DNA from: Chloroflexi bacterium UBA4730
GTDB lineage: Bacteria > Chloroflexota > Limnocylindria > P2-11E
Length of the DNA stretch: 64,000 nucleotides
Direction: 5' to 3'
Assembly (NCBI GenBank): GCA_002404155.1
Contig: DHJC01000023.1
Span: forward strand, 98,733-162,732
In this document: positions 1 through 64,000 of the stretch, piece by piece
How the letters are laid out: each line of letters opens with the position of its first letter
Numbering within the stretch: position 1 is the first letter of the stretch
The notes under the pieces: model-generated
Told to the model about the DNA's origin: nothing
The model's database searches: none
What the model saw: only the letters and a program-made list of their open reading frames with translations
Position numbers and translations under genes: made by a program

Positions 1-206
1 GGCTGTCGTCCGCGGACGCGACGGCCAGGCTCCTCACGCGCACGCTCGAGCTCGCCGGGGCGGTGACGGAGAAGCAGCTGCTGCGGTTGTTCGATTGGGA
101 CGAGGCCGTCGCACATCGCGCGGTCGCACGGGCCGAGGCCGCCAAGAAGCTCGTCCGCGTGAACGGGTCGCTCGTCCTCTCGGCGCTTTACGATGGCCGT
201 CCGTAA
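1..206 (+). CDS. 3' end of a gene that begins upstream of the window (hypothetical protein, C-terminal fragment)
   Basis: Frame 3 is open from the window edge to TAA at 204-206 (...EKQLLRLFDWDEAVAHRAVARAEAAKKLVRVNGSLVLSALYDGRP*). The stop overlaps the ATG of the next gene (TAATG). It is absent from the ORF track because no start lies in the window. Confidence 0.4.
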   Translation, partial: LSSADATARLLTRTLELAGAVTEKQLLRLFDWDEAVAHRAVARAEAAKKLVRVNGSLVLSALYDGRP

Positions 207-2986
207 TGGACATTCACCAGCTTCGCTCGTGGATCTTCGAGCTGTATGAGCCCCTCGAGGACGAGCGGCAGTACATCGTCTTCGATAGCGTCCGCGGCAA
301 CCTGCTCGTCGATGCGCCACCGTTCAGCGAGCGGGCGCTGCGGCTCATCCGCGGGACCGGTCCGGCCTCGGTCCTGCTTATCACGAATGGCGCGCGCGGC
401 GGTGATGCCGCGCGGTACCGCGACGCGCTGGGCGTCCAGATCGCGGCGCACGAAGATGACGCAAGCTACATCCCCGGCGGCGCGGACCTCGTCCTGAAGA
501 CCGAGGAGCTCGTGCGCCCCGATGCCCGCGTCATCCGCGTCGGCGACGACGGCGACGGGGCAACGGTCATGCTCGGTCGCAAGGCCGGGGGGGTGCTCTT
601 CTGCGGCGATCTCGACCTCGGCAGCGACGCGGCGCGCGGGCTCACCAAGCTGCAGTTCTCCGCGGTCCTGTCGGCCCGGCGGCCCCCGATGTGGAACGCC
701 GGACGCGACACGCTTCTGTTCCTGCAGCGCGAGCTTCCGCAGCCGAAGAAGCGCTTCGGCATCCTCCTACAGGCGCCCTGGGATCGGGCGTACAAGGGCC
801 GCCTCGAGGACCAAATGAAGCCGAACCCGCTCATCGTCCCGTCGGACGAGACGGCGGCGCGCGAGGCCGCAATGGGTACCGAGACGCTGGTCGTCGCTCA
901 GCAGGTGCGCGCGCGCACCGAAGCCGCGCCGCGTCCGGTGCGCGGGGGTGCGGCCGCCGCGGAGCCCAGAGCGGACGCGGCCGGAGGCCGCGGTGAGAAA
1001 CGGACCAGCACCCGACCGCGCAGCTTCGCGGAGGACTGGGCGGCTGAGAGCACGGTCTCGCCCGCGACCACCGTCGCGAATCCGCCGGCCGACCTGGTCG
1101 CGGCTCCGGTGCGCTTCCGCCCGGTGCCGCTCGGCGACGGCTTCCAGCGACTCGACGCGCAGCTCGTCGGAGGGCTGCCGAGCGTCGACTTCTTCTGGGG
1201 CGGCATCGACCTCTCACCCGATGGGTCCGAGGTCGCGTTCTCGTGGAACCGTACCGGCGCGTACGAGCTGTACTCCGCGCCGATCGCCGGCGACAAGATC
1301 ATCCAGCTCACCGAATCGGACACCCGCAGCGTGTCGCCGCGCTGGTCGCCCGACGGATCGCAGATCGCGTTCACCCGTGACGACGCGGGTACCGAACGCA
1401 TGTCCATCTGGCTTGTGGACCGCGACGGAGAGCACGAGCGGAAGCTCACCTCCGACGACGCCGCGATGCATCGCGACATCGCGTGGTCGCCCGACGGCCG
1501 GTCCCTCGCGTGCGTCGCGAACATCGGCGGCAGGCGCTTCAGCATCCAGCTGATCGATAGCGCGACCGGCGCGCGCACCGAGCGCACCGACGGCGCGTAC
1601 GAGGATGCCCGGCCGCGGTTCTCGCCGGACGGCAAATGGATCCTGTTCGAATCGTGGCGGACGGGCGCGCGGATCGAGGCGGACCTGTACGTCATGCCGT
1701 CAGACGGCGGCGACGCCGTCCGGCTCGACACGCGCGAGGGAAAGAGCGGCGACTCGCAATTCGCCAGCTGGTCGCCGGATGGACGGACGATCGCGTTCAC
1801 CTCGAGCGCGCGTGGCCGGCGGGAGATCGCATTGATCGATCTCGAGGGGATGAAAGGCGCGCGCCTCCGGTACCTCACCGATAACCCTTTCGACGAGCAG
1901 AACCCGGTGTGGCGTCCCGACGCGCGCGGCGTCGTGTACCTGCAGGACAAGGACGCGAGCCGCGCGGTCCATCGGGCCTTCTCCGCGTCACGCGCGGCGA
2001 CGCCGGTGGCCGACCTCCCGGGGATGTACGAATGGCCGCGCGTCGGTCCGGACAGCGAGACCGTCGCGATGACGTTCACGTCGGCGCGCCGGCCGACGGA
2101 TGTGTGGGTGCGCGAAGGCGATCAGGTCACGCTCCGGCAGCTCACCGATTCGCTGGGCGGCAAGATCGACCCGAGGGTCCTCGTCGAGCCCGCGCACGTG
2201 CGCTACCCGACCGCCGACGGCCGCGAGGTCCCGGCGCTGCTCTACATGCCGCATGCCGAGGCGGTGCGCGGCGGCACCCCGGGCGCGGTCATGTACGTCC
2301 ACGGCGGGCCGACCGGCCAGCACTTCCGGTGGTGGGATCCGACGCCGCAGCTCCTCGCGAACCGCGGCTTCGTCGTCCTCGCGCCGAATGTGCGCGGCTC
2401 GACGGGCTACGGCCGCGCGTGGCAGGAGCTCAACCGCCGCGATTGGGGCGGCGGCGACCTCGCCGACGTCATGGCCGGCGTCGATTGGCTCGTGAAGGAC
2501 GGCATCGCCGATCCGAAGCGCATCGGCATCACCGGCGGCAGCTATGGCGGCTACATGACGCTGTACGCACTCGCGCGTCATCCTGATCGGTTCGCCGCGG
2601 GCGTCTCGAGCGTCGGTGTCGTGTCGTGGAAGACGCTGTTCGACACGACCCGCGGGGACCTCCGCGAGTACCTCATCCGCGAGCTGGGCGATGCAACGAA
2701 GGATCCCCAGCTCTACCTCGACCGCTCGCCGATCACCCACGCGAAGAACATCCGCGCGGCGCTGCTCGTGCTGCAGGGCGCCAACGACCCGCGCGTGCCG
2801 AAGGGCGAGGCGCTGCAGATCGTCGAGGCGCTCAAGACGAACGGCGCGCCCCATCAGTACCACGAGTACGCGAACGAGGGCCACGGGTTCTCGCGCGTCG
2901 CGAACCGCGTCGATGCGCTTCAGCGGACCGCGGACTGGCTGACGAAATACCTGACCCCGCTGATGGACCGGTACCTGGCCGACTAG
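206..2986 (+). CDS. Fusion protein: degenerate metallo-beta-lactamase-like N-domain + TolB-type beta-propeller + S9 (prolyl oligopeptidase/dipeptidyl aminopeptidase) serine peptidase
   Basis: ATG at 206 overlaps the upstream stop; the track start at 95 is a TTG extension. The N-domain (YIVFDSVRGNLLVDAPP...LLITNGARGGDA) looks MBL-like but lacks the HxHxDH histidines. Repeated blades are RWSPDGSQIAF, AWSPDGRSLA, FSPDGKWILF, SWSPDGRTIAF. S9 triad contexts are GGSYGGYM, GANDPRV and EGHGF. Confidence 0.8.
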   Translation: MDIHQLRSWIFELYEPLEDERQYIVFDSVRGNLLVDAPPFSERALRLIRGTGPASVLLITNGARGGDAARYRDALGVQIAAHEDDASYIPGGADLVLKTEELVRPDARVIRVGDDGDGATVMLGRKAGGVLFCGDLDLGSDAARGLTKLQFSAVLSARRPPMWNAGRDTLLFLQRELPQPKKRFGILLQAPWDRAYKGRLEDQMKPNPLIVPSDETAAREAAMGTETLVVAQQVRARTEAAPRPVRGGAAAAEPRADAAGGRGEKRTSTRPRSFAEDWAAESTVSPATTVANPPADLVAAPVRFRPVPLGDGFQRLDAQLVGGLPSVDFFWGGIDLSPDGSEVAFSWNRTGAYELYSAPIAGDKIIQLTESDTRSVSPRWSPDGSQIAFTRDDAGTERMSIWLVDRDGEHERKLTSDDAAMHRDIAWSPDGRSLACVANIGGRRFSIQLIDSATGARTERTDGAYEDARPRFSPDGKWILFESWRTGARIEADLYVMPSDGGDAVRLDTREGKSGDSQFASWSPDGRTIAFTSSARGRREIALIDLEGMKGARLRYLTDNPFDEQNPVWRPDARGVVYLQDKDASRAVHRAFSASRAATPVADLPGMYEWPRVGPDSETVAMTFTSARRPTDVWVREGDQVTLRQLTDSLGGKIDPRVLVEPAHVRYPTADGREVPALLYMPHAEAVRGGTPGAVMYVHGGPTGQHFRWWDPTPQLLANRGFVVLAPNVRGSTGYGRAWQELNRRDWGGGDLADVMAGVDWLVKDGIADPKRIGITGGSYGGYMTLYALARHPDRFAAGVSSVGVVSWKTLFDTTRGDLREYLIRELGDATKDPQLYLDRSPITHAKNIRAALLVLQGANDPRVPKGEALQIVEALKTNGAPHQYHEYANEGHGFSRVANRVDALQRTADWLTKYLTPLMDRYLAD

Positions 2987-2990
2987 GCCG

Positions 2991-5900
2991 TCACACCGCG
3001 GCGGGCATCGGCTCCAGCGTCCCGAGCAAGGCTTTGGCGTTCGCGCGCTCCGCGTACGCCCGCACCTCGGCGCGCTCGGCCGCGGCCTCGTCGAGCCGGC
3101 GGTGCGCGGCCAGCGCCCGTGCGTGATCGGCCATCGCGACCATGCGCTCGTACTCGAGGTTCAGCGTCGCGAACGCCTGCATCGCGTCGAAGAGCAGCGT
3201 CTCCGCCTTCACGTGCTCGCCGCGGCGTAGCGCGCGGAGCCCCTGGGCCTGCGTCAGCAGTGCGCGGCCGCGGGCGTACTCCGTGCGCTCCACGAGCGAT
3301 CCGATGCGCTCTTCGTTCAGGTCGTCATCGATGCCCCAGCGCGCCGCAGCCACGGCCATGACCGGGCCCCAGATGGTCCGGTCGACGATCCCGCTCGGGG
3401 CGCCCGCGCTCCGCGCGGCCTGGTACGCGCTCTCGCTCTCGCGCCAGCCGTAGATGGCGGCCAAGAGCTCGGCCGTGGCGACCTCCGCCGGGCTTGGCTC
3501 GCTCTCGGCGAGCCGGTCGCGGAAGCGCTGCTCGTCCGTCGGGCTCCCGATCGCGGCGGCGGCGCCCATACCGAGCCCGAGCAGGGCCTTCCAGTTGGGG
3601 TCGACGTGCGTGAGATCGAGCGCCGGCGACCCGTTCACGGTCGCGACCGCGCCGTCGAAGTCGCCGGCGAGCAGCCGCGCGCCTGCCGCGAGGACCAGCG
3701 CGTAGCCCCCCAGGCGTGGCTTCTCCGTGGACTGCGCGATCTCGCTCGCAAGCCGTGCGTGCTCGATGGCCTCGTCGAGGTTGCCGAGCACGACCGCACT
3801 CGCGCTGACCATGTTGTGCGCGTCGATGAGCTCATCGCTGTCCTGGAGCGATTGCGCGATCGGGATCCGCCGCTGGTTCGCGGCATAGGCGTCGCGGAAT
3901 CTGCCGAGCGCGCGGTAGGCATACCCGATGGCATCGAGGCAGAGCGAGACCTCGCGCAGCAGCCCAAGCTCCTCCGCGATCTCGAGCGCCTCTTCTGCCG
4001 TCCGCAGGGCCACCTGCCAGTCGCCTTCGGTCGCGCGCGCCAGCTTGCGCGGCGCGAACGCGCGCGCCGCGAGGAGCCGCACCCGCTCGGGAGACGGCTC
4101 GTCGCCGACGAGCGCGAGTCCGCGGGCGATGAGGCCCTCGAGGTCCGGGTGCTTCGCATCCCAGCGGGTCGCGAGCTCGGCCATGTGCGCGTACACCGTC
4201 GCGATCTGGAATTGATCGCGCTCGGGCTTCGACTCGACCAGGATCCGCGCCCGTTCGTACGCCGCGAGAGCCGCGTCACCCTCACCGTGATAGCGGCGGA
4301 CGCGGCCGACGAGGTACAGCGCGTCGACGGCGTGGTCGATCTCGCCCAGCTTCTCGTACAGCTCGACGGCCTGCTCCGCGAAGCGGAGCGCCTCGACATG
4401 GGCGTGGATGTTCATGGCCCGCTGCGCGGCCTTCCACGAATACGCCGCGGCCTTGTCCGGCACCTCGCCGAGCAGGTAGTGGTGCGCGAGCGCCGGGTAG
4501 AAGTCGCGGATCTCGTTCGCCAGGACGTTCTCCATCGACAACGCGACGCGGCGATGCAGCTCCGTCCGGCGGCGGACGAGAAGCGTGTTGTACGCGACCT
4601 CCTGGGTCACCGCGTGCTTGAACCGGAAGCGGCCCTCGCGGCGCTCGCCCGGGGCGGCCTCGACCACGAGGTCGGCGGCGATGAGGATGTCGACAGCGTC
4701 GGCGAGACGCTCCCCACCGGCGGCGCGCAGGACGCCATCGCCGAAGCGCTGGCCGATGACCGACGCGAGCTGGATGCACTCCTTCGCGAGCGGCGGGAGC
4801 CGGTCGATGCGTGCCGCGACGACCGCGTGCAGCGTCGCTGGCACGTCCAGCGCGGCGGCGCGCTCGCGGAGGACCCAATCGCCCTTCTCGTCGCGCGCGA
4901 TCGCACCGGAGTCCACCAGGGCGCGGATCGATTCCTCGATGAAGAACGGGTTTCCGCCGGCGCGGGCGACGATGCGATCGCGCAGCTCGGCGGGCGCCCA
5001 TTCGAGCGTCGACTCGACGATGCGCGCGGCCTCTTCGTCGGTGAGCGGCTCCAAGACCATCTGCGTGAAGTTCGTACGCGACGGCCTCGGCTGGCCGCCC
5101 GCGCCGATCCGCTGCGCGAGGAGGATCAGGAGCGGCACACGCGCCCCGCGTGACGCGAGGAACCAGAGGAGGTCGAGCGAGGCCGAGTCCGCGTAGTGCA
5201 GGTCCTCGAGCACGTACAACAGTGGCCGCGTCCGGGCGAGCGCCCCGAGGAGGTCGAAGATGATGAGAAACATCCGGCGCTTCCACTCGTCCGACTCGCT
5301 CGTCGCTTCCTCCGCACCCGGCAGATGCAGGAACTGCGCGAGGATCGGGCTCGTCACCGCCGCGTTCGCGAATCCGAGCTCCGAGAGCTTCGCGGTCAGC
5401 CGGTCGCGCGCGTCGGCCGCCGTCGGGTCGATCGTGAGCTCGACGAGGAGCGGCTCGATGAACCCGGCGTAGCTGCGCTGGTTGACTCGCGAGAACGTCC
5501 AGCGGAGGACGCGCGGCGCAGCGTTGCCCGCGGCGCCGTCGTCCGCGGTCACGAGGCCGATGAACTCCGAGACGAGCCGGCTCTTGCCGATGCCGGGTTC
5601 TCCTGCGATGAGGACGACCTCGGTGCGTCCGATCCGCGCCGACTGATATGCGAGGTCGAGGCGGGAGAGCTCCATCCAGCGGCCGACCAGCGGCGCGTTC
5701 AGCTCGATCGCGACCCGGATGTCCGACCGTTCGCCGGTGAGGGCGTATGCGAGGACCGGCTTCTCTTTGCCCTTCATCTCGATCGGGCCGACCTCGCGGA
5801 ACGTGAACTCGCGGTTCGTGAGCCGGAAGGTGGCCTGCGTGACGTAGGTCTCGCCCGGCGGCGCCGACTCCTGGAGCCGCGAGGCGGTGTTCACGGTGTC

Positions 5901-6305
5901 GCCCATGACCCCGTACTCCGCGACCGAGCGGACGTTTCCGGCCACCACCATCCCGGTGTGGACGCCGATCCGAAGACCGAGCTCGATGCCCCGCTCGTTC
6001 TTCGCGCGCGCGGCGTGCTCGGCGAACACCTGGTGCATCGCGAGCGCCGTGCGCAGCGCGCGCCGGGGGTCGTCCTCGTGGGCGATGGGCGCACCGAAGA
6101 TCACGAAGATCGCGTCCCCGATGAACTTCTCGATGGTCCCGTCGTACGTGACGGCCTGCTCAGCGAGGTCCTCGAAGATCCCGGAGACGAGCTCCTGGAG
6201 GACCTCGGCGTCGAGCTCCTCCGCCAGGGTCGTGAACCCGACGAAGTCCGCGAACAGCACCGTGACTAGGCGCCGCTCCTGGCCGAACTGGACCGCGTCT
6301 CTCAC
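2991..6305 (-). CDS. Class III adenylate/guanylate cyclase fused to a P-loop STAND ATPase and a TPR-like helical C-terminus (no LuxR HTH seen)
   Basis: Cyclase motifs VTVLFADFVGFTTLAE, KFIGDAIFVIFGAP and RIGVHTGMVVAG. Walker A is GEPGIGKS. A long helical repeat region follows. GTG start at 6305. Confidence 0.85.
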   Translation of the reverse strand: MRDAVQFGQERRLVTVLFADFVGFTTLAEELDAEVLQELVSGIFEDLAEQAVTYDGTIEKFIGDAIFVIFGAPIAHEDDPRRALRTALAMHQVFAEHAARAKNERGIELGLRIGVHTGMVVAGNVRSVAEYGVMGDTVNTASRLQESAPPGETYVTQATFRLTNREFTFREVGPIEMKGKEKPVLAYALTGERSDIRVAIELNAPLVGRWMELSRLDLAYQSARIGRTEVVLIAGEPGIGKSRLVSEFIGLVTADDGAAGNAAPRVLRWTFSRVNQRSYAGFIEPLLVELTIDPTAADARDRLTAKLSELGFANAAVTSPILAQFLHLPGAEEATSESDEWKRRMFLIIFDLLGALARTRPLLYVLEDLHYADSASLDLLWFLASRGARVPLLILLAQRIGAGGQPRPSRTNFTQMVLEPLTDEEAARIVESTLEWAPAELRDRIVARAGGNPFFIEESIRALVDSGAIARDEKGDWVLRERAAALDVPATLHAVVAARIDRLPPLAKECIQLASVIGQRFGDGVLRAAGGERLADAVDILIAADLVVEAAPGERREGRFRFKHAVTQEVAYNTLLVRRRTELHRRVALSMENVLANEIRDFYPALAHHYLLGEVPDKAAAYSWKAAQRAMNIHAHVEALRFAEQAVELYEKLGEIDHAVDALYLVGRVRRYHGEGDAALAAYERARILVESKPERDQFQIATVYAHMAELATRWDAKHPDLEGLIARGLALVGDEPSPERVRLLAARAFAPRKLARATEGDWQVALRTAEEALEIAEELGLLREVSLCLDAIGYAYRALGRFRDAYAANQRRIPIAQSLQDSDELIDAHNMVSASAVVLGNLDEAIEHARLASEIAQSTEKPRLGGYALVLAAGARLLAGDFDGAVATVNGSPALDLTHVDPNWKALLGLGMGAAAAIGSPTDEQRFRDRLAESEPSPAEVATAELLAAIYGWRESESAYQAARSAGAPSGIVDRTIWGPVMAVAAARWGIDDDLNEERIGSLVERTEYARGRALLTQAQGLRALRRGEHVKAETLLFDAMQAFATLNLEYERMVAMADHARALAAHRRLDEAAAERAEVRAYAERANAKALLGTLEPMPAAV

Positions 6306-6352
6306 GGGCTAAGTGTGGGCTAGGCGGGACCCGCCATCACCGTCGCGGCCCA

Positions 6353-6387
6353 GCCAAAGAAGGAGGGCCCCCCGAAGGGGCCCTCCT
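6353..6387 (-). terminator. Intrinsic-terminator-like hairpin (11-bp GC stem, 5-nt loop, UUCUUUGG tail on the minus strand) inside the divergent intergenic region
   Basis: AGGAGGGCCCC (6361-6371) pairs with GGGGCCCTCCT (6377-6387). On the minus strand the stem is followed by TTCTTTGG. It sits about 55 nt upstream of the cyclase-STAND GTG on the same strand. Confidence 0.4.
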
Positions 6388-6484
6388 CAGCGCACGGCTG
6401 ACCGTGTGGGTGGTGATCCCATTTGCGGTATCGATCCCAGCCGTTTCCTCGCCGTCCGGTGCAGCCGGTTTGGGTCCCTACCTA

Positions 6485-6505
6485 CCGGTCAGTAGACTTG
6501 ACCGG
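6485..6505. promoter_or_regulatory. Inverted repeat CCGGTCA-N7-TGACCGG abutting the TetR gene start (candidate operator)
   Basis: CCGGTCA at 6485-6491 and TGACCGG at 6499-6505 are perfect 7-bp arms. The repeat ends 2 nt before the GTG at 6508. Confidence 0.35.
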
Positions 6506-6507
6506 AC

Positions 6508-7134
6508 GTGTCGGATCAGGCCGGAAAATGGCACCCGCGGCCCCGTTCACGGCCATCCGGCAGCTCCACGCGCGAGCGGCTGCTCCAGGCCGCCGACCGC
6601 CTCTGGAGCGAGCGCGGCGTCCACGGTGCGTCGCTCGAGGACATCGCACGCGACGCGGCGGTGACGAAGCCGACCCTCTACTACTACTTCGCCGACAAGA
6701 GTGTCCTGTTCACCGAGATGGTATGCAGCGTCCTCGAGCAGCACGGCGGCGGGCTTCGCACCGCGAGCCGGGCGGCCTCATCGGCGCGCGAGCGGCTCGT
6801 CGCCGCGATCGCATACCTGATCCGCGCGCGCTGCAGTGGTCCGCGGCTCCTTCGCGAAGGGGGCGTGCCGTTGACGATCGATCAGCTCAGCCAGACCCGG
6901 AGCGCCTTCTTCCGACACTTCTTCTCGCCGCTGCAGCAGATCCTCGACGACGGGGTCCGGGCCGGCGAGCTCCGCTCGATGGACAGCGCGTTCACGGCGC
7001 AGGCCCTGCTGAACCTCATCGATCCGTGGACCGCGCGTGAGGCGAGGCCGGGCGGCCGGAACGCGGATCAGCTCGCCGCGGACATCGTCGACCTCGTCGT
7101 CGACGGGATCGGGGTCAGCGGTCGGCGGAGGTGA
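6508..7134 (+). CDS. TetR/AcrR family transcriptional regulator
   Basis: N-terminal HTH signature ERLLQAADRLWSERGVHGASLEDIARDAAVTKPTLYYYFADKSVLF. Typical size of about 200 aa. Confidence 0.85.
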   Translation: MSDQAGKWHPRPRSRPSGSSTRERLLQAADRLWSERGVHGASLEDIARDAAVTKPTLYYYFADKSVLFTEMVCSVLEQHGGGLRTASRAASSARERLVAAIAYLIRARCSGPRLLREGGVPLTIDQLSQTRSAFFRHFFSPLQQILDDGVRAGELRSMDSAFTAQALLNLIDPWTAREARPGGRNADQLAADIVDLVVDGIGVSGRRR

Positions 7135-8338
7135 TGCTGCCCGCCGCGGCCGTGACCCGGCCCTGCCGGGCGGCGTGGGCCCACTCGCCGATGCGCGTCA
7201 CCGCGGACTGCAGGTTCTTCAGCGAGTTCGCGTAGGACAACCGGAGGTAGCCCTCACCGCCGGCCCCGAAGTTCGTGCCGGCGAGCGTCGCGATCCCGGC
7301 CTCGTGGAGGATCCGCTCCTGGACGGTCGCGGAGTCACCGAGGCCGAGGCCGGTGATGTTCGGGAAGACGTAGAACGCGCCCTTCGGCTCACGGCAGCTG
7401 ATGCCGTCGATCTTGTTCAGGCCGGTGACGACGACGTCGCGCCGCTCGCGGAACGCCTTCACCATGTCCGCGACCTCCGGCGGGCGTGACGTCAGCGCCG
7501 CCGTGCCGGCCCGTTGCGTGAATGTCGCGGTACAGGACACCGAGTTCGTCACGAGCTTCGTGACCGGCTCGACGAGGGGCCACGGGAACACCCCGTAGCC
7601 GAGCCGCCATCCGGTCATCGCGAAGGTCTTGCTGAAGCCGTCGAGCAGGATCGTCCGCTCGGCCATCCCGTCCTCGCGGAGGATCGAATGATGGCTGCCT
7701 TCGTACATGATCTCGGCGTAGATCTCGTCCGCGAGCACCCAGAGATCCCGCGCGCGCGCGATGTGTGCGATCTCCTTGAGCACGCTCTGCGACAGGACCC
7801 CGCCGGTCGGATTCTCCGGGCTGTTCAGCACGATGAGCTTCGTGCGGTCGGTGACGAGCGTCTTCAGCTCGTCGAGGTCGGGATTGAAATCGTCCTTCTC
7901 GCGGAGCTTCAACGGGACGCCCTTCGCCCCGGCGAAGTCGATCATTGACGAGTAGATCGGGAAGCCCGGGTCCGGGTAGATCGCTTCGTCGCCCGCGTCC
8001 AGGAGCGCGAGCATCGCGAAGAACATGATCGGCTTTGCGCCCGGGGTGACGATCACCTGCCCGGGGTCGACGCTGAGGTGGCGCGTCTTGTTGAGGTGAT
8101 CCGCGATCGCCTGGCGCAGCTCGGGGACCCCGGCCGATGGCGTGTAGTGCGTCTCGCCCCGCTGGAGCGCCGACAGCCCGGCGCGCACGATGGACGGGGG
8201 CGTGTCGAAGTCGGGTTCGCCGATCTCCAGGTGGATGATGTCGCGGCCCTGCGCCTCGAGTGCGCGTGCCTTCGCGAGCACCTCGAACGCGGTCTCGGTG
8301 CCGAGGCGAGACATGCGCGGAGCGAGCGGTCGGGTCAT
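7115..8338 (-). CDS. Pyridoxal-phosphate-dependent aminotransferase, class I/II (aspartate aminotransferase-like)
   Basis: MSRLGTETAFEVLAKARALEAQGRDIIHLEIGEPDFDTP, NSPENPTGG, and SFSKTFAMTGWRLGY (PLP lysine context). Start trimmed to the ATG at 8338 (MTRPLAPRMSRLG), because the track start at 8482 would run through the cupin gene. Confidence 0.85.
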   Translation of the reverse strand: MTRPLAPRMSRLGTETAFEVLAKARALEAQGRDIIHLEIGEPDFDTPPSIVRAGLSALQRGETHYTPSAGVPELRQAIADHLNKTRHLSVDPGQVIVTPGAKPIMFFAMLALLDAGDEAIYPDPGFPIYSSMIDFAGAKGVPLKLREKDDFNPDLDELKTLVTDRTKLIVLNSPENPTGGVLSQSVLKEIAHIARARDLWVLADEIYAEIMYEGSHHSILREDGMAERTILLDGFSKTFAMTGWRLGYGVFPWPLVEPVTKLVTNSVSCTATFTQRAGTAALTSRPPEVADMVKAFRERRDVVVTGLNKIDGISCREPKGAFYVFPNITGLGLGDSATVQERILHEAGIATLAGTNFGAGGEGYLRLSYANSLKNLQSAVTRIGEWAHAARQGRVTAAAGSITSADR

Positions 8339-8366
8339 CCGGCGGCAGTCTAGACCCGCGTCACGA

Positions 8367-8651
8367 TCAGCTTTCGCTGTCCGGAAGGGCGCGACGGCGG
8401 GCCTTGCCTTCGATGCACGCGCAGCCGCTCGGACCCACGATCGCCGCGTGCGGCATGCCCGCGGGCACGACCATGCGGTCACCGACCACGAGATGGATGA
8501 CCTGGTCGTCGAGCGTGAAGTCGATCGAGCCGGAGACGCAGTACAGGATCTTCGTGTACGCGTGCACGTGTCGCGCGTAGCGGTCGTCCGGCTCGTTCGA
8601 CCACCCGTACACGTCGTCCGCTTCGGCCCGCAGGCGTTGGTCGATACTCAC
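8367..8651 (-). CDS. Cupin domain protein
   Basis: 94 aa. The cupin-like core is HVHAYTKILYCVSGSIDFTLDDQVIHLVVGDRMVVPAGMPHAA. It lies 28 nt upstream of the aminotransferase on the same strand. Confidence 0.7.
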   Translation of the reverse strand: MSIDQRLRAEADDVYGWSNEPDDRYARHVHAYTKILYCVSGSIDFTLDDQVIHLVVGDRMVVPAGMPHAAIVGPSGCACIEGKARRRALPDSES

Positions 8652-8656
8652 CGGCG

Positions 8657-9517
8657 ATGCGCCTGCATGCCGTCTTCCCGCAGACCGAGATCGGAAGCGA
8701 CCCGGCGGTCATCGGACGGTTCGTCCGCGAGGTCGAGGCGATGGGCTTCGACGGACTGGTGGCGTACGACCACGTGCTTGGGGCCGACCCCGCGCGGCCT
8801 GGCTGGTCCGGCCCATACACCATCGAGTCGACGTTCCATGAGGTCATGGTCCTCTTCGCGTACGCCGCCGCGATCACTACGAAGCTCGAGCTCTCGACGG
8901 GTGTGCTGATCCTGCCGCAGCGGCAGACCGCGCTCGTTGCGAAGCAGGCCGCCGCCCTCGACGTGCTGTCCGGCGGTCGGCTGCGCCTCGGCGTCGGGGT
9001 GGGCTGGAACTGGGTCGAGTTCGCCGCTCTCGGCATGAGCTTCACGGACCGCGGCAAACGCATCGAGGAGCAGATCGCGCTGCTGCGCCGCCTGTGGACC
9101 GAGCCCTCGGTCACGTTCGATGGCACGTGGCATCACGTCGATCGCGCCGGCATCAATCCGCTCCCGGTGCAGCGGCCGATCCCGCTCTGGATGGGCGCGG
9201 ACAGCGAGCCGGCCATCCGCCGCGTCGCGCGCCTCGCCGACGGCTTCTTCGCGCATTTCGCCCCGACCGACGACGGCGCGAAGCAAGCCGCGACGTTCTG
9301 GGAATGGGTGCGCGAGGCGGGGCGCGATCCGAAGGACGTCGGGCTGGAATGCCGGATGGGCGCGAAGATGCCCGACGACGAGCTCGCGCGCGCGGCCGAG
9401 CGGTTCCGGGCGATGGGCGCGACGGACTTCGAATGCAACACGATGCGCGCGGGGTTCCGCTCGCCGGACGAGCACCTCGCGGCCTACCGCCGGTTCCTCG
9501 ACCGCCTCAGGGCGTAG
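8657..9517 (+). CDS. LLM-class (luciferase-like) oxidoreductase, probably F420-dependent
   Basis: MRLHAVFPQTEIGSDPAVIGRFVREVEAMGFDGLVAYDHVLGADP...LRLGVGVGWNWVEFAALGMSFTDRGKRIEEQIALLRRLW is a typical LLM TIM-barrel pattern. Confidence 0.8.
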   Translation: MRLHAVFPQTEIGSDPAVIGRFVREVEAMGFDGLVAYDHVLGADPARPGWSGPYTIESTFHEVMVLFAYAAAITTKLELSTGVLILPQRQTALVAKQAAALDVLSGGRLRLGVGVGWNWVEFAALGMSFTDRGKRIEEQIALLRRLWTEPSVTFDGTWHHVDRAGINPLPVQRPIPLWMGADSEPAIRRVARLADGFFAHFAPTDDGAKQAATFWEWVREAGRDPKDVGLECRMGAKMPDDELARAAERFRAMGATDFECNTMRAGFRSPDEHLAAYRRFLDRLRA

Positions 9518-11630
9518 TGGACACGGGCACACCGAGCGCACTGATCCGCACCGGATCACCGCCAATGAGCGGGATCGCGTAGAGGCCGGTCTCCCGCGCG
9601 ACGTAGAACCAGCTTCCGTCCGGCGACCACCCGGCGAATCTCCCGTCGGTGTCCGCGGCGACGATGACGCCCGTCTCGGCATCACGAACGAGTGGCCGGC
9701 CGACGGTCATGCCGACCAAGTGGCCCTGGGGCGACCACCGGACGTCGCCGACCGTCTGTCCCGCCAGCACGAGCGTCGGCTTGCCATCCGCCGATCGCAC
9801 GAATACATAGAAGAATCCGACCGATCCCGCTGCGGGACTTACGCGTACCGACAGCGTGCCTCCGTCGGCGGAAGCGCCCAGCGCTGAGAGCTGCAACGGG
9901 CGAGCAGCGAAGACGCCGAGCAGCGGATCCGCCGCGAGCTGCGCCGTCGTCGTGACGGTCCGGTTGGACGTGGTACTGACGGATTCGACGACCGCCTGGT
10001 CGGTGCGCGTCTGCAGTTGCTGGTTCAGCTTCCCGTTGTCGATGAGGTACGTCCTGCCGCCGCCGAACGCGATCTCGCGCGCCCCGTACGCCGTAAGGCG
10101 AGCGCCGTTCGTAGGCGTGACGATCCGCACCTCGCCGTCGGCGCCGAATCCCGCGGAGTCGAACGAGCTGATGAGGTCCGTGTACGCGACGTTGCCGTCG
10201 GGCGACCACGTTGGGAACGGTCCGGCGGCGTCCTGATCGCTCAGCCGGCCGCCGGTGCCGGTCACGTCGGTGACGAACACCGCACCGGCGAACGAGCTCG
10301 CGAGCACGTCGAAGTAGAGGATCCGGTCGCCGCGCGGCGACCACTGCGGGATCGCGACGCCGCTCAGCCGACGCGTATCGAGATCGTTCGACTGCAGCTG
10401 TTGAAGCAGGCGTACCTCGCCCGTGGCGTCCGTCGCCCAGATCAGCCCGGCGAGCGCGAATGCGTATCGGGCCGCCGGCCGAGGCGGTGCGGACGGCGCG
10501 GCCGAGGAGCGTGCGATCGTGACGGTCTCCGGGTACCACGCGTCGGGCTGGGTCACGTCGCTGAGGAGCACCACCGGCTGGTCGGGCTGGGCCGTGTCGT
10601 AGCGGAAGATGCGCGAGCTGGTGACGCCGATCGCGGTGCGGCGGTCAGGCGAGAACACGACGCGGTCGACGACGCCGACCGTCGTGTCGATCGGCGGCTG
10701 ACCGTTGGCGAGGAACGCGAGCGCGGTGCTCGCGCCTTGATGCACGACGAACCGCCCGTTCGGCCATCGCGCGACGAGGCGGACGTCGTCGTAGAGCTGC
10801 GTGGTCTCCTGCCGGATGTCGCCACCGTCGAGCGTGAGGCTCCAGACGCGAGCCTGACCGGCGTTGATCACCGGCACGGTCGCGTCTCGCACGGCCGAGG
10901 AGACCTGCCCGGCGAAGTAGTAGACCCGCCCGTCGTCACCGAGGAACGGCGATGTCGCGACCTGCGCGGTGAGCGGCCGGAGCCGCGAGCCGTCCACGCG
11001 CTGCACGGCGATGAGCCCGTTCTGGGTGTGCACGAGGAGCTCGTCCGCGGAGATCCATTGCGAGAGGAAGGCGTTGCGCAGCAGCGTCACGTTCCGCCAC
11101 GCGCCGCCGCCTGCGAGCGCGACGTACACGTCGGTGTTCTGGCTTCCCGCATCGCGTTGGGTCGCGGCGAGGGACCGGCTGTCGGTCGACCAGTCGAAGT
11201 CGATGAACCGTGAGCCCGCCGTCACCAGCGCCGGTGGCAGCGGCAGGTCGACGTGCGAGCCGTCGAGCCGCTGGACCGCGACGGATTGTCCGCCATGGTC
11301 AAGGTACCCGATGGACTCGCCGTCGGGCGACCAGCGTGTGGCCGTGACGCCACTCAGCGCATCGGTCTTCGCGATCGCCCGCCGCTGGCTGCCGTCGATG
11401 TTCGCGACCCAGAGCTGGTTGCCGCCGCTCGGATCCGTGCGCCAGTACGTGATGCGGCCCGCGCGCGAGAGCTCGACGGGGGCGCGGGTGGCCGTCGGGG
11501 CGGGGGACGCGTCCGCGACGACGCGCTCCTCGAGCAGGCCGCCCGTCGCAAGGGCGCCCGCGAGCACCGCGATCGAGACCACGACCACGAGCGTGGCCGT
11601 GATCGCATATGGCGCCAGCGACCGTCGCAT
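9507..11630 (-). CDS. Membrane-anchored TolB-like WD40/beta-propeller repeat protein
   Basis: Start trimmed to the ATG at 11630 (MRRSLAPYAITATLVVVVSIAVLAG, an N-terminal TM anchor). Repeated blades are RWSPDGESIGY, FSPDRRTAIG, QWSPRGDRILY, TWSPDGNVAY, RWSPQGHLVG and GWSPDGSWFY. The Arg/Pro-rich upstream part of the track ORF looks non-coding. Confidence 0.75.
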   Translation of the reverse strand: MRRSLAPYAITATLVVVVSIAVLAGALATGGLLEERVVADASPAPTATRAPVELSRAGRITYWRTDPSGGNQLWVANIDGSQRRAIAKTDALSGVTATRWSPDGESIGYLDHGGQSVAVQRLDGSHVDLPLPPALVTAGSRFIDFDWSTDSRSLAATQRDAGSQNTDVYVALAGGGAWRNVTLLRNAFLSQWISADELLVHTQNGLIAVQRVDGSRLRPLTAQVATSPFLGDDGRVYYFAGQVSSAVRDATVPVINAGQARVWSLTLDGGDIRQETTQLYDDVRLVARWPNGRFVVHQGASTALAFLANGQPPIDTTVGVVDRVVFSPDRRTAIGVTSSRIFRYDTAQPDQPVVLLSDVTQPDAWYPETVTIARSSAAPSAPPRPAARYAFALAGLIWATDATGEVRLLQQLQSNDLDTRRLSGVAIPQWSPRGDRILYFDVLASSFAGAVFVTDVTGTGGRLSDQDAAGPFPTWSPDGNVAYTDLISSFDSAGFGADGEVRIVTPTNGARLTAYGAREIAFGGGRTYLIDNGKLNQQLQTRTDQAVVESVSTTSNRTVTTTAQLAADPLLGVFAARPLQLSALGASADGGTLSVRVSPAAGSVGFFYVFVRSADGKPTLVLAGQTVGDVRWSPQGHLVGMTVGRPLVRDAETGVIVAADTDGRFAGWSPDGSWFYVARETGLYAIPLIGGDPVRISALGVPVSTTP

Positions 11631-11650
11631 ATCGCAATACTCCGCTTCGC

Positions 11651-12442
11651 ATGGATGCGTCACTGGTCCGTGAGTTCCTGCGCACCCTCCCCGACCGCCT
11701 GCCTGACGAGGGTACGGTCGCGCGCATGCGCGCGTACCTCGAAGCCATCGGCCGGCCGGACGTCCGATATCTGGTCGGCATCGTTCGGGGCGAGGGCGCC
11801 GGGACCGTGGCGCGCTACGCCCGCGGCGTGCTGGAGGCAGCAGGTGCGGGCGTTGCCGCGGCGGACGACCCCCTCGACGATCCCCTCGTCGCGATCGCCG
11901 GCACGTCCGTCGCGACCATGGGGTATCAGCTCGCGTCGACCCATCCCGAGCTCGGCGAGCTCTCGCGCCGCGAAGCCGAGACGCTGCTCGCGTTCGTTGC
12001 GCACGCCGAGGCGAGCCGGCGGGTGCTCTTGCTCGTCGACGACACGCTCGATCCGCGCGCGCCGCTTCACGGTGCGACGCCTGACGTGATCGCCGTGGCG
12101 CGAGCCTCGGACGAGCAGCTCGCGGCGGCGATCGCGGACGCACCGGAGCGCCGGCCGTTCGTCATCGCACCGCGGGATGTGAGCGCCGCGGCGCGGGCGA
12201 TGGGCGCCCGCGCGCTGCCGTACGTCCTCGGTGGGCGGGACTTCGTCGCGAGACGGTCGGGCTCGACGTTGGACCTCGCCGTCGGTGACGAGCGGTACGG
12301 AGAGCTGGCCCTCGGTACGGGCGACGATCCCGAGCTCGCCGCGACCGGGATCGTCACCGGCCTGGCCATCGCGGCGTTCGGGGTGCGGATGCGTCCGGAA
12401 TGGGTGGAGCTCGGTGCGCGTGCGGCGGCGGCGCGAGAATGA
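11651..12442 (+). CDS. Degenerate FolC/Mur-ligase-like protein (P-loop lost, C-terminal domain absent)
   Basis: ATG at 11651 (MDASLVREFLRTLPD). VARMRAYLEAIGRPDVRYLVGIVRGEGAGTVARYARGVLEAAG aligns by eye to the bona fide FolC in this window (LGRMRALLRSAGEPDRQLRVVLIAGTKGKGSTAAFLAAMLHTAG), with GTKGKGS replaced by VRGEGAG. LLLVDDTLDPRAPLHGATPDVIAV matches AIVEVGLGGGLDATNALDAEVSVI. Confidence 0.5.
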   Translation: MDASLVREFLRTLPDRLPDEGTVARMRAYLEAIGRPDVRYLVGIVRGEGAGTVARYARGVLEAAGAGVAAADDPLDDPLVAIAGTSVATMGYQLASTHPELGELSRREAETLLAFVAHAEASRRVLLLVDDTLDPRAPLHGATPDVIAVARASDEQLAAAIADAPERRPFVIAPRDVSAAARAMGARALPYVLGGRDFVARRSGSTLDLAVGDERYGELALGTGDDPELAATGIVTGLAIAAFGVRMRPEWVELGARAAAARE

Positions 12443-12446
12443 CAGC

Positions 12447-12776
12447 GTGACACCGCTCGAAGCCGCCAAGACGTTCATGGCCGGGCTCGAGGCCGGGGAC
12501 GCCGACAAGGCCGCGTCGGTGTGCAGCGACGATGTGACCGTCGTCCTCCCCGGCGGCGAGACCGAGCTGCAGGGCAAGGATGCGACGAAGCGCCTGATCC
12601 GGATGGCGCCGCCATTCATCCGCCGGGTCCGCGAGGAGGACGTGCAGGGCAACACGGTCATCCTTCGCGGCCTTACCCGATCGCCGGGTCACTTCGCGAA
12701 TTTCACCACCTGGACGTTCGAGACGGAGGGCGATCGCATCGTGCACGTCTCATTCGCCTGGCGGCCGGCGAACTGA
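12447..12776 (+). CDS. SnoaL-like / NTF2-fold small protein
   Basis: In-frame GTG at 12447, 4 nt after the upstream TGA. VTPLEAAKTFMAGLEAGDADKAASVCSDDVTVVLPGG...GDRIVHVSFAW matches the usual SnoaL-like polyketide-cyclase-fold pattern. The 5' part of the track ORF (12231-) overlaps the preceding gene out of frame. Confidence 0.6.
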   Translation: MTPLEAAKTFMAGLEAGDADKAASVCSDDVTVVLPGGETELQGKDATKRLIRMAPPFIRRVREEDVQGNTVILRGLTRSPGHFANFTTWTFETEGDRIVHVSFAWRPAN

Positions 12777-13017
12777 TATGGAGCGGCCTGTCAACGGGCG
12801 AGCCGTCGTCGGCGGTCCGGTGGCACGGGGGAAGGCGGGCAGGTGGCAGCGGCGTCTGGCCACTCTGATATTCGCGGATCTGTCCCGCATGCGGGTGGTG
12901 CGCCGGAGGCCGCCTCTCACTAGACGCGCGGATCCGGCGCGTTCCGCCGGCCGCATAGTTCGATCGAGGATCCCTCCGCAGGATGCGCTCGCCCGTTCCC
13001 CGGTGCCTCCGGACCAC

Positions 13018-13329
13018 TTAGGCCGGGGCGATGACCGCGCAGTCGACGCCGAGGGTGGCGAAGGTCCGCTGCAGCCCATAGCCGGTCGGCCCGGCCTCAT
13101 AGCAAACCCGCACCGCCGCCGGGTCCTTCCAGCGACGGACAAGCTTGCGCACCGCCTCGGGGGTGTTCGCGATCTGGTCTTCGTCGAGGCTCGGCCCGTC
13201 GGGGCGCAGGAGCGCGACGCTGATGCTGTCCTGGTGAACGTCGAGGCCGACGTACGTGATCGGCGCGATACTGGTTTGCACGGCCGGTGTCCTCCGTATG
13301 TGGCAATCTCCGGGCGCCAGCGCGGTCAA
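13018..13329 (-). pseudogene. IS110-family transposase, N-terminal fragment only (truncated remnant)
   Basis: ITYVGLDVHQDSISVALL...RVCYEAGPTGYGLQRTFATLGVDCAVIAPA* matches the DEDD-type N-terminal domain of IS110 transposases. It stops where full-length proteins continue (..IAPSLIP..). No C-terminal domain is recognisable in any frame of 12777-13017. Confidence 0.75.
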
Positions 13330-13367
13330 TCCACGAGGCTACGCAGGCGCCGGCCGCTCCATACTCA

Positions 13368-13664
13368 CTAGCCCTCGACGTAGCGGAATGAGCGCGGGAC
13401 CTTCGCGAGGCCGAACTCGCTCAGCGCCCGCGGCACTCGATAGCGCCGTGGCTTCGTGATCGGGAGGGCCCAGCCCTGTGCAGATCTACGCGTCGGCGCA
13501 CCGAGGTCACACTCGCCGACGATCGCACGTTCCTCCACGACGGCCAAGTACGCGCGCGCGGGGAGCCGTTTCGGTGGGACGGTGCGGTGCTCGAAGCGAG
13601 CGGTGCCGTCAAGGATGGCGTCGGCGTGGTCCGCGTGGATGGCGAGGACGACGGCGTTGGGCAT
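13368..13664 (-). CDS. ASCH (PUA-like fold) domain protein
   Basis: ATG at 13664 is preceded by GGGGAGGA (SD) with a 6-nt spacer. MPNAVVLAIHADHADAILDGTARFEHRTVPP...AIVGECDLG...GWALPITKPRRYRVPRALSEFGLAKVPRSFRYV fits the ASCH pattern. Confidence 0.6.
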   Translation of the reverse strand: MPNAVVLAIHADHADAILDGTARFEHRTVPPKRLPARAYLAVVEERAIVGECDLGAPTRRSAQGWALPITKPRRYRVPRALSEFGLAKVPRSFRYVEG

Positions 13665-13775
13665 GGCGATCCTCCCCAGCATGATCGCCTCGGGTATCGG
13701 ACTGGCCTTGCGCCGGACGCGGGAGAGGAGCGGATCACTCCGCTCCTCTTGTCGCACGGTTCAGTACAGGCGCGC

Positions 13776-14390
13776 TCAAGTGGTGAGGGGGGTCGCGACG
13801 GGTCGCTTTGGAGCCGGTGACGAGAGCATCCTGCCCCGCCACGGCGTGCCGAGGATCGGGAGCAGATAGCGGTCGATACCGATGAAGCCGGCGGTCTTCC
13901 ACGCGAGGACGAGGAGGAAGCCCAGGAGGAGCAGCACCGGGTTGGTGCTGGCGCTGCCGGCGAGCATGAAGTTGAGGTTCATGAACGCGCCACCGACGGC
14001 CGCGATGCCGACGAAGGCACCGAAGATCAGGCCGAGCCCGACGGCGGTCTCACCGAAGGCGATGAGCTTGCCGAAGACGCCCTCCCAGTGGTTGTTGACC
14101 ATGAACGTGATGAAGCCGTTGTACCAGTCGTAGGTGATGACCGACTTGGCCGGTGCGACCGGGTCGGCCGCGATGCGCTGCCAGAAGGCGTACAGGCCGG
14201 CGCCGTCGATGATGTAGTTCGTCTTCGCGCCGGTATCGATGACCTTGTGCCAGCCCGCGTCGAGCCAGCTGAATCCGACGTACATCCGGATGATGAACCA
14301 CACCGGCGCCATCCGCGTGTCGGAGAACAAGAGCTTTGCGAGCGGCGGGTCCTTGACGACGGTGTCCTTGTGGATGATCGCTGTCTTCAC
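13776..14390 (-). CDS. DoxX-family integral membrane protein
   Basis: GTG at 14390 with an AAGGAGA SD 7 nt upstream. There are four predicted TM segments (WFIIRMYVGFSWLDAGWHKV, LIAFGETAVGLGLIFGAFVGIAAVGGAFMNLNFMLAG, NPVLLLLGFLLVLAW). Confidence 0.7.
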   Translation of the reverse strand: MKTAIIHKDTVVKDPPLAKLLFSDTRMAPVWFIIRMYVGFSWLDAGWHKVIDTGAKTNYIIDGAGLYAFWQRIAADPVAPAKSVITYDWYNGFITFMVNNHWEGVFGKLIAFGETAVGLGLIFGAFVGIAAVGGAFMNLNFMLAGSASTNPVLLLLGFLLVLAWKTAGFIGIDRYLLPILGTPWRGRMLSSPAPKRPVATPLTT

Positions 14391-14417
14391 GTTGGTGTCT
14401 CCTTTCTTCGTGATGCG

Positions 14418-14720
14418 CTACGCCGTGATGGTCGATGTGGCGTACGTGTCGCGGGTGCCGACGTACGAGACGGTCGCGATGATGACGGCGAAGGCGATGC
14501 CCGGGACGAGGTAGAAACCGTCGATCGTCGGGCCGAAGTTCGTGATCGCCGCGAAGACGGTGCTGCCCGGGAACGTTTCGCTGGCGAAGTACGCCCCGAA
14601 GATAGCGGTCACGCCCACGATGAGAAAGTCGTAGGGGGACTTCTTGGCTCCGAGGACCTGCACGGCGACGCCGGCGAGCAGCGAGACAACCACGATGGCT
14701 GCGAACACTGCGAGGCCCAT
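14418..14720 (-). CDS. GlsB/YeaQ/YmgE-family (transglycosylase-associated) small stress membrane protein
   Basis: 100 aa with 3-4 TM segments rich in G/A/V (MGLAVFAAIVVVSLLAGVAVQVLG...FLIVGVTAIFGAYFA...GIAFAVIIATVSYV). ATG is preceded by AAAGGAGGTAACGAC. Confidence 0.65.
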   Translation of the reverse strand: MGLAVFAAIVVVSLLAGVAVQVLGAKKSPYDFLIVGVTAIFGAYFASETFPGSTVFAAITNFGPTIDGFYLVPGIAFAVIIATVSYVGTRDTYATSTITA

Positions 14721-14995
14721 GTCGTTACCTCCTTTTCAAACTTGCTGATGTTGACGATGCGGTCACGATGGTCTCGCCGACAGGGCCGTTCGGCCCGGAA
14801 ACGCGGGACCGGAGACCCCGCGGTGGCCCGAGATCGGCGTGCGATTCGGCCCCAGAGATATGAGCCGTTCGGCAGCATCCGGCCCGTTCAGCGGGGGAGA
14901 GCATGGCGCTACAGCCTGCGACCCAGCTGCTGACGGTGAGCGGTATCCGCGAGCGGCGGTCGCGCCTCGAGATCGGCACGACAACGTGCTCAAGA

Positions 14996-15625
14996 TCAAC
15001 GCGCAGGTCGGCCGCTGCCGCGCGGCGGCTCCGTTCCAAGCCCCAGCAGCCTCGTGTTGTCCGCGTATTCGGGCGACCGCTCGCGCAAGCGCTTCGCGAT
15101 CGCGCGCAGGTCGCCTGGCTCGATCCCGGCGAAGAACGCGGACGTCTCCTGCAGGAAGCGGGTCTCGCGCGCGGCGCGCTCGACATCGTCGTCGGTCTCG
15201 TCGGACGCGACCGCCTGGATCTGCCAGCGGTACCCGAGGACGTGGCGGAACGTCTCGGTCGCGCGCTCGAGGTGGAACGGTGAGGTGATCACCGACAGCG
15301 GACGCGGTTCGATGTCCTTCAGATAGCGGACCGCGGTGAGCACGGCGTTCCCGATCGTGTCGCGCGATTCGTTCTCGACCGCGATCCGCTCGGGCGCGAC
15401 GCCCCAGGCCGTGATGAGGTCGCGCATGAGGGCCGCCTCGCTCGGGGTCCCGTCCGCGGCCTCGAGCTGCCGGTCGCCCGAGCAGATGAGCACGAGCTCC
15501 GGACGCTCGCGGGCGAGCTGCGCGGCGCGATGCGCGCGAGCCTGCGTGGAGGGGAGTGCAGTACCGTCGGGCGCGACGCCGCCACCGAGGACGACCGCGA
15601 GCTCCGGCGCGTCCGCGACTTCCAT
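14996..15625 (-). CDS. YdcF/ElyC (DUF218) family protein
   Basis: LAVVLGGGVAPDG...LVLICSGD...SEAALMRDLITAWGVAPERIAVENESRDTIGNAVLTAVRYL...SVITSPFHLERA is the canonical DUF218 pattern. Confidence 0.75.
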   Translation of the reverse strand: MEVADAPELAVVLGGGVAPDGTALPSTQARAHRAAQLARERPELVLICSGDRQLEAADGTPSEAALMRDLITAWGVAPERIAVENESRDTIGNAVLTAVRYLKDIEPRPLSVITSPFHLERATETFRHVLGYRWQIQAVASDETDDDVERAARETRFLQETSAFFAGIEPGDLRAIAKRLRERSPEYADNTRLLGLGTEPPRGSGRPAR

Positions 15626-15640
15626 CGCGTAAACCTACAG

Positions 15641-15673
15641 AAAAACACGAGGCGCCCCGTTTCGGGGCGCGTC
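15641..15673 (-). terminator. Rho-independent terminator downstream of the ABC substrate-binding protein gene
   Basis: Minus strand reads GACGCGCCCCG-AAA-CGGGGCGCCTC followed by GTGTTTTTCTG. The stem is 15649-15659 / 15663-15673, and the A-run 15641-15645 on plus gives the U-tract. Confidence 0.7.
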
Positions 15674-15695
15674 GTGCGACGAGCCATGCCGTCGA

Positions 15696-17453
15696 CTAGA
15701 TGCTGTGGAGCGTCCCGTTGTAGATGAGGATCGACGTGAAGAGGTCGCCGCTGCCGTTCTTGTACACCGGGTCGCTGTCGGCCGGCCACGGTGCGACGCG
15801 CTTCTTCTCGTTCACCGGGTTGTTGCCGTAGCGCTCCCAGAGCGGGATGTTCGGCAGCAGGTCGTTGTACGCGAGGATCGCCTGCGTCACCAAGGGCTTC
15901 TGCTTCTCGGTGTCGAAGCCGTCGCCCATCGTGTTGATGAGCGCGTTGAAGTCCGTGCTGCCCTGGGTGAGCGGGTAGGCCATGCCGCCGCCCGCGGGGA
16001 TGGTGTTGTGGACCTGCAGGTCCTGCACGAAGCTGCCCTGCGGGTGCGGGTTCGCCGCGCCCCAGCCCATGATCGCGATCTGGAACTTGCCCGCGTTCAC
16101 GTCGGCGAGCTGGGTCGAGCGGATAGCGCCGCGCGGCGTGATCTTGATGCCGAACTTGTTGAGCGAGTCGCTCGCATGGTTCGCGGCGCTCGTCCAGTCC
16201 GCGAAGTCGCTCGGGAAGTAGAGCTCGTACGCGAGGGCCTTGCCGCCCTTCGCGTAGATGCCGTCGCTGCCCTTCGCGTAGCCCGCGTCGGTCATGAGCT
16301 TCGCGGCCGCGGCGAGGTCGTAGTCGTACGACTTCAGCTTCGCCTGGTCCGCCGTGCTGAGCCAGAGCGGCACGATGTTGTCGCTGACTCCGGCCATGAA
16401 CTTCTGGGCCTTGGCCGACTGGCCGTAGGTGATCGTCGCCGACTCGGACTTGTTGATCGCCATCGCGACGGCCTGACGAAGCCGCTTGTCCTGGAACTCG
16501 GGTGCGGCCGTCCAGTGGAAGAAGATCCCCGGGCCGGTGTACAGCGGACCGCGGACGACGCGGAGGCCGTTGTCACCGAAGGCCTTGTCCGTCGCGAGCG
16601 GGAAGCCGTGGGTCGCGTAGTCGACGTCGCCGGCGAGCACGAGCGGGGTCACCGCGTCGGTCTCACCCTGGTAGACGATGAGCTTGTCGAAATTCACCTG
16701 GTCCGCGAACAGGCCACCCGGGTTCTTGACCATGGTGAGCTGCGCGGCCGTGACGCTCGCCTTGTCGATCTTGTAGGGGCCGACGGACGGCGGATTGTCC
16801 GGACGGAAGTCGGCGACCTGCTTGGCGATCGCCTTCACCTCGTCGGACGCCGTGGTCTTGCCGGCGTTGTAGAGATCCTGGAGCTGCTTCGCGAACGTGC
16901 CGAACTGCGAGTCCGGACGGATGTTGTTGCGCAGCACCAGGCGCGGCACAAGCGCCGACGGGCGGCTGATGTGGAACCGCACCGTGCTCTTGTCCGGGGT
17001 CTCGAGCTTGTCCGCGTAGGTCCAGATCCCGAAGCCCTGCGAGCGGCCCACCCAATACGTGGTCGCGACGTCGGCCGAGGTGAACTCCTTGCCGTCGTCC
17101 CACTTGAGCCCCGTCTTCAGCTTGATCTCGTAGTTCTCGCCGTTCTGGGTGGCCGACTCCATGAGCCAGTTTTCCCATTTGCCCTCGGCCCAGCGGTAGA
17201 CCGCCAGCGAGGGGATGAAGAAGTCGGTCAGGTAGCTGCCCGAGAGGATCGTGCCGGCGGAGAGGTAGTTGTAGTGGCCCTTCGGCGGGAGATCCCACGG
17301 CCATGCGGCGTGGAATTCGCCACCCTTCTTTGCCGTGCCGCCGCCCGTGGTCGTAGTGCCGGGCGCGCAGGCCGCGGCGACGATGCCGAGGCTGACGAGC
17401 GCGGAATCACGCAGGAACCGGCGCCGGTCAACGCGATATCGCGGGTCGCTCAT
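15696..17453 (-). CDS. ABC transporter substrate-binding protein, family 5 (peptide/nickel/opine type), Tat/lipoprotein-like signal
   Basis: The N-terminus RRRFLRDSALVSLGIVAAACAP carries a twin-arginine and lipobox-like Cys. 585 aa, typical SBP_bac_5 size, and first gene downstream of the permease/ATPase genes. Confidence 0.9.
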   Translation of the reverse strand: MSDPRYRVDRRRFLRDSALVSLGIVAAACAPGTTTTGGGTAKKGGEFHAAWPWDLPPKGHYNYLSAGTILSGSYLTDFFIPSLAVYRWAEGKWENWLMESATQNGENYEIKLKTGLKWDDGKEFTSADVATTYWVGRSQGFGIWTYADKLETPDKSTVRFHISRPSALVPRLVLRNNIRPDSQFGTFAKQLQDLYNAGKTTASDEVKAIAKQVADFRPDNPPSVGPYKIDKASVTAAQLTMVKNPGGLFADQVNFDKLIVYQGETDAVTPLVLAGDVDYATHGFPLATDKAFGDNGLRVVRGPLYTGPGIFFHWTAAPEFQDKRLRQAVAMAINKSESATITYGQSAKAQKFMAGVSDNIVPLWLSTADQAKLKSYDYDLAAAAKLMTDAGYAKGSDGIYAKGGKALAYELYFPSDFADWTSAANHASDSLNKFGIKITPRGAIRSTQLADVNAGKFQIAIMGWGAANPHPQGSFVQDLQVHNTIPAGGGMAYPLTQGSTDFNALINTMGDGFDTEKQKPLVTQAILAYNDLLPNIPLWERYGNNPVNEKKRVAPWPADSDPVYKNGSGDLFTSILIYNGTLHSI

Positions 17454-17683
17454 TGTTGCTTCCTCCTTCGCTGGACCGAGGCATTGTGCGCTTTGGGCAT
17501 CCGGGGTGTCGAATACCAGACCAGTACAGCCACGAGTGACATGAAGATCAGACCGATCACGAGGGCCATCGCGCTCACGACGAATTCCGCCGAGTCGCGC
17601 GGCTCGAAGATCAACAGCAGCAGCGCGACGCCCGCTACGAGCACGGCGACCCGGAAGCCCGCACGGAGGATCTGCGGGTCCAC
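17450..17683 (-). CDS. Small two-TM membrane protein embedded in the ABC operon (hypothetical)
   Basis: In-frame GTG at 17683, 1 nt after the ATPase TAA. Its stop overlaps the SBP ATG (ATGA at 17450-17453). Two hydrophobic spans are FRVAVLVAGVALLLLIF and FVVSAMALVIGLIFMSLVAVLVWY. It fills an otherwise unexplained 231-bp gap. Confidence 0.45.
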   Translation of the reverse strand: MDPQILRAGFRVAVLVAGVALLLLIFEPRDSAEFVVSAMALVIGLIFMSLVAVLVWYSTPRMPKAHNASVQRRRKQQ

Positions 17684-17684
17684 G

Positions 17685-18722
17685 TTAGGCGAGCAGTTCC
17701 GCGGCGGGTCGGCGCTCGCGGATGGCCACGTGGCACGCAACTTCCCGCGGCGTGTCGGCGGGCAACGGCAGGAGCTCGGGGATCTGCACGTCGCACAGGC
17801 CAGGCTCCGCGAGCGGGCAGCGCGGATGGAACGTGCAGCCAGGGGGAAGGGCGAGCAGGCTCGGCACCTCGGCAGTCTTCAGCGCGACGCGCTCCTTGGA
17901 GCGGGTGATCCGCGGGTCGGCTTCCGGGATCGCCGCGATGAGGGCGGCGGAGTACGGATGCGCCGGGTCCGAGACGAGCGCTTCGCTGTGCCCCAGCTCG
18001 ACCATTCGTCCGAGGTACATCACCCCGATCCGTCCCTCGCGCGCGAAGTAGCGCGCGACCGCGAGGTCGTGCGTGATGAGCACGATGCTGACGCCCATCT
18101 CGCTCCGGAGGCCGAGCAGCAGGTTGAGCAATGAGATGCGGATCGAGACGTCGACCATCGACACGGCCTCGTCGGCCACGATCACCCGCGGGTCGACCGT
18201 GAGCGCGCGTGCGATCGCGACGCGCTGCCGCTGGCCGCCGGAGAGCTGATGCGGGTACTTCCCGAGGAAGTCGTCCGGCGGCGTGAGCCCGACGACGTCG
18301 AGCAGATGGCGGACGCGGTTCGTCGCGTCGCGGTTGCCCTTGGCCTTCTTGTGGCGATAGAGCGGTGCGGACAGGGTCTGGAAGATCGTGCGCGTCGGAT
18401 TGAGCGACGCATACGGGTCCTGGTGCACGAGCTGCACCGCGCGACGGAACGTGGACAGCTCGTTGCCCTTCTTGCGCCACACGTCCTCGCCTTCGTAGAG
18501 GAGCCGGCCGCTCGTCGGATGCAGGATGCCCGCGAGCATCCGTCCGGTGGTCGTCTTGCCGCAGCCGCTCTCGCCCACGATGCACAGGGCCTCTCCGGCG
18601 CCGATCGCCAGCGACACGCCGTCGACCGCGGTGATCGTGCCGCCCGGCACCTTGAACGCGCGGCTCACGTGGTCGAGCTCGATGACCGCACGCCCCGCGA
18701 CGGTGCTGTCGGCGACGCTCAT
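17685..18722 (-). CDS. ABC transporter ATP-binding protein (OppF/DppF-like)
   Basis: Walker A GESGCGKTT, signature LSGGQRQRVAIARAL, Walker B VIVADEAVSMVDVS. The C-terminal oligopeptide-type extension has a Cys cluster (CTFHPRCPLAEPGLC). Confidence 0.9.
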   Translation of the reverse strand: MSVADSTVAGRAVIELDHVSRAFKVPGGTITAVDGVSLAIGAGEALCIVGESGCGKTTTGRMLAGILHPTSGRLLYEGEDVWRKKGNELSTFRRAVQLVHQDPYASLNPTRTIFQTLSAPLYRHKKAKGNRDATNRVRHLLDVVGLTPPDDFLGKYPHQLSGGQRQRVAIARALTVDPRVIVADEAVSMVDVSIRISLLNLLLGLRSEMGVSIVLITHDLAVARYFAREGRIGVMYLGRMVELGHSEALVSDPAHPYSAALIAAIPEADPRITRSKERVALKTAEVPSLLALPPGCTFHPRCPLAEPGLCDVQIPELLPLPADTPREVACHVAIRERRPAAELLA

Positions 18723-19753
18723 GCCGTGGCGATCTTCTCGGCGACGGCGACCTCAGCCGTGCCGACCTGCTCGGCGACCGTCTTCCACCGGATACAGCGC
18801 GCCTCGTGGTTCGGCGTGTCCACCGGCACGAGATCGGGCTCCCGCTCGGCACACGCCGCGATCGCGAGCGGACAGCGGGGGACATACGTGCAGCCTGATG
18901 GCAGCCGGATGAGGTCGGGAGGCGATCCGGGGATCGAGGCGACCGAGCCCATCGCGCCCGAGACCCGCGGCACCGCGCGGAGCAGTCCGACCGAGTACGG
19001 ATGGCGAGGCCGATAGAAGAGGTCGGTCACCGACGCACGCTCGACGATGGTGCCGGCGTACATCGTGATCATGCGATCCGCGAGCTCGGCCGCGATCGAG
19101 AGGTCGTGCGAGATGAAGATCAGCGAGAAGCCGAGCTTCTTCCGCAGCTGCCCGAGGAGATCGATGATCGAGCGCTGGGTGAGGATGTCGAGCGCGGTGG
19201 TCGGCTCGTCGAGGATGATCAGCTGCGGCTCGAGCAGCAGGCTGAGCGCGATGAGCACCCGTTGCTTCATCCCGCCGGACAGCTCGTGCGGATACGCCTT
19301 GAGGATGCGGTCGGGATCGAGGTGCACGAGATCGAGCAGCTCCTGGGCCCGGGCGTGGATCTTCGCGCTGTCCTTCATGCCGTGGGCCCGCGCGGTGTCG
19401 GCGAACTGCTCCCAGATGTTGATGACCGGATTGAAGGAGTTGAGCGCGGCCTGGAAGACCATCGCGCATTCGCTCCAGCGATACTGGCGGAGCTCGTCGT
19501 CGGGCAACGTCTGGATGTCGACGGTCTCGCGATCGTTCGTGTACAGGATCTGACCCTTCGTGATGCGCGCCGATCGCGGCGACAGGCGGATGAAGCTGAC
19601 CGCCAGGGTCGTCTTGCCCGAGCCGCTCTCGCCGATGATCGCGACGGTCTCGCCCTTCTCGATGTCGAACGACACGTCGCGTACCGCGTGCACCGGTCCG
19701 CGCCGGGTGCGGTAGTCGATCGACAGGTCGCGAACGGAGAGGATCGGCGTCAT
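18719..19753 (-). CDS. ABC transporter ATP-binding protein (OppD/DppD-like)
   Basis: Walker A GESGSGKTT, signature LSGGMKQRVLIALSL, Walker B LIILDEPTTALD. The C-terminal segment is CTYVPRCPLAIAAC. Confidence 0.9.
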   Translation of the reverse strand: MTPILSVRDLSIDYRTRRGPVHAVRDVSFDIEKGETVAIIGESGSGKTTLAVSFIRLSPRSARITKGQILYTNDRETVDIQTLPDDELRQYRWSECAMVFQAALNSFNPVINIWEQFADTARAHGMKDSAKIHARAQELLDLVHLDPDRILKAYPHELSGGMKQRVLIALSLLLEPQLIILDEPTTALDILTQRSIIDLLGQLRKKLGFSLIFISHDLSIAAELADRMITMYAGTIVERASVTDLFYRPRHPYSVGLLRAVPRVSGAMGSVASIPGSPPDLIRLPSGCTYVPRCPLAIAACAEREPDLVPVDTPNHEARCIRWKTVAEQVGTAEVAVAEKIATA

Positions 19754-20652
19754 GACGAGCGGAGGCGCGGGTTGAAGATGTCCTCCATGGCGTTGACGAA
19801 CAGGACGAGGGACAGCTGCAGCAGGATGATGGCGAAGATCGGACTGAACACGAACCAGAACGCGTCGCGGAAGTAGAATGCCCCCTGGGTCTGCGCGAAA
19901 TAGAGCATGAGGGCCCAGTTCTTTCCGGAGAACGGCACGAGCCCGAGGATGATGAGCGCGACCTGCGCGTAGATCGCCCCGGTCATCGCCAGTACGAAGT
20001 GGATGACGATGTAGCTCCGCATGTTGGGCAGGATCTCGCGGAACACGATGTGCGTGAGGCCGAGATCCAACGATTTCGCGGCCTCCACGTAATCGCGCTC
20101 CTTCAGGGTGAGGACCTGCGCCCGGACCTGGCGCATGAGTCCAGCCCAGCCGAGGAGCGAAAGCACGAGCGCGAGTGCCAGGAAGTTCGTCGGCCGGGCC
20201 AACGCGGAGATGACGATGAGCACGATGAGCGGCGGTACCGTGAGGAGGATGTCCGCGAGGCCGACGAGCGCGGCATCGAAGCGCCCGCCCACGAGCGCTG
20301 AGACCGATCCGAGCACCGTCGCGACGAGCGTCGTGAGGAACGCGGTGATGAGTGCGACGCCGATGATCTCCTTGCCACCCTGGACGATCTGGTTCAAGAC
20401 ATCCCGGCCGGTGTTGTCGGTGCCGAGGAAATGCTGGGCGGACGGCGTCTGATAGATGGCGTTCACGTCGCCGCTCTCCTGATTCGGGACGAAGATCGGC
20501 GCGACGAACGCGAGCACGAGGAAGAACACGATGCCGGCGAAGCCGACGAGCCCGCTGGGCCGCCGCGAGAGCAGCCGGAGGAACTCGAGCCCACCCTCGA
20601 TCGGGCCGGGAAGGGTCCGGTCACCGCGGCGCGGGATCGCGGCGGCGGTCAT
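19750..20652 (-). CDS. ABC transporter permease (DppC/OppC-like)
   Basis: ATG at 20652 overlaps the upstream permease stop (ATGA). FLGTDNTGRDVLNQIVQGGKE and the EAA-type loop DYVEAAKSLDLGLTHIVFREILPN are present. The upstream part of the 639-aa track ORF is an out-of-frame shadow of the neighbouring permease. Confidence 0.85.
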   Translation of the reverse strand: MTAAAIPRRGDRTLPGPIEGGLEFLRLLSRRPSGLVGFAGIVFFLVLAFVAPIFVPNQESGDVNAIYQTPSAQHFLGTDNTGRDVLNQIVQGGKEIIGVALITAFLTTLVATVLGSVSALVGGRFDAALVGLADILLTVPPLIVLIVISALARPTNFLALALVLSLLGWAGLMRQVRAQVLTLKERDYVEAAKSLDLGLTHIVFREILPNMRSYIVIHFVLAMTGAIYAQVALIILGLVPFSGKNWALMLYFAQTQGAFYFRDAFWFVFSPIFAIILLQLSLVLFVNAMEDIFNPRLRSS

Positions 20653-21758
20653 GTGCCCGTCGCCCCGCCCGCACGGCCGATCCGTGGGTCGAGCCGGCTG
20701 TAGAGAAGATCGGCGGCGAGGTTCAAGATGACCACCGAGAGCGTCACCATCAGCAGGATCCCCTGCATCACCGGGTAGTCGCGCTGCGTGACCGCGGCCT
20801 GGAGCCTCAGGCCGACGCCCTGGTAGACGAAGTAGCTCTCGATGATGATCGAGCCGCCGATGGCGAGTCCGGCGGTGATCGCGAGCTGGGTCACCAGCGG
20901 AAGCACGGCGTTGCGGCCGACATATGCGGTCATGATCCGGCCGTCCGAGAGACCGCGAGCCCGCGCTGCGCTCACGTAGTCCTCTTCGAGCGCGTTGATC
21001 GTCGCGCTCTTCATGCCGAGGATCCAGTGGCCGACGCTCGCAAGGAAGTACACCGAGACCGGCAGTATCGCGTGGAACAGCACGTCGCCGATGAACGAGA
21101 AGGTGAACCCGGGCTGGATGCCGGAGCTCGTCGCGCCGCGCATCTGGGTGATCGGGACCCACCGTAGCTCGACCCCGAGCACGATCACGATCAGCAACGC
21201 GATGAAGTAGTTCGGGACAGCGCTGATGATCGAGCCGCCGAGCGAGAGGATGTGATCCGCCCGCGTGTTCCGGTTGTACGCAGCGAAGAGTCCAAGGAAC
21301 ACGCCCACGCTGAAGCTCAACAGCAGCCCCGTGCCGACCGAGAAGAGCGTCCACGGCAGCACCGCGAGCACGATCGCGGTGACCGGCGTGCCCTGCGACA
21401 CGAAGGAATAGCCGAGGTTGCCGTGTGCGAGATTGCCGATGAACGAGACGTACTGCTCGAGGACGGGCTTGTCGAGATCGATGCTGAAGAGGCTGGCCGC
21501 CTGCGCGCGGGCCTCCTGATACGTCATGAGGCCGTCCTTGGTGAGCTCGTCGATCTTGATATCGATCGGATTGCCAGGCATGAGCCGGATGAGGAAGAAC
21601 GTGATGGTCGTCGTGACGAACACGGTGAGGAAGGCCTTCAGCACGGCCTGCGCGACCGGATGGCGCCAATACCCGAGGATGTGGCGGGCGCGGCTCGCGC
21701 GCGGTGTGGCCGGGAGCTGCTGCGCGACCATCCTCGCGTCGGCGGGCGTCGTGGTCAC
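20649..21758 (-). CDS. ABC transporter permease (DppB/OppB-like)
   Basis: LKAFLTVFVTTTITFFLIRLMPGNP is the characteristic N-terminus, and the EAA loop is DYVSAARARGLSDGRIMTAYVGRNA. The start is ambiguous between the GTG at 21758 and the ATG at 21731. Confidence 0.85.
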   Translation of the reverse strand: MTTTPADARMVAQQLPATPRASRARHILGYWRHPVAQAVLKAFLTVFVTTTITFFLIRLMPGNPIDIKIDELTKDGLMTYQEARAQAASLFSIDLDKPVLEQYVSFIGNLAHGNLGYSFVSQGTPVTAIVLAVLPWTLFSVGTGLLLSFSVGVFLGLFAAYNRNTRADHILSLGGSIISAVPNYFIALLIVIVLGVELRWVPITQMRGATSSGIQPGFTFSFIGDVLFHAILPVSVYFLASVGHWILGMKSATINALEEDYVSAARARGLSDGRIMTAYVGRNAVLPLVTQLAITAGLAIGGSIIIESYFVYQGVGLRLQAAVTQRDYPVMQGILLMVTLSVVILNLAADLLYSRLDPRIGRAGGATGT

Positions 21759-21767
21759 GCGCGCATC

Positions 21768-22448
21768 TTAGGACGGCCGCTGGCGCCGGGACCCGTCCAG
21801 CAGCATTTCGAGCGAGACCGTGGCAAGTGAATCGAACCGGTGGTCGGCGCCGGTGAGGTCCATCGCCACGGTGAGCTCGTTCGGCACCACGACGCAGCGC
21901 ATCCCCGCGGCCTGGGCCGCGAGCATGCCGTTACGCGAGTCCTCGAACGCGATCGCCTCCGCCGGGCGCACACCCAGGCCCGCGCACGCCGCCAGATACA
22001 GATCCGGCGCCGGCTTCGCCCGCAGCTCCGGTCGATCGCGGCACTGGACGTGATCGAAGAACGCGCGCAGGTCCAGGCGCTCGAGATGGCCCAGGACCCA
22101 TTTCGGCGTCGAGCTCGAGCACACCGCGAGGCGGAGCCAGCGGGACGTTGCGTCCGTGAGCAGGCGGCGCAGGCCGGCGGTCTCCGCGACCGCCATCACG
22201 AGCTCCGTCTTGCGCGCGTCCCGGCGCTGCTGGATCGCGTCGCGATCGTCGCGCGGCCCGACCAGCCCTTCGAGGTACGCCAGCGCGTCGAACCAGTTGC
22301 CCTCGCGCCCGATGTAGTCGAGCCACAGTTCCTTCGGCAGCTCGTGCCCGAACTCGCGATAGATCTCGACCCAGGCCTGATACGCGGGCGTTTCCGTTTC
22401 CAAGATCAGGCCGTCGAAGTCGAAGACGAGCGCCCGGATCACCACCAT
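21768..22448 (-). CDS. HAD-superfamily hydrolase (beta-phosphoglucomutase/phosphatase-like, subfamily IA)
   Basis: ATG at 22448. Motif I is LVFDFDGLILETE, motif II is AVCSSST, motif IV is IAFEDSRNGMLAAQAAGM. Only the last 226 aa of the 654-aa track ORF are credible. Confidence 0.8.
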   Translation of the reverse strand: MVVIRALVFDFDGLILETETPAYQAWVEIYREFGHELPKELWLDYIGREGNWFDALAYLEGLVGPRDDRDAIQQRRDARKTELVMAVAETAGLRRLLTDATSRWLRLAVCSSSTPKWVLGHLERLDLRAFFDHVQCRDRPELRAKPAPDLYLAACAGLGVRPAEAIAFEDSRNGMLAAQAAGMRCVVVPNELTVAMDLTGADHRFDSLATVSLEMLLDGSRRQRPS

Positions 22449-23707
22449 CGCTCCGACGGTACGAGACCGAGGGTCGTGCGTGCGTCGGCGGCGAGGGCGA
22501 GCGATCCGGCGACGCAGACCAGGCCATCCGGCCCCGCCGTTCGGCGGGCGGCGCCAAGCGCCGCCGGAGGATCCGCTGCGGTCGTAACGGGAATGCGCGC
22601 AACGCGCGCCGCGACGCGCGCGACGTCGATCGGGTCCGCGGCGCGTGGGCTCGAAGAGCGAGTGACGATCACCGCCGCGGACACACGGGCCAGCGGCTTG
22701 ATCACGGCGCGGGCGTCCTTGTCCCGGTTGATCCCAATGACGAGGACCAACCGTCTGCCGCCGCGTTCCTGACGGAGCGTGCGCGCGAGGGCCTCGGCGG
22801 ACGCGCCGTTGTGCGCCCCGTCGAGCACGATCGGCGGATGGCCGCGCACGCGCTCGAATCGCGCGGGCCACGTCGTCGTGCGCAGCCCATTCGCGATCGC
22901 GGGCTCGTCGATGCCGAGCGCGCGCGCCGCCGCGATCGCGAGCGCCGCGTTCTGTCGCTGGTGATCGCCCGGCAGCGCGAGATCGGCATGCACGCCGAGC
23001 GGCCGCACGAGGCGGCATATTGCGGCGTTCTCGCGACAGATCCGCTCGATCGCCCGCGCGGCCGCCGGCCGTTGCACCGCGACGATCGCGGGGCGCCCGC
23101 GCCGGACGATGCCCGCCTTCTCGGTCGCGATGGCTCCAAGCGTCCGTCCGAGGACCGCGGTGTGGTCGTAACTGATCGAGGTGATGACCGAGACCTCCGC
23201 ATCGAGCGCGTTCGTCGCGTCCAGCCCGCCACCGAGCCCCACCTCGACGATGGCGACCGCGCAGTCGCGCTCGGCGAACGCGCGCAACGCGAGCAGGAGC
23301 GTGAGCTCGAACGTCGTGGGCTCGCCTGCGGCGGGATGCTCGCGGCGAAGCCGCGAGACGAGGGGGCGAAGCTGTTCGATGGCTCGCGCGAAGTCCGCCT
23401 CGCCGAGCATCGCACCGTCGATGCGGACGCGCTCGCGATAGGTCTGGAGGTGCGGCGAGGTGAACAGGCCGGCGCGGACGCCCGCCGTGTGCAGCATCGC
23501 GGCGAGGAACGCCGCGGTCGAGCCCTTGCCCTTCGTTCCGGCGATCAGCACGACCCGCAGCTGCCGGTCCGGCTCGCCCGCTGACCGCAGCAGGGCGCGC
23601 ATCCGGCCGAGCCGCCAGCGCGCCGCCCGGCTCGCGCGCGGGTTCCACCCGATCCCGAGCTCCGGATCGGAGAAGCCGAGCAGCCACTCGAGCGCGGATC
23701 TGCGCAT
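22439..23707 (-). CDS. folC: Bifunctional folylpolyglutamate synthase / dihydrofolate synthase
   Basis: P-loop IAGTKGKGSTAAFLAAML, FTSPHLQTYRERVRIDG, VEVGLGGGLDATN, ITSISYDHTAVLG and DGAHNGASAEAL. The start is at 23707 (MRRSALEW) or 23737 (MVWRG...). Confidence 0.85.
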   Translation of the reverse strand: MRRSALEWLLGFSDPELGIGWNPRASRAARWRLGRMRALLRSAGEPDRQLRVVLIAGTKGKGSTAAFLAAMLHTAGVRAGLFTSPHLQTYRERVRIDGAMLGEADFARAIEQLRPLVSRLRREHPAAGEPTTFELTLLLALRAFAERDCAVAIVEVGLGGGLDATNALDAEVSVITSISYDHTAVLGRTLGAIATEKAGIVRRGRPAIVAVQRPAAARAIERICRENAAICRLVRPLGVHADLALPGDHQRQNAALAIAAARALGIDEPAIANGLRTTTWPARFERVRGHPPIVLDGAHNGASAEALARTLRQERGGRRLVLVIGINRDKDARAVIKPLARVSAAVIVTRSSSPRAADPIDVARVAARVARIPVTTAADPPAALGAARRTAGPDGLVCVAGSLALAADARTTLGLVPSERWW

Positions 23708-23755
23708 GGACGGTCGGATTGTGCCGCGCCATACCATCGTTCGTGGAGTGGCCGA

Positions 23756-24277
23756 TTGATCGAAGACCTTGACGGTGTCACCGAGCCGCGTCCTTCGTGG
23801 CCGGCGCGATGGCTGCTGCCGGTCGTAGGCGGGCTCCTGCTGGCCGTCGTGCTCGCGACGAGCTTCCTGCGCTTCACGCCGGCCCGCGTGAGCGTGCTCG
23901 ACTCCGCGCCGCCGGCGACGGGGATCAAGGCGATCGAGCTGCCCCGGAACTTCGCGACCCTCGAGACGCGGCTGCAGTTCTCGGGCATCACGGGGCTGAC
24001 CAGCATGGCCATGAGCGAAGGGTTCCGCGACACGTATCGCCTCGCGGATGGTCGCCTGGCGATCGTCATCGAGTACCCCGATCCGGCGGGCGACGCGCTG
24101 CTCGCGCCGGAGCAGCGCGTCACGGTACCGGTCCGCGGCGTGACCGGCGCGTTCTTCGATACGGTCGCGGCGAGCCAGCCGAAAGCGATCGCGTGGGTCG
24201 CGGACGGGATGCAGTACCAGGTGGGCGGCGCGTTCTCCGCCGACGAGCTGATCGGTCTCGCGGAGCAGCTGCGCTAA
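23756..24277 (+). CDS. Hypothetical membrane-anchored protein (single N-terminal TM, extracytoplasmic beta-rich domain)
   Basis: TTG start. The TM segment is WLLPVVGGLLLAVVLATSFL. No diagnostic motif was recognised. It fills the gap between folC and the CN-hydrolase gene. Confidence 0.5.
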   Translation: MIEDLDGVTEPRPSWPARWLLPVVGGLLLAVVLATSFLRFTPARVSVLDSAPPATGIKAIELPRNFATLETRLQFSGITGLTSMAMSEGFRDTYRLADGRLAIVIEYPDPAGDALLAPEQRVTVPVRGVTGAFFDTVAASQPKAIAWVADGMQYQVGGAFSADELIGLAEQLR

Positions 24278-24308
24278 TGTCCGCACCGTTGATGGAGGGG
24301 ACTACCGA

Positions 24309-25148
24309 ATGGCGAAGGTGAAGGCCGCGCTCGTCCAAACCGCGTGGACCGGCGACAAGGACTCGATGGTCGCCTGTCACCTCAAGCACATCGATGATGC
24401 GGCGAAGCAGGGCGCGCAGGTGATCTGCCTCCAGGAGCTCTTCTATGGTCCGTACTTCTGCCAGGTCGAGGACAAGAAGGGCTACGCCTACACCGAGCGC
24501 ATCCCCGACGGACCCACCACCAAGCTCCTTCAAGAGCGGGCGAAGAAGCACTCGATGGTGATCATCGCCCCGATGTACGAGGAGGATCAGCCGGGGCTCT
24601 ACTACAACACCGCCGCGGTCATCGACGCGGACGGCAAATACCTCGGCAAGTACCGCAAGACGCACATCCCGCACCTGCCGGGCTTCTGGGAGAAGTTCTA
24701 CTTCCGCCCCGGCAACATGGGCTACCCGGTTTTCGACACCGCCGTCGGCAAGGTCGGTGTGTACATCTGCTACGACCGCCACTTCCCGGAGGGCGCGCGG
24801 ATGCTCGGCCTGCATGGCGCCGAGCTCGTGTTCATCCCGTCCGCGACCTCCCGCGGCCTGTCGATGCACCTCTGGTTCATCGAGCAGACCGCGCACGCCA
24901 TCGCGAACGGCTACTGGGTCGGCACGATCAACCGCGTCGGCGTCGAGGCCGAGTACGGGAAGAACGAGTACTACGGCTCCTCGTACTTCGCCGATCCGCG
25001 CGGCAAGATCGTCGCACAGGCCTCCGACAAGGAAGAGCAACTGCTCGTCGCGGATCTCGACATGGACCTCGTCCGCGAGGTGCGCGACACCTGGCAGTTC
25101 TACCGCGACCGCCGGCCCGACATGTACGCCGACGTGACCGCGCCGTAG
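24309..25148 (+). CDS. Carbon-nitrogen hydrolase family enzyme, beta-ureidopropionase / N-carbamoyl-amino-acid amidohydrolase-like
   Basis: Catalytic triad contexts are ICLQELF (Glu), KYRKTHIP (Lys) and VYICYDRHFPE (Cys). GPTTKLLQERAKKHSMVIIAPMYEE resembles beta-alanine synthases. Confidence 0.8.
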   Translation: MAKVKAALVQTAWTGDKDSMVACHLKHIDDAAKQGAQVICLQELFYGPYFCQVEDKKGYAYTERIPDGPTTKLLQERAKKHSMVIIAPMYEEDQPGLYYNTAAVIDADGKYLGKYRKTHIPHLPGFWEKFYFRPGNMGYPVFDTAVGKVGVYICYDRHFPEGARMLGLHGAELVFIPSATSRGLSMHLWFIEQTAHAIANGYWVGTINRVGVEAEYGKNEYYGSSYFADPRGKIVAQASDKEEQLLVADLDMDLVREVRDTWQFYRDRRPDMYADVTAP

Positions 25149-26593
25149 TGGCGGTGCGCCCCGCGCTGAATCACATCGGCGGGGCCTGGGTCGAGTCGTC
25201 GTCGCATGCGACCGTCGAGGATCGCGACCCCGCCCATACCGATCGGGTCCTCGCGAACGCGACCGCGTCGACCCCGGCCGACGTCCGCAACGCGATCGAC
25301 GCCGCGGAGAAGGCGTTCCCGGAGTGGCGTGCGACGCCGGCGCCGCAACGCGGCGACATCGTGCGCAAGGCGGCGGATCTCATGGAGCGCCGCCGCGATC
25401 AGCTTGCGCGCCTGCTGACGCAGGAGGAGGGCAAAGTCCTCGCCGAATCCTTCGTCGAGGTCGACCGCGCGATCGCGAACGTACGCTTCTCCGGCGCCCA
25501 GGGGACGCGCCTGGTCGGCGAGACGATCCCGTCCGCGCAGCGCGGCACCTTCATCTACACCACCCGTGAGCCGCTCGGCGTCGTCGTGTGCGTCACCCCG
25601 TGGAACTTCCCGATCGCCATCCCGGCATGGAAGATCGCGCCCGCGCTCGTCGCCGGAAACGCGGTCGTCTTCAAGCCCGCGTCGCTCACGCCGCTGTGCG
25701 CGACCGAGGTCGTGCAGTGCTTCCTCGACGCAGGGCTACCCGACGGGGTGCTCAACCTCGTGCTCGGCTCCGGCGAGGCGCTCTCGAGCGCGCTCATCGA
25801 CGACGGACGGATCAAGGCGATCTCGTTCACCGGCTCGTCCGCCGTCGGCCGCACGCTGTACGCGCGCGCGGCGCAGCGCCTCTGCAAGGTGCAGCTCGAG
25901 ATGGGCGGAAAGAACGCGGTGATCGTCCTCGCCGACGCGGATCTCGAGAAGGCCGCGGAGAGCGTCGCGTCGGGCGCGTTCGGCGCGACCGGACAGCGCT
26001 GCACCGCGACGAGCCGGGCCGTCGTCGCGAAGCCGCTCCTCGCCGACTTCGTGAAGCTCCTCGGATCGAAGGCCGAGTCGTGGAAGCCCGGCGATGGCCT
26101 GGCCGACGGCGTGAAGATGGGACCGTTGGTCGACGCGTCGCAGCTGAAGAAGGTGCAGGCGAAGATCGCCGACGGGAAGCGCGAGGGCGCGACGCTCGTG
26201 CGGGATGGGACGAACGTCGGCATCGAGGGCGGCTACTTCGTCGCGCCGACGATCTTCACCGAGGTCGATCCGCGGATGAGCATCGCGCAGGAAGAGATCT
26301 TCGGTCCGGTCGTCAGCGTGATCCCGGCGGACGACCTCGAGTCGGCGCTCGCGAAGGCGAACGCCGTGGGCTACGGGTTGTCGTCATCGATCTACACCCG
26401 CGATCTCCACTCCGCGTTCCGCTACGCGGACGCTTCGGAGGCCGGAATGCTCCACATCAACCTGCCGACCTTGGGTGGCGAAGCGCACGTGCCGTTCGGC
26501 GGGGTGAAGGACTCCGGGTTCGGCGACCGCGAGTGCGGGGCTGCGGCGTTCGACTTCTTCAGCGAGCAAAAGGTGGTCTACGTCGGGTACTAG
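25148..26593 (+). CDS. NAD(P)-dependent aldehyde dehydrogenase
   Basis: GTG overlaps the upstream TAG (TAGTG). [32 protein letters not shown] (catalytic Cys) and EEIFGPV are present. Confidence 0.9.
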
Positions 26594-26621
26594 CGACCCG
26601 CGCGATGAGCGTGGGCTGGTC

Positions 26622-28016
26622 GTGGAGGCGTTGCGTCTCGCGCTACGCGAAGCCGAGGCGTACCTCGCGACCATCGACACGGATCGCGTCGCCGGTACGA
26701 GCACCTTCCGGACGGCCGAGGCGATGGGCGGCGCCCTACCGGAGCACGGCGTTGGCGCCCTCGCCGCGATCCGCGAGCTTGCCGCCGCCCATCCGGCGGC
26801 GCTGCGCTCGTCGGGGCCGCGATTCTTCCACTGGGTCGTCGGCGGCGGCACGCCGGCCGCGCTCGCGGCCGACTGGCTGGCATCGACGTACGACCAGAAC
26901 GCGTTCGCCTGGGAGTCGTCGCCGCTCGGCACTCGGCTCGAGGAGATCGCGATCGACTGGCTCAAGGACCTCTTCGCCCTTCCGCCGGCATGGGGTGGCG
27001 TTCTCACGACGGGCGCGACGATGGCGAACTTCACCGGTCTCGCGGCGGGGCGCCGCTGGTGGGCGGAGCGTCACGGCGTCGATGTCGACTCCCACGGCTT
27101 CAGCGGGCTGCCACCGGTCCCGGTCTTCTCGAGCGGGTGCATCCACGCGTCGGCGACGAAGGCGCTGGCGATGCTTGGCGTCGGCCGCGACTCGGTGCGG
27201 CGGTTCGCCCAGGACGCCGTTGGCCGGCTCGATCTGGCGGCGCTCGAGGCGGCGCTGCGCGAGCTGCGCGGCGCGCCGGCGATCCTCGTTGCGAACGCCG
27301 GCGAGGTGAACGCCGGCGACTTCGATCCGATCGACGCGATGGCCGATCTCGCGGCGACGTACGGCGCGTGGCTCCATGTCGACGGCGCGTTCGGCCTCTT
27401 CGTGCGGATCACGCCGGCGGCCGTCGAGCCGGGTGACGGGATCGAGCGCGCCGACTCCGTCATCTCCGACGGTCACAAGTGGTTGAACGTGCCGTACGAC
27501 TCCGGCTTCGCGTTCGTTCGCGACCCGCGCCTCCTCGCCGGAGCCTTCGCGTTGAGCGGCGCCTACCTCCCCGTACCCGGCGAGCACGCGAGCTTTGGCT
27601 ACCTCGGTCCGGAGGCGTCGCGCCGCGCGCGGGGCCTCGCTGTGTGGGCGACCCTGCGTGCCTACGGACGCGAGGGCTATCGGTCCATGGTCGAGCGGCA
27701 CCTCGGGCTCGCGCGCCGGCTCGCGATACGTGTCGACGACGCTCCCGATCTGGAGCGCCTGGCCGACGCGCGATTGAACATCGTGTGCTTCCGCTTCCGC
27801 CCGACTGGCGTCGCCGAGGCCGACCTCGACGCGCTCAACACCCGCATCGGCAAGGCGCTCCTCGAGGATGGCCGGGTGTACGTCGGCACCACCCGATACG
27901 GCGGCCGCGTCGCGTTCCGACCGGCCATCGTGAACTGGCGTACCACCGAGGCCGACGTCGACCTCATTGCCGACGTCATCCGCGAGCTCGGGGCCCGCGT
28001 GCTCGTCGCGGCGTAG
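26622..28016 (+). CDS. Pyridoxal-dependent decarboxylase (group II, aspartate-aminotransferase fold)
   Basis: SDGHKWLNVPYDSGF (PLP lysine), TGATMANFTGLAAGR and HVDGAFG. GTG start at 26622; substrate unknown. Confidence 0.8.
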   Translation: MEALRLALREAEAYLATIDTDRVAGTSTFRTAEAMGGALPEHGVGALAAIRELAAAHPAALRSSGPRFFHWVVGGGTPAALAADWLASTYDQNAFAWESSPLGTRLEEIAIDWLKDLFALPPAWGGVLTTGATMANFTGLAAGRRWWAERHGVDVDSHGFSGLPPVPVFSSGCIHASATKALAMLGVGRDSVRRFAQDAVGRLDLAALEAALRELRGAPAILVANAGEVNAGDFDPIDAMADLAATYGAWLHVDGAFGLFVRITPAAVEPGDGIERADSVISDGHKWLNVPYDSGFAFVRDPRLLAGAFALSGAYLPVPGEHASFGYLGPEASRRARGLAVWATLRAYGREGYRSMVERHLGLARRLAIRVDDAPDLERLADARLNIVCFRFRPTGVAEADLDALNTRIGKALLEDGRVYVGTTRYGGRVAFRPAIVNWRTTEADVDLIADVIRELGARVLVAA

Positions 28017-28041
28017 AAGATCGCCGCGAGATGCGGGTCGG

Positions 28042-29478
28042 CTAGGAGGCCTTCACTCCGGCGACGAGCTTCGCGACCGCCTCCTTCGCGTCACCGAACA
28101 GCATCTGGGTCTTCGGGTCGAGGTAGAGGTCATTGTCGATCCCGGCAAATCCGGGCTTCATGCTCCGCTTGATCACGATGATCTGCTGGGCCTTGTCCAC
28201 GTCGAGGATCGGCATCCCGTAGATCGGGCTGCCCTTCGTGCTGCGCGCGGCCGGGTTGGTGACGTCGTTCGCCCCGATGACGAGCGCGACGTCGGCGCGC
28301 GGGAACTCCGGGTTCACCGCGTCCATGTCCATCAGCTTTTCGTACGGGATGTTCGCCTCCGCGAGCAGCACGTTCATGTGGCCCGGCATGCGGCCGGCGA
28401 CCGGGTGGATCGCGTACACCACGTTCACGCCACGCGACTCGAGCAGGTCCGCGAGCTCGCGCACGTTGTGCTGCGCCTGCGCGACGGCCAGGCCGTAGCC
28501 GGGGACGATGATGACGTTGCGCGCGTACGCGAGCAGCGTCGCGGCATCCTCTGCCGTCGTCTCGCGCACGGTCCGTCCGTCGTCGGCGCGCATCGGCCCG
28601 CCGACCTCGCCGCCGCCGGCGGGCGCCGCGCCGAACGCGCCGAACAGGACGTTCGCGATGGACCGGTTCATCGCCTTGGACATGAGGCGGGTGAGGATCG
28701 TGCCGGAGGCGCCCACGAGCGTTCCGGCGACGATGAGGAGCTGGTTGCCAAGCACGAATCCGGCTGCCGCCACCGCGAGGCCGGTGAACGCGTTCAGGAG
28801 CGAGATCACCACCGGCATGTCCGCACCGCCGATCGGCATGACGAGCGCGACACCGAACAGGAGGGCCAGCAGCGCGACCCCCGTCATGACCGCGAGCTGG
28901 GGCACGCCGACCGTGCTGGCGACCGACGCGGTGAGCAGCAGCGAGAGGACGATCATCCCGCCGAACAGCACGCTGGTGACGATCTGCTGGCCACCGTACT
29001 TGAAGGCTCGGGGGGTGATGAGGCCCTGCAGCTTGCCGAACGCGATGGCGCTGCCGGAGAACGAGACCGCGCCGATGATCAGGCCGAGCATCGAGGTGAT
29101 CGTCTCGCCCGGGGTCACGCCCGCGCCGCCGAGCCCGCGCATCAACTCGAGGATCGACACGAGCGCGGCCGCGCCGCCGCCCGCGCCGTTGAACAGGGCG
29201 ACCATCTGCGGCATCGCGGTCATCTTCACCAGCCGAGCGCCGACGAAGCCGGCGGCGCCGCCGACGACGAGGCCGGCGGCGGTGACGAGGAGGCCGGTGG
29301 TGCCGTAGCTCTGGAACTCGACGTCGAAGAACGTCGCACCGACGGCGAGGAGCATGCCCGCCGCGGCGATGCGGTTGCCGTTCACGGCCGTCTTCGGACC
29401 GGACAGGCCCTTCAAGCCGAGGACGAACGTGACCGCGGCAATGAGGTAGGTGAGCGGGATGAGCGAGCGGAGGTCCAC
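28042..29478 (-). CDS. pntB: NAD(P) transhydrogenase subunit beta
   Basis: GTG at 29478 overlaps the upstream TAG. The polytopic N-terminus is followed by the NADP(H) domain VIIVPGYGLAVAQAQH...VVYAIHPVAGRMPGHMNVLLAEA...ALVIGANDVTNP. Confidence 0.9.
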   Translation of the reverse strand: MDLRSLIPLTYLIAAVTFVLGLKGLSGPKTAVNGNRIAAAGMLLAVGATFFDVEFQSYGTTGLLVTAAGLVVGGAAGFVGARLVKMTAMPQMVALFNGAGGGAAALVSILELMRGLGGAGVTPGETITSMLGLIIGAVSFSGSAIAFGKLQGLITPRAFKYGGQQIVTSVLFGGMIVLSLLLTASVASTVGVPQLAVMTGVALLALLFGVALVMPIGGADMPVVISLLNAFTGLAVAAAGFVLGNQLLIVAGTLVGASGTILTRLMSKAMNRSIANVLFGAFGAAPAGGGEVGGPMRADDGRTVRETTAEDAATLLAYARNVIIVPGYGLAVAQAQHNVRELADLLESRGVNVVYAIHPVAGRMPGHMNVLLAEANIPYEKLMDMDAVNPEFPRADVALVIGANDVTNPAARSTKGSPIYGMPILDVDKAQQIIVIKRSMKPGFAGIDNDLYLDPKTQMLFGDAKEAVAKLVAGVKAS

Positions 29479-29774
29479 TACTTCCGTTGCCCGGGCTTCT
29501 GCTTGAACATCGCGAGCATCCGGTCGGTGACCACGAACCCGCCGACGACGTTCGCCGTGCCGAGCACCACCGCGAAGAACCCGAGGAGCAGCCCGAGCGG
29601 ACCCCCGACGGCCGCGGACACGAGCATCGCACCGATGACGATGATCCCGTGGATCGCGTTCGCGCCGGACATGAGCGGGGTGTGCAGCGTCGACGGGACC
29701 TTCGAGATGACCTCGAAGCCGACGAAGATGGCGAGGACGAACACGTAGAGGCCGACGATCGCTTCGGTGCTCAT
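29478..29774 (-). CDS. pntAB: NAD(P) transhydrogenase subunit alpha, part 2 (membrane segment)
   Basis: 98 aa with 3 TM segments. VISKVPSTLHTPLMSGANAIHGIIVIGA is the conserved PntA C-terminal motif. ATGA overlap with pntAA. Confidence 0.85.
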   Translation of the reverse strand: MSTEAIVGLYVFVLAIFVGFEVISKVPSTLHTPLMSGANAIHGIIVIGAMLVSAAVGGPLGLLLGFFAVVLGTANVVGGFVVTDRMLAMFKQKPGQRK

Positions 29775-30898
29775 GCCTTCTCCAGCGCGGCCTTGGTGGC
29801 CGCGTGCACGACCTCGCCCTGATGCGTGATGAGCGCGCCCTTGATGATCTCGTCCTCGAGGTCGATTGCGAGCGCACCATCCTTCACCAGGAGGCCGATG
29901 AGTGCGGAGACGTTGCGCGCGTACAGCTGGCTCGCGTGGAACGCGACGGTGCTCGGGAGATTCACTTCGCCGTGGATCGTGACGCGCTCTCGCACGACGG
30001 TCTCGCCGGGCGAGGTGAGCTCGCAGTTGCCGCCCATCTCGGCGGCGAGGTCGACGATCACCGATCCGGGCCGCATTCCACGGACCATGTCCGCGGTCAC
30101 GAGGATCGGCGCCCGGCGGCCCGGCACGAGTGCCGTCGTGATGACCACGTCCGCATCCTTCACGTGCGTGCCCACGAGCTCCTGTTCCTTGCGGTGCGCT
30201 TCCTCGGAGAGCTCCTTCGCGTAGCCACCGGTGCCCTCGCCCTGCTCGCCGAGCTCGATCTCGAGGAACTTGGCGCCGAGGCTCTGGACTTGCTCCTTCA
30301 CGACCGGGCGCGTGTCGAACGCCTCGACGACCGCGCCGAGACGGCGGGCCGTCGCGATCGCTTGGAGACCCGCCACGCCCGCGCCGAGCACCAGGACGCG
30401 CGCCGGCGTCACGGTACCGGCCGCCGTGGTCAGCATCGGGAAAAACTTCGGGAGCGAGTTCGCGGCGACGACCACGGCCTTGTAGCCGGCGATGTTGCTC
30501 TGCGACGAGAGGGAGTCCATCGACTGGGCCCGCGTCACCCGCGGGATCGCATCCATGCTGAACGCGGTCGTACGTTTGCCCGCGAGCGCGCGCACGGCAT
30601 CCGTGTTGGTGAGCGGCTGGATCGTGGCGATAAGCGCGGCGCCATCGCGAAGCAGCGCGATCTCGTCGGCCGACGGCTTCTGCACCTTCACCACGAGATC
30701 CGCACCGAAGACCGCATTGCGGTCGGCGACCGCCGCGCCGGCCTTGCGATACGACTCGTCGTCGTGACCGCTACCGGCGCCCGCGCCCGATTCGACGACG
30801 ACCTCGGTCCCGGCTTTGGTGAGCTTGCCGACCGCTTCCGGCACGAGCGCGACCCGTCGTTCGCCGGGCACGGTCTCTCGCGGCACTCCGACCTTCAT
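29771..30898 (-). CDS. pntAA: NAD(P) transhydrogenase subunit alpha, part 1 (alanine-dehydrogenase/PNT NAD(H) domain)
   Basis: MKVGVPRETVPGERRVALVPE..., the Rossmann motif VLVLGAGVAGLQAIATARRLGA, and MRPGSVIVDLA. Confidence 0.9.
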   Translation of the reverse strand: MKVGVPRETVPGERRVALVPEAVGKLTKAGTEVVVESGAGAGSGHDDESYRKAGAAVADRNAVFGADLVVKVQKPSADEIALLRDGAALIATIQPLTNTDAVRALAGKRTTAFSMDAIPRVTRAQSMDSLSSQSNIAGYKAVVVAANSLPKFFPMLTTAAGTVTPARVLVLGAGVAGLQAIATARRLGAVVEAFDTRPVVKEQVQSLGAKFLEIELGEQGEGTGGYAKELSEEAHRKEQELVGTHVKDADVVITTALVPGRRAPILVTADMVRGMRPGSVIVDLAAEMGGNCELTSPGETVVRERVTIHGEVNLPSTVAFHASQLYARNVSALIGLLVKDGALAIDLEDEIIKGALITHQGEVVHAATKAALEKA

Positions 30899-30944
30899 CT
30901 GACGGCGAAAAGTTAGCAGGTCAACGCGGCGGTCGCGTTCTCGC

Positions 30945-32009
30945 CTAGCGAGACGCGGTGGTGGCCTCCGTCAAGCCGACGGCCTTGCGCGCATCCGCGG
31001 CGGGCAGCTGCCAGATCGTGGATGCCCACGCCTGCTTGAACCCGAGCTGGGTGTTGATGCCCAGCATCTGCGCGTTCGTGTTCGCGTTGCCGGTGCGGAT
31101 GAGCTTGGCCTCCGGCCGCTCGCGGACGATCCGGTCGAGCATCGCGGCCTTCATCCAGAGGCCGAGCTTGTGCCCGCGGTGCGGATCGATGACCGCGGTG
31201 CCCTCTTGCCAGATGACCCAGGGCTGCTTCGGGTCGTACGTCACCTCGGTGAAGCCGGCGCCCTGGCCGGTCGCCCCGTGCACGGCGAGGAGCAGCCACC
31301 AGTCGACGCCGACCTGCTTGAACCAGTCCTCACGGTCGTGGACCTGCTCCTCGGTGAGCGTCCAGTCCGCCATCTTCAGGTCGCCCCTCGGGGCGTCATT
31401 CATCCCGTTGGAGGAGTCGATGAACGCGCGCATGAGCTGCTCGGGCACCGCTCCGTCCGCGCGCTCGAGGCGGTACCCCGGCGGGTCGAGCTTCGCCCAC
31501 TCGGCGACCTTCGCGCGGTCGACCGACGGGATGTCCAGCTGGTTCGTCTTCATCGGGAGGCCGGGCTGCGCGCCCGCCGCGCGGAGGAACGCCTCCCCGC
31601 CCGGCGCGCGATCGTTCGACATCCCCATGAACACGAGCTCCGGGTGCTGGCCCTCGCACGCGAGGACGAACTCGCGGAACATTGCGGTCCCGAGGCCTTT
31701 GCGTCGCTGCTGGGGATGGACCTGCACCTCGCACCACATGATGTGCGCGTTCTCCGGCTCGTTGAGGCTGCGGCCGCCGCTGATCCAGCCGACCACGTTG
31801 CCCTTCGCGTCGCGCGCGCGGACGCGCGCCCTCCACTGGTTCGCCGGCTTCGAACGCAGCCGCGCGAGGATCGCCGGCAGCGGACGCTCCGGCTCCACCG
31901 GAACGAGCTCCGTGCTCATGACCTGGAGGAGGCGTGCGATGGCCTCTTGCTCCGCCTCGGGAAGATCGGCGGGGTCGATGCGGTCGATGCGGTAGCCCGG
32001 TACGTCCAT
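30945..32009 (-). CDS. Two-domain GNAT-family N-acetyltransferase
   Basis: ATG at 32009 (MDVPGYRIDR). The first acetyl-CoA loop is VHPQQRRKGLGTAMF and the second is IDPHRGHKLGLWMKAAM. Only the C-terminal 354 aa of the 806-aa track ORF are credible. Confidence 0.7.
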   Translation of the reverse strand: MDVPGYRIDRIDPADLPEAEQEAIARLLQVMSTELVPVEPERPLPAILARLRSKPANQWRARVRARDAKGNVVGWISGGRSLNEPENAHIMWCEVQVHPQQRRKGLGTAMFREFVLACEGQHPELVFMGMSNDRAPGGEAFLRAAGAQPGLPMKTNQLDIPSVDRAKVAEWAKLDPPGYRLERADGAVPEQLMRAFIDSSNGMNDAPRGDLKMADWTLTEEQVHDREDWFKQVGVDWWLLLAVHGATGQGAGFTEVTYDPKQPWVIWQEGTAVIDPHRGHKLGLWMKAAMLDRIVRERPEAKLIRTGNANTNAQMLGINTQLGFKQAWASTIWQLPAADARKAVGLTEATTASR

Positions 32010-32045
32010 GCCACGGAGCCTACCCGCGGCCGCGCACGGGACCAT

Positions 32046-32075
32046 CAACCGCGATACGTTCAACCGCGATACGTT
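32046..32075. repeat. Perfect 15-bp tandem duplication CAACCGCGATACGTT x2 in the GNAT/dihydropyrimidinase divergent promoter region
   Basis: 32046-32060 and 32061-32075 are identical. The repeat lies 37 bp upstream of the dihydropyrimidinase ATG and 37 bp from the GNAT ATG. Confidence 0.9.
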
Positions 32076-32111
32076 CGCGCTAGCATCGCCGCCGCGACCA
32101 AGGGGAGGGCG

Positions 32112-33524
32112 ATGCCGAAGACGCTCATCACCGGCGGCACGATCGTTACAGCTGCCGACATGTACAAGGCCGACGTGCTCATCGATGGGGAGAAGATCGC
32201 CGCCATCGGCACCGGCCTCAAGGTTGCCGGCGCGAAGCGGATCGACGCGAGCCGCATGTACGTCATCCCCGGCGGCATCGACGTCCACACGCACATGGAG
32301 CTGCCGTTCGGCGGCACGATGGCCTCCGACGATTTCGAGACCGGCACGACCGCCGCCGCGTTCGGCGGCACGACGACGATCGTCGACTTCGCGGTCCAAG
32401 GCTTCGGCGAGCCGCTGGAGACGGCCCGTGACCTGTGGCTGAAGAAGGCCCGCGGCAAGGCCGTGGTCGATTACGGGCTGCACATGATCGTGCGTGACGT
32501 CTCGGACCAGGTCCTCCGCGAGATGGAGACGATGGTCGGCGACGGGATCTCGAGCTTCAAGCTGTTCATGGCGTACCCCGGCGTGTTCATGGTCGACGAC
32601 GCCGCGATCTTCAAGGCGCTCGTCCGGAGCGCGGAGATCGGCGGCCTCATCTGCATGCACGCCGAGAACGGCGGCGTCATCGACGTGCTCGTGAAGAAGG
32701 CGCTCGCCGCGAAGCACACCGAGCCGAAGTGGCACGCGCTCACCCGGCCACCCGAGGCCGAGGGTGAAGCGACCGGACGTGCGTTCGCGCTCGCGGAGAT
32801 GGCCGGCGGCGTGCCGCTGTACATCGTCCATCTCTCCGCCGCGCAGGCGCTCGAGCAGGTGCGCCTCTTCCGCGATCGCGGCCTTCCCGCGTACGCGGAG
32901 ACCTGTCCGCAGTACCTGTTCTTGAGCTACGACAACTATGAGGAGCCCGGCTTCGACGGCGCGAAGTACGTCATGTCTCCGCCGCTCCGCGAGAAGTGGC
33001 ATCAGGACGAGCTCTGGAAGGGACTTCAGCGCAACGACCTGCAGGTCGTGTCGACGGACCACTGCCCGTTCTGCATGAAGGAAGGCTTCAGGGGTTTGCC
33101 GAAGCAGAAGGAGCTCGGCAGGGGCGACTTCTCGAAGATCCCGAATGGCGCCCCGGGCGTCGAGACGCGCATGGCCCTCCTCTTCGACGGCGGCGTGGCC
33201 CAGGGCCGCATCACCGCGAGCCGCTGGGTCGAGCTGACCGCCACGACGCCGGCCAAGATCATGGGTCTGTTTCCCCGGAAGGGGACCCTCGCGGTGGGTA
33301 GCGACGCGGACATCGTGCTGTGGGATCCGAAGGCCACCCAGACGCTCTCCGCGAAGACGCACCACATGCGCGTGGACTACAACCCGTACGAGGGCCGCAA
33401 GGTGAAGGGCAGGGCGACGACCGTGCTCTCCCGCGGCGAGGTCATCGTGGCGGATGGGAAGTTCCTTGGGAAGACGGGCCGCGGGAAGTTCCTCAAGCGC
33501 GGCCGTCCGATCCTGCAGAGGTGA
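32112..33524 (+). CDS. Dihydropyrimidinase / D-hydantoinase (cyclic amidohydrolase)
   Basis: ATG at 32112 with an AAGGGGAGGG SD. GGIDVHTHMELPF (HxH), ISSFKLFMAY (carboxylated Lys context), MHAENG, HLSA and STDHCPF. The upstream part of the 784-aa track ORF is antisense to the GNAT gene. Confidence 0.9.
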   Translation: MPKTLITGGTIVTAADMYKADVLIDGEKIAAIGTGLKVAGAKRIDASRMYVIPGGIDVHTHMELPFGGTMASDDFETGTTAAAFGGTTTIVDFAVQGFGEPLETARDLWLKKARGKAVVDYGLHMIVRDVSDQVLREMETMVGDGISSFKLFMAYPGVFMVDDAAIFKALVRSAEIGGLICMHAENGGVIDVLVKKALAAKHTEPKWHALTRPPEAEGEATGRAFALAEMAGGVPLYIVHLSAAQALEQVRLFRDRGLPAYAETCPQYLFLSYDNYEEPGFDGAKYVMSPPLREKWHQDELWKGLQRNDLQVVSTDHCPFCMKEGFRGLPKQKELGRGDFSKIPNGAPGVETRMALLFDGGVAQGRITASRWVELTATTPAKIMGLFPRKGTLAVGSDADIVLWDPKATQTLSAKTHHMRVDYNPYEGRKVKGRATTVLSRGEVIVADGKFLGKTGRGKFLKRGRPILQR

Positions 33525-34027
33525 GCGAGCCCGCGGTGCGCGGTCCGCTCGACCACGTGCTGCGTCACAACAGCTGGGCCACGATCGCTCTCCTGGAGTT
33601 CTGCCGGGCCCTCGACCCGGCGATGCTCGAAGCGCAGGCCGTCGGCACGTACGGCGAGCTCTACGGCACGCTCCAGCATCTCGTCGGCGCGGAGCAGGCC
33701 TACGTCCTGCCCCTCACCGGCGAGCTCCTCGGACGTCCGCGTATCCGCAAAGACCAACGGCACTCCCTCGACGACCTCATCGCCACCGCGAAGGCGATCG
33801 GCGCGCGCGCGCTCTCCGTGGCGGCCATCGATGACGTGACCCGGCGGATCGAGATGAACGAAGGCCGGCAGTCCACGGTCGGCGTCATCCTCGCGCAGCT
33901 GATCCATCACGGGAACGAGCACCGGGCCCAGGCGACTACGATCCTCGGCGCGAACGGCATCGAGCCGCCACCGCTGAGCGCCTGGGGCTACGGCCGCGCA
34001 GTCGGCATCTCGGAGGCAGAGGAATGA
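33521..34027 (+). CDS. DinB-family (four-helix bundle, metal-dependent) protein, copy 1
   Basis: GTG at 33521 overlaps the upstream TGA (GTGA). LRHNSWATIALLEFC...GTLQHLVGAEQAY...[24 protein letters not shown]. Confidence 0.7.
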   Translation: MSEPAVRGPLDHVLRHNSWATIALLEFCRALDPAMLEAQAVGTYGELYGTLQHLVGAEQAYVLPLTGELLGRPRIRKDQRHSLDDLIATAKAIGARALSVAAIDDVTRRIEMNEGRQSTVGVILAQLIHHGNEHRAQATTILGANGIEPPPLSAWGYGRAVGISEAEE

Positions 34028-34518
34028 GCGATCTCGCCGTCCCGATCGAATACGACAACTGGGCGACCGAGAAGCTCGCGCAGTTCTGTGCCGCGCTCTC
34101 GCCCGAACAGCGCGCGCTCACGACCCCCGGGACGATGGGCACGATCGAGGCGACGCTCATCCACCTCGTCGGCGCGAAGGAGCGCTACGCGGCGGCCCTC
34201 CAAGGGACGGCCCCGCCGGACGATGCCGTCCGCGAGACGACGACGAAGGACCTCGGCCAGGTCGTCGCTCGGGCGAAGAAGCTGAGCGAGTGGTTCGCCG
34301 GCTTCGCGAAGGGCGACCTCGACCTCGATCGGGTCATCGAGCGTCGCGGGGCCGATGGCACAACGCAGCGCATGCCGATGGGGATCCTGATCGCGCAGTT
34401 CCTGCATCACGGGAACGAGCACCGAGCCCAGCTGGGCTCGATCTTCGGCGCGAACGGCATCGAGCCGCCCCACTACTCCGCGTTCCATTGGGGGCACGAG
34501 CTGGGGAAAATCAGCTAG
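34024..34518 (+). CDS. DinB-family protein, copy 2 (tandem paralog)
   Basis: ATGA overlap with copy 1. [13 protein letters not shown]...[13 protein letters not shown]...[24 protein letters not shown]. Confidence 0.75.
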
Positions 34519-35627
34519 GCGGGTGCCTCTTTCGTCGTGGTCACCGCGAACGCGGGCACCGGCTGATGGAATCCCTTCAGCTCGATCTCGCCGATCGACC
34601 TCGCGTCGACAGCGCCCTCGATGGCCGCATGTACGCGGCTGCTGACGAGGATCTCGCCGGCCTTCGCGGCTGCCGACAGCCGCGACGCCTGGATGACCAC
34701 CATCCCGACCGCGCCGTAATCGAACCGGCCCTCGAAGCCGATGCGGCCGAGCGTCGCGTAGCCGACCGCGATCCCGATGCCGAGCCCGAGGTCGTACCCG
34801 CGCTTCTTCCATCCTGCCTGCAACTCGGCGAAGCGCGTCTGCATCGCGAGCGCCATGCGCGTCGCCTGGAGATGCGGCTCGGGGATCGGCATCGGATCGT
34901 TGAAGAACACCATGATCCCGTCGCCAGCGAAGTGCTCGACCGTGCCCTCGTGATGGAAGATGAGCTCGCCCATCGCCGCGTGATACGCGCGCAGCACCCC
35001 GAGCGCCTCCTCGGGCTCCGCGGTCTCCGAGAACGACGTGAAGCCGCGCAGGTCCGCGAAGACGACGGTGATCTCGCGGCGGTGGCCCGCCAGGAAGTCG
35101 TCGGCCCCCTGCGAGACGACGACGTCGGCGATCTGCGGGGAGAGGAACCGGCGCAGCCGGCCGAGCCGTCCGAGCTCGTCGACCTGATCCCGCACGCGAT
35201 CCTCGAGCGTCCGGTTCCAGTCCGCGAGCTCGGTCTTCTGCCGCTCGATCTCGTCGTGATACGTCTTCACCCGCAGGAGCGAACGCACGCGGGCGAGCAG
35301 CTCAGGCTGGTCGAAGGGCTTCGCGATGAAGTCGTCGGCGCCGGCCTCGATGGCCCTGACCTTCTCGGGGAGGCCGCTCGCGGTGACCATCACGACCGGC
35401 AGGAAGCTCGTCTTTGGATCCGCGCGCAGCCGGCGGCAGACTTCGTAGCCATCGATGCCCGGCAGCATGATGTCCAGGAGGACGAGGTCCGGCTTCTCCT
35501 TCAGGACCTGGAGCAGCGCGTCCTCGCCCGTTCCCGCCGTGACGACCTCGAAGCCGTTCGGCGCCAGCACCGCTTCCATCAGCCGCAGGTTCTGCGGGAC
35601 GTCGTCGACCGCGAGGATTTTGGTCAT
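34515..35627 (-). CDS. Response-regulator receiver domain fused to a class III adenylate/guanylate cyclase
   Basis: REC: [13 protein letters not shown]...[17 protein letters not shown]...PVVMVTA...DDFIAKP. A coiled-coil linker follows. Cyclase: [45 protein letters not shown]. Confidence 0.9.
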
Positions 35628-36004
35628 TGTTTCGCGTCCAGATACGCCCGCACTTGGCCGGGGAAGTTCTTCACCTCGATCGGTTTCGCGATGAAGCCGT
35701 CGAAGCCGGCCTCGTTGAACCGCTCGCGATCGCCGGACATCACCGACGCGGTGAGCGCGACGGTCGGGATGTGCTTCGTCCGCGCGTCTGCGCGGATGCG
35801 CTTCATCGCGACGATGCCGTCGATCCCGGGCAGCTGGATGTCCATCAGGATCAGCGCCGGCAGATGCTCCAGGCTCATCGTGATCGCAGATTCGCCGTCG
35901 GTCGCCTCGACCGTGCGGTAGCCGTGGAACCGCAGCACGTCGCGGGCGAGCTTCAGGTTCTTCTCGTTGTCTTCCACGATGAGGATCAGCTCGTTCGCCA
36001 TCAC
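35624..36004 (-). CDS. Stand-alone response-regulator receiver (CheY-like)
   Basis: [13 protein letters not shown]...[16 protein letters not shown]...[10 protein letters not shown]...[13 protein letters not shown] overlaps are present at both ends. Confidence 0.9.
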
Positions 36005-39000
36005 GTCTCCTTCAATAGGGGCAGCGTGACCGTGAAAGTACTGCCTTTGCCCGGTGCGCTATCGACGCTGATCGTTCCGCCGTGCAGCTCGACCATCCGT
36101 TTCGACAGCGTCAGCCCGAGCCCGGTGCCCTCGCGAGACCGCTCGCCTTGGTGCGTCGCCTGCTGGAATTCCTGGAAGATCCGCTCCTGGTCCTCCGGCG
36201 CGATCCCGATGCCGGTGTCGTGCACGGCCAGGCGGACCTCGCCGTTCTCGCGCGCGGCGCGCAGGGTCACGGTGCCGCCGTCCGGCGTGAACTTCACGGC
36301 GTTCGCGAGGAGGTTCACGACGACCTGCTTCAGCTTGCGCTCGTCCGCGACCACCGTGTCGAGCTCCGGGGCGACCTCGAGCGCGAGTTTGATCCCGTGG
36401 CTCTGCGCGCGCTCCCGCACGAGCGTCACGGCGTTGTTCAGCGCGGCGACGAGCGAGAACGGCGCGGCCTCGAGCTCCATCCGGCCGGCTTCGATCTTGG
36501 ACAGGTCGAGGATGTCGTTGATCAGCGTGAGCAGATGTTGCCCCGAGCTCTTGACGTCTTCGAGGTAGTCGGCCTGCTGCTCGTTCAGCTCGCCGAACAT
36601 CCGCTGCAGGAGGACCTCGGAGAAGCCGATGATCGCGTTCAGCGGCGTACGCAGCTCGTGCGACATGTTCGCCAGGAACTCGGTCTTGTGGCGGTTCGCG
36701 ACCTCGAGCTGCGCCGACTTCTCCTGGATCTCCTTGAACAGCCGGACGTTCTCGATCGCGATCGCGGCCTGCCGAGCGAACGACTCGACGAGTTCGATCT
36801 CGCGCTCCTCGAACGGTCGGACGTCGATCCGGACGAGGATGATGACCCCGAGCGCCACATTGCCGCGCAGCAGCGGCACGCCGAGACCGGTACGCGCCCC
36901 GATGTCGATCATGCCCTTCGAGTCGGCGACGGTCGGATCGGCCCTGATGTCATTCACATGGACAGTTCGACGTTCGCGGTATGCGCGTCCCATGACCGAC
37001 GCGGCCTCTCCGATCCGAGCGGTCGGAGACAACGGAGCCAACGGGGAGCCTGCGGCCTCAGGCCGCTTGGACGCGACGATGCGGCCGGTGCCATCGGCAT
37101 CGATCTGACGGATCCAGCCATACTCGGCTTTGCACAACGCGAGCGATTTCTCGAGGACCATCTCGAACACGCGCTTGAGATCGAACGCGCTCTCGCTCAT
37201 CGCCGCCAGAAGCTCGCTCGTCGCGGTCTGCCGCTCGAGCGCCTCCTGCGTCTTGTTGAAGAGCCGGACGTTCTCCATCGCGATCGCCGCCTGGGTCGCG
37301 AAGGACTCGACGACCTCGATCTCGCGTTGCGAGAACGGCGTTGGCTCGCGACGGCCCAGTCGGATCACGCCGATCGGTTCGCCGTCCTTCATGATCGGAA
37401 CGGCCAGGCGGCTGCGGCTCGCGTGGGCGGACGCGACGGCGCGCATGATCGGATCCTCCAGCACGTCGGGGACGTGAACCGAGCGTCGGCTCTTCACCGC
37501 CCGGGAGATCATGGGATGCTCACTCTCATCCTCGATGTCGACGACTGATCCGAGGGGAAGCGAAGGCCAATCTGCGGAGACCGCGCGCAGCACGTAATCA
37601 GAGCTCGAGCCCTCCCGGGCATAGACGCCGGCGTGATTCGCATGACAGATATCGATCGCCGAGTCGACGATGGCCTGCAGGACAGGATCGATGTCGAACG
37701 CCGAGCCGCTGATCACGCGGAGCACCGAAGACGTCGCCGTCTGCCGCTCGAGCGCCTCCTTCGTCTCGGTGAACAGCCGGACGTTTTCGATCGCGATGAC
37801 GGCCTGGGCCGCGAACGTCTCCAGCGCACCGATCTCGCGCTCGTTGAATGGCCGGGCGTCGGAGCGCCGAAGCGCGATCGTGCCGATGGCCACCCCATCG
37901 CGGAGGAGCGGCGCGACCACGACGGCGTGGTAGCCGCCGGCCCGCGCGTTCTCAGCGCCGCGCGGGAACTCGGCCTCCGTTTGCAGATCCTGCACCGCGA
38001 TGGTCCGCGCCCCGAGGAAGGCACGGGAGCTCATAGAGGTCCCGTCGTTCGGGTAGCGCAGGTCGCTCGGGAGAGGCAACGGTCCGCTTTGCGCGGCCAG
38101 CCCCAGGTGGTCGCCGGCCGGAAGCATGACGATCGCGTTCTCGGCGGCGCAGAACCGCAGCGCGTTCTCGACGATCGCTTCGAGGACCGGCCGGACGTCG
38201 GTGGGTGACGCGGAGATCACTCGCAGGATCTCGCTGATCGCCGTCTGCCGCTCGAGCGACTCCTTCGTCTCGTTGAACAGACGCACGTTCTCGATCGCGA
38301 TCGCGGCTTGATCCGCGAAGGTCTGGACGAGCTCGACCTGGCGGTCCGTGAAAGGCACGGCTTCGCGGCGCCGGAGGACCACGGCACCGAGGGCCCGCTC
38401 CTTGACGAGCAGCGGCGCCGCAAGCAGGGCGCGCTGCCCGCTCCCGCCGTCAGCCAGCGCGAACGCCTTGCTCTGTGGGAACTCGTCGTCGGCCGTGACG
38501 TCCGTCGAGACAATCGTCCGCCGATCCAGGATCGCGCGGCCCGTCACCGACGCGCGGTCAAGCGGCGACGCGCTCGCCATCGAGACCGGACCATGGTGGG
38601 CTGACGGGACCGCCTGGTCGCCGCGAACGAGCAGCACTGAGGCATCCTCGGCGTTGGCGAAACGCGCCGCGCTGGAGGCGATCGCGTCGAGGACCGGCTG
38701 GATGTCGGTCGGGGACGCGGAGATCACCTTCAGGATGTCGCTCACCGCGGTCTGCCGCTCCAGCGATTCCGTTGTCTCGTTGAACAACCGAGCGTTCTCG
38801 ATGGCGATGACGGCTTGATCGGCAAAGCTCTCGACGAGCCTGATCTGCTCCTGCGAGAACGGACGCAGTGCTGTTCGCCACAACGCGATCACGCCGATCG
38901 CGCGGTTGCTGCTGATGAGCGGGACCGCGAGTAGCACGCGGAAGCCGCCGAGGCGTTTGGCGTCCGCGTAGGTGTACGTCGGATCGGCGTCGACGTCGGG

Positions 39001-41442
39001 GATATGGATCGTGCGCCGCTCGGCGAACGCCCGTCCGGTAGCCGATCCGGTGTGGTCCGTCCTGATCGGATGCTCGCGTTGCCACTCGCGCATGACATCG
39101 GCTCGCTCACCGAACGAAGCGCGCATCGCAAGGAGATCGCCGTCGACCTGGTACACGAAGCCGTTCTCAGCCTCAGTGAGCTGGCTGGCGTACGCGATGA
39201 CGGTGTGGAGCACGCCGGCGAGATCGAAGGCGGTCCCGCTGATCGCCTTCATGACCTCGCTGGTCGCGGTCTGACGCTCGAGGGAATCCGTCGTCTCGTT
39301 GAATAGCCGGACGTTCTCGATTGCGATCACGGCTTGATCGGCGAATGTCTGCACAAGCTCGATCTGCCGCAGCGAGAAAGGACGCACCTCGTTGCGGGTC
39401 AGGACGAAGACGCCGATGGGGAAGCCGTCCCGCATCAGTGGGACGCCGAGCATCGTCCGGTATCCACCCAGTCGCTGGAGGTCCTTTGCCTCGTACTCTT
39501 GGACCGTCTCGCGTTCGATCGCGACCCGCCCGATGAGCGTCGTGCGCCCGGCGACGCGCGGCGTGTCGTACGCGACGTGCTCGTACTCTTCGTTCTTCGG
39601 CCCGTAGAACGCCGCCGTGCGGTACGCCGATCCATCCCAGCGGTGGATCGATCCGCGCTCGGCCTCGCACAGCCGCGCGGCGTACTCGAGGACGGTATCG
39701 AGCACCGGTTGGAGGTCCTGGCCCGAACGGCTGATCACATTAAGGATTTCGGCGGTCGCAGTCTGCCGCTCGAGCGCCTCCTTCGTCTCATTGAACAGGC
39801 GAACGTTCTCGATCGCGATGACCGCCTGGTTCGCGAACGTCTCGACAAGCGCGATCTGCTGGGCGGTGAATGGGCCCGGCGCCTTGCGCCGCAGCTGGAT
39901 CGTTCCGATCACTTCCTCCCGCCGCCGCAACGGGGTGACGATCGCCGCCCTAAACGGCAGCGTTGCGGCCCGACCTTGCCCGAGCCCATCAGGGAAGTCC
40001 GCGATGGTGGCAGGGTCTTGCAGATCGGGGAGGTGGATCGTGACCCGGTCGAGGACGGCCCGGCCCTGGACTCGGTCACGCGTCACCTTGGCATCAAACT
40101 CGGTCTCGTCGATCGGACCAACGTGCGCCCACGCGGAGATCCGGCCTTCGTGGAACAGATGGAGCGCGGCATCCTCGGCACCGCAGTAGCGGACCGCATT
40201 CGTTGCGATCGCGTCGAGCACCGGCTGCACGTCCGTCGGCGACTCCGAGATCGCGCGGAGGATCTCGGCGGTGGCGGTCTGCCGCTCGAGCGCCTCCTTC
40301 GTCTCGTTGAACAGACGCACGTTCTCGATGGCGATGACCGCTTGGGACGCGAACGTCTCGACCAGCTCCACCTGCTGGGGAGTGAACGCGCCGGCCTGGC
40401 GTCGCCGGAGCTGGATGGCGCCGATGGCTGCCCCGTTCTTGATCAGCGGGGCGGCGAGGAAACCGCGGTAGCCCTGTCGCCGGGCGATCTCCTTGCCCTC
40501 GCGGAACTGGTCATCGTTGAGCGACTCCATGTCCGCGATGTTGAACGTCCGCGCCTCCCTGATCGCCCGGGTCGTCACCGAGAGCGATTCGATCGAGTAC
40601 GCGCGGTACGCCCACTCGATCGGCCCATGGTGCGCGATGAGGCTGACCGATCCGTCCTTGATGAGGGCAACGCCCGCATCCTCCACTGCGGTGAAGTCGG
40701 CGGCGCTCTTGGCGATCGTCTCGAGGACCGGTTGGACGTCGGTCGGTGAGCTTGAGATCACCCGCAGGATCTCGCTGATGGCCGTCTGCCGCTCCAGCGC
40801 CTCCGTTGTCTCGGTGAAGAGACGGGCGTTCTCCATCGCGACCGCGAGCTGGTCGACGAAGGTCTCCATGAGCGCGATCGTCGGCTTGTCGAAGCCGCCG
40901 GGATCGTCGCGCGACATCGTGAGCACGCCGATGGACTCACCGTCTCGGAGGATCGGCACCGACAGCCGGGTCCGGCGCTTCTCGGCATCCGGAAGCTTGG
41001 GCTCCGCGAACTTCGTGTCGGCGTAGTGGAAGCGCTGACCGCTGAGGGCCGCCCGGCCCCACAGCGATCCGGGCTCCGCCTCCATCCGCATGCCGCGTTC
41101 GAGGCCGGTCGAGCCGTACGTCGCGCCGACGACCCACGCGTCCGCCTCGCGGCGGATGAAGCTGCCATTGTCCGCGCCAGCCAGCCTCTTGGAAGCCTTC
41201 ACGATCATGTCGGCGACCTGATCGAGGCCGACCGCGGGATCGGCGAGGGATCGCATGACCTGGCTGACGACGGCGAGGTGATCGGCCGCGCCCGCGGCAG
41301 GGCCCGGCGCCGCAGTGCGCTTCGGCGCGGCAGCCTTTTTCGGCGCCGCCCGTACCGTCTTCTCCTTTGCTCCCGCCCTCACCCTGCGCAGTATCGGCGG
41401 GTCCTCGGCCCCTGGGCTAGGGCCGTCCGTTACCTGGGACAC
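36001..41442 (-). CDS. Cytoplasmic sensor histidine kinase with nine tandem GAF domains + HisKA + HATPase_c (1813 aa)
   Basis: Nine GAF modules of about 170 aa are joined by near-identical linkers, (I/M)EN(V/A)RLF(N/T)ET(K/T)E(A/S)LERQTA(T/I)(A/S)E(I/V)L. The H-box is [21 protein letters not shown], the N-box is [12 protein letters not shown], and the G-boxes are DTGIGI and [13 protein letters not shown]. No TM segment was seen. Confidence 0.9.
36734..40843 (-). repeat. Intragenic periodic repeat: nine copies of a 35-65-bp conserved segment spaced about 510 bp apart (GAF-GAF linker helices)
   Basis: On the plus strand, GTCTGCCGCTCGAGCGCCTCCTTCGTCTCGTTGAACAGACGCACGTTCTCGATCGCGAT-like segments occur near 36734, 37220, 37730, 38235, 38745, 39255, 39755, 40275 and 40781. 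Confidence 0.8.
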
Positions 41443-41505
41443 CTGGCGCGGGTGCTCTTCGCAACGCTCGCCAACGCTCCTACCCTGAACGCCCCGGGAG
41501 GGTGG

Positions 41506-43638
41506 ATGGACATCTGGCAGACCCTGCGTGACCGGCTGGACTACGCATCGTTCGTTCCGACGCCCGTCTCGGACGTCGAGCGCGCCGATCTGCGCCGCCG
41601 CGACGGCAATCCGTACACGATGCTGAAGAACCCGACCGGCGACCGCGGCGCGGGTCGCTACCTGCGTCTGGACCCCGCCGACGTCGAGCTGTTCGAGCTC
41701 ATGGATGGCCGGCGCTCGATCCAGGAGATCCTCGTGGCGCAGCTCGAGCGCACCGGCGTGTTCGCGCTCGATCGGCTGGCGCGGCTCACTGCCGCGCTCC
41801 GGGCCAATGGCTTCTTCGGTGAGGAGCCGCCGGTCCTGTACGAGAAGCTGGCCGCGCGCAAGGCGATGCGCGATCCGATCGTGCGCGCATCGCTGTTCCT
41901 CCGCCGGCTCGTCCTCTGGGACATCGCACGGTGGTCGAACGCGGACCGCGTCGTCGATCGCGTGTACCGCCTCGGCGGTTGGCTCGCGTTCACGCGCATC
42001 GGCGCGTCGCTCCTGGTCGGCTTCGGTCTTTACGGGCTATGGCTGTGGTTCCAAGAGGTCCGTGATCCGAAGCTGCAGCTGGTCACGATCGACGGCTCGT
42101 ACGCGCGCGGGATCCTGGCCCTCATCGTCCTGCAGGTGATCTCGATCTCGGTGCACGAAGCGGGTCACGCGCTCGCGATCCGCCACTACAAGCGCCACGT
42201 CCGGCGGTTCGGCGTCGCGATGTACTACCTCTTCCCGTGCTTCTACGTCGACTCGACCGACATGACCCTTGGCTCACGTGGGCAGCGCATCGTCGTCTCG
42301 CTCGCCGGGCCGTTCGCGGGCCTCACTACCGCGGCCGCCTGTGCGGTGGCGGCCGCGGCCCTGCCCGGTACGCTCGCCGGCGAGCTCGCGTTCAAGGCCG
42401 CGAGCCTGTTCGTCTTCCAGTTCATCTTCAACCTGCTCCCGATCCTCGAGCTCGACGGGTACCACGTGCTCGTCGACGCGGTCGATGCGCCATTCCTCCG
42501 GCAGCGCGCGATGTGGTTCGTGCGCAGCGCCGCGCTCCGGAAGCTGCGTGCGCGCGCCCGGTGGACGCGTGAGGAGGCCGGGCTCGCGCTGTTCGGCGTG
42601 GCCGCGATCGTCACGTCCCTGCTGACGCTCGTCATGTCGATCCTGCTGTGGCAGTCGCGCATCGCCAGAGCGGGGCGCGAGCTCCTCGCGGGCGGTCCGG
42701 CCGGTCTCGCCGTGCTCGCCCTCCTCGTCCTCGTGTTCGTTGGACCGCTCGCGGTCGCGGTGATCGCGCGGCTCATCGGCATCGTGAGAACGAGCGTCAC
42801 GCTTGCGACGGCGCGCAGCCGCGCTGCGACCGCGCGCGAACAGGGGGCGCGCACGGCGATGCTCGGGCGGGTCCGATTCCTCGCCGGCCTCCCGGGCCCG
42901 ACACTCGCCGCGCTCGCGTCACACCTGCGCGTCGAGCGGGTCGACGCGGGCCACACCGTCATCACGGCCGGCAGCGTCGGCGATCGCTTTTATCTCGTGC
43001 GGTCCGGACGGCTCCAGGCGGTCGCGCCCGACGGCGCCGTCCTCGGCGAGATCGCCCCCGGCGAAGGCTTCGGCGAGCTCGCGCTCATCGACCGGACGCC
43101 GCGCACCGCGACGGTCCACGCGCTCGAGGCGGCCGAGCTTTGGTCGCTCGACAGCTCGCATTTCCAGCGCTGGGTCCGCGACCGCTTCGAGATCGCAGCG
43201 CGGATCCGCGCCGATCAGGGGCAGCGTCAGGCGCTCGCGACGTTGCCATTCTTCCGCGACCTCGAGGGCCGCGAGCTCGACCGGATCGCCGCCCGGGTGC
43301 AGACCCGCCGGTACGAAGGTGGCGAGGTCGTCATCCAGGCGGGCGAGACCGGTGGCGGCTACTACCTTATCCGCGAGGGCACCGCCGACGTCACCCTTCC
43401 TGATGGCCGCTACGTCCGGACCCTCGGACCGGGGGACGGCTTCGGCGAGCTGGCCCTCATCTTCGGCGTGCCCCGGACCGCGACCGTAACGGCCAAGGGC
43501 CCGCTCGCCGTCGGGGTCCTCGGCCGGCCGGACTTCGCGGCGCTGGTCGCGGCGTCAGGTGAATCGATGCGTGATTTCCGCGCGCGGACGGGCCATTATG
43601 TCGGTGCCGGCCTCGGTGGGGCCGTTGGGGGAGCGTGA
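41506..43638 (+). CDS. Site-2 (M50) intramembrane metalloprotease with an N-terminal PqqD/RRE-like cytoplasmic domain and two C-terminal cyclic-nucleotide-binding domains
   Basis: ATG at 41506 with a [21 protein letters not shown] lies in a TM helix, and the second S2P motif is [15 protein letters not shown], with about 6-7 TM segments. The N-domain is [39 protein letters not shown]. The CNB cassettes are [21 protein letters not shown] and [21 protein letters not shown]. Confidence 0.85.
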
Positions 43639-43854
43639 GTGGACTGCTGGATCTGCGAGCGGCCGGCGCTCGCCGCGTGCCGGTTCTGCGGTCGGGGGGC
43701 GTGCCGGGAGCACGCGAAGAGCCACCCGTTCGTTCTAGACGTGTATCGCGGCGAAAAGCATCGTTCGCTGCGCGCCCTCGTCGTGGAAGACGCGATCCAT
43801 TGCGGGGTCTGCCGGCCCAGGAGCGAGCCGGTGGATATGCCCGAGCTGGAATAG
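43639..43854 (+). CDS. Small Cys-rich zinc-ribbon protein (DUF2180-like pattern)
   Basis: GTG follows the protease TGA immediately. The 71-aa protein VDCWICERPALAACRFCGRGACREHAKSH...IHCGVCRP has the pattern CxxC-x7-CxxCGxGxCxxH...CxxC and no TM segment. Confidence 0.6.
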   Translation: MDCWICERPALAACRFCGRGACREHAKSHPFVLDVYRGEKHRSLRALVVEDAIHCGVCRPRSEPVDMPELE

Positions 43855-43986
43855 GGGAGGCGACGCCCGGGACGGTCTGAAGGTTAGGTAGATCACGTAT
43901 CAGGCGTGCCGGCGTGTATCGAGCGGGGTCCGCGTTCGGCGCACATTTCACGCAATTCCACAAGGAAAGAAAGAAGGAGCAAGGCG

Positions 43987-44976
43987 ATGGCAAGCAAGAA
44001 CCTAGGGGCAGTGATCCAGCGAGCGATCAGCGACGGGGCGTTCCGTCGCCAGCTTCAGTCCGACCCTGCCGCGGCGCTCCGCGGCTTCAACCTCACGGCG
44101 GACGAGGTCGCTGCGATCCGCAGCGGTGACTCGAGCAAGCTCATGTCGCTCGGTGTCGACCAGCGGATGAGCAAGGCGTTCTCACTCGGTGGCGGGATCG
44201 GCGGCGGCGCGGCACGCACGTCGGTCTCCGACCTGAGCGGCGGCGCCACGGCGAGCACGATCGCGAACGACCCGACAGCCGGCGCCCGCGAAGGCATCGT
44301 CGGCGACCCGACCTCCGGATCGCGCGAAGCGATCACGACCGGAAACGTCGGCGGCACCCGCGCGGTCAACGACTCGGCGCCGTTCGATGGCGGCCGGGCT
44401 AGCTTCGCCGACCCGACCACAAGCGGCACCCGTGCGATCCATGACAGCGAGCCGGCTGATCTCCGTTCAGCGGCGAGCACCGGCGGCTTCTCCGGCACCC
44501 GCGCGGTCAACGACAGCGAGCCGTTCGCTGGCAACGCCGCGATCAACGACAACATGGCAGCGGCGAACGCCGGCCGCGGCGGATCGCTCACCGGCGACAT
44601 GTCCGACGGCAGCGCCCGGGCCATCCACGACGTAGCTCCGTTCGGCACAACTGGATCCTCGGCGATCGAGGACCCGAACTCACCGGAGTACGCGGCGGCT
44701 AACGACGGTGGGACCCTCGCCAGCCGCATGGCCGACGCAGGCACGGCCGACGCGGTCCGCGCGATCCACGACGTCGCACCGTTCGAGGGCAACGTCAACG
44801 CGGCCGCATCGAGCGGCGGCGAGTTCCTCGGCGGCGACGCCCGCCTCGACCCGGGCACCGACAGCTCGCACGGCTTCGTCCCGAGCGACTCGGCGGACGT
44901 GCAGCGCGAGCTGCTCGATCCAGGCGACGACCACGGCAACGCTCTCGGCAACGTCGGCGGCGGCCACCCCAGCTAG
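43987..44976 (+). CDS. Repeat protein with an NHLP/Os1348-like leader-type N-terminal domain (hypothetical)
   Basis: ATG at 43987 with a GAAGGAG SD (43973-43979). The N-terminus is MASKNLGAVIQRAISDGAFRRQLQSDPAAALRGFNLTADEVAAIRSGD, followed by the Gly run SLGGGIGGGA. At least 5 repeats follow: GTRAVNDSAPF, GTRAIHDSEPA, GTRAVNDSEPF, SARAIHDVAPF, AVRAIHDVAPF. The upstream 27 codons of the track ORF were discarded. Confidence 0.7.
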   Translation: MASKNLGAVIQRAISDGAFRRQLQSDPAAALRGFNLTADEVAAIRSGDSSKLMSLGVDQRMSKAFSLGGGIGGGAARTSVSDLSGGATASTIANDPTAGAREGIVGDPTSGSREAITTGNVGGTRAVNDSAPFDGGRASFADPTTSGTRAIHDSEPADLRSAASTGGFSGTRAVNDSEPFAGNAAINDNMAAANAGRGGSLTGDMSDGSARAIHDVAPFGTTGSSAIEDPNSPEYAAANDGGTLASRMADAGTADAVRAIHDVAPFEGNVNAAASSGGEFLGGDARLDPGTDSSHGFVPSDSADVQRELLDPGDDHGNALGNVGGGHPS

Positions 44977-45002
44977 CAGGTCAGCGCACCCTCTACGTCC
45001 AC

Positions 45003-45031
45003 GGAAGCGGCCCCCGACCGGGGCCGCTTTC
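45003..45031. terminator. GC-rich stem-loop between convergent genes (candidate bidirectional terminator)
   Basis: GGAAGCGGCCCC (45003-45014) pairs with GGGGCCGCTTTCC (45020-45031/2) around a 5-nt loop. It lies between the repeat-protein stop (44976) and the Crp stop (45037). Confidence 0.5.
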
Positions 45032-45036
45032 CGCGT

Positions 45037-45747
45037 CTAGTACCGGATCTCGCTCTGGAGGAGCGCGCGGTCCTTCAGCTGGATGTGGCGCCGGCCGATC
45101 TTGATCCCGCCGCGGTTCTCCAGGTCCGCGAGCACCCGATTCACCGAGACCCGCGTGGCCCCGACGAAGCTCGCGAGATCCTCCTGCGTCAGGTCGACCT
45201 GGTTGCCCCCCGAGGCCTCCGCGAGATCGAGGAGGCACTTCGCCACCCGACCCGGCAGGTCGAGGAACACGAGGTCCTCGACGTGCCCGGTGCTGTGACG
45301 GACCGTCTTCACCAAGAGGGCGAGCATCCGGCGCATCGCATCGGGGTTGCGTTCGAGCGTGGTGAGGAACTCCTGGCGCGCGAGCGCGAGGGTGTGGGTC
45401 TCGGTGAGCGCCGTGACCGTGGCCGACCGCGGACCTTCGTCGAAGAGCGCAAGTTCGCCGAAGACGTCGCCACCGCGCTCGAGCGCGATCACTACTTCGT
45501 GGCCCTGCTCGTCGGGCACGGATACCTTCACCGTGCCGGAAGCGATCAGGAACACCTGGCCTGCCGCATCGTCACGGTGGAAGACGACTTCGTCGCGAGC
45601 GAACTGACGCGGACGCATCTTCGAGGCGAGAGCGAGCCGGTCGTCGGCGCTCAGGCAGGCGAAGAGCGGGCTCTCCGCGAGGAAATCGGCGATCGCCGTG
45701 GCGTCCACGTCGGCTGAATAGTGCCGCCCGGCGTCAAGCGGCATCAC
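45037..45747 (-). CDS. Crp/Fnr-family transcriptional regulator (cNMP-binding + HTH)
   Basis: The CNB domain is LFACLSADDRLALASKM...GDVFGELALFDEGPRSATVTA. The C-terminal HTH is LTQEDLASFVGATRVSVNRVLADLENRG. Confidence 0.9.
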   Translation of the reverse strand: MMPLDAGRHYSADVDATAIADFLAESPLFACLSADDRLALASKMRPRQFARDEVVFHRDDAAGQVFLIASGTVKVSVPDEQGHEVVIALERGGDVFGELALFDEGPRSATVTALTETHTLALARQEFLTTLERNPDAMRRMLALLVKTVRHSTGHVEDLVFLDLPGRVAKCLLDLAEASGGNQVDLTQEDLASFVGATRVSVNRVLADLENRGGIKIGRRHIQLKDRALLQSEIRY

Positions 45748-45779
45748 CGGAGGGATCGCCGCGTCGCGGGGAAGGCGGC

Positions 45780-46721
45780 CTAGCTGAGGCCCCCGACGAG
45801 CTCCAGGAAGCGTGGCTTCACCTCGGTCATCGTCCGCTCGATCGTCTCGCGGTCGAACGGCGGCGACATCCCGAACAGGAACCCCTTCACTCCGACCTTG
45901 TGGTATTCGACGAGCTTTTTCGCGATGTCGTCGGGCTTCCCGAGCAGCCCCGGCCGGTTCGGCGCCTCGACCTTGTTCCGCGCGGCGATCTCGCGCATCC
46001 GTTTGTCGACCGTGTTCAGGTCGTCGCGCACCAGGACCGACCCGCCGGCCGTCGGCGCGATCTCGTTGTAGTTACGGCCGACGTCGTCGCAATGCCTCTT
46101 CAGGACGCCGAGCTTGTGCTTGATCACGTCCGCGGTCCCGAAGCCGTGCCACCAGTCCGCGTAGTGCGCCGTGATCTTGAGCGTCACCTGCTCACCGCCG
46201 CCGCCGATCAGGACCGGCAGGCGCTTCTGGATCGGGCGGGTGCCGAGCGTCGCGCGCTCCAGCTGGTAGTACTTGCCCTGGTACGTCACTTTTCCGGTGT
46301 CGAGCAGGCCGCGGATGATGCGCGTCGCCTCGCGCAGCTTCGCGAGCCGGATCGCCGGCGTGTCGAAGGCGATGCCGTACATCTTGTGCTCGTGCTCGTT
46401 CCACGCGGCACCGATCCCGAGGACCGCGCGACCGTTCGTGATGTTGTCGAGCGTGGCGGCCATGTTCGCGAGCACGGCGGGGTGGCGGTAGGTGTTTCCC
46501 GTGACCAGCATCCCGATCAGCGGCCTCTTCGTGATCGCGCCGAAGGCCGCGAGCACCTGCCAGCCCTCGAGGTTCGGTCCGGTGACGTCGCCCATGAGCG
46601 GGACGAAGTGATCCCAGGTCATGAGGACATCCCAGCCTGCCTGCTCGGCAAGAAGCGCGGCCTCGCGCATCTCATCCCAGGTCGTGTACTGCGGGTGCAG
46701 CTGCAGGCCGAAGAAGGTCAT
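45780..46721 (-). CDS. LLM-class F420-dependent oxidoreductase
   Basis: MTFFGLQLHPQYTTWDEMREAALLAEQAGWDVLMTWDHFVP...LVTGNTYRHPAVLANMAATLDNITNGRAVLGIGAAWNEHEH...LIGGGGEQ. Confidence 0.85.
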   Translation of the reverse strand: MTFFGLQLHPQYTTWDEMREAALLAEQAGWDVLMTWDHFVPLMGDVTGPNLEGWQVLAAFGAITKRPLIGMLVTGNTYRHPAVLANMAATLDNITNGRAVLGIGAAWNEHEHKMYGIAFDTPAIRLAKLREATRIIRGLLDTGKVTYQGKYYQLERATLGTRPIQKRLPVLIGGGGEQVTLKITAHYADWWHGFGTADVIKHKLGVLKRHCDDVGRNYNEIAPTAGGSVLVRDDLNTVDKRMREIAARNKVEAPNRPGLLGKPDDIAKKLVEYHKVGVKGFLFGMSPPFDRETIERTMTEVKPRFLELVGGLS

Positions 46722-46753
46722 TGCCCGCCTCCGAGCGTATAGTCCGAACGCCG

Positions 46754-48097
46754 ATGGCGCTCACCCAGGATCGCACCGACGTCGCGAAAGTCCTCGCGGA
46801 CACGCAGAAGCACGTCCTTGTCAACTGGTCCGCGCAGGGGAATATTTCGCCCCTCGTGATCACTGGGGCGGACGGCGTCTGGCTCCATTCCGGTGATCGC
46901 CGGATCCTCGACTTCAGCTCCGAGCTCGTGAATTCGAACCTCGGCCACGGCCATCCGCGCGTGGTACGCGCGATCCAGGAGCAGGCCGCGATCCTCAACT
47001 ACGTGACTCCCGCCTTCACCACCGAGGCCCAGGCGACGCTCGCCCGGAAGCTCGCGGACGTCGCACCGGGGGACCTGACGAAGACGATCTTCACGACCGG
47101 CGGCACCGAGGCCAACGAGAACGCGATCAAGCTCGCGCGCCTGTACACCGGCCGCCACAAGATCCTCACCCAGTGGCGGAGCTTCCACGGGCAGACCCAG
47201 GGCGCGATGACCCTCGGTGGGGATAACCGCCGCTGGGCGAACGAGCCGGGCATCACCGGTGTCGTGCACTTCCTCAATCCCGATCCGTATCGCTCGGTCT
47301 TCGGCAGCGATGCCCGCAAGGCGCTCGCCCACGTCGAAGAGGTCATCTGGTACGAGGGGCCGCAGTACATCGCGGCGATCCTGCTCGAGCCGATCGTCGG
47401 CACGTCGGGGCTGCTCGTCCCGCCCGACGGATTCCTGCAAGGCCTGCGGACCCTCTGCGACACGTACGGCATCGTCCTCGTGTTCGACGAGGTCATGACC
47501 GGCTTCGGGCGAACCGGGAAGTGGTTCGCGTCCGAGCACTGGAACACCGTGCCCGACATCATGACCTTCGCGAAGGGCGTGAACTCCGGCTATGTCCCGC
47601 TCGGCGGCGCGATCGTGAACGAGAAGATCGCGAAGCACTTCGACGACAACGTGTACTGGGGCGGCCTCACGTATAGCGGCCACGCCCTTGCCTGCGCGGC
47701 CGGCGTGGCGACGATCGAGGCGTACGAGAGCGAAGACCTCATCGGCAACTCCGCACGGATGGGTGAGCTGCTCGGGCGCCAGCTGAACGCGCTCGCGGCA
47801 AAGCACCCGTCCATCGGCGACGTCCGCGGCCGTGGCCTCTTCTGGGGCATCGAGCTCGTGAAGGACCGCGGCACGAAGGAGATGCTCGAGCAGTGGAACG
47901 GGCCGTCGAGCGCGCTCGCCAACGCCCTCAAGGGCGAGCTCATGAAGCGGAACGTGTACGTGTTCTGCCGCTGGAACATGTTGTTCGTCGCCCCGCCGCT
48001 CATCGTCGACGAGGAAGAGCTGCGCATCGGTGTCAAGGCGATCGACGAGGCGCTCGAGGTCGCGGATCGCTTCGCGGCGACCGGCAAGCTCGCATAG
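46754..48097 (+). CDS. Class III (omega) aminotransferase
   Basis: ATG at 46754. TTGGTEANENAIKLAR, VFDEVMTGFGRTG and TFAKGVNSGYVPLGG (PLP lysine). Confidence 0.9.
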   Translation: MALTQDRTDVAKVLADTQKHVLVNWSAQGNISPLVITGADGVWLHSGDRRILDFSSELVNSNLGHGHPRVVRAIQEQAAILNYVTPAFTTEAQATLARKLADVAPGDLTKTIFTTGGTEANENAIKLARLYTGRHKILTQWRSFHGQTQGAMTLGGDNRRWANEPGITGVVHFLNPDPYRSVFGSDARKALAHVEEVIWYEGPQYIAAILLEPIVGTSGLLVPPDGFLQGLRTLCDTYGIVLVFDEVMTGFGRTGKWFASEHWNTVPDIMTFAKGVNSGYVPLGGAIVNEKIAKHFDDNVYWGGLTYSGHALACAAGVATIEAYESEDLIGNSARMGELLGRQLNALAAKHPSIGDVRGRGLFWGIELVKDRGTKEMLEQWNGPSSALANALKGELMKRNVYVFCRWNMLFVAPPLIVDEEELRIGVKAIDEALEVADRFAATGKLA

Positions 48098-49047
48098 CCC
48101 AGCGTCCTCGCCCGCACTGGGGCATCAACCTCCCGGCACAGCACACGACGTGGCCGGAGCTGCGCGACACCGCCGCGCTCGTCGACCGGCTTGGCTTCGA
48201 CTCGCTGTTCACCTGGGATCACTTCGTCCCGCTCGACGGCGATCCGAAGGGTCCGATGTTCGAGGCCTGGGAGCTGCTCGCGGCGTGGGGCGCGCTCACC
48301 TCGCGGGTGCGGCTCGGGACGCTCGTCACCGGCAACACGTATCGCCACCCGCCAGTGCTCGCGAAGATGGTCACGACCCTCGACCACGTGACCAACGGGC
48401 GCGCCATCCTCGGGCTCGGCGCGGCGTGGCACGAGGGCGAGCACGCGATGTACGGACTGCGGTTCCCATCCACCGGCGAGCGCCTCGCCCGGATGGACGA
48501 GGCTGCGCGGGTGCTGCGCCTCTTGCTCGACGACCCGGTCGCCAGCTTCGAGGGCAAGTATTACCAGCTCAAGGACGCGATCGCCGAGCCGAAGCCCGTA
48601 CAGAAACGGCTGCCCATCCTCATCGGAGGCGGCGGTGAGCAGAAGACGCTCCGGACGGTCGCGAAGTACGCGGACTACTGGCACGGCCACGGGACGCCCG
48701 AGGTCATCAAGCACAAGCTCGAGGTCCTCGCGGCCCATTGCGAAGCCGTGGGCCGTGACATCGCGGAGATCACGCCGCTCACGACCATCCGGCCGGACCT
48801 TGTCCTCCGCGACAACGTCCGCGACGTCGAGGCGCAGCTCGAGCGCGTGCGTGCACGGTCGAAGCGCGCCGACCCGCTGCCGGTGAACCCGATCCACACC
48901 GTCGATGCGCTGGTGGACCGCTGCGCCGCGCTCTGGCAGGCCGGCGCACGAGGATTCATCCTGTACTTCATGGCGCCGTTCGATTACGAGACGATCGAAC
49001 GCATCGCCACTGAGGTGCGGCCGAAGGTCGAAGAGGCGATCGCATGA
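48094..49047 (+). CDS. LLM-class F420-dependent oxidoreductase (paralog of 45780-46721); start codon uncertain
   Basis: WGINLPAQHTTWPELRDTAALVDRLGFDSLFTWDHFVP...LVTGNTYRHPPVLAKMVTTLDHVTNGRAILGLGAAWHEGEH...LIGGGGEQ. There is no in-frame ATG/GTG/TTG between the upstream stop and the conserved N-terminus. The coordinate 48094 is the ATA of an ATAG junction. Confidence 0.7.
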   Translation: MAQRPRPHWGINLPAQHTTWPELRDTAALVDRLGFDSLFTWDHFVPLDGDPKGPMFEAWELLAAWGALTSRVRLGTLVTGNTYRHPPVLAKMVTTLDHVTNGRAILGLGAAWHEGEHAMYGLRFPSTGERLARMDEAARVLRLLLDDPVASFEGKYYQLKDAIAEPKPVQKRLPILIGGGGEQKTLRTVAKYADYWHGHGTPEVIKHKLEVLAAHCEAVGRDIAEITPLTTIRPDLVLRDNVRDVEAQLERVRARSKRADPLPVNPIHTVDALVDRCAALWQAGARGFILYFMAPFDYETIERIATEVRPKVEEAIA

Positions 49048-50261
49048 CCGTCGCGGTTCGCGCGGCCACGCTCATCGACGGCACCGGCGCCGATCCGGTC
49101 CGCGGACGCTTCGTGGTCATCGAGGACGGGGTCATCCAGCGCATCGCGAAGGCCGCGCCGAAGGGCGCGGAGGTCATCGACGCCGGCGAGCTCACCATCC
49201 TTCCCGGCCTCATCGACTGTCATGTGCACCTCGCGCTCGGACAGGAGAACATCCAGCAGCGGCTCCTCACGCCCCTGAGCCTCAATACCGCGATGGCGCT
49301 CGTGCACGCGCGCGAGACGCTCGATGCCGGCTTCACCACCGTGCGCGACGCCGGCTTCACCACCCGCGGCGTGAAGATGGCCGTCGAGCGTGGGCTCTTC
49401 GCTGGCCCGCGGATGCGCATCGCGGTCTCGCCGCTCTCGCAGACCGGCGGGCACGGGGATTCGATGACGCCGTCCGGCGTGAACATGTGGCCTGGCGATC
49501 CGGAGCGGCCGAACGGTGTCGTCGACGGGATCGAGGGCGTCCGTCGCGCGAGCCGCGAGGTGCTGCGAGCGGGCGCCGACCAGATCAAGATCATGACCTC
49601 GGGCGGCGTGTTGTCCCCGAACGACGAGCCCGGCGCGACCGGGTTCTCGCCGGAGGAGATCGCCGCCGTCGTGTACGAGGCTCACGCCTCGGGCAAGACC
49701 GTGATGTCGCACGCGCAGGCGACGCAGGGCATCAAGAACGCCGTGCTCGCAGGCGTCGAATCGATCGAGCACGGCATCTACCTCGACGAGGAGACCTGCG
49801 CGGAGATGAAGAAGCGCGGGACGTACCTCGTCGCCACGCTCATCGCGCCGCTCTGGGTGCTCCGCCGCGCCGAGAAGGATCCCTCGGCCATCCCGCCGTA
49901 CGCGCTGCGGAAGGCGAAGGAGGTCGTCGAGGCCCACCGCCGCTCGTTCCGGATGGCCGTCGAGAAGGGCCTGAAGATCGCGATGGGCACCGACACCGGC
50001 GTCGGCCCACACGGGACGAACGCCGAGGAGATCGCGGTCATGGTCGAGAACGGCATGACGCCGATGCAAGCGATCGTCGCGACGACCAGGACGGCAGCCG
50101 AGTGCGCGCGCGTCGACACGCTGGTCGGAACGATCGAGCCCGGCAAGCGCGCGGACCTCGTGGGCGTGCGGGGCGATCCGCTCGCGAACATCGCGCTGTT
50201 CAAGGATCAGAGCTGCGTCGCGTTCGTCATGAAGGACGGCGCGGTCCACAAGCGGAGCTAG
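49044..50261 (+). CDS. Metal-dependent amidohydrolase (amidohydrolase_1 family)
   Basis: ATGA overlap with the upstream gene. LPGLIDCHVHLA (HxH), VMSHAQA, SIEHG and MGTDTG. Confidence 0.85.
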   Translation: MTVAVRAATLIDGTGADPVRGRFVVIEDGVIQRIAKAAPKGAEVIDAGELTILPGLIDCHVHLALGQENIQQRLLTPLSLNTAMALVHARETLDAGFTTVRDAGFTTRGVKMAVERGLFAGPRMRIAVSPLSQTGGHGDSMTPSGVNMWPGDPERPNGVVDGIEGVRRASREVLRAGADQIKIMTSGGVLSPNDEPGATGFSPEEIAAVVYEAHASGKTVMSHAQATQGIKNAVLAGVESIEHGIYLDEETCAEMKKRGTYLVATLIAPLWVLRRAEKDPSAIPPYALRKAKEVVEAHRRSFRMAVEKGLKIAMGTDTGVGPHGTNAEEIAVMVENGMTPMQAIVATTRTAAECARVDTLVGTIEPGKRADLVGVRGDPLANIALFKDQSCVAFVMKDGAVHKRS

Positions 50262-51283
50262 TGCAGCGCTGGCGTCCGCCCGAGGGCTGGCGGCGCATCA
50301 CGACCCTCGATTCGCACGCTGCGGGCGAGCCGCTCCGCATCGTCACCGGTGGGGTCGATCCGATCCCGGGCCGGACGATCCTCGAGAAGCGGCGCTACGC
50401 GCGCGAGCACCTGGACGGACTGCGGCGCGCGATCGTGTTCGAACCGCGCGGCCATGCCGACATGTACGGCGCGATCCCCACCGAGCCGGTGACGGCCGAC
50501 GGCGACCTCGGCGTCCTCTTCATGCACAACGAGGGCTGGAGCACGATGTGCGGCCACGGGATCATCGCCCTGACCACCGCGCTCCTCGAGACCGGGGAGC
50601 GCTCCGGCGATGTCGTTAGATACGACGCGCCGCCCGGCCGGGTGACCGCGCGAGCGACCCGCGATGGGACACGCGTGCGCGAGGTCGCGTTCGAGAACGT
50701 GCCGTCGTTCGCCGTCGCGCTCGACGAGACGGTGGATGTCGAGGGGCTTGGCGAGGTCCGGTACGACCTCGCGTTCGGCGGTGCGTTCTACGCGTTCGTC
50801 GACGCCGATGCCCTCGGCGTGCCGCTCGACGAAAGCGGCTTTCGGCAGTGCATCGACGTCGGGATGCGCATCAAGCGCGCGGTCATGGCAAGCACACCGG
50901 TGCGGCACCCCGAGTCGCCTGATTCCGCGGACCTCTCCTTCTTGTACGGGACGATCCTTACCGGGCGGCCCCACCAACCCGGCGCGGACTCGCGGAACGT
51001 CTGCGTGTTCGCGGAGGGAGAGGTCGACCGGTCGCCCACCGGGACCGGCGTGAGCGCCCGTGTGGCGATCGAGCATGCGCGCGGGCGGCTGCGCGACGGC
51101 GCGAGCTTCACCGTCGAGAGCATCATCGGCACCCGCTTCCGTGGTCGCGCGTTGCGGGCAGCGACGGTGGGTCCATATGCCGCCGTGGTGCCGGAGGTCG
51201 CGGGCTCCGCGTGGACCGTCGGTCGCTCGGAGCTCTGGATCGCGCCCGACGATCCGCTCCGCGAGGGCTTCGTCCTCCGCTAG
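50261..51283 (+). CDS. Proline-racemase-family enzyme of the Cys/Thr type (trans-3-hydroxy-L-proline dehydratase-like)
   Basis: GTG overlaps the upstream TAG. HAAGEPLRIVTGG, STMCGHG (Cys codon 50549-50551) and EVDRSPTGTG (Thr codon 51038-51040, where racemases/epimerases carry Cys). Confidence 0.8.
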   Translation: MQRWRPPEGWRRITTLDSHAAGEPLRIVTGGVDPIPGRTILEKRRYAREHLDGLRRAIVFEPRGHADMYGAIPTEPVTADGDLGVLFMHNEGWSTMCGHGIIALTTALLETGERSGDVVRYDAPPGRVTARATRDGTRVREVAFENVPSFAVALDETVDVEGLGEVRYDLAFGGAFYAFVDADALGVPLDESGFRQCIDVGMRIKRAVMASTPVRHPESPDSADLSFLYGTILTGRPHQPGADSRNVCVFAEGEVDRSPTGTGVSARVAIEHARGRLRDGASFTVESIIGTRFRGRALRAATVGPYAAVVPEVAGSAWTVGRSELWIAPDDPLREGFVLR

Positions 51284-52293
51284 ACCGTCGTGCCTGCGAG
51301 CAATCCGCGCAGCTTCGGGATGATGTCCGTGCCGTATGCCTCGAGCTGCCGCTCCTCGTCACCGCTCATGAGGTAGAGGTTGAACTGCGACATCCCGGCT
51401 TCTGCGAGTGCGTGCAGCTTCTCGACCTGCTCGGCGACCTCACCGGTGACGCAGAAGCGGTCCACTGATTCGTCGTCGACGAAGCCGGCGTTCGACGAGC
51501 CTGACTCCGCATGGTGCTTGTAGTCGTATCCCGGCCGGTTACGCACGTAGCTCGTGAGGTCCGCCGGCAGGCCCTGCTCGCCGTAGCGGCGCACCAGATC
51601 GACGACGTGGTTGCTCACGAGGGCGGGGAACCAGCGCACCCGCTCGCGCACATCCGCCTTGCGGCCCACGTGCGCGGGCGCCGCGACCATCACTTTCACC
51701 TCGCTCGCGTCGCGCTTCGCGGCGCGGGTGCCCTCGCGCAGTAGACCGACGCACCACCGCACGAGGCTCGGGTCGGCGATCTGGATGACCGCGCCGTCCG
51801 CGATGCGGCCGCTGATCGCGAGGGCCTTCGGTCCGTAGCCGGCGATCCACACCGGCAGGTCGTACGGCTCGGCCCAGTCGAGCTTGAGGTCAGTGCCGTC
51901 GTACGTCACCGCGCGACCTTCGCAGAGATCGCGGATCGCGACCGTGGCCGCCTCGAGGTCGTCGAGGGTGGTCGGCTTCTTGCCGAGCACGCGGCGCGCG
52001 GAGTCGCCGCGCCCGATGCCAAGGTCCATGCGGCCTTTTGACAGGATCTGGAGCACCGCGAGGGTGCTCGCCGTGACCGACGGCTCGCGCGTTGCCGGGT
52101 TAGTGACGCACGTGCCGAGCCGCAGCCTCGTGCTGTTCTGGGCCATGAGCGTGAGGAGCACGTACGGCTCCTTCCAAAGAACGTGGCTGTCGAAGACCCA
52201 GCCGTGGGTGAAGCCGCACTGCTCGGCGAGCTTCGTCAGCGAAACGACGCGCTCGAGCGGATGGTCGGGCTTGAGGGTGAAGCCGAATTCCAT
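51280..52293 (-). CDS. LLM-class F420-dependent oxidoreductase (Mer/methylene-H4MPT-reductase-like subgroup)
   Basis: MEFGFTLKPDHPLERVVSLTKLAEQCGFTHGWVFDSHVLWKEPYV...LGTCVTNPATREP...DLGIGRGDSARR. Confidence 0.85.
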   Translation of the reverse strand: MEFGFTLKPDHPLERVVSLTKLAEQCGFTHGWVFDSHVLWKEPYVLLTLMAQNSTRLRLGTCVTNPATREPSVTASTLAVLQILSKGRMDLGIGRGDSARRVLGKKPTTLDDLEAATVAIRDLCEGRAVTYDGTDLKLDWAEPYDLPVWIAGYGPKALAISGRIADGAVIQIADPSLVRWCVGLLREGTRAAKRDASEVKVMVAAPAHVGRKADVRERVRWFPALVSNHVVDLVRRYGEQGLPADLTSYVRNRPGYDYKHHAESGSSNAGFVDDESVDRFCVTGEVAEQVEKLHALAEAGMSQFNLYLMSGDEERQLEAYGTDIIPKLRGLLAGTTV

Positions 52294-52309
52294 AGGGCGC
52301 CGAGTCTAG

Positions 52310-52708
52310 TTACGCGTGCCACTCCACCGTGCGTTCGGCGGTGAGCTTGATCACGAGGTTTCCTGCGAGCGGGAGGTCGTCGTACTGCGGGTATTTCGCG
52401 GTGAGGAGGATGAGCGCCTCGTCGCGTTCCCGTCCGTCCTCGAGCATCTCGGCCGGACCCTCGACGAGTACGTACGAGAGGTTCTTCCAGTCCTCGCTCC
52501 ATCGATCGACGACGAGTGAGGCCCGGCCGGTCTCAGTGATGTTCCGCACGCGCCGGAGGAGCATCGTGCGCTTCGGCTTGCCGTCGATCGCGGTGTAGAT
52601 GTACGGCGGTAGCCAGGCGAAGCACACCGGGACCACGTGCGGGCGACCATCGCCGCTCGCCGTAGCGAGGTGGCCGAGGCGCGCGGTGGCGAGCAGATCC
52701 TCTTTCAG
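52310..52708 (-). CDS. PPOX-class (pyridoxamine-5'-phosphate-oxidase fold) probable F420-dependent enzyme; start codon uncertain
   Basis: LATARLGHLATASGDGRPHVVPVCFAWLPPYIYTAIDGKPKRT...RASLVVDRWSEDWKNLSYVLVEG resembles the Rv0121-type split-barrel family. The only junction start candidate is the CTG at 52708 (CTGA with the upstream stop). The Arg/Gly-rich 5' part of the track ORF overlaps the upstream gene. Confidence 0.65.
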   Translation of the reverse strand: MKEDLLATARLGHLATASGDGRPHVVPVCFAWLPPYIYTAIDGKPKRTMLLRRVRNITETGRASLVVDRWSEDWKNLSYVLVEGPAEMLEDGRERDEALILLTAKYPQYDDLPLAGNLVIKLTAERTVEWHA

Positions 52709-53703
52709 GGGTGCTTCCGCAGGAGCGGCAGGACCTCGGCCGCGTAGTGGGCCATTGCCCGCTCCTGGTCCTTTCCCGGGAAGTGGAAGACGAGGTGGGT
52801 GAAGCCGAGCGCCAGGTACGGCTCGATCTCGGCGACGCACTCGTCGGGATCGTTCGTGACGATGAACCGCGAGTGCGCGTTGTCCGCGGCGCCCGCCGCA
52901 CGGCGCTCCATCTCGCGAGGGTCCTCGACGCCGGCCTTGTCCTCGGCGGGCAGCGCGAGCGCGGCCCACTCGCGAGTGTCGGCGAGCGCGCGGTCGCGGT
53001 CGGCGTCGTAGCTCACCTTGATCTCGATCATCTTTTCGATCGTCGCGGCGTCTCGCCCGGCCTCTCGCGCGCCCTTCTCGAGATTCGGGAGCAGGACGTC
53101 GCGGTAGAGCTCGATGCCCTTCCCGCTCGTGCAGATGAATCCGTCGCCCAGCTTCCCGACCTGCTCCGCGGCCTTCGGGCCGGCGGCCGCGATGAAGATC
53201 GGCACCGGCTCCTTCGGCTTGTCGAAGATCTTTGCCGCCTCGGTGCGGTAGTGCCTGCCCTTCCAGGTGACGTAGTCGTCGGACCAGAGCTCCTTGATTA
53301 GCTCGACAGCCTCACCGAGCCGGCGGAGCCGCTCGCCGGGCGGCGGCCATTCGCGACCGGTGACCGGTGTCTCGTTCATCGATTCGCCGCTCCCGACGCC
53401 GAGGAACACGCGGCCGGGGAATAGCACGCCGAGCGTCGCGAAGGCTTGCGCGACGATCGCCGGGTGATAGCGGAACGTTGGCGTGACGACGCTCGTCCCG
53501 AGGCGAGCCCGGGTCGTGCGTGCGCCCATCGCGCCCAGCCAGGCGAACGAGAACGGCGCATGGCCGTCGGTGTCCTTCCACGGATGGAAGTGGTCGCTGA
53601 CCACGATGCTGTCGAACCCGTGCTTCTCGGCGGCGATCCCGTAGTCGAGCAGCTCGTGCGGGCCGAACTGTTCGGCCGATGCTTTCCAACCGAGGGTGAG
53701 CAC
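52705..53703 (-). CDS. F420-dependent oxidoreductase of the glucose-6-phosphate dehydrogenase (FGD) family
   Basis: LTLGWKASAEQFGPHELLDYGIAAEKHGFDSIVVSDHFHPWKDTDGHAPFSFAWLGAMG...FLGVGSGESMNE is the FGD-family N-terminal signature. GTG start at 53703. Confidence 0.85.
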   Translation of the reverse strand: MLTLGWKASAEQFGPHELLDYGIAAEKHGFDSIVVSDHFHPWKDTDGHAPFSFAWLGAMGARTTRARLGTSVVTPTFRYHPAIVAQAFATLGVLFPGRVFLGVGSGESMNETPVTGREWPPPGERLRRLGEAVELIKELWSDDYVTWKGRHYRTEAAKIFDKPKEPVPIFIAAAGPKAAEQVGKLGDGFICTSGKGIELYRDVLLPNLEKGAREAGRDAATIEKMIEIKVSYDADRDRALADTREWAALALPAEDKAGVEDPREMERRAAGAADNAHSRFIVTNDPDECVAEIEPYLALGFTHLVFHFPGKDQERAMAHYAAEVLPLLRKHP

Positions 53704-53734
53704 GCCTTCACGCTATCAGCGAAACTCTGAGGCG

Positions 53735-54487
53735 GTGTCCGACGTCACGCTCATCCCCATCGACGGCCTTCCAGAGATCAAGCCGGGCGACGACCTCGCC
53801 GCGATGCTCATCCGCGCGCTTCGGGCCAGCGGCCGTTCGTTCGAGGTCGGCGATGTGCTCGCGCTCGCCCAGAAAGTCGTGTCGAAATCCGAAGGGCGCA
53901 TCCGCAAGCTCGCGGACGTCGTGCCTGGCGCGGAGGCCCTGCGTATGGCCGACGAGTCCGGGAAGGACCCGAAGAATTTGCAGGTCGTGCTCGACGAGAC
54001 CGCGCGCATCGTCCGGTGGCAGCGCGGCGTGCTCATCGTCGAGACGAAGCATGGCTTCGTCTGCGCGAACGCCGGCGTGGACCACTCCAACGCCGGCGCG
54101 CCGGACACGCTCATCCTCCTGCCGGTCGACCCGGACGCCTCGGCCGGGCGCATCCGCGAGGGCATCAGGAAGGCGACCGGGGTCGACGTCCCCGTGGTGA
54201 TCACCGACACGTTCGGCCGGGCCTGGCGCGAAGGCCACATGAATATCGCGATCGGCATCAGCGGCCTCCCCGCGCTCCGCCGGTACATCGGCGAGTTCGA
54301 CCCGGATGGCTATGAGCTGCGCGTGACCGAGATCGCGATCGCCGACGAGATCGCGGCCGCGACCGAGCTCGTGATGGGGAAGCTCGATCGCCGGCCCGCG
54401 GCGATCGTGCGGGGACTCACGCGCCCCGAAGGCAGCGAGACCGCGCGCACGTACGTGCGACCGCACGACAAGGACATGTTCAGGTAG
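53735..54487 (+). CDS. cofE: Coenzyme F420-0:L-glutamate ligase
   Basis: LIPIDGLPEIKPGDDLA...LALAQKVVSKSEGR...HGFVCANAGVDHSN...VVITDTFGRAWREGHMNIAIG...DEIAAATELVMGK. The start is the GTG at 53735, or alternatively the GTG at 53696. Confidence 0.85.
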   Translation: MSDVTLIPIDGLPEIKPGDDLAAMLIRALRASGRSFEVGDVLALAQKVVSKSEGRIRKLADVVPGAEALRMADESGKDPKNLQVVLDETARIVRWQRGVLIVETKHGFVCANAGVDHSNAGAPDTLILLPVDPDASAGRIREGIRKATGVDVPVVITDTFGRAWREGHMNIAIGISGLPALRRYIGEFDPDGYELRVTEIAIADEIAAATELVMGKLDRRPAAIVRGLTRPEGSETARTYVRPHDKDMFR

Positions 54488-54495
54488 ACATCGTC

Positions 54496-54968
54496 GTGCG
54501 CGACGCCCTGGGCAAGGGGAAGGGCGTCTTCGCTTCGCGACCGTTCGCCAAACCTGACGTGATCCTGGCCTTCGAGCAGGGACCGATCGTCGATCGTGAC
54601 GGGTTGACTCACCTTGGCCCGTGGGAGCGTGAACATCTTTCCGAGATCGGCATCGGTCTTTGGCGTGTCTTGCCGGAACCGCGTTGTTACCTCAATCACG
54701 CGTGCGATCCCAACGCGGTCAGCACGGACGTTGCGGTCTACGCATTGCGTCCGATCGCTCTGCACGAGGAGATCACGATCGACTACCGGCTCAATGCTTA
54801 CATCGACGGCGCGGTCTGGGTCATGCGCTGCACGTGCGATCGACGGCGCGGAAGGCACGATGTCCTCGGCGACTTCTTTCGCTTCCCGAGGCCACGCAGG
54901 AGCGCTACCTGGAGTGGGCTCCGGCATTCATCCGCGAGATGTACGCAGATCGCCGCGCGAGGAAATGA
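54496..54968 (+). pseudogene. SET-domain (lysine methyltransferase-like) gene interrupted by a 1-nt frameshift
   Basis: Frame A gives VRDALGKGKGVFASRPF...YLNHACDPNAV...HEEITIDYR...CTCDRRRGRHDVLGDFF up to 54879. The homologous C-terminus SLPEATQERYLEWAPAFIREMYADRRARK* continues in the -1 frame from 54879 to 54968. The switch point is the run TTCTTTC (54874-54880). Confidence 0.7.
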
Positions 54969-55001
54969 AGGGACCCCCGGTCTTGCGATCGGGGGTCCTT
55001 C
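54968..55001. terminator. Stem-loop between convergent genes (candidate bidirectional terminator)
   Basis: AAGGGACCCCCG (54968-54979) pairs with CGGGGGTCCTT (54990-55000) around a 10-nt loop. The minus-strand tail is TTCATTTCC. Confidence 0.5.
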
Positions 55002-55021
55002 ACTAGACCAGCCGAACGCTG

Positions 55022-55364
55022 CTAGTAGCGAGCTCCGCGCGATGCCGACGGCCGCACCTGCTCGAAGCAGGAGCTGCAGTAGACCGGCTTGTCGCCGCGA
55101 GGCTGGAACGGAACGCGTGCCTCACCGCCGCAGTTGCTGCAGGTCGCGGTGAAGAACTCGCGCGGGCCACCCATACCCCGACCACCGCCGTACATGCCGC
55201 CACCCGCGCCGCCACCGGTCGACCGGCGCGCCGCGCGGCACGACGGGCACCGGCCCGGCTCGTTCACGAGACCACGGGACTGGTAGAACTCCTGCTCTCC
55301 CGCGGTCCAGATAAATTCCTGACCGCAGTCCTTGCAGGTCAGGGTCTTGTCAGAGAAGCTCACG
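55022..55364 (-). CDS. Zinc-ribbon protein with an N-terminal CxxC...CxxC ribbon, a Gly-rich linker and a C-terminal CxxC-x17-CxxC domain
   Basis: GTG at 55364, 9 nt downstream of GGGAGGA. LTCKDCGQEFIWTAGEQEFYQSRGLVNEPGRCPSCR, then GGGAGGGMYGGGRGMGG, then ATCSNCGGEARVPFQPRGDKPVYCSSCF. Confidence 0.7.
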
Positions 55365-55463
55365 GTGAAGCTTCCTCCCTTTTTGTTTGCTGGCTTCTCG
55401 AGCCGCGCTCGGTCTCGGGAGGACTGCCTCACTCGACGCTCGCGTTGATAGCTCTTGTCGCCG

Positions 55464-56030
55464 CTACCCCCCTTTGGAGGGCGGCACGAATGTACCAGCG
55501 GGGCTGCCCGGGGGGAAGACCTCGCCCAGCCAATCGTCGTACCACTGGCCGCTGCGGAATCCGTAACGCTTCAGCAGGCCCATTTGCCGGTAGCCCGACT
55601 TCTCGTTCGCCCGGCGGCTGCCGCGATTCCGCAGCGAGATCCAGTTGTGGACGCGATGCAGCCGCATTTCCCGCCAGGCGAATTCGGTCCGGAGCCGTAC
55701 CGCCTCCGTTGCGATGCCGCGGCCATACAGATCGGCCCGGCCGATGAAGATCCCGCTCTCGCAATCGCGCGCGACCCAGTCGATGTCGAAGAGCCCGGCG
55801 AAGCCGACGGTCTCGTCCTCGTACGCGATCGACCAGATGACGCGCGTCGGATCGTCCGCGTTCTTCTTGTGTCGCTCCGCGAAGGCTTCGTCACGGAAGT
55901 CGGCGGTGCGACCACCCCAGAAGCGCGTCGTCTCGGGCTCCAGCATCCACCGAACGAAGATCTTGGCGTCGTCGAGCGTCGGCGCCCGGAGCGTCACGCC
56001 GTTCTTGCCGTCGAGGCGCGGTCCGAACAT
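55464..56030 (-). CDS. GNAT-family N-acetyltransferase (RimJ/RimL-like), copy 1
   Basis: LRAPTLDDAKIFVRWM...WSIAYEDETVGFAGLFDIDW...YGRGIATEAVRLRTEFAWREMRLHRV...N..SRRANEKSGYRQ. Confidence 0.8.
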   Translation of the reverse strand: MFGPRLDGKNGVTLRAPTLDDAKIFVRWMLEPETTRFWGGRTADFRDEAFAERHKKNADDPTRVIWSIAYEDETVGFAGLFDIDWVARDCESGIFIGRADLYGRGIATEAVRLRTEFAWREMRLHRVHNWISLRNRGSRRANEKSGYRQMGLLKRYGFRSGQWYDDWLGEVFPPGSPAGTFVPPSKGG

Positions 56031-56627
56031 CTAACGCTCGCTGTCTTCGCCCAGCGGCGGGTACTCGCGTTCGTCCGGCCAGCGTTCGTTCCAGGTGTCG
56101 CGCTCCATTTGATACAGGTACTGATCGACGTAGGCGCCGTCGCGGTAATACACGCCGTGCCCGTGGCCGAAGCGCACGTAGCCGAGCCGTTCCAGGATGC
56201 GCTGCCGTCCGACGTCGTCCGCGGCGACTCGGTCGATGGCCGCGAGCCGCAGGTTCATGAAGTCGAACGCCCACCGGTGGAGCGTGAGTGCCGCGTCCCA
56301 GCCGTATCCCTTGCGCGCGTGCTCGGGATCGATGACGAACTGGTCGATCGAGATGCCGTCGGCGTGCGGCGCGCCGTCGAAGTGGATCCGCGCGTAGCCC
56401 ACGAGCTGATCGGCGGCAGCAATGGACCAGAGCACGCTCGACTTGTCCTTCGCCTGCTCCGTCCACCGTTCCTTCCAGGTCGCGGTGGCCGCGGGCTCGT
56501 GCCAGCGGCCGACCGGCCCGGCCCGCCGGATGCGCATGTCGGCCGCCCAGCGCTTGTGCGCCTCGAGATCCGCATCCGCCGGCACGCGCAGCGTCGTTTT
56601 CCTGCCGCGCACCGTCCCACCGAACAT
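56031..56627 (-). CDS. GNAT-family N-acetyltransferase, copy 2 (tandem paralog)
   Basis: LRVPADADLEAHKRW...WSIAAADQLVGYARIHFDG...ARKGYGWDAALTLHRWAFDFMNLRLAAI...RILERLGYV. Its stop abuts the start of copy 1. Confidence 0.75.
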   Translation of the reverse strand: MFGGTVRGRKTTLRVPADADLEAHKRWAADMRIRRAGPVGRWHEPAATATWKERWTEQAKDKSSVLWSIAAADQLVGYARIHFDGAPHADGISIDQFVIDPEHARKGYGWDAALTLHRWAFDFMNLRLAAIDRVAADDVGRQRILERLGYVRFGHGHGVYYRDGAYVDQYLYQMERDTWNERWPDEREYPPLGEDSER

Positions 56628-56644
56628 GGCGTGGAGTGTAGGAA

Positions 56645-58048
56645 CTACGTCGCGGCGGGAAGGTGGATCGCGAACTCCGCGCCGCCGCCGGGCGCGTTCC
56701 GCGCGTCGATCGATCCACCGTGCGCTTGGGCGATGGCCTGCGCGATCGCCAGTCCGAGGCCCGCGCCCGCGCGCGCAGCCGCGTTATCCCCACGCCAGAA
56801 GCGCGCGAACAACTTGCGCTCGGTGCCGGGCGGCAGGCCGGTGCCCTGATCGCGCACGCGGACGACGATCTCGCCGGCGAGGCGCTCTCCGTTCACGTGG
56901 ACGATCGCGCCGCGGGGCGAATGCTTCACCGCGTTGTCGAGCACGTTGATGAATAGCTGCGACAGCCGATCGGGATCGCCCACGACCGGGAGCACGCCGG
57001 CCTGGACGTCGAACGACACGCCGGCCTCACGTGCCTGGACGTCGAGCGCCGCGACCGCGCCGCGCAGCAGATCCGTGGCGGCGACCTGCTCGTGGGCGAG
57101 ACGCTGAACGCCCGCCTCCAGCTTCGCGACCTGCAACAGTCCCTCGACCATCCGCACCAGCCGCCGGGCCTCACGCTGGATGACCTCGGCGGCGCGCGGC
57201 ACGCCGTCACCGCGGGCCTCGCCTTCGGCGATCGCCTGCGCGAATCCGTGGATCGACGTGAGCGGCGTGCGGAGCTCGTGCGAGATGTCCGCGAGGAACG
57301 CCTGCTCGCTGGCACGGGCGCGTTCGATCTCGCCGGCCATCTCGTTGAACGCGCCACCCAGCGCCTGCACTTCCGTCGGTCCCGCGAGCGGGACCCGCGC
57401 GGTCTGATCCGAGGCGAACGCGCGCACGCCGCCGACGAGCCGGCGCAGCGGGCTGGTGATCGTGCGCGCGAGGAGACCGGCGACGACGAGCGCGAAGCCC
57501 GCCGCGATGATCCCCGCGATCACGAGCGAGGGGAGCAGCGCCCGGATCACGTCGGCGAACACGGCGCGCGGTCGCGCGACGACGATGAACCCCTGGCCGC
57601 CGGCGCCGAGGGCGGCAGTGCGTAGCTGCTGCTGCACGAAGATCCAGACCTCGCCGTCCTGGTCGGTGAATTGACCGATACCGGTCGCATCGACGACCGG
57701 GAGGCGCGCGTTGAGCATCGTGGCACCGCTATCGAGGAGCACGCGCCGCTGCGCGTTGTTCGGGGTGGGGTTGTTGCCCGGGCTCACGATGAGCACGCGC
57801 GCGTTCGCGGCCTGCACCTGCTCTTCCAGGCTCGCGATCGCGTCGCGCGGCTGCACGCCGTTGCGGACGGCGGTCTGGATCGCGGTCTGGAACGGCGCGG
57901 CCAGCTCCTGCAGGCGGATGCGCGTGACGTCGTTCTCGTACTTCAATAGGAGACCGCCGATCGCGAGACCGGCGACGAGCAGACCGACCGCGACGACCGC
58001 GAGATATGAGAGGAACAACCGTCCGGCGATGCTGCGCAGCGGATCCAT
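56645..58048 (-). CDS. Two-TM sensor histidine kinase (HAMP + HisKA + HATPase_c)
   Basis: ATG at 58048 overlaps the response-regulator stop (ATGA). TM1 is LFLSYLAVVAVGLLVAGLAIGGLLL and TM2 is LLPSLVIAGIIAAGFALVVAGLL. The H-box is [19 protein letters not shown], the N-box is NVLDNAVKHSP, and the G-boxes are DQGTGL and GAGLGLAIAQAIA. Confidence 0.9.
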   Translation of the reverse strand: MDPLRSIAGRLFLSYLAVVAVGLLVAGLAIGGLLLKYENDVTRIRLQELAAPFQTAIQTAVRNGVQPRDAIASLEEQVQAANARVLIVSPGNNPTPNNAQRRVLLDSGATMLNARLPVVDATGIGQFTDQDGEVWIFVQQQLRTAALGAGGQGFIVVARPRAVFADVIRALLPSLVIAGIIAAGFALVVAGLLARTITSPLRRLVGGVRAFASDQTARVPLAGPTEVQALGGAFNEMAGEIERARASEQAFLADISHELRTPLTSIHGFAQAIAEGEARGDGVPRAAEVIQREARRLVRMVEGLLQVAKLEAGVQRLAHEQVAATDLLRGAVAALDVQAREAGVSFDVQAGVLPVVGDPDRLSQLFINVLDNAVKHSPRGAIVHVNGERLAGEIVVRVRDQGTGLPPGTERKLFARFWRGDNAAARAGAGLGLAIAQAIAQAHGGSIDARNAPGGGAEFAIHLPAAT

Positions 58049-58725
58049 CACGCCGGCGGGACGAGCTTGTACCCGACGCCCCAGACGGTCTCGATCTTCG
58101 CCTTCGCGCCGTTCAGCTTGTCGCGCAGCTGCTTCACGTGGACGTCCACCGTCCGCGTCTCGCCGGGATATGCGAAGCCCCACACGTTCTCGAGGAGCTT
58201 GTCCCGGGTGAGGACAATGCCTGGTTGCCGGCAGAACGCCTCGAGGAGCTCGAACTCCTTCGCGCGCAGCGACACCTGCTGCCCGTCGACCGTCACTTCG
58301 TGTTTCGCTGGATCGAGCGTGAGGTTTCCGATCTCGAGCGGCCGCGTCCCGCCGCTGCCCGTCGCGCGACGGATCACGGCGTTCACGCGCGCGACGAGCT
58401 CGCGCGGGTTGAACGGCTTCGTCAGGTAATCGTCGAGACCTGCGTCGAGCCCCGCGATCGTTTGCACATCTTCCGCCCGTGCGGTCAGGGCCACGACGGG
58501 AGCGTCGTGCTTCCGCCGAAACTCGGCGAAGAGCTCGAGGCCGTCGGCGTCGGGAAGGCCGAGATCGAGCACGACGCACGCCGGTGCCCCGCGGGTGAAC
58601 GCCTCGCGGGCCTCCGCTCCGGTCGCACAGTGCTCGACGACGAAGCCGGCGTTCTTGAGGTACAGGGTCACGAGCTCGGCCACCGATGGGTCGTCCTCGA
58701 TGACCACGACACGCGTGCCGCTCAC
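58048..58725 (-). CDS. OmpR/PhoB-family response regulator
   Basis: VVVIEDDPSVAEL...CVVLDLGLPDADGLEL...VVALTARAE...DDYLTKPF, with the winged-helix C-terminus LRAKEFELLEAFCRQPGIVLTRDKLLENVWG...RTVDVHVKQLRDKL. Confidence 0.9.
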   Translation of the reverse strand: MSGTRVVVIEDDPSVAELVTLYLKNAGFVVEHCATGAEAREAFTRGAPACVVLDLGLPDADGLELFAEFRRKHDAPVVALTARAEDVQTIAGLDAGLDDYLTKPFNPRELVARVNAVIRRATGSGGTRPLEIGNLTLDPAKHEVTVDGQQVSLRAKEFELLEAFCRQPGIVLTRDKLLENVWGFAYPGETRTVDVHVKQLRDKLNGAKAKIETVWGVGYKLVPPA

Positions 58726-58746
58726 GCCTCGAATGCTAGGGCGGTG

Positions 58747-59442
58747 CTAGACGGCGACCGCCAGCGGGTGGGTGAGCGCGTCGGCCACCGCTTGGACCTG
58801 ACGCGCCGAGGTTTCCGATCGCGTGGCCCGCGAGCGCATGCGCTCGGCAAGGGCCTCGATGCCGCAGACGACCGGGACGGGCGAGCTCGCGCAATCATCG
58901 CCGGTCCCGCGCTCGAGGAGGACGTACGCGTCGACATTCGTGCGAATGTGACCGCCGCCGGAGATATCGGTCCGCACGCGCGTCGCGTTGTCCCGCGCGC
59001 GACGCGACGGCGAGTCGGCGAGGTGGTGGAGGCCCTGCGCCTCGACGCGATGCCAGCCGTCGTTGTAGCAACCGAAGACCGCGTCCTCACCCAGCGGCTC
59101 GATGGCGAAGATGCCCGACGGCCCGACGACCACGACCGGCACGACCGGACCGCCGTCACGCGGCGGGTATTCGGTGAGCACGACGTACTGCGGGCCGAGC
59201 GCCGTCGTCAGCTTGTCGGCGACGCGCTCCGCGAGCCTGCCGCCGTCGCGGGCACCGAGTGCGCGGATGCACTCGCGCACGGAGAGGACGAGCGGCGGGA
59301 GTATGAGCGCGTAGAAGAGCGGACCGGCAAGCTCCTTCGCCACGGCCGCGGTGCCGAGCGCGAGAGCCAGCCAGAAACACGCGGCGCGCAGATTGCGCCG
59401 CCAACGCACCGGCCGTGTCGCCCTGGAAGCAAGGATCGCCAC
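58747..59442 (-). CDS. NERD-domain protein with two N-terminal TM segments
   Basis: TM segments are LRAACFWLALALGTAAVA and LFYALILPPLVLSV. The NERD-like core is YVVLTEYPPRDGGPVVPVVVVGPSGIFAIEP...WHRV. Confidence 0.65.
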   Translation of the reverse strand: MAILASRATRPVRWRRNLRAACFWLALALGTAAVAKELAGPLFYALILPPLVLSVRECIRALGARDGGRLAERVADKLTTALGPQYVVLTEYPPRDGGPVVPVVVVGPSGIFAIEPLGEDAVFGCYNDGWHRVEAQGLHHLADSPSRRARDNATRVRTDISGGGHIRTNVDAYVLLERGTGDDCASSPVPVVCGIEALAERMRSRATRSETSARQVQAVADALTHPLAVAV

Positions 59443-59552
59443 GGAGTCACTCCCTTATGTCGCCGCCCGCTGGTGAGGACTCGATGCTCGCCCCCCGCCC
59501 GCGAGGGGACAAGTAGGAGAGTCGTACTAGAGGTCCGGTTAGCCTCGACCGG

Positions 59553-60584
59553 ATGTCACTCCGATCCGAGATCGCCGAGCAGCCCGTGGCCGTCCGGCGG
59601 CTCCTCGAAGTCGGCTGGCCCGAGGCCCGCACCCTCGCCCGACCCTTGGCGGCCGGCGAGCACCTGACCATCGCCGGCCGAGGCTCGTCGGACAACGCCG
59701 CCACCTACGGGAAATACCTGTTCGAGAGCCTCGCCGGCCTGGTCACCGCCCTCGCCGCCCCGTCGCTGGTGACCCGCTACCGGACCCCGCCGAACTTCGC
59801 GCGCGGCGCCGTCATCGGGATCTCCCAGTCCGGCGCCGCGCCCGACGTCGCCGCCGTGCTCGCCGAGGCCCGTGCGGTCCGGGCGCCCACGGTGGCCATC
59901 ACGAACCGCGCCTCCTCCCTATTGGCCCGCACGGCCCAGGAGACGTTCCTCCTCCGGTGTGGCCCCGAGCGTTCGGTCGCCGCGACGAAGACGTACACCG
60001 CGACCTGCGTCGCGCTCGCGCTGCTCGCGGCGAACGCCGCGGAGTCGCGCGGCCGCAGCGCGCTGTCGCTCGCCGGTCTCGTCGAGAGCGTCGCTGAGGC
60101 CGAGGGCACGGAGCGCGATGCCGATCGCGTGGCGCGCAAGATCGGGAAAGCGCGCGCGATCGTGGTGCTTGGCCGGGGCTACGAGTACGCGACGGCCCTT
60201 GAGGCGGCACTCAAGATCAAGGAGCTTGCGCGCGTCTGGGCCGAGCCGTACTCGAGCGCGGACTTCGCCCACGGCCCGATCGCGCTCCTCGAGACGGGCG
60301 TTCCAGTCCTGCTCTTTGGCGCGCGCGGCGCGGCGCAGTCAGAGGCCCGGGCGCTCTCGCGCACGTTGCGGTCGAAGGGCGCGCGGGTCTACGCGGTGAC
60401 GAACGATCCGGGGATGGCCGAGCTCGCCGACGACGCCGTGCTCCTGCGCGCGCCGCTCTCAGAGGCGCTCACGCCGATCAGCTTCGCCGTCGTGGCGCAG
60501 CTCGTCGCGCTCTGCCTCGCACGCCGGCTCGGGCGCGACGTGGAGCGCCCGCGCGGCCTTTCGAAGGTGACCCGGACCCGCTAG
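59553..60584 (+). CDS. Tandem-SIS-domain sugar isomerase/deaminase (GlmS isomerase-domain-like, no glutaminase domain)
   Basis: EIAEQPVAV...IAGRGSSDNAATYGKYLFE...GISQSGAAPDV...AITN...VAATKTYTA...VLGRGYEYATALEAALKIKE... The GlmS-like tail is ERPRGLSKVTRTR*. Confidence 0.85.
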   Translation: MSLRSEIAEQPVAVRRLLEVGWPEARTLARPLAAGEHLTIAGRGSSDNAATYGKYLFESLAGLVTALAAPSLVTRYRTPPNFARGAVIGISQSGAAPDVAAVLAEARAVRAPTVAITNRASSLLARTAQETFLLRCGPERSVAATKTYTATCVALALLAANAAESRGRSALSLAGLVESVAEAEGTERDADRVARKIGKARAIVVLGRGYEYATALEAALKIKELARVWAEPYSSADFAHGPIALLETGVPVLLFGARGAAQSEARALSRTLRSKGARVYAVTNDPGMAELADDAVLLRAPLSEALTPISFAVVAQLVALCLARRLGRDVERPRGLSKVTRTR

Positions 60585-61020
60585 CGCGTTTCCGCGGGGC
60601 GGGCTTCCGGACGGTCTCGGATCGGGGCGCCGCACCGGCCTTAACGGTGGCCTTCTGCGCCGGCGCGGACTTCTGCGTGCTTGCGCCCTTTGGAGCGGCT
60701 GCGCCCTTTGGAGCGGCTGCGCCCTTTGGAGCGGCTGCGCCCTTTGGAGCAGCTGCGCCTTTGAGAGAGAAGTCGACGGTCAGCTCGTAGCCGTACACCG
60801 TCGCGAGTCGCGCGAGCGACCGGAGCGACGGCAGATAGCGTGGGTCTTCCATGCGCCGGAGCTGCGTCTGCGAGGTCCCGAGCTTGCGCGCGGCGGCCCG
60901 CTCCGACAGTCCGGCCGAGTGGCGAAGGTCGCTCACGGAGCGCGCGACCGCGCTCGCGAGCGGATCGGGCGGCAGCTGCTGCGCTGCCGCAAGGGTCGTG
61001 TCCTTCAGTGTCTCCCGCAC
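60478..61020 (-). CDS. XRE-family HTH protein with a basic low-complexity tail containing (KGAAAP)n
   Basis: The HTH is LRHSAGLSERAAARKLGTSQTQLRRMEDP. The tail is KGAAAPKGAAAPKGAAAPKGAAAPKGAS...RKPAPRKRA.... The frame stays open to 60478, overlapping the convergent SIS gene by 107 nt. Confidence 0.65.
   Translation of the reverse strand: MRETLKDTTLAAAQQLPPDPLASAVARSVSDLRHSAGLSERAAARKLGTSQTQLRRMEDPRYLPSLRSLARLATVYGYELTVDFSLKGAAAPKGAAAPKGAAAPKGAAAPKGASTQKSAPAQKATVKAGAAPRSETVRKPAPRKRASGSGSPSKGRAGAPRRARAGVRGRARRAAPRRRS
60683..60754. repeat. 18-bp tandem repeat GCGCCCTTTGGAGCGGCT x4 (last copy carries 1 mismatch), coding KGAAAP on the minus strand
   Basis: Copies lie at 60683-60700, 60701-60718, 60719-60736 and 60737-60754 (G to A at 60751). 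Degenerate copies flank both sides. Confidence 0.95.
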
Positions 61021-61086
61021 CCGTAGATGGTATCGGGCGGTCCGGTGCGTCCGTACATAGGACGAACGTACTGTCGATAAGAGTCG

Positions 61087-62049
61087 TTACCGTTCCGCTT
61101 CCGCCGCGAAGGCGTCGATCACGTCGCGCTTCTCCGTGTCGTATGCGAACAGGATCGCGCCGTCGCACCCGGCATCGCGCGCAGCGCGCACGTGATCGCG
61201 CATGAGTGCACGTTCCCCGTCGTACGCCATCAGCCCACCCCACATGGGTGTTGACGGAGCGGCGCCGCGCGCCGCGCCGAGCAGCCGGCGTACCTCCGCG
61301 GTATCGGTCCGGTACGCCATCGGGCAGACGAGGTCGATCAGCTTCTCCGCGGCCCACTCGGGCCATCGCTGCAGGACGCGCTCGCGCGCGACCGCCGGAT
61401 CCGGGAAGACGGCGGCGGAGATGACGATCTCCGGCCGCGCCGCACGGAGCCGTGCGGATGTCTCGCGCACGAGCGCGGTGATCGCCCGGTGGTCATCGGG
61501 TGACCTCGCATACGTCGCCTGCGGGTAGCGGATGTAGTCGTGGTGGAAGCCCTCGACCGCGTACCGCCGCACGATGTCCGTGAAGACCTCCACCGTGTGC
61601 GAGCGTGCCGCCGCGTTCGTGGGATCGATGTAGGTTCCCTCCCAGTCGCTCCCGCCGACCGGATCGAGGTACCGCACGCCGTCGGGCCGAAGGAGCCAGT
61701 CCGGATGGGCGTTCACGAGGTGGGCCGGCGACCGAGGAAGGCTGTCACCCGGGCTCGACCAGACAAAGGTCCCGTTCGCCCAGGCGTGGATGCGCACGCC
61801 GACGGCAGCGCCCCCGCGCACGAGATGCGCGAGTGGATCGAGGGCCGGGTCCTCGAGCGCCTCGGCCCGCGGTTCGAGCGCGCTCGCGTAGTACGCATCG
61901 CCGCGGCCCCGCACCTGGACGACGAGGTCGCGGATGTTCCAGCCGACGCTGTCCGCAAGGAGGTCGTCGATCCCGCGCGTCGTCGTGATCCGGTCGCGCA
62001 CGACCCACAGCGCCTTTTGAAATGAGCCGCGGGCGCTTGCGAAGATCAT
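61087..62049 (-). CDS. Glycoside-hydrolase-like GHL10 (DUF187/YngK-like) TIM-barrel protein
   Basis: ALWVVRDRITT...VVQVRGRGDAYYAS...VRIHAWAN...AHPDWLL...YIDPTN...VEGFHHDYIRYP...LVCPMAY. No signal peptide is recognisable at the annotated start. Confidence 0.7.
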   Translation of the reverse strand: MIFASARGSFQKALWVVRDRITTTRGIDDLLADSVGWNIRDLVVQVRGRGDAYYASALEPRAEALEDPALDPLAHLVRGGAAVGVRIHAWANGTFVWSSPGDSLPRSPAHLVNAHPDWLLRPDGVRYLDPVGGSDWEGTYIDPTNAAARSHTVEVFTDIVRRYAVEGFHHDYIRYPQATYARSPDDHRAITALVRETSARLRAARPEIVISAAVFPDPAVARERVLQRWPEWAAEKLIDLVCPMAYRTDTAEVRRLLGAARGAAPSTPMWGGLMAYDGERALMRDHVRAARDAGCDGAILFAYDTEKRDVIDAFAAEAER

Positions 62050-62810
62050 CGGACGGCGGTGTAGGTCGAGAGCGTGATGCCGTTCCGCGCGATCGCGGTC
62101 TTGATGCGCGGATCGGTGAGGGTCGCGAGCTCGGCGACCCGAAGCGCGGCGTAGGTCGACGTGCGCGCGAGCTCCGCGTCGGGCTCACCGGGATGGCAGC
62201 CGAGCTCGGTCACCCCAGCGTCGATCTCGGCGAGGATCCGCTCGAGCGTCGGGATATCCACGTGGTCGTCGTGCTGGAAGTCGCGGCGGTAGCGATCGAC
62301 GGTCGGTACGCCGGCCGCGCGAAGCCGATCGCGTTGCACGTCGTCGTGCGGTCGCACGGCGGTGCCCGTCTCGCTCGCAAGCGCGATGACGGCCCACTCG
62401 AGCGCGGGCTCGTCGTGCAGCCAATGGTGGGAGTCGAGGTGCGTAGGCGCGCGCCCGAGGAGCTCGCGGGCCCGCGCGAATTGCGCGCGGTACTCGGTCA
62501 ATGCCTCATCGCGATCCGCGCGGCCCGTTCCGAGGAACGCGGCCCGCACCCGCGGGAACGATCCGTCGCGCTCCACGAGCGACGGGACCGCCCCGGGATC
62601 GGAGATCGGCCGCCCGTACGTGAGGGTCAGATGCACGCCGACATCGAGTGATGGGGTCGCCCGGGCGGCGCGTGCCGCAGCGTCCGCCGCGGGCGCGCTC
62701 ACCATGAGCGTCGTCGCGGTGACGATCCCGTCGCGGTGGGCCCGCAGGATGCCCGCGTTCACGCCGCGAGCGCGCCCGAAGTCATCCGCGTTGACGATCA
62801 GCCGCTTCAT
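62046..62810 (-). CDS. ChbG/YdjC-family carbohydrate deacetylase
   Basis: MKRLIVNADDFGRARGVNAGILRAHRDGIVTATTLMV...VGVHLTLT...LDSHHWLH is the YdjC signature (DDFG, H-x-H). Confidence 0.85.
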   Translation of the reverse strand: MKRLIVNADDFGRARGVNAGILRAHRDGIVTATTLMVSAPAADAAARAARATPSLDVGVHLTLTYGRPISDPGAVPSLVERDGSFPRVRAAFLGTGRADRDEALTEYRAQFARARELLGRAPTHLDSHHWLHDEPALEWAVIALASETGTAVRPHDDVQRDRLRAAGVPTVDRYRRDFQHDDHVDIPTLERILAEIDAGVTELGCHPGEPDAELARTSTYAALRVAELATLTDPRIKTAIARNGITLSTYTAVR

Positions 62811-63616
62811 CGGCCGTCGATCGCCCGACGCACGCTCCAGTCACTTGCCTCGAGCTTTGCCCGCGCCGCGTCCTCGCCGATCCCGAGCTCGTCACTCACC
62901 ATCCGGATGGCGCGGGCGCGCAGCTTCGCGTTCGTCGGTCGCAGATCGATCATGAGATCGCCTTTCGTGCGACCGCTCCGGATCATCGCCGCGGTCGACA
63001 GCATGTTCAGCACGAGCTTCGTGGCCGTCCCGGCCTTCAGCCGGCTCGAGCCGGCCAGGATCTCGGCACCGACATCGACGACGATCGGGATGTCCACGGC
63101 CGTTGCGAGCGCGGATCCGGAGACGCATGTGACGCACGCCGTGCGCGCACCGAAGGTCCGCGCCGCGTTCACCGCGGCGATGACGTAGCGGGCCGAGCCG
63201 CTGGCGGAGAGACCGACGACGACGTCACCCCTGCGCGCGACCTGCGCGATGTCGCGCTCGCCCGCGGCCGGATCATCTTCCGCGCCCTCGATCGAGCGCC
63301 GCAGCGCCGCGTCGCCCCCGGCGATGACGCCGTGGACGAGATCGGGCTCGACGCCAAAGGTCGGTGGCGCCTCGCTCGCGTCCAGGACGCCGAGACGTCC
63401 GCTCGTGCCCGCGCCGACGTACCGCAGCCGCCCGCCGGCCCCGAACGCGGCGGCGATCGCGTCGGCCGCGCGTGCGATGTCGGGGAGCGCGGATCGGATC
63501 GCATCCGGCAGCGTCGCGTCCTCATCGGCCATGAGCCCGACGATCGCGCTGGTCGACATCGACGCGAGCCCTGCGGCCTTCGGGTTCCGCCGCTCGGTGC
63601 CGGGAAGATCGGTCAC
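62807..63616 (-). CDS. murQ: N-acetylmuramic acid 6-phosphate etherase
   Basis: GTERRNP...LRYVGAGTSGRLGVLDASEAPPTFG...GAEDD...VVGLSASGSARYV...SSRLKAGTATKLVLNMLST. GTGA overlap with the upstream kinase gene. Confidence 0.85.
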   Translation of the reverse strand: MTDLPGTERRNPKAAGLASMSTSAIVGLMADEDATLPDAIRSALPDIARAADAIAAAFGAGGRLRYVGAGTSGRLGVLDASEAPPTFGVEPDLVHGVIAGGDAALRRSIEGAEDDPAAGERDIAQVARRGDVVVGLSASGSARYVIAAVNAARTFGARTACVTCVSGSALATAVDIPIVVDVGAEILAGSSRLKAGTATKLVLNMLSTAAMIRSGRTKGDLMIDLRPTNAKLRARAIRMVSDELGIGEDAARAKLEASDWSVRRAIDGR

Positions 63617-64000
63617 CTCGTGCCCCAGGCCAGTGTGGCAGCGAGCCGGGCGGCGCCCATCGCGGGCTCTTCGCGAACAGGCTCGACCGCGGCTCGCGGC
63701 AGCGCGCTCAGGAGCTCGAGTCGCACGGCCTTCTCGAGCGGCCGCACGTTCTCGAAAGCGCCGCCGGCCAGGTACACCGGGCCACCGTCGAGCAGCAGGC
63801 GGTGCGCGACGGTGGCGGCCATCCCGGCGAGCAAGCGCGCGCCGCGCTGGACGATGTGGACCGCGATCGCGTCTCCCTCGGCGAAGGCCCGCGCGACCGC
63901 GCGCGTCGACGCGAGGATCGCGGGAGGCGGATGTGGCTTGCCGTACAGGAGCGGGAGCACGCCGTTGAAGTCGGTCACGCCGAGGTCCTCGAAGAGGTGG
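63613..64000 (-). CDS. BadF/BadG/BcrA/BcrD-type ATPase (N-acetylglucosamine-kinase-like), 3' part; the gene start lies beyond the window
   Basis: The frame is open to the window edge (..HLFEDLGVTDFNGVLPLLYGKPHPPP...GPVYLAGGAFENV...EPAMGAARLA). The M at 63978 in the track is internal. Confidence 0.7.
   Translation of the reverse strand, partial: HLFEDLGVTDFNGVLPLLYGKPHPPPAILASTRAVARAFAEGDAIAVHIVQRGARLLAGMAATVAHRLLLDGGPVYLAGGAFENVRPLEKAVRLELLSALPRAAVEPVREEPAMGAARLAATLAWGTR

Follow-up and report, generated by a model that had tools for sequence, protein, structure and literature searches.

Introduction

Site-2-protease (S2P)-type enzymes usually cleave membrane-embedded segments, and in SpoIVFB, as in other S2P enzymes with cytoplasmic ligand-binding domains, an S2P-type core is coupled to a small-molecule-binding domain, in this instance a CBS domain which makes the cleavage of pro-sigma-K ATP-dependent. 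Membrane M50 proteases encoded beside a small precursor gene are also found in RiPP pathways, namely EpeP/YydH of the epipeptides, TglG/TmoG of the pearlins and the daptide protease, and their roles have been reviewed (PMC10885120). A precursor-like protein of 85 aa, Os1348 of Pseudomonas sp. Os17, has been linked to antibiotic activity (PMC7726476); its cluster comprises a GNAT, a HEXXH protein and a SagB-type dehydrogenase. The LigA-like, Frankia_peptide and NHLP clan, to which such N-terminal domains are related, is classified together in ECOD (PMC12353581). The curated family TIGR03896 ('bacteriocin-type transport-associated protein'), itself uncharacterised and associated with transport rather than being a protease, offers an earlier example of cNMP-binding domains in peptide systems of the bacteriocin/NHLP type. 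As for cyclic nucleotides themselves, the closest described proteins are M. tuberculosis Crp (Rv3676), which recognises boxes of the type TGTGA-N6-TCACA, and the class III cyclases CyaB (3R5G), Cya2 (2W01) and Rv1900c, in which a metal Asp pair and an Arg are carried by the same fold and a linker leads to an N-terminal regulatory domain.

Here we describe a locus of a Chloroflexota bacterium (Ca. Limnocylindria). On balance we think it probable that the region is a conserved cassette for the cNMP-controlled processing of a precursor-type protein, with a two-component input in this lineage. The cassette appears to be undescribed: literature searches on M50 or site-2 proteases linked to cNMP or its binding, and on Franean1_4349, turned up no account of it.

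Gene Map of the Window

Within the window, that is the whole 64-kb stretch of DNA that was analysed, positions 34515 to 45747 had been read in a preliminary description as a self-contained cNMP circuit, in which a kinase, a cyclase and two cNMP readers lie side by side. The six genes that it named were found as ORFs where it had placed them, and each of their domains was confirmed by Pfam. The features considered here are the following.

2991 to 6305, minus strand: cyclase-STAND protein with Guanylate_cyc, AAA_16 and TPR (Pfam)
34515 to 35627, minus strand: REC, coiled-coil linker and non-canonical class III cyclase domain, His/Gly/Ile variant (Pfam REC and Guanylate_cyc; alignments)
35624 to 36004, minus strand: stand-alone REC protein (Pfam Response_reg, E=1.5e-22)
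36001 to 41442, minus strand: soluble sensor histidine kinase with nine GAF domains, HisKA and HATPase_c (Pfam)
41443 to 41505, no strand: spacer separating the kinase operon from the divergent protease gene, whose length of 63 bp holds if the kinase starts at the first GTG of its ORF (sequence)
41506 to 43638, plus strand: M50 (S2P-type) metalloprotease with an N-terminal RRE/PqqD-like domain, about six TM segments and C-terminal tandem cNMP-binding domains (CNB) (Pfam, AF2, hydropathy)
43639 to 43854, plus strand: 71-aa Cys7His small protein (ORF, conservation)
43882 to 43897, plus strand: Crp-type box GGTTAGGTAGATCACG, consensus nGTnA-N6-aTCACa (aligned spacers, PWM)
43987 to 44976, plus strand: precursor-like repeat protein, a Frankia_peptide/NHLP-clan (LigA-like) N-terminal domain with a repeat tail (NF038399)
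45037 to 45747, minus strand: Crp/Fnr-family regulator with cNMP_binding and HTH_Crp_2 (Pfam)
45780 to 46721: F420 luciferase-like oxidoreductase
46721 to 48097: aminotransferase

The Crp gene and the repeat-protein gene are convergent, their stop codons lying 60 bp apart. A scan of positions 41300 to 45900 for sigma-70 promoters and terminators gave nothing useful. The word 'self-contained' overstates the circuit, because no phosphodiesterase ('eraser') was found among the 37 window proteins scanned, which represent part of the window.

Conserved Core and Accessory Genes

The comparison set comprised 59 Limnocylindria loci and about 15 distant loci. The M50-CNB gene, the Cys-rich ORF, the NHLP-like gene and the Crp gene occur together in nearly all of the 59 Limnocylindria loci that are long enough, and the Crp gene keeps its place in almost every relative whose sequence extends far enough. 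In the distant lineages, in which the protease has 30-38% identity, the M50-CNB and Cys-rich genes are accompanied by a Frankia_peptide gene and/or a regulator in shuffled order, and the core regulator, a Crp in the clade of the window, is an ECF sigma factor in another one.

The operon of kinase, REC and REC-cyclase (the trio) behaves differently from this core. It does adjoin the M50-CNB gene in relatives, in a divergent arrangement or in a co-directional one, where the cyclase gene ends about 6-30 bp upstream of the protease gene, as measured from the ends of tblastn matches. This part of the proposed synteny stood; however, the cassette also occurs without the trio, and a trio of 64% identity occurs without the cassette. 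Some relatives have a STAND-type or an FHA-type cyclase in its place (a STAND-type one is directly divergent from the M50-CNB gene in L020 and L053, and upstream of it in L071), and others have no cyclase nearby, so that three cyclase architectures (REC, STAND, FHA) in two orientations are found beside the cassette. Of the 27 loci in which 4 kb or more of upstream sequence is available, 16 have at least one cyclase domain upstream and 11 have none, and no cyclase domain was found in 206 kb of flank downstream of the cassette. As read from these gene arrangements, the conserved core is made up of the M50-CNB protease, the Cys7His protein, the precursor-like protein and a regulator, and the trio is an accessory, optional input. 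The earlier reading of the circuit is in this sense partly supported: its genes are real and linked, the trio being only an optional input to them.

The M50-CNB Protease and Its Cys7His Partner

The protease has 710 aa and is 100% identical over its full length to a database protein. Pfam identified Peptidase_M50 (43.4 bits against a cut-off of 27.2) and two cNMP_binding domains, and the arrangement that defines S2P/M50 enzymes, HExxH and NxxPxxxLDG in a multi-TM core, is present, with HEAGH at 217, an NxxPxxxLDG-type motif at 309-318 and about six hydrophobic segments by hydropathy. The models of the RiPP M50 proteases scored far below their cut-offs, the NCBIfam YydH/LiaK model covering residues 202-327 with 64.1 against 225, and tailoring genes of the radical-SAM, PEARL or daptide kinds are absent here. 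A daptide pathway was considered and rejected, given that the NCBIfam daptide protease model, on residues 47-411, reached 134.9 against 300 and the aminotransferase model 246.7 against 450.

In contrast to the RiPP M50 proteases, the enzyme has a fused RRE and two cNMP-binding domains as well as a Cys7His partner. Its N-terminus matched Pfam PqqD (E=0.0024) and a PaaA RRE profile (E=0.0085), both below the family threshold, and the AF2 model of this part (pLDDT 84) consists of three strands and three helices. Foldseek aligned it with the leader-bound lasso-peptide RRE TbiB1 at a probability of 1.00 and a TM-score of 0.68-0.70, values which are good next to weak E-values of 0.04-0.06. On the modelled fold, for which the evidence is good, the protease carries an RRE (PqqD-like) domain, with sequence matches that stay below threshold.

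The C-terminal CNB tandem is PKA/PKG-like, and across the M50-CNB family its cNMP-binding Glu and Arg vary little or not at all. The assignment of the protease tandem and of Crp as the two cNMP readers was supported by their intact phosphate-binding cassettes; both match TIGR03896 weakly, with 37 and 32 against a cut-off of 161. Compared to SpoIVFB-type enzymes, the sensor is a tandem CNB and not a CBS or PDZ domain, and the candidate substrate would be soluble and recognised by an RRE.

The 71-aa ORF, a small Cys-rich gene that the preliminary description had left out of the circuit, begins with a GTG that follows the stop codon of the protease gene immediately, and it is conserved in 46 loci at 70-93% identity. 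Its C3, C14, C17, C22, H25, C55 and C58 are invariant. Its homologues form 82 clusters, all unnamed; no Pfam or NCBIfam family covers it, Pfam giving only weak C5HCH, DUF2180 and B-box matches, and its fold, although modelled with confidence (pLDDT 89), had no meaningful match in the PDB. It is, as predicted from sequence and conservation, a small zinc-type protein and the obligate partner of M50-CNB genes.

The Precursor-Like Repeat Protein

The most likely start of the repeat protein is ATG 43987, which is preceded by the ribosome-binding site GAAGGAG; the protein consists of an N-terminal domain of about 70 aa and a 257-aa acidic tail rich in Gly, Ala, Ser and Thr, which holds five RA(V/I)(N/H)D(S/V)(E/A)P repeats. 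Model NF038399 matched the N-terminus with 61.5 bits (cut-off 40), and this domain has homologues in Os1348 (structure 6LK7, E=1e-6) and in the SonA borosin precursors (E=0.003). Unlike Os1348, which has no M50-CNB, Crp or Cys-rich protein in its cluster, the window protein bears the long repeat tail. Hydropathy found no hydrophobic segment in it.

Two properties of the protein count against the reading that we favour: the tail greatly exceeds the length of a normal core peptide, and, unlike the usual S2P substrates, this candidate substrate is without a membrane-embedded segment.

With respect to RiPP pathways, a leader-type precursor domain and an RRE in the processing protein are present here, while a short core peptide and a dedicated exporter are lacking. 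A classical pathway is not established, because no tailoring enzyme is conserved with the cassette across the variants compared and no PCAT or ABC exporter occurs in it. A classical NHLP system, with a C39 peptidase-ABC exporter, was rejected as well, the gene being absent and the conserved domain having no constant Gly-Gly end. The F420 oxidoreductase and the aminotransferase were tried as tailoring enzymes and dismissed: they belong to generic families, several other such oxidoreductases are encoded in the window, and their synteny is limited to Limnocylindria, the two genes being absent from the distant loci that bear the core. We therefore treat them as neighbours.

The output of the circuit had been missed in the preliminary description: the repeat protein is of precursor type, as judged by its sequence, and a likely substrate of the RRE-bearing protease. 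What the cleavage would achieve can be read in another way. We consider it rather unlikely that the system is a switch by regulated proteolysis, in which the N-terminal domain would be a targeting tag and the acidic repeat protein a regulator or scaffold. In response to cNMP signalling this protein would be destroyed or released, with no bioactive peptide involved. One variant speaks for this, where a Frankia_peptide-like domain is fused to a ZAS anti-sigma N-terminus beside an ECF sigma gene; the fusion protein shows no evident TM segment and, equally in favour of precursor processing, fits a role of the Frankia_peptide domain in targeting proteins to the M50-CNB protease. The lack of a conserved tailoring enzyme or exporter, and the long, acidic, disordered-looking tails of the orthologues, point the same way. 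However, distant relatives, and these only, have short tails, as in locus L067 with its arrays of short-tailed Frankia_peptide paralogues, and the hypervariable tails of 5-35 aa in such arrays are typical of natural-product precursors. The domain family is moreover known from RiPP precursors (PMC7726476; PMC12353581), and short motifs are repeated in the tails of the repeat-protein family far in excess of expectation (56 observed, 6.4 expected).

The Crp Regulator and Its Predicted Target Site

The regulator matched the Pfam models cNMP_binding and HTH_Crp_2 and a Crp model, its phosphate-binding cassette FGELALFDEGPRSATV has Glu and Arg-Ser/Thr intact, and its closest solved homologue is M. 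tuberculosis Crp (PDB 3D0S, E=4e-35). A search for Crp-type sites had been suggested for two spacers. In the 132-bp spacer, which runs from the stop of the 71-aa ORF to ATG 43987, the box was present at 43882-43897, centred about 97 bp upstream of this ATG, as a conserved block of columns in 41 aligned spacers. In the 63-bp spacer the PWM scan found no match of at least 11 bits, nor does a site recur upstream of the M50 gene in relatives. After the window's own site had been excluded from the matrix, the box was the best match in the whole window (18.4 bits); the scores in relatives are partly circular, since the matrix was built from the sites which it then finds. The box stands at a fixed position in all loci with a precursor gene and is absent from the three loci without it, and a similar one was observed in the distant locus L065. 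Its left half-site is degenerate in this clade (GGTTA). Positions 43882-43897 are thus probably a Crp target site before the precursor-like gene, as predicted from this pattern, and in contrast to Rv3676 the protein would be an apparently dedicated local regulator, beside the gene that it probably controls.

The Two-Component Operon and the Cyclases

The H-box HELRTPLN, with its His, and the N, G1 and G2 boxes (GTGLGL) are visible in the translation of the kinase. In the REC-cyclase orthologues the acidic pocket (DD), the phospho-Asp (D52), T82 and K103 are conserved, and the stand-alone REC has the equivalent residues. Of the ATGA overlaps described for this operon, the one between REC and REC-cyclase was found, whereas the kinase/REC junction reads GTGA, or TGATG if the start is the second codon; from this junction the stand-alone REC gene is predicted to be translationally coupled to the kinase gene. 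Phosphotransfer from the kinase to both REC domains is what we infer from the operon structure and the conserved order of the three genes. A feedback through cNMP-binding GAF domains was rejected, as the one GAF unit searched gave weak matches only, which were to GAFs of the cyanobacteriochrome and DevS types, and it did not resemble the cNMP-binding ones. No tandem repeats were detected at the DNA level in the GAF array or in the repeat tail, the GAF unit exceeding the 500-bp period limit of the tool.

We aligned the REC-cyclase to CyaB, Cya2 and CyaC (1WC0), and read its key residues in 15 syntenic orthologues and in the 120 closest homologues. Both metal Asp are present, in FADLRGFT and AGDG, which align with those of the three reference enzymes, and the pair is invariant in the 15 orthologues. 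The transition-state motif, in which a lack of Asn/Arg was to count against the circuit of the preliminary description, is IQASR, with the Arg kept and the Asn replaced by Ile, as in 13 of the 15 orthologues (L021 and L048 have Asn). The substrate was to be called from Lys/Asp or Glu/Cys, and the enzyme has neither: a His sits opposite the Lys of CyaB and the Glu of Cya2, and a Gly opposite the Thr of CyaB. Among the 120 closest homologues, the 101 that the motif pattern matched have His or Arg together with Gly or Ala, and in the clade of the REC-cyclase His at the Lys/Glu position and Gly or Ala at the Asp/Thr/Cys position occur throughout, about three quarters of its members having Ile in place of the Asn. 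The linker to the REC domain aligns to that of a regulated cyclase and is conserved. The REC-cyclase has the metal Asp pair of a canonical class III cyclase and departs from it in the substrate pair and in NxxxR; by its sequence it is a non-canonical class III cyclase, whose product is not callable given His, Gly and Ile at the Lys, Asp/Thr and Asn positions, and it may have weak activity, make another product or be non-catalytic. We know of no characterised cyclase with this active-site set.

These substitutions speak for a view that we hold to be unlikely, according to which the REC-cyclase would not be the writer, being a pseudo-cyclase or an enzyme with another product; the source of the cNMP would be cyclases encoded elsewhere, for instance those of the STAND type, and the operon would be adjacent for other reasons. 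The occurrence of trio and cassette without each other agrees with it, and so does the second cyclase reported for this window, the STAND protein at 2991-6305, which was confirmed and retains the Lys, the Asn, the Arg and the two Asp, its Asp/Thr position being a Gly. It lies outside the cassette here and is a possible second source of cNMP, and STAND cyclases adjoin the cassette elsewhere. On the other hand, the adjacency of trio and cassette survived two rearrangements and an IS insertion, and the metal Asp pair, the Arg and the linker are conserved in a domain of 81-90% identity, which is as conserved as its neighbours. Furthermore, Rv1900c, an atypical cyclase, has been reported to be functional with His in place of the Asn, which is also absent from other established cyclases (PMC4886424), so that this residue can be dispensable.

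Discussion

Returning to the cNMP-controlled processing of a precursor-type protein, a more generic circuit, in which the CNB-bearing S2P would perform intramembrane proteolysis of some membrane regulator with the repeat protein and the small ORF as bystanders, agrees with the S2P-like motifs and TM core of the protease and with the distant variant having an ECF sigma factor and a ZAS-type protein, a classical S2P theme, but it is very unlikely, since no other genes stay beside the protease gene more constantly than those of the two supposed bystanders, a leader-binding RRE fold is part of the enzyme and the Crp box precedes the repeat-protein gene, the ZAS protein ends in a Frankia_peptide-like domain with no evident TM segment, and the cassette in the window encodes no membrane-anchored regulator.

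Sequence and comparison show the domains, the protease's catalytic motifs, the RRE fold, the intact cassettes for cNMP binding, the conserved gene order and the conserved Crp box, and the following sequence of events can be proposed. The nine-GAF kinase would sense some ligand or state and would phosphorylate the REC-cyclase, with the single REC as a competitor or shuttle. The REC-cyclase, despite its non-canonical active site, would then make a cyclic nucleotide. Crp bound to this nucleotide would act on the conserved box and change the transcription of the precursor-like gene, which in the best reading is turned on, and the same nucleotide, on the tandem CNB of the membrane M50 protease, would release its activity. 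The RRE of the protease would dock the LigA-like N-terminal domain of the precursor-like protein, and the cut would separate the leader-like domain from the repeat tail or excise repeat units, with the Cys7His protein as a possible subunit or adaptor of the protease.

Beyond this locus, we put forward only tentatively that RRE-M50-CNB and Cys7His proteins together make up a widespread class of proteases gated by a second messenger and so far undescribed, which would recognise LigA-like domains and either free peptides from hypervariable tails or destroy anti-sigma fusions, and which in Limnocylindria would be fed by the His/Gly/Ile cyclase clade, perhaps with a non-canonical cyclic nucleotide. 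This clade, which differs from CyaB, Cya2 and Rv1900c by His, Gly or Ala and mostly Ile at the key positions, is a direct test case for substrate choice in class III cyclases.

Bacterial cyclic nucleotides are known mainly for the control of transcription, of channels and of a few enzymes. If the proposed reading is true, a protease that matures or destroys its substrate when triggered by cNMP would add a post-translational output to bacterial cNMP signalling, and it would offer a trigger for silent peptide gene clusters, because these might be switched on by added nucleotide. Three uncharacterised families that are common in soil Chloroflexota, namely the M50-CNB proteases, the Cys7His proteins of 71 aa and the Frankia_peptide proteins with long tails, would also acquire a role.

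Gene layout of the cassette

The six open reading frames named in the preliminary description were found at their claimed coordinates, and their translations contained the claimed domains. The window has a G+C content of about 69% and its host, by the names of the database matches, belongs to the Chloroflexota, Candidatus Limnocylindria. The kinase carries nine GAF stretches, HisKA and HATPase_c, and is followed downstream by a stand-alone REC and then by a REC-Guanylate_cyc protein; the opposite strand encodes an M50 peptidase with two cNMP_binding domains (M50-CNB) and a 329-aa repeat protein, with whose gene that of a Crp-family regulator is convergent, as had been claimed. ATGA overlaps had been described for the operon: this holds for the REC/REC-cyclase junction, while the kinase and REC genes meet in GTGA or TGATG. 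The second cyclase was confirmed as well, on the minus strand. The genes are:

2991-6305, minus strand: STAND cyclase
34515-35627, minus strand: REC-cyclase
35624-36004, minus strand: stand-alone REC
36001-41442, minus strand: kinase
41506-43638, plus strand: M50-CNB protease
43639-43854, plus strand: 71-codon Cys7His ORF, GTG start at 43639 immediately 3′ of the protease stop codon
43987-44976, plus strand: repeat protein (NHLP-like)
45037-45747, minus strand: Crp regulator

The Cys7His ORF had been missed, and the 132-bp spacer described earlier is the stretch between its stop and the ATG of the repeat protein (43987). The flanking genes are metabolic (transhydrogenase, amidohydrolases, DinB, F420 oxidoreductases, aminotransferases, peptide importer). 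The 64 kb also contain four luciferase-like oxidoreductase genes and one F420 gamma-glutamyl ligase gene (8657-9517, 45780-46721, 51280-52293, 52705-53703 and 53696-54487); the luciferase-like gene at 45780-46721, the sole one of the four compared with NCBIfam, matches an F420-dependent family, and it is syntenic with Crp in many Limnocylindria loci and in the compared locus L076, and not in distant loci outside the clade. The STAND cyclase gene is convergent with an S9 prolyl-oligopeptidase-family gene (95-2986, plus strand), 4 bp separating the ORF ends.

Conservation of the cassette and attachment of the kinase trio

A scan of the genome collection returned 59 loci with protease identities of 53-93%, labelled almost exclusively Limnocylindria or Chloroflexota. 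The order M50-CNB, Cys-rich ORF, NHLP-like gene and convergent Crp is kept in almost all sufficiently long loci, and three (L031, L034, L035) lack the NHLP-like gene and are otherwise complete. The trio of kinase, REC and REC-cyclase adjoins the cassette in about 17 loci, either divergently, as in the window, or co-directionally, with the end of the cyclase gene, judged from tblastn match ends, about 6-30 bp 5′ of the protease gene (L030, L037-L040). In L076 an IS element (DUF772 + DDE_Tnp_1, 6052-7135) separates the protease gene from the kinase operon and leaves the divergent arrangement intact. In other loci the protease has upstream of it either a gene for a STAND-type cyclase (L020, L053, and likewise L052) or pntA, a transhydrogenase gene, and no cyclase. 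At least one upstream cyclase domain occurs in 16 of the 27 loci having at least 4 kb upstream; 206 kb of downstream flank yielded none. One trio, 64% identical and with a dCache-HAMP-GAF kinase, has no cassette within 10 kb, and upstream flanks without cyclase exist; the gene arrangements thus indicate that the trio forms a module of its own, which is coupled to the cassette in a single lineage.

Kinase size varies widely among relatives (L016, L021, L030, L037, L076), with 773 aa in L076 against 1813 aa in the window, implying by length about one to nine GAF units; no DNA-level tandem repeat was detectable in the window kinase gene.

Active site of the REC-cyclase

The REC-cyclase domain was aligned with CyaB, Cya2 and CyaC, without gaps around the motifs. 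Both metal-binding Asp residues and the Arg are kept, while the transition-state Asn, present in all three reference enzymes, is replaced by Ile. The preliminary description had taken loss of this Asn as an argument against the protein being the cyclic nucleotide writer, and on that reasoning its absence counts against such a role; yet activity is reported for Rv1900c, which has His at the Asn position, and further established cyclases lack the Asn (PMC4886424). The proposed substrate call could not be made: His occupies the position of Lys in adenylyl cyclases and Glu in Cya2, and Gly that of the CyaB Thr, a pair that permits neither an ATP nor a GTP assignment. None of 15 syntenic orthologues departs from the His, the two Asp or the Arg; the second specificity position is Gly or Ala, and the Asn position is Ile in 13 and Asn in two (L021, L048). 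The 120 closest homologues have His (Arg in eight) and either Gly or Ala, and about three quarters of them carry Ile. Because the domain equals its neighbors in conservation and its linker can be aligned to a phytochrome-cyclase fusion, the REC-cyclase looks functional, though non-canonical. The window STAND cyclase has the canonical Lys, Asn and Arg, with Gly at the Asp/Thr specificity position.

The M50-CNB protease and its partners

The protease has an intact HEAGH and second M50 motif (10 residues) inside about six hydrophobic segments; an even number of segments would place both termini in the cytoplasm. Its NCBIfam matches, all under the cut-offs, are M50 proteases of RiPP maturation (daptide, YydH/LiaK). 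Residues 48-103 match Pfam PqqD (E=0.0024), and the top PDB match of a profile built from 24 diverse protease N-termini is the PaaA RRE (E=0.0085). The AF2 model of residues 1-125 (pLDDT 84) comprises three strands and then three helices and resembles the lasso-peptide RRE TbiB1 in its leader-bound complex (probability 1.00, TM 0.68-0.70) and also TglI (probability 0.99). The C-terminal CNB tandem is similar to PKA/PKG regulatory modules, with the phosphate-binding Glu and Arg invariant or almost so in close and distant relatives alike. From sequence and model, the protease is predicted to be built to bind a Frankia_peptide/LigA-like domain.

Such a domain is found in the repeat protein, whose N-terminal ~70 residues score 61.5 bits against the NCBIfam model "Os1348 family NHLP clan" (cut-off 40), with weak matches to Pfam Frankia_peptide and LigA. 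The top solved homologues are 6LK7 (85 aa, E=1e-6), which shares with Os1348 the label nitrile hydratase alpha chain, and SonA RiPP precursors. Os1348 is a precursor-like protein that Pseudomonas sp. Os17 requires for its antibiotic activity (PMC7726476), and in ECOD Frankia_peptide is classed together with the NHLP, Nif11 and ComX leaders (PMC12353581). These homologies identify the repeat protein as a putative precursor-type protein. In relatives the N-terminal domain is well conserved as far as ...GVDQRMSKAF and hypervariable beyond, in tails of 120-470 aa rich in Asp/Glu (~15%) and Gly/Ala/Ser/Thr (~50%), almost all without Cys, whose tandem repeats vary from lineage to lineage. The 27 complete tails contain 56 copies of the motif R-x(1,2)-[IV]-x-D (6.4 expected from shuffles), and the window protein has five RA(V/I)(N/H)D(S/V)(E/A)P units. 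No hydrophobic segment was found in the repeat protein.

The Cys7His protein is 70-93% identical across 46 related loci, often exceeding the protease in conservation, with C3, C14, C17, C22, H25, C55 and C58 invariant in the family. No Pfam or NCBIfam family was matched, none of its 82 clusters bears a functional name (unnamed or "hypothetical protein"), and its AF2 model is confident (pLDDT 89), yet found no fold match in the PDB. The gene adjoins every M50-2xCNB gene with an examined downstream flank, across phyla; conversely, a single pair of loci on short contigs (L069, L070) carries the Cys-rich gene without an M50-CNB gene.

A conserved Crp-type box upstream of the precursor-like gene

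When 41 spacers that separate the Cys-rich ORF from the NHLP-like ATG are aligned, conservation clusters in nGTnA-N6-aTCACa, for example TGTGATCACGATCACA (L038) and GGTTAGGTAGATCACG (window). Scanning of the 132-bp spacer, suggested earlier, located this box at 43882-43897 as the top match in the 64-kb window (18.4 bits), with a matrix that left out the window's own site; 11 window matches reached at least 11 bits, against 4.2 in shuffles. In relatives the box lies 2361-2454 bp past the protease start, with outliers in L044 (2267) and L021 (2935, with a spacer of 699 bp). The matrix scores there are partly circular, the matrix being derived from the same sites, whereas the conserved position in otherwise diverged DNA is not. 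The box was not found in the three loci without the NHLP-like gene. The 63-bp spacer, the other candidate put forward, contains no box, nor does any site recur 5′ of the protease in relatives. The nearest solved homologue of the window regulator is M. tuberculosis Crp.

Other window matches of 13-16 bits lie at 52340-52355 (palindromic, 5′ of the luciferase-like gene 51280-52293), 54685-54700, 16137-16152 and 37632-37647 (inside the kinase gene). L028 carries the Crp-box sequence CGTCATGAGCATTACA twice, identically, 1.3 kb apart (about 2380 and 3684 bp past the M50 start), a possible sign that a promoter or a gene segment was duplicated.

Cassette variants beyond the clade

Among 1.84 billion representative proteins scanned, 635 were relatives of the protease (E<1e-30), including full-length M50-2xCNB proteins of 30-38% identity, and contexts were surveyed around M50-CNB relatives and around distant Cys-rich genes.

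Gene contexts of distant cassettes
L060, L071-L074: M50-CNB, Cys-rich, M16 peptidase, ECF sigma, 138-aa protein, Frankia_peptide gene (L060, a short contig, stops after the sigma gene)
L065, L066, L075: M50-CNB, Cys-rich, Crp, all on one strand
L062, L063: M50-CNB, 78-aa Frankia_peptide, methylase, Cys-rich (Cys-rich ORF seen in L063)
L067, L068: M50-CNB and Cys-rich in both; FHA-cyclase and five Frankia-like paralogues added in L067

L071 and L072 have an additional divergent cyclase-NB-ARC-TPR gene, and the L065 spacer carries a CGTGACGCACGTCACA box. The five tandem paralogues of L067 (1244-4408, in a MAG labelled Dehalococcoidia) are 65-66 aa long and differ chiefly in the last ~5 residues. 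The 138-aa protein (L071 10110-10529; L073 6784-7200), whose gene adjoins those of the ECF sigma and the M16 peptidase, combines an N-terminal zinc finger of the ZAS anti-sigma type (zf-HC2, E=3e-4) with a Frankia_peptide-like domain at the C-terminus (E=9e-5), which ends in ...DERVSKL. This fusion suggests that the Frankia_peptide-like domain acts as a handle for the M50-CNB protease.

Proposed mechanism and significance

The best reading of the cassette is a feed-forward arrangement, all of whose biochemical steps we infer. A cyclic nucleotide from the phosphorelay-controlled cyclase, and perhaps from others too, would act on the promoter of the precursor-like gene by way of Crp; the same cyclic nucleotide would engage the CNB tandem of the protease, whose RRE would dock the LigA-like domain before the protease cuts. 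Since no tailoring enzyme, exporter or phosphodiesterase is part of the cassette, it is neither a proven RiPP pathway nor, as the preliminary description had it, a self-contained circuit.

The domain families of the cassette are all previously known, and M50 proteases are established in RiPP maturation (PMC10885120). Our literature search found no description of a cNMP-binding, RRE-bearing M50 protease, of its Cys7His partner, or of a link that ties M50-CNB to cyclases, to Frankia_peptide-domain proteins and to Crp or ECF sigma. Neither the protease nor the Cys7His partner falls into a curated family. What makes the cassette of good interest is its wide distribution, its coherence and the ease with which it can be tested directly.

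Follow-up and report, generated by a model that had tools for sequence, protein, structure and literature searches.

Results

Organization of the locus

Three genes of the same strand (+) lie at positions 41506-44976 of a 64-kb stretch of DNA from a soil Chloroflexota bacterium (this whole stretch is called the window below), and encode a membrane protease, a small zinc protein and a protein with an Os1348-type head, referred to as the Os-domain protein (Table 1). All three are annotated as hypothetical, and a literature search for the module found no paper. The functions of neighboring genes were taken from a Pfam scan of 20 larger ORFs outside ~31.5-53.6 kb and from precomputed gene calls in the middle part. 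A first-pass annotation of this DNA had seen no HlyD/ABC exporter, C39 peptidase, radical-SAM enzyme or cyclodehydratase next to the module. In agreement, no HlyD, C39-ABC, radical-SAM or cyclodehydratase gene was found among the ORFs scanned or called in the 64-kb window, no modification enzyme or exporter among its scanned ORFs, and no sigma/anti-sigma pair among its scanned or called genes.

Table 1. Features of the module and of the adjoining signaling genes, with positions counted from the first nucleotide of the window.
Feature	Position	Strand	Basis
Response regulator fused to class III nucleotide cyclase, 370 aa	34515..35627	-	Pfam Response_reg 8.5e-29, Guanylate_cyc 2.3e-18
Stand-alone receiver-domain protein, 125 aa	35624..36001	-	Pfam Response_reg 1.5e-22
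Histidine kinase with many GAF domains, 1813 aa	36001..41442	-	ORF; precomputed Pfam GAF/GAF_2/GAF_3
M50 site-2 protease, polytopic, 710 aa	41506..43638	+	ORF, Pfam, NCBIfam
Protease, RRE-like domain	aa 1-130, 41506-41895	+	Predicted fold (AlphaFold + Foldseek)
Protease, membrane core	aa ~150-430	+	Contains both M50 motifs
Protease, HEAGH motif	aa 217-221, 42154-42168	+	Sequence
Protease, NxxPxxxxDG (LDG) motif	aa 309-318, 42430-42459	+	Sequence
Protease, two cNMP-binding domains	aa ~455-575 and ~576-700	+	Pfam
Two-zinc-type ribbon protein, 71 aa	43639..43854	+	Cys/His pattern, coupling to protease gene
Candidate Crp/FNR-type site GGTTAGGTAGATCACG	43882..43897		7/10 against TGTGA-N6-TCACA, ~100 bp upstream of Os-domain gene
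Os-domain protein, 329 aa	43987..44976	+	ORF, NF038399
Os-domain protein, Os1348/NHLP-clan (LigA-like) head	aa 1-65, 43987-44181	+	NF038399
Os-domain protein, Gly-rich junction SLGGGIGGGA	aa 66-75, 44182-44211	+	Sequence
Os-domain protein, five RA[VI][NH]D[SV]xP[FA] units of the acidic low-complexity tail	aa 125-266, 44359-44784	+	Sequence
GC-rich hairpin GCGGCCCC-CGACC-GGGGCCGC then TTTCC	45007..45027		Read from sequence; between convergent Os-domain and Crp genes
Crp/FNR-family regulator, 236 aa	45037..45747	-	Pfam; convergent with Os-domain gene

A site-2 protease with cyclic-nucleotide-binding domains

The protease gene begins with ATG and has GGGAGG just 5' of it. Site-2 (M50) proteases were recognized by an HExxH motif in a membrane helix, an NxxPxxxxDG (LDG) motif and a PF02163 score above the gathering threshold, and the protein shows all three (PF02163 43.4 bits, cut-off 27.2), with H217, E218, H221, N309, P312, D317 and G318 invariant among 10 homologues. 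PF00027 (cNMP_binding) matches two C-terminal domains with 131 bits in total. Both are intact and have canonical phosphate-binding cassettes, where FGELAL..PRTAT occurs twice and the cassette residues are invariant in the same number of homologues. The ORF, PF02163 and PF00027 thus bear out the protease described in the first-pass annotation, with its HEAGH, second motif and two nucleotide-binding domains.

The same annotation likened an N-terminal stretch (aa 37-75) to PqqD/RRE domains. An RRE was understood as a three-stranded sheet followed by a three-helix winged-helix bundle, with a PF05402 match. The PqqD model (PF05402) stays below threshold in this domain (16.4-19.3 bits against 23.4; E 0.0014-0.011) and reaches E<=0.01 in 8 of 28 diverse members of the protease family (best 1.7e-5). 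The AlphaFold model (pLDDT 85.9) has the beta3-alpha3 topology of RREs, with strands at 25-30, 36-42 and 51-55 and helices at 57-65, 72-83 and 88-100. Foldseek placed the leader-bound RRE TbiB1 on top (probability 1.00, target-normalised TM 0.69-0.71) and also matched TglI (probability 0.97), with E-values for the RRE matches of only 0.04-0.1. We therefore consider the domain RRE-like on its predicted fold, rather than by a curated sequence cut-off; it is predicted to face the cytoplasm. Together with the full-length match described next, this upholds the likeness.

Among NCBIfam models, NF041824 (daptide RRE-protease) aligns with aa 47-411 (E 3.7e-39, 134.9 bits). NF058609, the YydH/LiaK epipeptide protease, matches the catalytic core only, with 64.1 bits against a cut-off of >=225, which leaves the protein outside that family. 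The sensor domains show a weak match to TIGR03896 (E 1.9e-9, 37 bits against a 161-bit cut-off).

The zinc protein

The GTG of the 71-aa Cys/His protein (43639) follows the protease TGA (ending at 43638) with zero spacer, exactly as first described, and the Cys/His pattern agrees with that description too. The spacer between these two genes is at most 6 nt in 53/72 junctions, and a cNMP-binding domain is encoded directly upstream of the zinc-protein gene in 84 of 87 loci. Across 59 homologues C3, C14, C17, C22, H25, C55 and C58 are invariant and C6 is kept in at least 90%. The C-terminus ..PRxEPVxLPEL(D/E) is also conserved, and in the structural model (pLDDT 89) it has no regular structure except for a 3-residue helical turn. 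No sequence or fold match was found in the PDB, and Pfam models remain below their gathering thresholds (C5HCH 23.8 against 26.3, DUF2180 15.4 against 22.2, ANCHR B-box 14.1 against 27). This is the most conserved component of the module, with 52-70% identity where the protease has 30-37%.

The Os-domain protein and its upstream region

The 132-bp spacer before the Os-domain gene (43855-43986; GC ~0.66-0.67 against 0.72-0.74 in the flanks) and the SD sequence GAAGGAG (43973-43979, 7 nt before the ATG at 43987) agree in full with the earlier description. The head had been taken for an NHLP/Os1348-type leader, and NF038399 indeed scores 61.8 bits over aa 5-62 (cut-off 40), which places it in the Os1348 group of the NHLP clan; it also matches PDB 6lk7 (Os1348; E 9.4e-7) and the SonA split-borosin precursors (E 0.003). 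Models of related families in this clan stay below cut-off (TIGR03793, 13.0 against 50.9 bits; TIGR04509, 21.1 against 34 bits; Pfam Frankia_peptide, PF14407, 32.6 against 48 bits).

Beyond the Gly run, which lies where it was first seen, the claim of at least five repeats also stood: five units start at aa 125, 149, 172, 211 and 258, of which four end in PF and three carry the G(T/S) prefix, and extra degenerate A[IV]xD units occur. Tandem Repeats Finder reports no DNA-level tandem array in this gene, and the repeats are thus degenerate at the protein level. The tail contains no Cys, Lys or Trp, and signal peptides and hydrophobic stretches are absent from the tails of Os-domain proteins. Towards the C-terminus the protein has the conserved motif DSADVQRELLD..HGNALGN, and it ends in ..GGGHPS. 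The head is conserved, whereas the tail is hypervariable, its length among window-type orthologues ranging from 142 to 538 aa, and the repeat unit differs between lineages.

Sequences resembling the candidate Crp/FNR-type site recur in related loci. A block nGT(C/T)A-N6-T(C/T)ACA is present in 82/91 unique spacers at a near-fixed distance (mostly 94-116 bp), and 42 of the 91 contain a Crp-type site with at least 8/10 agreement, against 2.5 expected from shuffles. Downstream of the Os-domain gene, the GC-rich hairpin was not called by a simple terminator scan because its T run is short.

Flanking signaling genes

The product of the convergent gene combines a cNMP-binding domain (PF00027; 5.2e-23, 81.3 bits) with a Crp-type HTH (HTH_Crp_2, 4.4e-18, 65.4 bits; Crp, 1.4e-8, 34.8 bits) and hence belongs to the Crp/FNR family. 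This regulator is conserved downstream of the module at 61-90% identity, its gene lying within 3.5 kb in 39/49 loci; some transcription factor (Crp or ECF sigma) adjoins the module almost always.

On the other side, 63 bp separate the protease gene from the divergent gene of the multi-GAF kinase, and related loci keep the receiver gene in synteny with those of the kinase and cyclase. The response-regulator cyclase is the likely source of the cyclic nucleotide signal. In the alignment it keeps the metal-binding Asp residues but carries His and Ile in place of the canonical Lys and Asn, which makes both its activity and its product uncertain. The kinase-receiver-cyclase operon adjoins the protease in many related loci, divergent or co-directional, and in 8 co-directional loci the cyclase stop codon overlaps the protease start codon. 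Other cyclase architectures adjoin the module in L045, L049, L135, L023 and L072-74; in many related loci the operon was not seen in the ~5-8 kb of upstream flank available.

Conservation and sibling loci

A survey of gene neighborhoods, as the first-pass annotation had proposed, showed the three genes together across Limnocylindria and again in Firmicutes and Actinomycetota. The order protease, zinc protein, Os-domain gene is kept in 95/95 Limnocylindria (window-type) loci that reach far enough. Overall, a gene with an Os head lies within 1 kb downstream of the zinc-protein gene in 95/107 loci, the other 12 being divergent module types that were sampled on purpose. More than 100 independent contigs share the arrangement, which speaks against chance. 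In Desulfosporosinus sp. Sb-LF (an isolate, Firmicutes) and in a Solirubrobacterales MAG (Actinomycetota) the three genes occur in permuted order. That annotation had named three findings that would speak against its proposal, namely no RRE match, no leader-family match and no conserved arrangement, and none of them was obtained.

In type B relatives (L043/44, L136) protease, zinc protein and Crp are present and no Os-domain gene lies within reach, so the Os-domain protein is not a universal partner. In L049, L052 and L135 the protease gene is followed, in this order, by those of the zinc protein, an M16 peptidase, an ECF sigma, an anti-sigma with HxxxCxxC, and a free Os-domain protein. An Os1348 domain makes up the C-terminal half of this anti-sigma (NF038399, 43.4 bits against 40; E 4e-16 to a purpose-built profile). 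These ZAS-type zinc anti-sigma factors are short (138-151 aa), and the anti-sigma and Os domains fill nearly the whole length; judged by eye, little room is left for a membrane segment, and we treated them as soluble. Tandem Os-domain paralogues, two to five, are found in several loci (including L045, L092 and L117). In the sampled sibling loci, the called genes included no modifying enzyme, immunity gene or exporter.

Discussion

Sequence comparison indicates a conserved set of genes in at least three bacterial phyla that probably cuts proteins on second-messenger command. On balance, the explanation we lean to is a conserved, uncharacterized regulated-proteolysis system under cyclic-nucleotide control, in which the RiPP-type leader domain is probably a docking handle. 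We infer the following course of nucleotide binding, RRE-head binding and proteolysis. The multi-GAF kinase would phosphorylate the response-regulator cyclase, which would raise cAMP or cGMP. The nucleotide would activate Crp, and thereby switch on the Os-domain gene, and would also bind the two sensor domains of the protease, opening or activating it. The docking partner of the RRE would then be the leader-type head or, if the zinc protein serves as an adaptor, the extended tail at its C-terminus. The protease would cut near the conserved ..DQRMSKAF / SLGG junction, so that the long acidic disordered tail may be freed or destroyed. In sibling modules, the equivalent cut of the Os-fused zinc anti-sigma would release the ECF sigma factor. 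Second-messenger control finds independent support in the protease-coupled cyclase genes and the conserved Crp-type site, and gating of the protease itself is what its sensor domains suggest.

Site-2 proteases act in regulated intramembrane proteolysis of anti-sigma factors, as in RseP/RseA and RasP/RsiW, and SpoIVFB, another such protease, senses ATP through a CBS domain, a precedent for a nucleotide-sensing regulatory domain. As in the RseP and RasP systems, the M50 protease described here is linked to a transcription factor, and siblings encode an ECF sigma with a ZAS-type anti-sigma. Unlike those systems, the window has no sigma/anti-sigma pair and no evident site-1 protease; an RRE would take the place of the PDZ domain in recognition, and gating would be through cyclic nucleotide. 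An adjacent sigma and a membrane-anchored anti-sigma, by which the classical pathway is recognized, are thus missing from the window, and we propose by analogy that the module may work in a similar manner. The first-pass view of a locus outside every known S2P/anti-sigma paradigm is therefore right for the window and too broad for the siblings, which carry ECF sigma and Os-fused anti-sigma. The fusion of the Os head to a soluble zinc anti-sigma beside an ECF sigma favors signaling over natural-product synthesis, and the output of the module is probably regulatory rather than antibiotic.

A less probable explanation, which still deserves attention, takes the 329-aa protein for a multi-core precursor, RiPP-like or unmodified, whose leader is removed by the RRE-protease as in daptides and epipeptides. 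Each RA(V/I)(N/H)D(S/V)xPF unit would then be a core peptide that acts, after release and perhaps export, as a signal or an antimicrobial; genes for any tailoring enzymes would lie elsewhere, and cyclic nucleotide would do no more than time production. By sequence, the closest characterized relative of the protease is MpaP (NF041824), the daptide leader peptidase, an RRE-fused intramembrane site-2 protease thought to remove the leader from a ribosomal precursor (10.1101/2023.03.08.531785). Like MpaP, the window protease has an N-terminal RRE and then a polytopic M50 core, homologous over the full RRE-protease length and aligned over nearly the whole model; unlike it, it adds two cNMP-binding domains, and its score is far below the 300-bit equivalog cut-off, which excludes it from the daptide family. 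Weaker homology links it to the YydH/LiaK protease, and epipeptide and pearlin pathways also involve M50 proteases (PMC10885120). Furthermore, in the long RiPP leaders of the NHLP clan a terminal Gly-Gly-type motif precedes a hypervariable region (PMC2887384), and the head here similarly ends in a small-residue/Gly motif (..KAFSLGG) before a hypervariable tail. Such tails and tandem paralogues are hallmarks of RiPP precursors, and an M16 peptidase joins the set in type C loci.

Other observations fit the precursor proposal poorly. For a RiPP gene cluster to be recognized, a precursor gene has to lie together with one or more genes of tailoring enzymes, and a modified product has to be demonstrated. 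No tailoring enzyme, immunity gene or exporter was found in the scanned ORFs of the window or the called genes of sampled siblings; the oxidoreductase, aminotransferase and methyltransferase genes of daptide loci have no counterpart among the window's scanned ORFs. Daptide precursors are short, hydrophobic and Thr-terminated, whereas the partner here joins an acidic tail of 260 aa to an Os1348-type head. Such tails are strongly acidic and of low complexity throughout the orthologues, with neither Cys nor signal peptide nor hydrophobic stretch, their repeat unit is not conserved between lineages, the "core" of L045 would be a mere 4-6 residues, and the Os domain is also fused to an anti-sigma factor. 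The partner of SonA is an N-methyltransferase, and Os1348 of Pseudomonas sp. Os17 (85 aa) neighbors a GNAT, an HEXXH peptidase and a SagB-type protein; unlike in both cases, the partners here are a site-2 protease with nucleotide sensors and a zinc protein, and the tail (4-470 aa) is of low complexity. TIGR03896, the "bacteriocin-type transport-associated protein", is a family whose description ties a cNMP-binding protein to transport of the bacteriocin type, and the model description links the family to NHLP export; unlike the window protease, its members are described as transport-associated proteins, not as proteases. Haft 2010 does not mention cyclic nucleotides (PMC2887384).

Improbable, and more so than a multi-core precursor, is that the Os-domain protein acts as a regulator or decoy of the protease (a pseudo-substrate occupying the RRE, or a partner of Crp), and that the zinc protein, or else some membrane protein encoded at an unlinked site, is the true substrate. 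The high conservation of the zinc protein relative to the protease, its presence even in loci without an Os-domain gene, and the Crp or ECF sigma nearly always adjacent argue for it, and its conserved C-terminus, modeled as nearly unstructured, is the kind of linear motif that RREs bind. RREs normally bind extended peptides and the Os1348 head is a folded dimer, which counts against head docking in the favored explanation; the ligand of the RRE might instead be this C-terminus. The helical dimer is known from the crystal structure of Os1348 (PMC7726476). Against the decoy role, the Os-domain gene stands beside the zinc-protein gene in all 95 window-type loci and again in two other phyla, and fusion of the Os domain to an anti-sigma suits a substrate handle, as regulated proteolysis would have it, better than an inhibitor. 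Finally, an adjacency by chance or shared ancestry, without functional link, is effectively refuted by the comparative data, since 39 distinct MAG loci and ~80 metagenome contigs, with protease identities as low as 59%, share order and strand, the genes are tightly spaced or overlapping, and the set recurs, permuted, in other phyla.

Results

Layout of the module

The first-pass annotation had described an M50 site-2 protease (S2P), a translationally coupled Zn-ribbon and a leader-bearing repeat protein as one module, and all the elements of that description were found in the sequence. The GTG of the 71-aa zinc protein stands immediately 3' of the TGA that ends the protease gene. Between this ORF and that of the 329-aa protein are 132 bp of lower GC, with GAAGGAG 7 nt 5' of the second ATG. 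No tailoring or export genes were found among the ORFs scanned in the 64-kb window, in agreement with the earlier description. A scan for sigma-70 promoters and terminators gave nothing informative in this high-GC organism. Proteins identical to those of the window are encoded on a Chloroflexota MAG contig (GCA_003454595.1, DMKT01000134.1) and likewise on permafrost/soil metagenome contigs, and relatives of the window carry the name Candidatus Limnocylindria. Both NCBI and JGI annotate all three proteins as 'hypothetical'.

Features of the window and of related loci
Locus	Feature	Coordinates (strand)	Details
Window	Second nucleotide cyclase	2994-6308 (-)	1105 aa; Guanylate_cyc, AAA_16, TPR
Window	Opp/Dpp-type oligopeptide ABC importer	15699-21767 (-)	SBP_bac_5, ABC_tran with oligo_HPY, BPD_transp_1
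Window	Response-regulator cyclase	34515-35627 (-)	
Window	Histidine kinase	36001-41442 (-)	1813 aa; many tandem GAF domains
Window	M50 site-2 protease	41506-43638	710 aa; HEAGH at aa 217-221; [10 protein letters not shown] at aa 309-318
Window	Zinc protein	43639-43854	71 aa; GTG at 43639
Window	Candidate Crp-type site	43882-43897	nGT(C/T)A-N6-T(C/T)ACA
Window	Os-domain protein	43987-44976	329 aa; SLGGGIGGGA at aa 66-75; five RA[VI][NH]D[SV]xP[FA] units, at aa 125, 149, 172, 211 and 258
Window	GC-rich hairpin	45007-45027	Between 329-aa ORF and Crp/FNR gene
Window	Crp/FNR gene	45037-45747	Convergent with Os-domain gene
Window	Oxidoreductase cluster	45780-54484	
L045	Predicted secreted/membrane-anchored proteins	8158-9822 (-), 3066-5044 (+)	554-aa beta-helix-like repeat protein, 196-aa protein, 371-aa protein
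L054	Two adjacent repeat ORFs	1847-2418 (-)	94 and 99 aa
L137 (Desulfosporosinus)	Os-domain protein	10589-11389	DGHM, PPPGG repeats in L137 and L138 tails
L138 (Solirubrobacterales)	Os-domain protein	10761-11621	

The protease

The protease passed the Peptidase_M50 Pfam model and has two cyclic-nucleotide (cNMP) binding domains, whose phosphate-binding cassettes (FGELAL..PRTAT in both) are invariant across homologues. The NCBIfam model of the daptide intramembrane metalloprotease aligned to aa 47-411 (E 3.7e-39), but with a score far under its equivalog cut-off. The daptide enzyme MpaP is described as an intramembrane site-2 protease that takes off the leader in dependence on a RiPP recognition element, RRE (10.1101/2023.03.08.531785). 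A PqqD/RRE-like N-terminal domain had also been proposed for our protease; its Pfam score is sub-threshold, and it is the predicted fold that bears the proposal out. The AlphaFold model of aa 1-130 has a beta3-alpha3 topology (pLDDT 85.9), and its best real Foldseek matches were TglI and TbiB1 (prob 1.00, target-normalised TM 0.69-0.71), the latter a lasso-peptide RRE with bound leader. Since a profile search against PDB sequences found PaaA and PqqD only, weakly and amid artefactual symmetric-trefoil matches, the RRE call is based on this predicted fold.

Among 50%-identity representatives, 8513 matched the RRE-S2P part at E<=1e-3; the 273 that did so at E<=1e-30 make up a large family that is annotated as hypothetical throughout and found in abundant soil bacteria. 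Of the 150 best matches, over half carry two cNMP-binding domains: roughly 30 of these 150 have the window-like form of ~700 aa, and roughly 55 a form of ~1100 aa with an extra insert of ~400 aa ahead of the two domains, in which Pfam gave no match. The long form is present in Solirubrobacterales, Desulfosporosinus sp. Sb-LF, Edwardsbacteria and Anaerolineae.

The zinc protein and the Os-domain protein

Eight Cys/His residues are conserved in the 71-aa protein: seven are invariant, and at least 90% of homologues have C6. The predicted structure, of good confidence (pLDDT 89), has a long beta-hairpin as core, and neither sequence search nor Foldseek gave a meaningful match in the PDB. The zinc protein is better kept than the protease (52-70% vs 30-37% identity). 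At one related locus (L043), a Lys-rich 42-aa ORF lies immediately 3' of its gene.

The leader-like N-terminus reported for the 329-aa protein is well founded, as its first 62 residues (the Os head) reach 61.8 bits with NF038399 'Os1348 family NHLP clan', against a cut-off of 40. The head also matches SonA (LigA-domain precursors) and 6lk7, the sequence of the Os1348 crystal structure (E 9e-7); these leaders are grouped as LigA-like domains in an ECOD curation paper (PMC12353581). The remainder, or tail, is acidic and rich in Ala/Gly/Ser/Asp/Thr, and contains no Cys, Lys or Trp. Tandem Repeats Finder detected no DNA tandem array behind the repeats (43900-45000), which are therefore degenerate at protein level. 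In the home lineage the head is 64-100% identical, and the tails are hypervariable (142-538 aa) with lineage-specific repeats and loosely conserved C-terminal motifs in common; several loci have two or three Os-domain paralogues.

Conservation and module types

The home-lineage set draws on a genome scan (39 distinct loci, all Limnocylindria), a metagenome scan (the 80 closest loci kept) and our own profiles; for distant contexts, homologues of the zinc protein and of the long protease were looked up one by one. A cNMP-binding domain is encoded immediately 5' of the zinc-protein gene in 84 of 87 loci, and an Os head gene is found no more than 1 kb 3' of it in 95 of 107, the other 12 being divergent types that were all sampled on purpose. 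The spacer between protease and zinc protein is at most 6 nt in 53 of 72 unique junctions, and a Crp gene occurs within 3.5 kb in 39 of 49 loci. Chance adjacency of the three genes was rejected.

The three-gene arrangement is kept in the home lineage and also, permuted, in Desulfosporosinus and Solirubrobacterales, where the order is zinc protein, protease, Os-domain protein; the last has 266-286 aa and a repeat tail rich in Gly/Pro/Met/Asp(/His). The Met/His/Asp/Pro-rich tails of L137 and L138 recall metal-binding low-complexity regions. Type B consists of protease, zinc protein and Crp on one strand, without an Os-domain gene within reach. Type C, from three lineages (L049, L052, L135), joins protease and zinc protein with an M16 peptidase, an ECF sigma factor, an anti-sigma factor and a free Os-domain protein of 75-99 aa; the anti-sigma factor (138-151 aa, HxxxCxxC) has an Os1348 domain as its C-terminal half (NF038399 43.4 bits, over the cut-off). 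Type D, in a Dehalococcoidia MAG (L045), comprises an FHA-cyclase, five Os heads of 65 aa whose tails count only 4-6 residues, protease and zinc protein. Secreted or membrane-anchored proteins are predicted in between these five genes, and two Ser/Thr kinases flank the module. Common to every type is the pair of cNMP-sensing RRE-S2P and zinc protein, often with a transcription factor and a cyclase close by, and the Os head is borne by very different cargoes, an anti-sigma factor among them. In L054, two ORFs made nearly entirely of NRNESRQTKG-type decapeptide repeats are divergent from the protease and zinc-protein pair.

The link to cyclic nucleotides

In the window, the protease gene and an operon of multi-GAF kinase, receiver and response-regulator cyclase are divergently oriented; in eight loci the same operon is co-directional with the protease gene, and the cyclase stop overlaps the protease start (TGATG, ATGA or TAGTG). 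We also found a conserved candidate Crp-type site in the spacer between the zinc-protein and Os-domain genes, some 100 bp 5' of the ATG. This site scores at least 7/10 in 82 of 91 unique spacers (22 in shuffles) and at least 8/10 in 42 of the 91 (2.5 in shuffles). When residues for adenylate versus guanylate specificity were sought in the response-regulator cyclase, the canonical positions proved to be substituted: the metal-binding Asp residues are kept, and His and Ile take the place of the canonical Lys and Asn. Orthologues linked to the module consistently have the same His (substrate-defining Lys position) and Ile (catalytic Asn position); other nearby cyclases (those of L023 and L072 and the second one of the window) are canonical. 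This second cyclase differs in architecture and is like the cyclase-NB-ARC-TPR gene adjoining the type C module of L049. The linkers of the GAF kinase are highly similar (motif ..[18 protein letters not shown]..), and its orthologues are only 43-55% identical although the adjoining protease is 80-90% identical.

Discussion

We lean towards a signalling module in which the Os head serves the protease as docking handle and cNMP licenses cleavage, because RRE-S2P and zinc protein are constant, a transcription factor and a cyclase are often found alongside and the head sits on varied cargoes. In a bolder and more tentative version, a cAMP or cGMP signal would lead to the cutting of any protein with an Os1348-type head, from a soluble anti-sigma factor or mini-protein to a long disordered polypeptide, and the two-zinc protein would be a dedicated, obligatory subunit. 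The signal may run from cyclase through cNMP and S2P to a transcription factor or a released disordered effector. To our knowledge, leader-RRE recognition is known from natural-product (RiPP) biosynthesis only; its recruitment to pick the substrates of a second-messenger-gated intramembrane protease is a possibility that we put forward tentatively.

The main rival explanation, that the 329-aa protein is a multi-core peptide precursor, would fit the hypervariable tails, the arrays of paralogues and the homology with parts of RiPP machinery, but we consider it less likely, since no tailoring or export genes occur among the ORFs scanned, the tails are of an unfavourable nature and an Os domain is fused to an anti-sigma factor. 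It is improbable that the RRE binds the zinc protein's extended C-terminus instead of the Os head.

The module is a new combination of known kinds of parts. Literature searches for Franean1_4349, S2P with cyclic-nucleotide-binding domains, RRE with site-2 protease and anti-sigma with NHLP returned the daptide paper alone as relevant, and neither this nor the related work found on M50 proteases of epipeptides and pearlins (PMC10885120), Os1348 itself (PMC7726476) and NHLP/Nif11 leader families (PMC2887384) describes the module. If the signalling reading is true, it would amount to a new type of pathway, a new signal-transduction route in Chloroflexota, Firmicutes and Actinomycetota, with the first site-2 protease under direct cyclic-nucleotide control and the first RiPP-style leader recognition serving signalling proteolysis. 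It would join natural-product biosynthesis and regulated intramembrane proteolysis, fields so far separate, and Os1348/Frankia_peptide proteins would gain a concrete, testable function. In genome mining, an NHLP-clan protein should then not always be taken for an antibiotic precursor. Desulfosporosinus sp. Sb-LF is probably a cultured isolate, since its annotation gives a strain name and not a MAG, and experiments are therefore feasible.

Other genes of the window include four clustered luciferase-like oxidoreductases, probably F420-dependent, together with an aminotransferase, an amidohydrolase, a proline-racemase-like gene and F420-0:gamma-glutamyl ligase; this cluster keeps partial synteny with the module only in close relatives. 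The oligopeptide importer lies ~20 kb from the module and shows no sign of a link to it.

Follow-up and report, generated by a model that had tools for sequence, protein, structure and literature searches.

The window, that is the whole stretch of 64,000 nucleotides analysed here, encodes a 710-residue protein in which the M50 membrane core of a site-2 protease (S2P) is followed by tandem cyclic nucleotide-binding (CNB) domains and preceded by a domain that looks like a RiPP recognition element (RRE). The open reading frame begins with ATG, with GGGAGGG upstream of it, and the GTG start of a small gene for a Cys-rich protein directly abuts its stop codon. The features of the locus are given below, with the evidence in brackets.

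34515..35627, minus strand: response-regulator receiver joined to a class III nucleotidyl cyclase, the candidate cNMP source (Pfam, PDB matches)
35624..36001, minus strand: single-domain response regulator (gene calls, translation check)
36001..41442, minus strand: nine-GAF histidine kinase, its gene divergent from that of the protease; an alternative start would place its end at 41382 (Pfam, gene calls)
41506..43638, plus strand: 710-residue protein with an RRE-like N-domain, an M50/S2P membrane core and tandem cNMP-binding domains (open reading frame, Shine-Dalgarno sequence, Pfam, NCBIfam, AF2)
41578..41805, plus strand: RRE/PqqD-like winged-helix domain, residues 25-100 (weak Pfam PqqD match, AF2 fold, Foldseek)
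41995..42786, plus strand: M50 core, six TM helices and a re-entrant beta-hairpin (Pfam, conservation in homologues, AF2, Lys plus Arg counts, translation check)
42895..43239, plus strand: cNMP-binding domain 1, with its phosphate-binding cassette at 43060..43122 (residues 519-539)
43267..43611, plus strand: cNMP-binding domain 2, with its phosphate-binding cassette at 43432..43494 (residues 643-663)
43639..43854, plus strand: 71-residue Cys-rich protein (open reading frame)
43882..43897, no strand assigned: Crp/FNR-like 16-mer GGTTAGGTAGATCACG, a putative site about 90 nt upstream of the NHLP-clan gene (46-locus alignment)
43987..44976, plus strand: 329-residue protein with a 65-residue Os1348-family NHLP-clan leader-like domain and a hypervariable low-complexity tail (NCBIfam, Pfam)
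45037..45747, minus strand: Crp/Fnr-family regulator with cNMP_binding and HTH_Crp_2 domains, convergent with the gene cassette (Pfam)

Membrane core and topology of the protease

The sequence-only reading of this DNA had taken the 710-residue protein for a site-2 protease with two cNMP-binding cassettes and intact catalytic motifs, and this is confirmed by the Pfam matches, by translation of the motifs and by alignment to PKA. The M50 core stands, but the protein is not a plain S2P, as it carries an RRE/PqqD-like N-domain and its nearest profiles are those of RiPP-type M50 peptidases. The match to Peptidase_M50 (PF02163) has an E-value of 3.4e-11 and scores 43.4 bits against a cutoff of 27.2. 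In the AF2 model of the whole protein (pLDDT 86.2) the HEAGH zinc-binding motif (residues 217-221, nt 42154..42168) lies inside the TM helix formed by residues 199-227, and the second M50 motif, NxxPxxxxDG or LDG, which is the source of the third zinc ligand, lies in another TM helix (residues 309-318, nt 42430..42459); both positions were checked by translation. Among 27 homologues of 28-54% identity His217, Glu218, His221, Asn309, Pro312, Asp317 and Gly318 are near-invariant, as are the cassette ligands Glu524, Arg533, Glu648 and Arg657, a conservation of catalytic and cassette residues that is, at the level of sequence, far beyond chance.

The last TM helix of the protease is formed by residues 399-427 in the AF2 model and both CNB cassettes are C-terminal to it. 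Lys and Arg residues number 27, about 8, 9 and 35 in the segments predicted to be inside, against 1, 0 and 3 in those outside. Both the model and this charge bias place the N-terminus and the CNB tandem on the predicted cytoplasmic face, so that the N-domain and the CNB domains would share one side of the membrane, a point that the sequence-only reading had singled out for checking. As part of the explanation that we prefer, the protein is predicted to be an active M50 metalloprotease with its active site towards the cytoplasm.

Known site-2 proteases are controlled through PDZ or CBS domains and by an upstream site-1 cleavage. A six-TM M50 core with a cytoplasmic C-terminal ligand-binding domain, as seen here, is also the arrangement of the M. 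jannaschii S2P and of SpoIVFB, but the window protease has the CNB tandem in place of the CBS domain of SpoIVFB-type S2Ps, with no CBS match in Pfam, and it has the RRE-like N-domain in addition. Neither a Pro-sigmaK-like substrate nor homologues of BofA or SpoIVFA were seen at the window locus. With RseP the protein shares the HExxH and LDG motifs within TM helices and a re-entrant beta-hairpin after the HExxH helix, whereas RseP differs in topology and is regulated through periplasmic PDZ domains; the window protease has no PDZ domain and its regulation would be cytoplasmic.

Tandem CNB domains and the cyclase and Crp genes

The cNMP_binding family (PF00027) matches in two stretches with an E-value of 1.6e-38 and 131 bits against a cutoff of 27.5, and the whole 250-residue tandem aligns as one unit to PKA regulatory subunit and PKG structures, with their CNB-A and CNB-B domains (profile E 1e-62, Foldseek E 4e-22). 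Both cassettes align without gaps, residue by residue, to the A-site and B-site cassettes of bovine PKA RI-alpha (1ne4), with the Gly-Glu and Arg ligand positions kept in each (Glu524 and Arg533, Glu648 and Arg657). Loss of the cassette Arg or Glu, which the sequence-only reading had named as evidence against itself, is not seen; these residues are present and conserved in the homologues. That reading had also looked to the alignment for a preference between cAMP and cGMP, which is not readable from the PRTA sequence, where the cassette Arg is followed by the Thr of PKG and HCN and not by the Ala of PKA. In PKA and PKG such a tandem controls a kinase; here it is part of a membrane protease. 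From these sequences we infer that it would bind a cyclic nucleotide and that proteolysis may be under direct cNMP control.

It seems rather improbable that the CNB domains bind some other ligand, or have no role beyond dimerisation or scaffolding, as is the case in trypanosome PKA-R or KCNH channels. In favour of this, CNB folds with non-cNMP ligands exist and are among the structural matches (6flo, 6hyq), the nucleotide specificity is not readable from the cassettes and the neighbouring cyclase has, as judged by eye, a His at the usual adenine- or guanine-specifying position. Against it, neither domain has lost the Gly-Glu or the Arg, which are kept across the family, and cyclase and Crp genes recur beside the gene in distant family members. 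The PDB matches of the cyclase are to the cyclase domains of CyaB, Cya2 and CyaC, the alignments shown spanning the receiver domain only. Across loci the trio of kinase, response regulator and cyclase adjoins the gene cassette in two orientations, divergent and co-directional, and in a class B locus two cyclases and a Crp gene flank the protease. In about nine Limnocylindria loci no cyclase module was found in flanks of 8 kb, nor was one found in any Actinomycetota locus, and because cyclases are common in this genome (two in 64 kb) some of the adjacency could be chance. The neighbouring Crp-family gene is conserved among Limnocylindria, Actinomycetota and class B loci. Genuine cNMP signalling is made more plausible by the nucleotidyl cyclase module and the Crp-family regulator that adjoin the protease gene.

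The putative Crp/FNR-like site was seen only by aligning 46 orthologous intergenic regions. Within it the GT at positions 2-3 and the AC at positions 14-15 are invariant across the 46 loci, the consensus is nGTnA-N6-ATCACA, and TGTGA-N6-TCACA is matched perfectly in three loci. A scan of the gene cassette with the Crp consensus detected no site, as it tolerated at most 2 mismatches and the window copy has 3. Scanning for sigma-70 promoters and terminators gave nothing useful.

The RRE-like domain and candidate partner proteins

In the AF2 model the N-domain has strands at residues 25-30, 36-42 and 51-55 and helices at 57-65, 72-83 and 88-100, all with pLDDT above 90, giving a three-stranded sheet followed by three helices, as in a winged-helix RRE. 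The Pfam PqqD match is weak (E 0.011, 16.4 bits, below the cutoff of 23.4), and two homologues, P0242 (26.9) and P0260 (23.9), score above that cutoff. As Foldseek with the full protease model gave CNB matches only, the N-domain was modelled alone. Its top structural match by probability is then the RRE of the lasso-peptide protein TbiB1 (5v1v_A; probability 0.99, TM 0.71, E 0.07), the best Foldseek E-values, at 0.03-0.07, not being significant. Overall the N-domain looks like a RiPP recognition element.

The profiles closest to the protease are those of RRE-fused RiPP peptidases, and such RRE-S2P fusions are known RiPP peptidases (10.1101/2023.03.08.531785). The daptide_HExxH profile (NF041824) matches over residues 47-411 with E 3.7e-39, and that of YydH/LiaK (NF058609) over residues 202-327 with E 1.5e-17. 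Membership of the daptide family was rejected, with a score of 134.9 bits against a cutoff of 300 and no conserved daptide enzymes in the window or in the flanks of the homologous locus L004. The daptide enzyme, of MpaP type, also joins an N-terminal RRE-like domain to an M50 intramembrane metalloprotease, but it has no CNB domains; MpaB, MpaC, MpaD and MpaM are not conserved here and the candidate precursor lacks the terminal Thr. Membership of the YydH/LiaK epipeptide family was rejected on score (64.1 bits against 225) and on context. These are M50-type HExxH membrane peptidases acting on a ribosomal peptide, but without RRE or CNB domains, and no radical-SAM epimerase is found near the window gene.

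The first 65 residues of the 329-residue protein match NF038399 at 61.8 bits against a cutoff of 40, and Frankia_peptide in Pfam at E 1e-7. While members of these families are typically about 65-90 residues long (L071, L088), the window protein adds a tail of 265 residues with five RA[VI][HN]D repeats. The leader is conserved as far as DQRMSKAF, beyond which the low-complexity tails differ between loci in sequence and in length, from 120 to 480 residues. The protein differs from canonical S2P substrates in lacking a TM segment. An NHLP-clan gene adjoins that of the protease in every Limnocylindria locus, and such genes also do so in L068, L071, L082 and L088, with five tandem copies of 68 residues each in L071. 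A second weak 'leader' match in the window, at 56957..57622, was dismissed as an Arg-rich off-frame translation.

These observations bear on whether the protease is a RiPP leader peptidase. It would then strip the leader from the NHLP-clan protein, as the precursor of a natural product, during maturation and export, and the role of cNMP would be confined to tuning production. The nearest profiles, the RRE-like N-domain, the precursor-like pairing of a conserved leader with a hypervariable tail, the tandem copies in L071 and an overlapping methyltransferase in the class C locus L091 are all consistent with such a role. We nevertheless think it unlikely: both profile scores fall far under their cutoffs, the supposed cores would be the long low-complexity tails, the gene cassette has no conserved modifying enzyme or exporter, and the genes that flank it in the window are not those that flank it in L004. 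In addition, the best-conserved partner is not a precursor but the folded Cys-rich protein, and fusions to anti-sigma factors point towards signalling.

The Cys-rich protein, with Cys at positions 3, 6, 14, 17, 22, 55 and 58, His25 and a C-terminal LPELE, is probably zinc-binding. In essentially all related loci where the sequence reaches far enough its gene comes directly after that of the protease, and the linkage extends to Actinomycetota proteases of 32-39% identity and to the 1100-residue class B proteins. A reverse look-up from the Cys-rich protein placed it behind an M50+CNB gene in three of three cases, and likewise in three of three for class B. As it is invariably co-encoded with the protease we infer that it is an obligate partner, belonging to a family of 1358 clusters that are all annotated hypothetical and wholly uncharacterised. 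The sampled loci of Actinomycetota and of class B have the Cys-rich gene but no NHLP-clan neighbour, so the universal substrate of the protease family may be something other than the NHLP-clan protein.

In L087 and L088 an anti-sigma-like protein encoded beside an ECF sigma factor carries an NHLP-clan domain (E 3.3e-7 and 1.5e-8), the scores of 34.6 and 30.3 bits being below the NF038399 cutoff of 40. ECF sigma factors flank homologues in these two loci and in L004 and, taken with the intact S2P core and an active site predicted to face the cytoplasm, would fit a classical site-2 protease that cuts a transmembrane anti-sigma factor or other membrane protein encoded elsewhere, its neighbours being unrelated to the substrate. 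Such a role seems rather improbable, since the window has no sigma/anti-sigma pair within 10 kb, and where sigma factors are adjacent their partners bear the NHLP-clan domain and show no obvious TM segments. Locally encoded partners are also favoured by the RRE-like domain and by the tight operon that the protease forms with the Cys-rich gene. The protease probably acts on soluble proteins with an NHLP tag and not on transmembrane anti-sigma factors. Together, the RRE-like domain and the NHLP-tagged neighbours, including the anti-sigma fusions, suggest that leader-recognition machinery from the pathways of peptide natural products has been reused for signalling.

A possible cyclic nucleotide-gated protease

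The reading to which we would give slightly better than an even chance is that NHLP-tagged proteins are cut by a protease which is guided by its RRE-like domain and gated by a cyclic nucleotide. The RRE-like N-domain would dock onto the Os1348/NHLP-clan leader-like domain of the substrates, the candidate in the window being the protein of 43987..44976, and binding of cAMP or cGMP to the CNB tandem would gate either substrate access or catalysis. The adjoining sensor kinase, response regulator and response-regulator cyclase would supply the nucleotide. It would act in addition on the Crp-family regulator encoded alongside, which probably binds upstream of the substrate gene. The Cys-rich protein may be an adaptor, an inhibitor or a co-substrate. 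A wider proposal, that this is a widespread and so far unrecognised signalling device in which a membrane protease, guided by its RRE and acting with an obligate zinc-finger partner, is directly licensed by cAMP or cGMP to destroy or process soluble proteins for which the NHLP-clan domain serves as the tag, including anti-sigma factors in some bacteria, is put forward tentatively, and we are more inclined to doubt than to accept it.

If true, cyclic nucleotide signalling, RiPP-style leader recognition and regulated proteolysis would form one pathway, and some 'RiPP precursors' would be re-read as signalling substrates. A cyclic nucleotide-gated S2P would represent a new input logic for membrane proteolysis and would join Crp, channels and acetyltransferases as a new class of cNMP effector in bacteria.

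A full-text literature search found nothing on an S2P or M50 protease fused to cyclic nucleotide-binding domains. The M50+CNB architecture is nevertheless not rare, being common, though uncharacterised, in public sequence data: it accounts for the majority of the best 150 clusters at 50% identity, in three arrangements, and is found in Chloroflexota and Actinomycetota, the family being abundant in uncultured soil members of both. In the class B proteins, of 1100 residues, the insert has no match in Pfam and consists of a block of extra hydrophobic helices.

Domain architecture and topology of the protease

The open reading frame proposed at 41506..43638 (+) is real, with an ATG seven bases past GGGAGGG and a product of 710 aa. 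Pfam places Peptidase_M50 in it at 43.4 bits (cutoff 27.2) and two cNMP-binding (CNB) domains, cNMP_binding, at 131 bits (cutoff 27.5). HEAGH (aa 217-221), the NxxP motif (aa 309-318) and both phosphate-binding cassettes quoted in the sequence-only reading are confirmed at their stated positions. Its claim that both catalytic motifs are intact is borne out, the residues being near-invariant in an alignment of homologues of 28-54% identity. A 100%-identical protein is recorded in Chloroflexota MAGs (Candidatus Limnocylindria), named only 'hypothetical protein', 'cyclic nucleotide-binding domain-containing protein' or 'CRP-like cAMP-binding protein/Zn-dependent protease'. An AlphaFold2 model built from 27 homologues (mean pLDDT 86.2) has the following features.

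aa 25-100: N-terminal domain (three strands, three helices)
aa 164-186, 199-227 (HExxH), 258-285, 290-310 (NxxP motif at its end), about 358-383 and 399-427: TM helices
aa 235-248: beta-hairpin after the HExxH helix
aa 464-578: CNB1, reached through a long helix
aa 588-702: CNB2

Other site-2 proteases (S2Ps) likewise have a beta-hairpin after the HExxH helix, and in SpoIVFB a CBS domain sits where the CNB tandem is found, after the last TM helix. Since Lys and Arg are abundant in the predicted-inside segments (27, about 8, 9 and 35) and scarce in the outside loops (1, 0 and 3), the N-terminal domain and the CNB tandem are predicted to share the cytoplasmic face, the first check named in the earlier proposal of direct cyclic-nucleotide control.

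The CNB tandem aligns as a single unit with PKA regulatory subunits and PKG (profile E 1e-62, Foldseek E 4e-22). In the alignment an 18-aa cassette stretch of CNB1 pairs with the A site of bovine RI-alpha ('fgelaliygtpraatvka') and one of CNB2 with the B site ('fgeiallmnrpraatvva'), and the Glu and Arg ligand residues are therefore present in both cassettes; they are near-invariant in the homologues of 28-54% identity. It could be argued that the CNB domains bind no cNMP at all, but with these residues in place cNMP sensing by the protease is likely. The ligand residues were found as anticipated, but no call can be made of cAMP versus cGMP preference; the Thr after the cassette Arg is known in cGMP-selective and cAMP-selective CNB domains alike.

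PF02163 and PF00027 occur together in 120/120 close relatives among the matches listed (67-100% identity). There are 635 matches at E <= 1e-30 among 1.84 billion representatives, and a scan of GTDB species representatives gave 431 relatives, the best 80 of which come from MAGs of Limnocylindria, other Chloroflexota, Dehalococcoidia and Actinomycetota. The M50+CNB architecture, presented earlier as a departure from characterised families, is thus common in sequence data, not rare; no paper on the combination was found, and as far as the literature search reached it is uncharacterised. The best 150 of the 635 matches were dissected with the four query domains. Class A, with the layout of the query, has about 45 representatives (about 700-750 aa). 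In class B, with about 65, an extra hydrophobic-helix block separates the CNB tandem from the M50 core (about 1000-1170 aa). About nine have N-terminal CNB domains, with FHA domains in some (class C). Two class C proteins, P0260 and P0254, have three FHA and/or three CNB domains ahead of the RRE-M50 module. The class A representative P0139 keeps the CNB cassettes and has lost HExxH (LYALIQGL; alignment A1); it may be a pseudoprotease. Limnocylindria-type loci, 60-86% identical, occur in MAGs that carry the label of Saccharimonadales, Thermoanaerobaculia or Acidiferrales (L008, L013, L024, L047, L055), probably through binning contamination rather than transfer.

An RRE-like domain and its candidate substrates

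Among NCBIfam models the protease best matches that of the daptide biosynthesis intramembrane metalloprotease (E 3.7e-39, aa 47-411); the YydH/LiaK epipeptide protease comes second. Membership of either family was rejected because both scores are far under the family cutoffs. The N-terminal domain matches PqqD weakly (Pfam E 0.011), and PqqD reaches the Pfam cutoff in the homologues P0242 and P0260. Modelled alone (pLDDT 82.5, above 90 over aa 21-100), the domain has as its top Foldseek matches by probability the lasso-peptide RiPP recognition element (RRE) TbiB1 with bound leader (0.99, TM 0.71) and TglI, with E-values that are not significant. Daptide clusters were themselves discovered through N-terminal RRE-site-2 protease fusions (10.1101/2023.03.08.531785). 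Given these matches and this precedent, the M50 part appears to belong with RRE-bearing peptide-processing M50 enzymes, not with RseP or SpoIVFB. The sequence-only interpretation thus stands in its motifs, its architecture and, likely, its cNMP sensing, but its S2P framing is incomplete, having overlooked the RRE-like domain.

The protease gene lies among the following features.

34515..35627, −: response-regulator cyclase
35624..36001, −: response regulator
36001..41442, −: histidine kinase with nine GAF domains, divergent from the protease gene
43639..43854, +: 71-aa Cys-rich protein, its GTG start touching the protease stop codon
43882..43897: Crp/FNR-like palindrome upstream of the NHLP-clan gene
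43987..44976, +: 329-aa NHLP-clan protein, its first 65 aa matching NF038399
45037..45747, −: Crp/Fnr-family regulator, convergent with the protease, Cys-rich and NHLP-clan genes

The NF038399 match ('Os1348 family NHLP clan protein') scores 61.8 bits against a cutoff of 40. The leader is conserved through DQRMSKAF, beyond which the proteins are hypervariable and of low complexity over 120-480 aa. NHLP-clan genes stand beside the protease and Cys-rich genes in all Limnocylindria loci, in two copies in some, and also in the related loci L068, L071 (five tandem 68-aa genes), L082 and L088. The window protein's tail repeats RA[VI][HN]D[SV][AE]PF five times (44300..44850), copies being limited to the closest relatives (at least 79% identity).

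With its RRE-like domain beside leader-like proteins, the protease might be a true RiPP leader peptidase. The reading of the NHLP-clan domain as a handle for the RRE-like domain rests mainly on two loci in which an ECF sigma factor stands beside the pair, L087 and L088. The gene next to it, itself immediately adjacent to the pair, encodes a weak anti-sigma N-terminus joined to an NHLP-clan domain (L087:3763-4155, −; L088:9091-9576, +), with NF038399 just under cutoff (E 3.3e-7 and 1.5e-8) and a broader custom NHLP-clan HMM giving E 8e-11 and 1e-15. NHLP-clan genes were not found in the sampled Actinomycetota or class B loci. A further rival reading of the protease is a classical S2P acting on a membrane substrate encoded far away. 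On the handle reading, the RRE-like domain would dock NHLP-tagged proteins for cleavage.

The Cys-rich partner

The most faithful partner of the protease gene is the Cys-rich gene, which lies directly behind it in practically all retrieved loci that extend far enough, even behind Actinomycetota proteins just 32-39% identical to the query. It accompanies 3/3 class B proteins examined and is absent from the two class C loci examined. Looked up from its own side, 3/3 members lie directly behind an M50+CNB gene of 720-734 aa. The family (1358 clusters, none named) conserves a Cys/His pattern and a C-terminal LPEL[ED], and its product may be an obligate adaptor, inhibitor or co-substrate. In Actinomycetota-type loci without an NHLP-clan gene (L069, L072-L078, L083, L084, L086, L087) the Cys-rich gene is followed directly, ahead of Crp, by a short basic ORF of about 40-58 aa that is rich in Lys and Ala and bears no annotation (such as MAEKKISPKAP..AATRVTKK..). 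In two loci that are not related, one of class A and the other of class B, the gene behind the Cys-rich gene encodes a Peptidase_M16 (L088:7213-8469, L092:3930-5147).

The cyclic-nucleotide neighbourhood

The kinase, response regulator and cyclase genes are divergent from the protease cassette in the window, L010, L017, L026, L058 and L060; in L036, L037 and L044-L047 they run the same way as the cassette and stop a few bases short of the protease gene. That the adjacency survives inversion argues for a functional link. The trio is missing from the flanks of about nine other Limnocylindria loci and from Actinomycetota loci, and cyclases are frequent in this genome (two in 64 kb). Neighbouring genes of the Crp family are seen repeatedly, in loci of Limnocylindria, Actinomycetota and class B; in the class B locus L089 one lies directly upstream, a 1110-aa cyclase farther out on that side, and downstream there is another class III cyclase. 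The region ahead of the NHLP-clan gene, aligned in 46 loci, carries the footprint nGTnA-N6-ATCACA (window copy at 43882..43897), its GT and AC invariant in 46/46 and the perfect TGTGA-N6-TCACA present in three, which fits transcriptional control of that gene by the adjacent Crp-family protein. The similar CGTTACCTGGGACACC ahead of the protease gene (41428..41443) is, by eye, conserved in the closest clade only.

It would seem plausible that the multi-GAF kinase senses signals and activates the receiver-cyclase, raising cNMP, upon which the Crp-family regulator would turn on the substrate gene. The same cNMP could bind the CNB tandem hung from the last TM helix and so open or activate the cytoplasm-facing M50 site. 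What the analysis establishes is the domain identities, the conservation, the predicted topology and the gene linkage; each functional step of this scheme is inferred from them. The conserved partner family and coherent signalling neighbourhood make this protease system well worth follow-up.

The kinase is unusually large (about 1800 aa), its nine GAF domains are consecutive and it has no evident TM segment. The receiver-cyclase has, by eye (KxxGD motif), an apparent His at the position of the adenine-specifying Lys; Lys there normally specifies adenine, and guanylyl cyclases have Glu. The second class III cyclase homologue lies inside a large ORF at 2994..6308 (−; cyclase-domain match at E 7.6e-27). 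The downstream stretch 45780..52300, a series of genes for F420/LLM oxidoreductases, a class III aminotransferase, an amidohydrolase and a proline racemase, is not conserved beside the cassette in L004.
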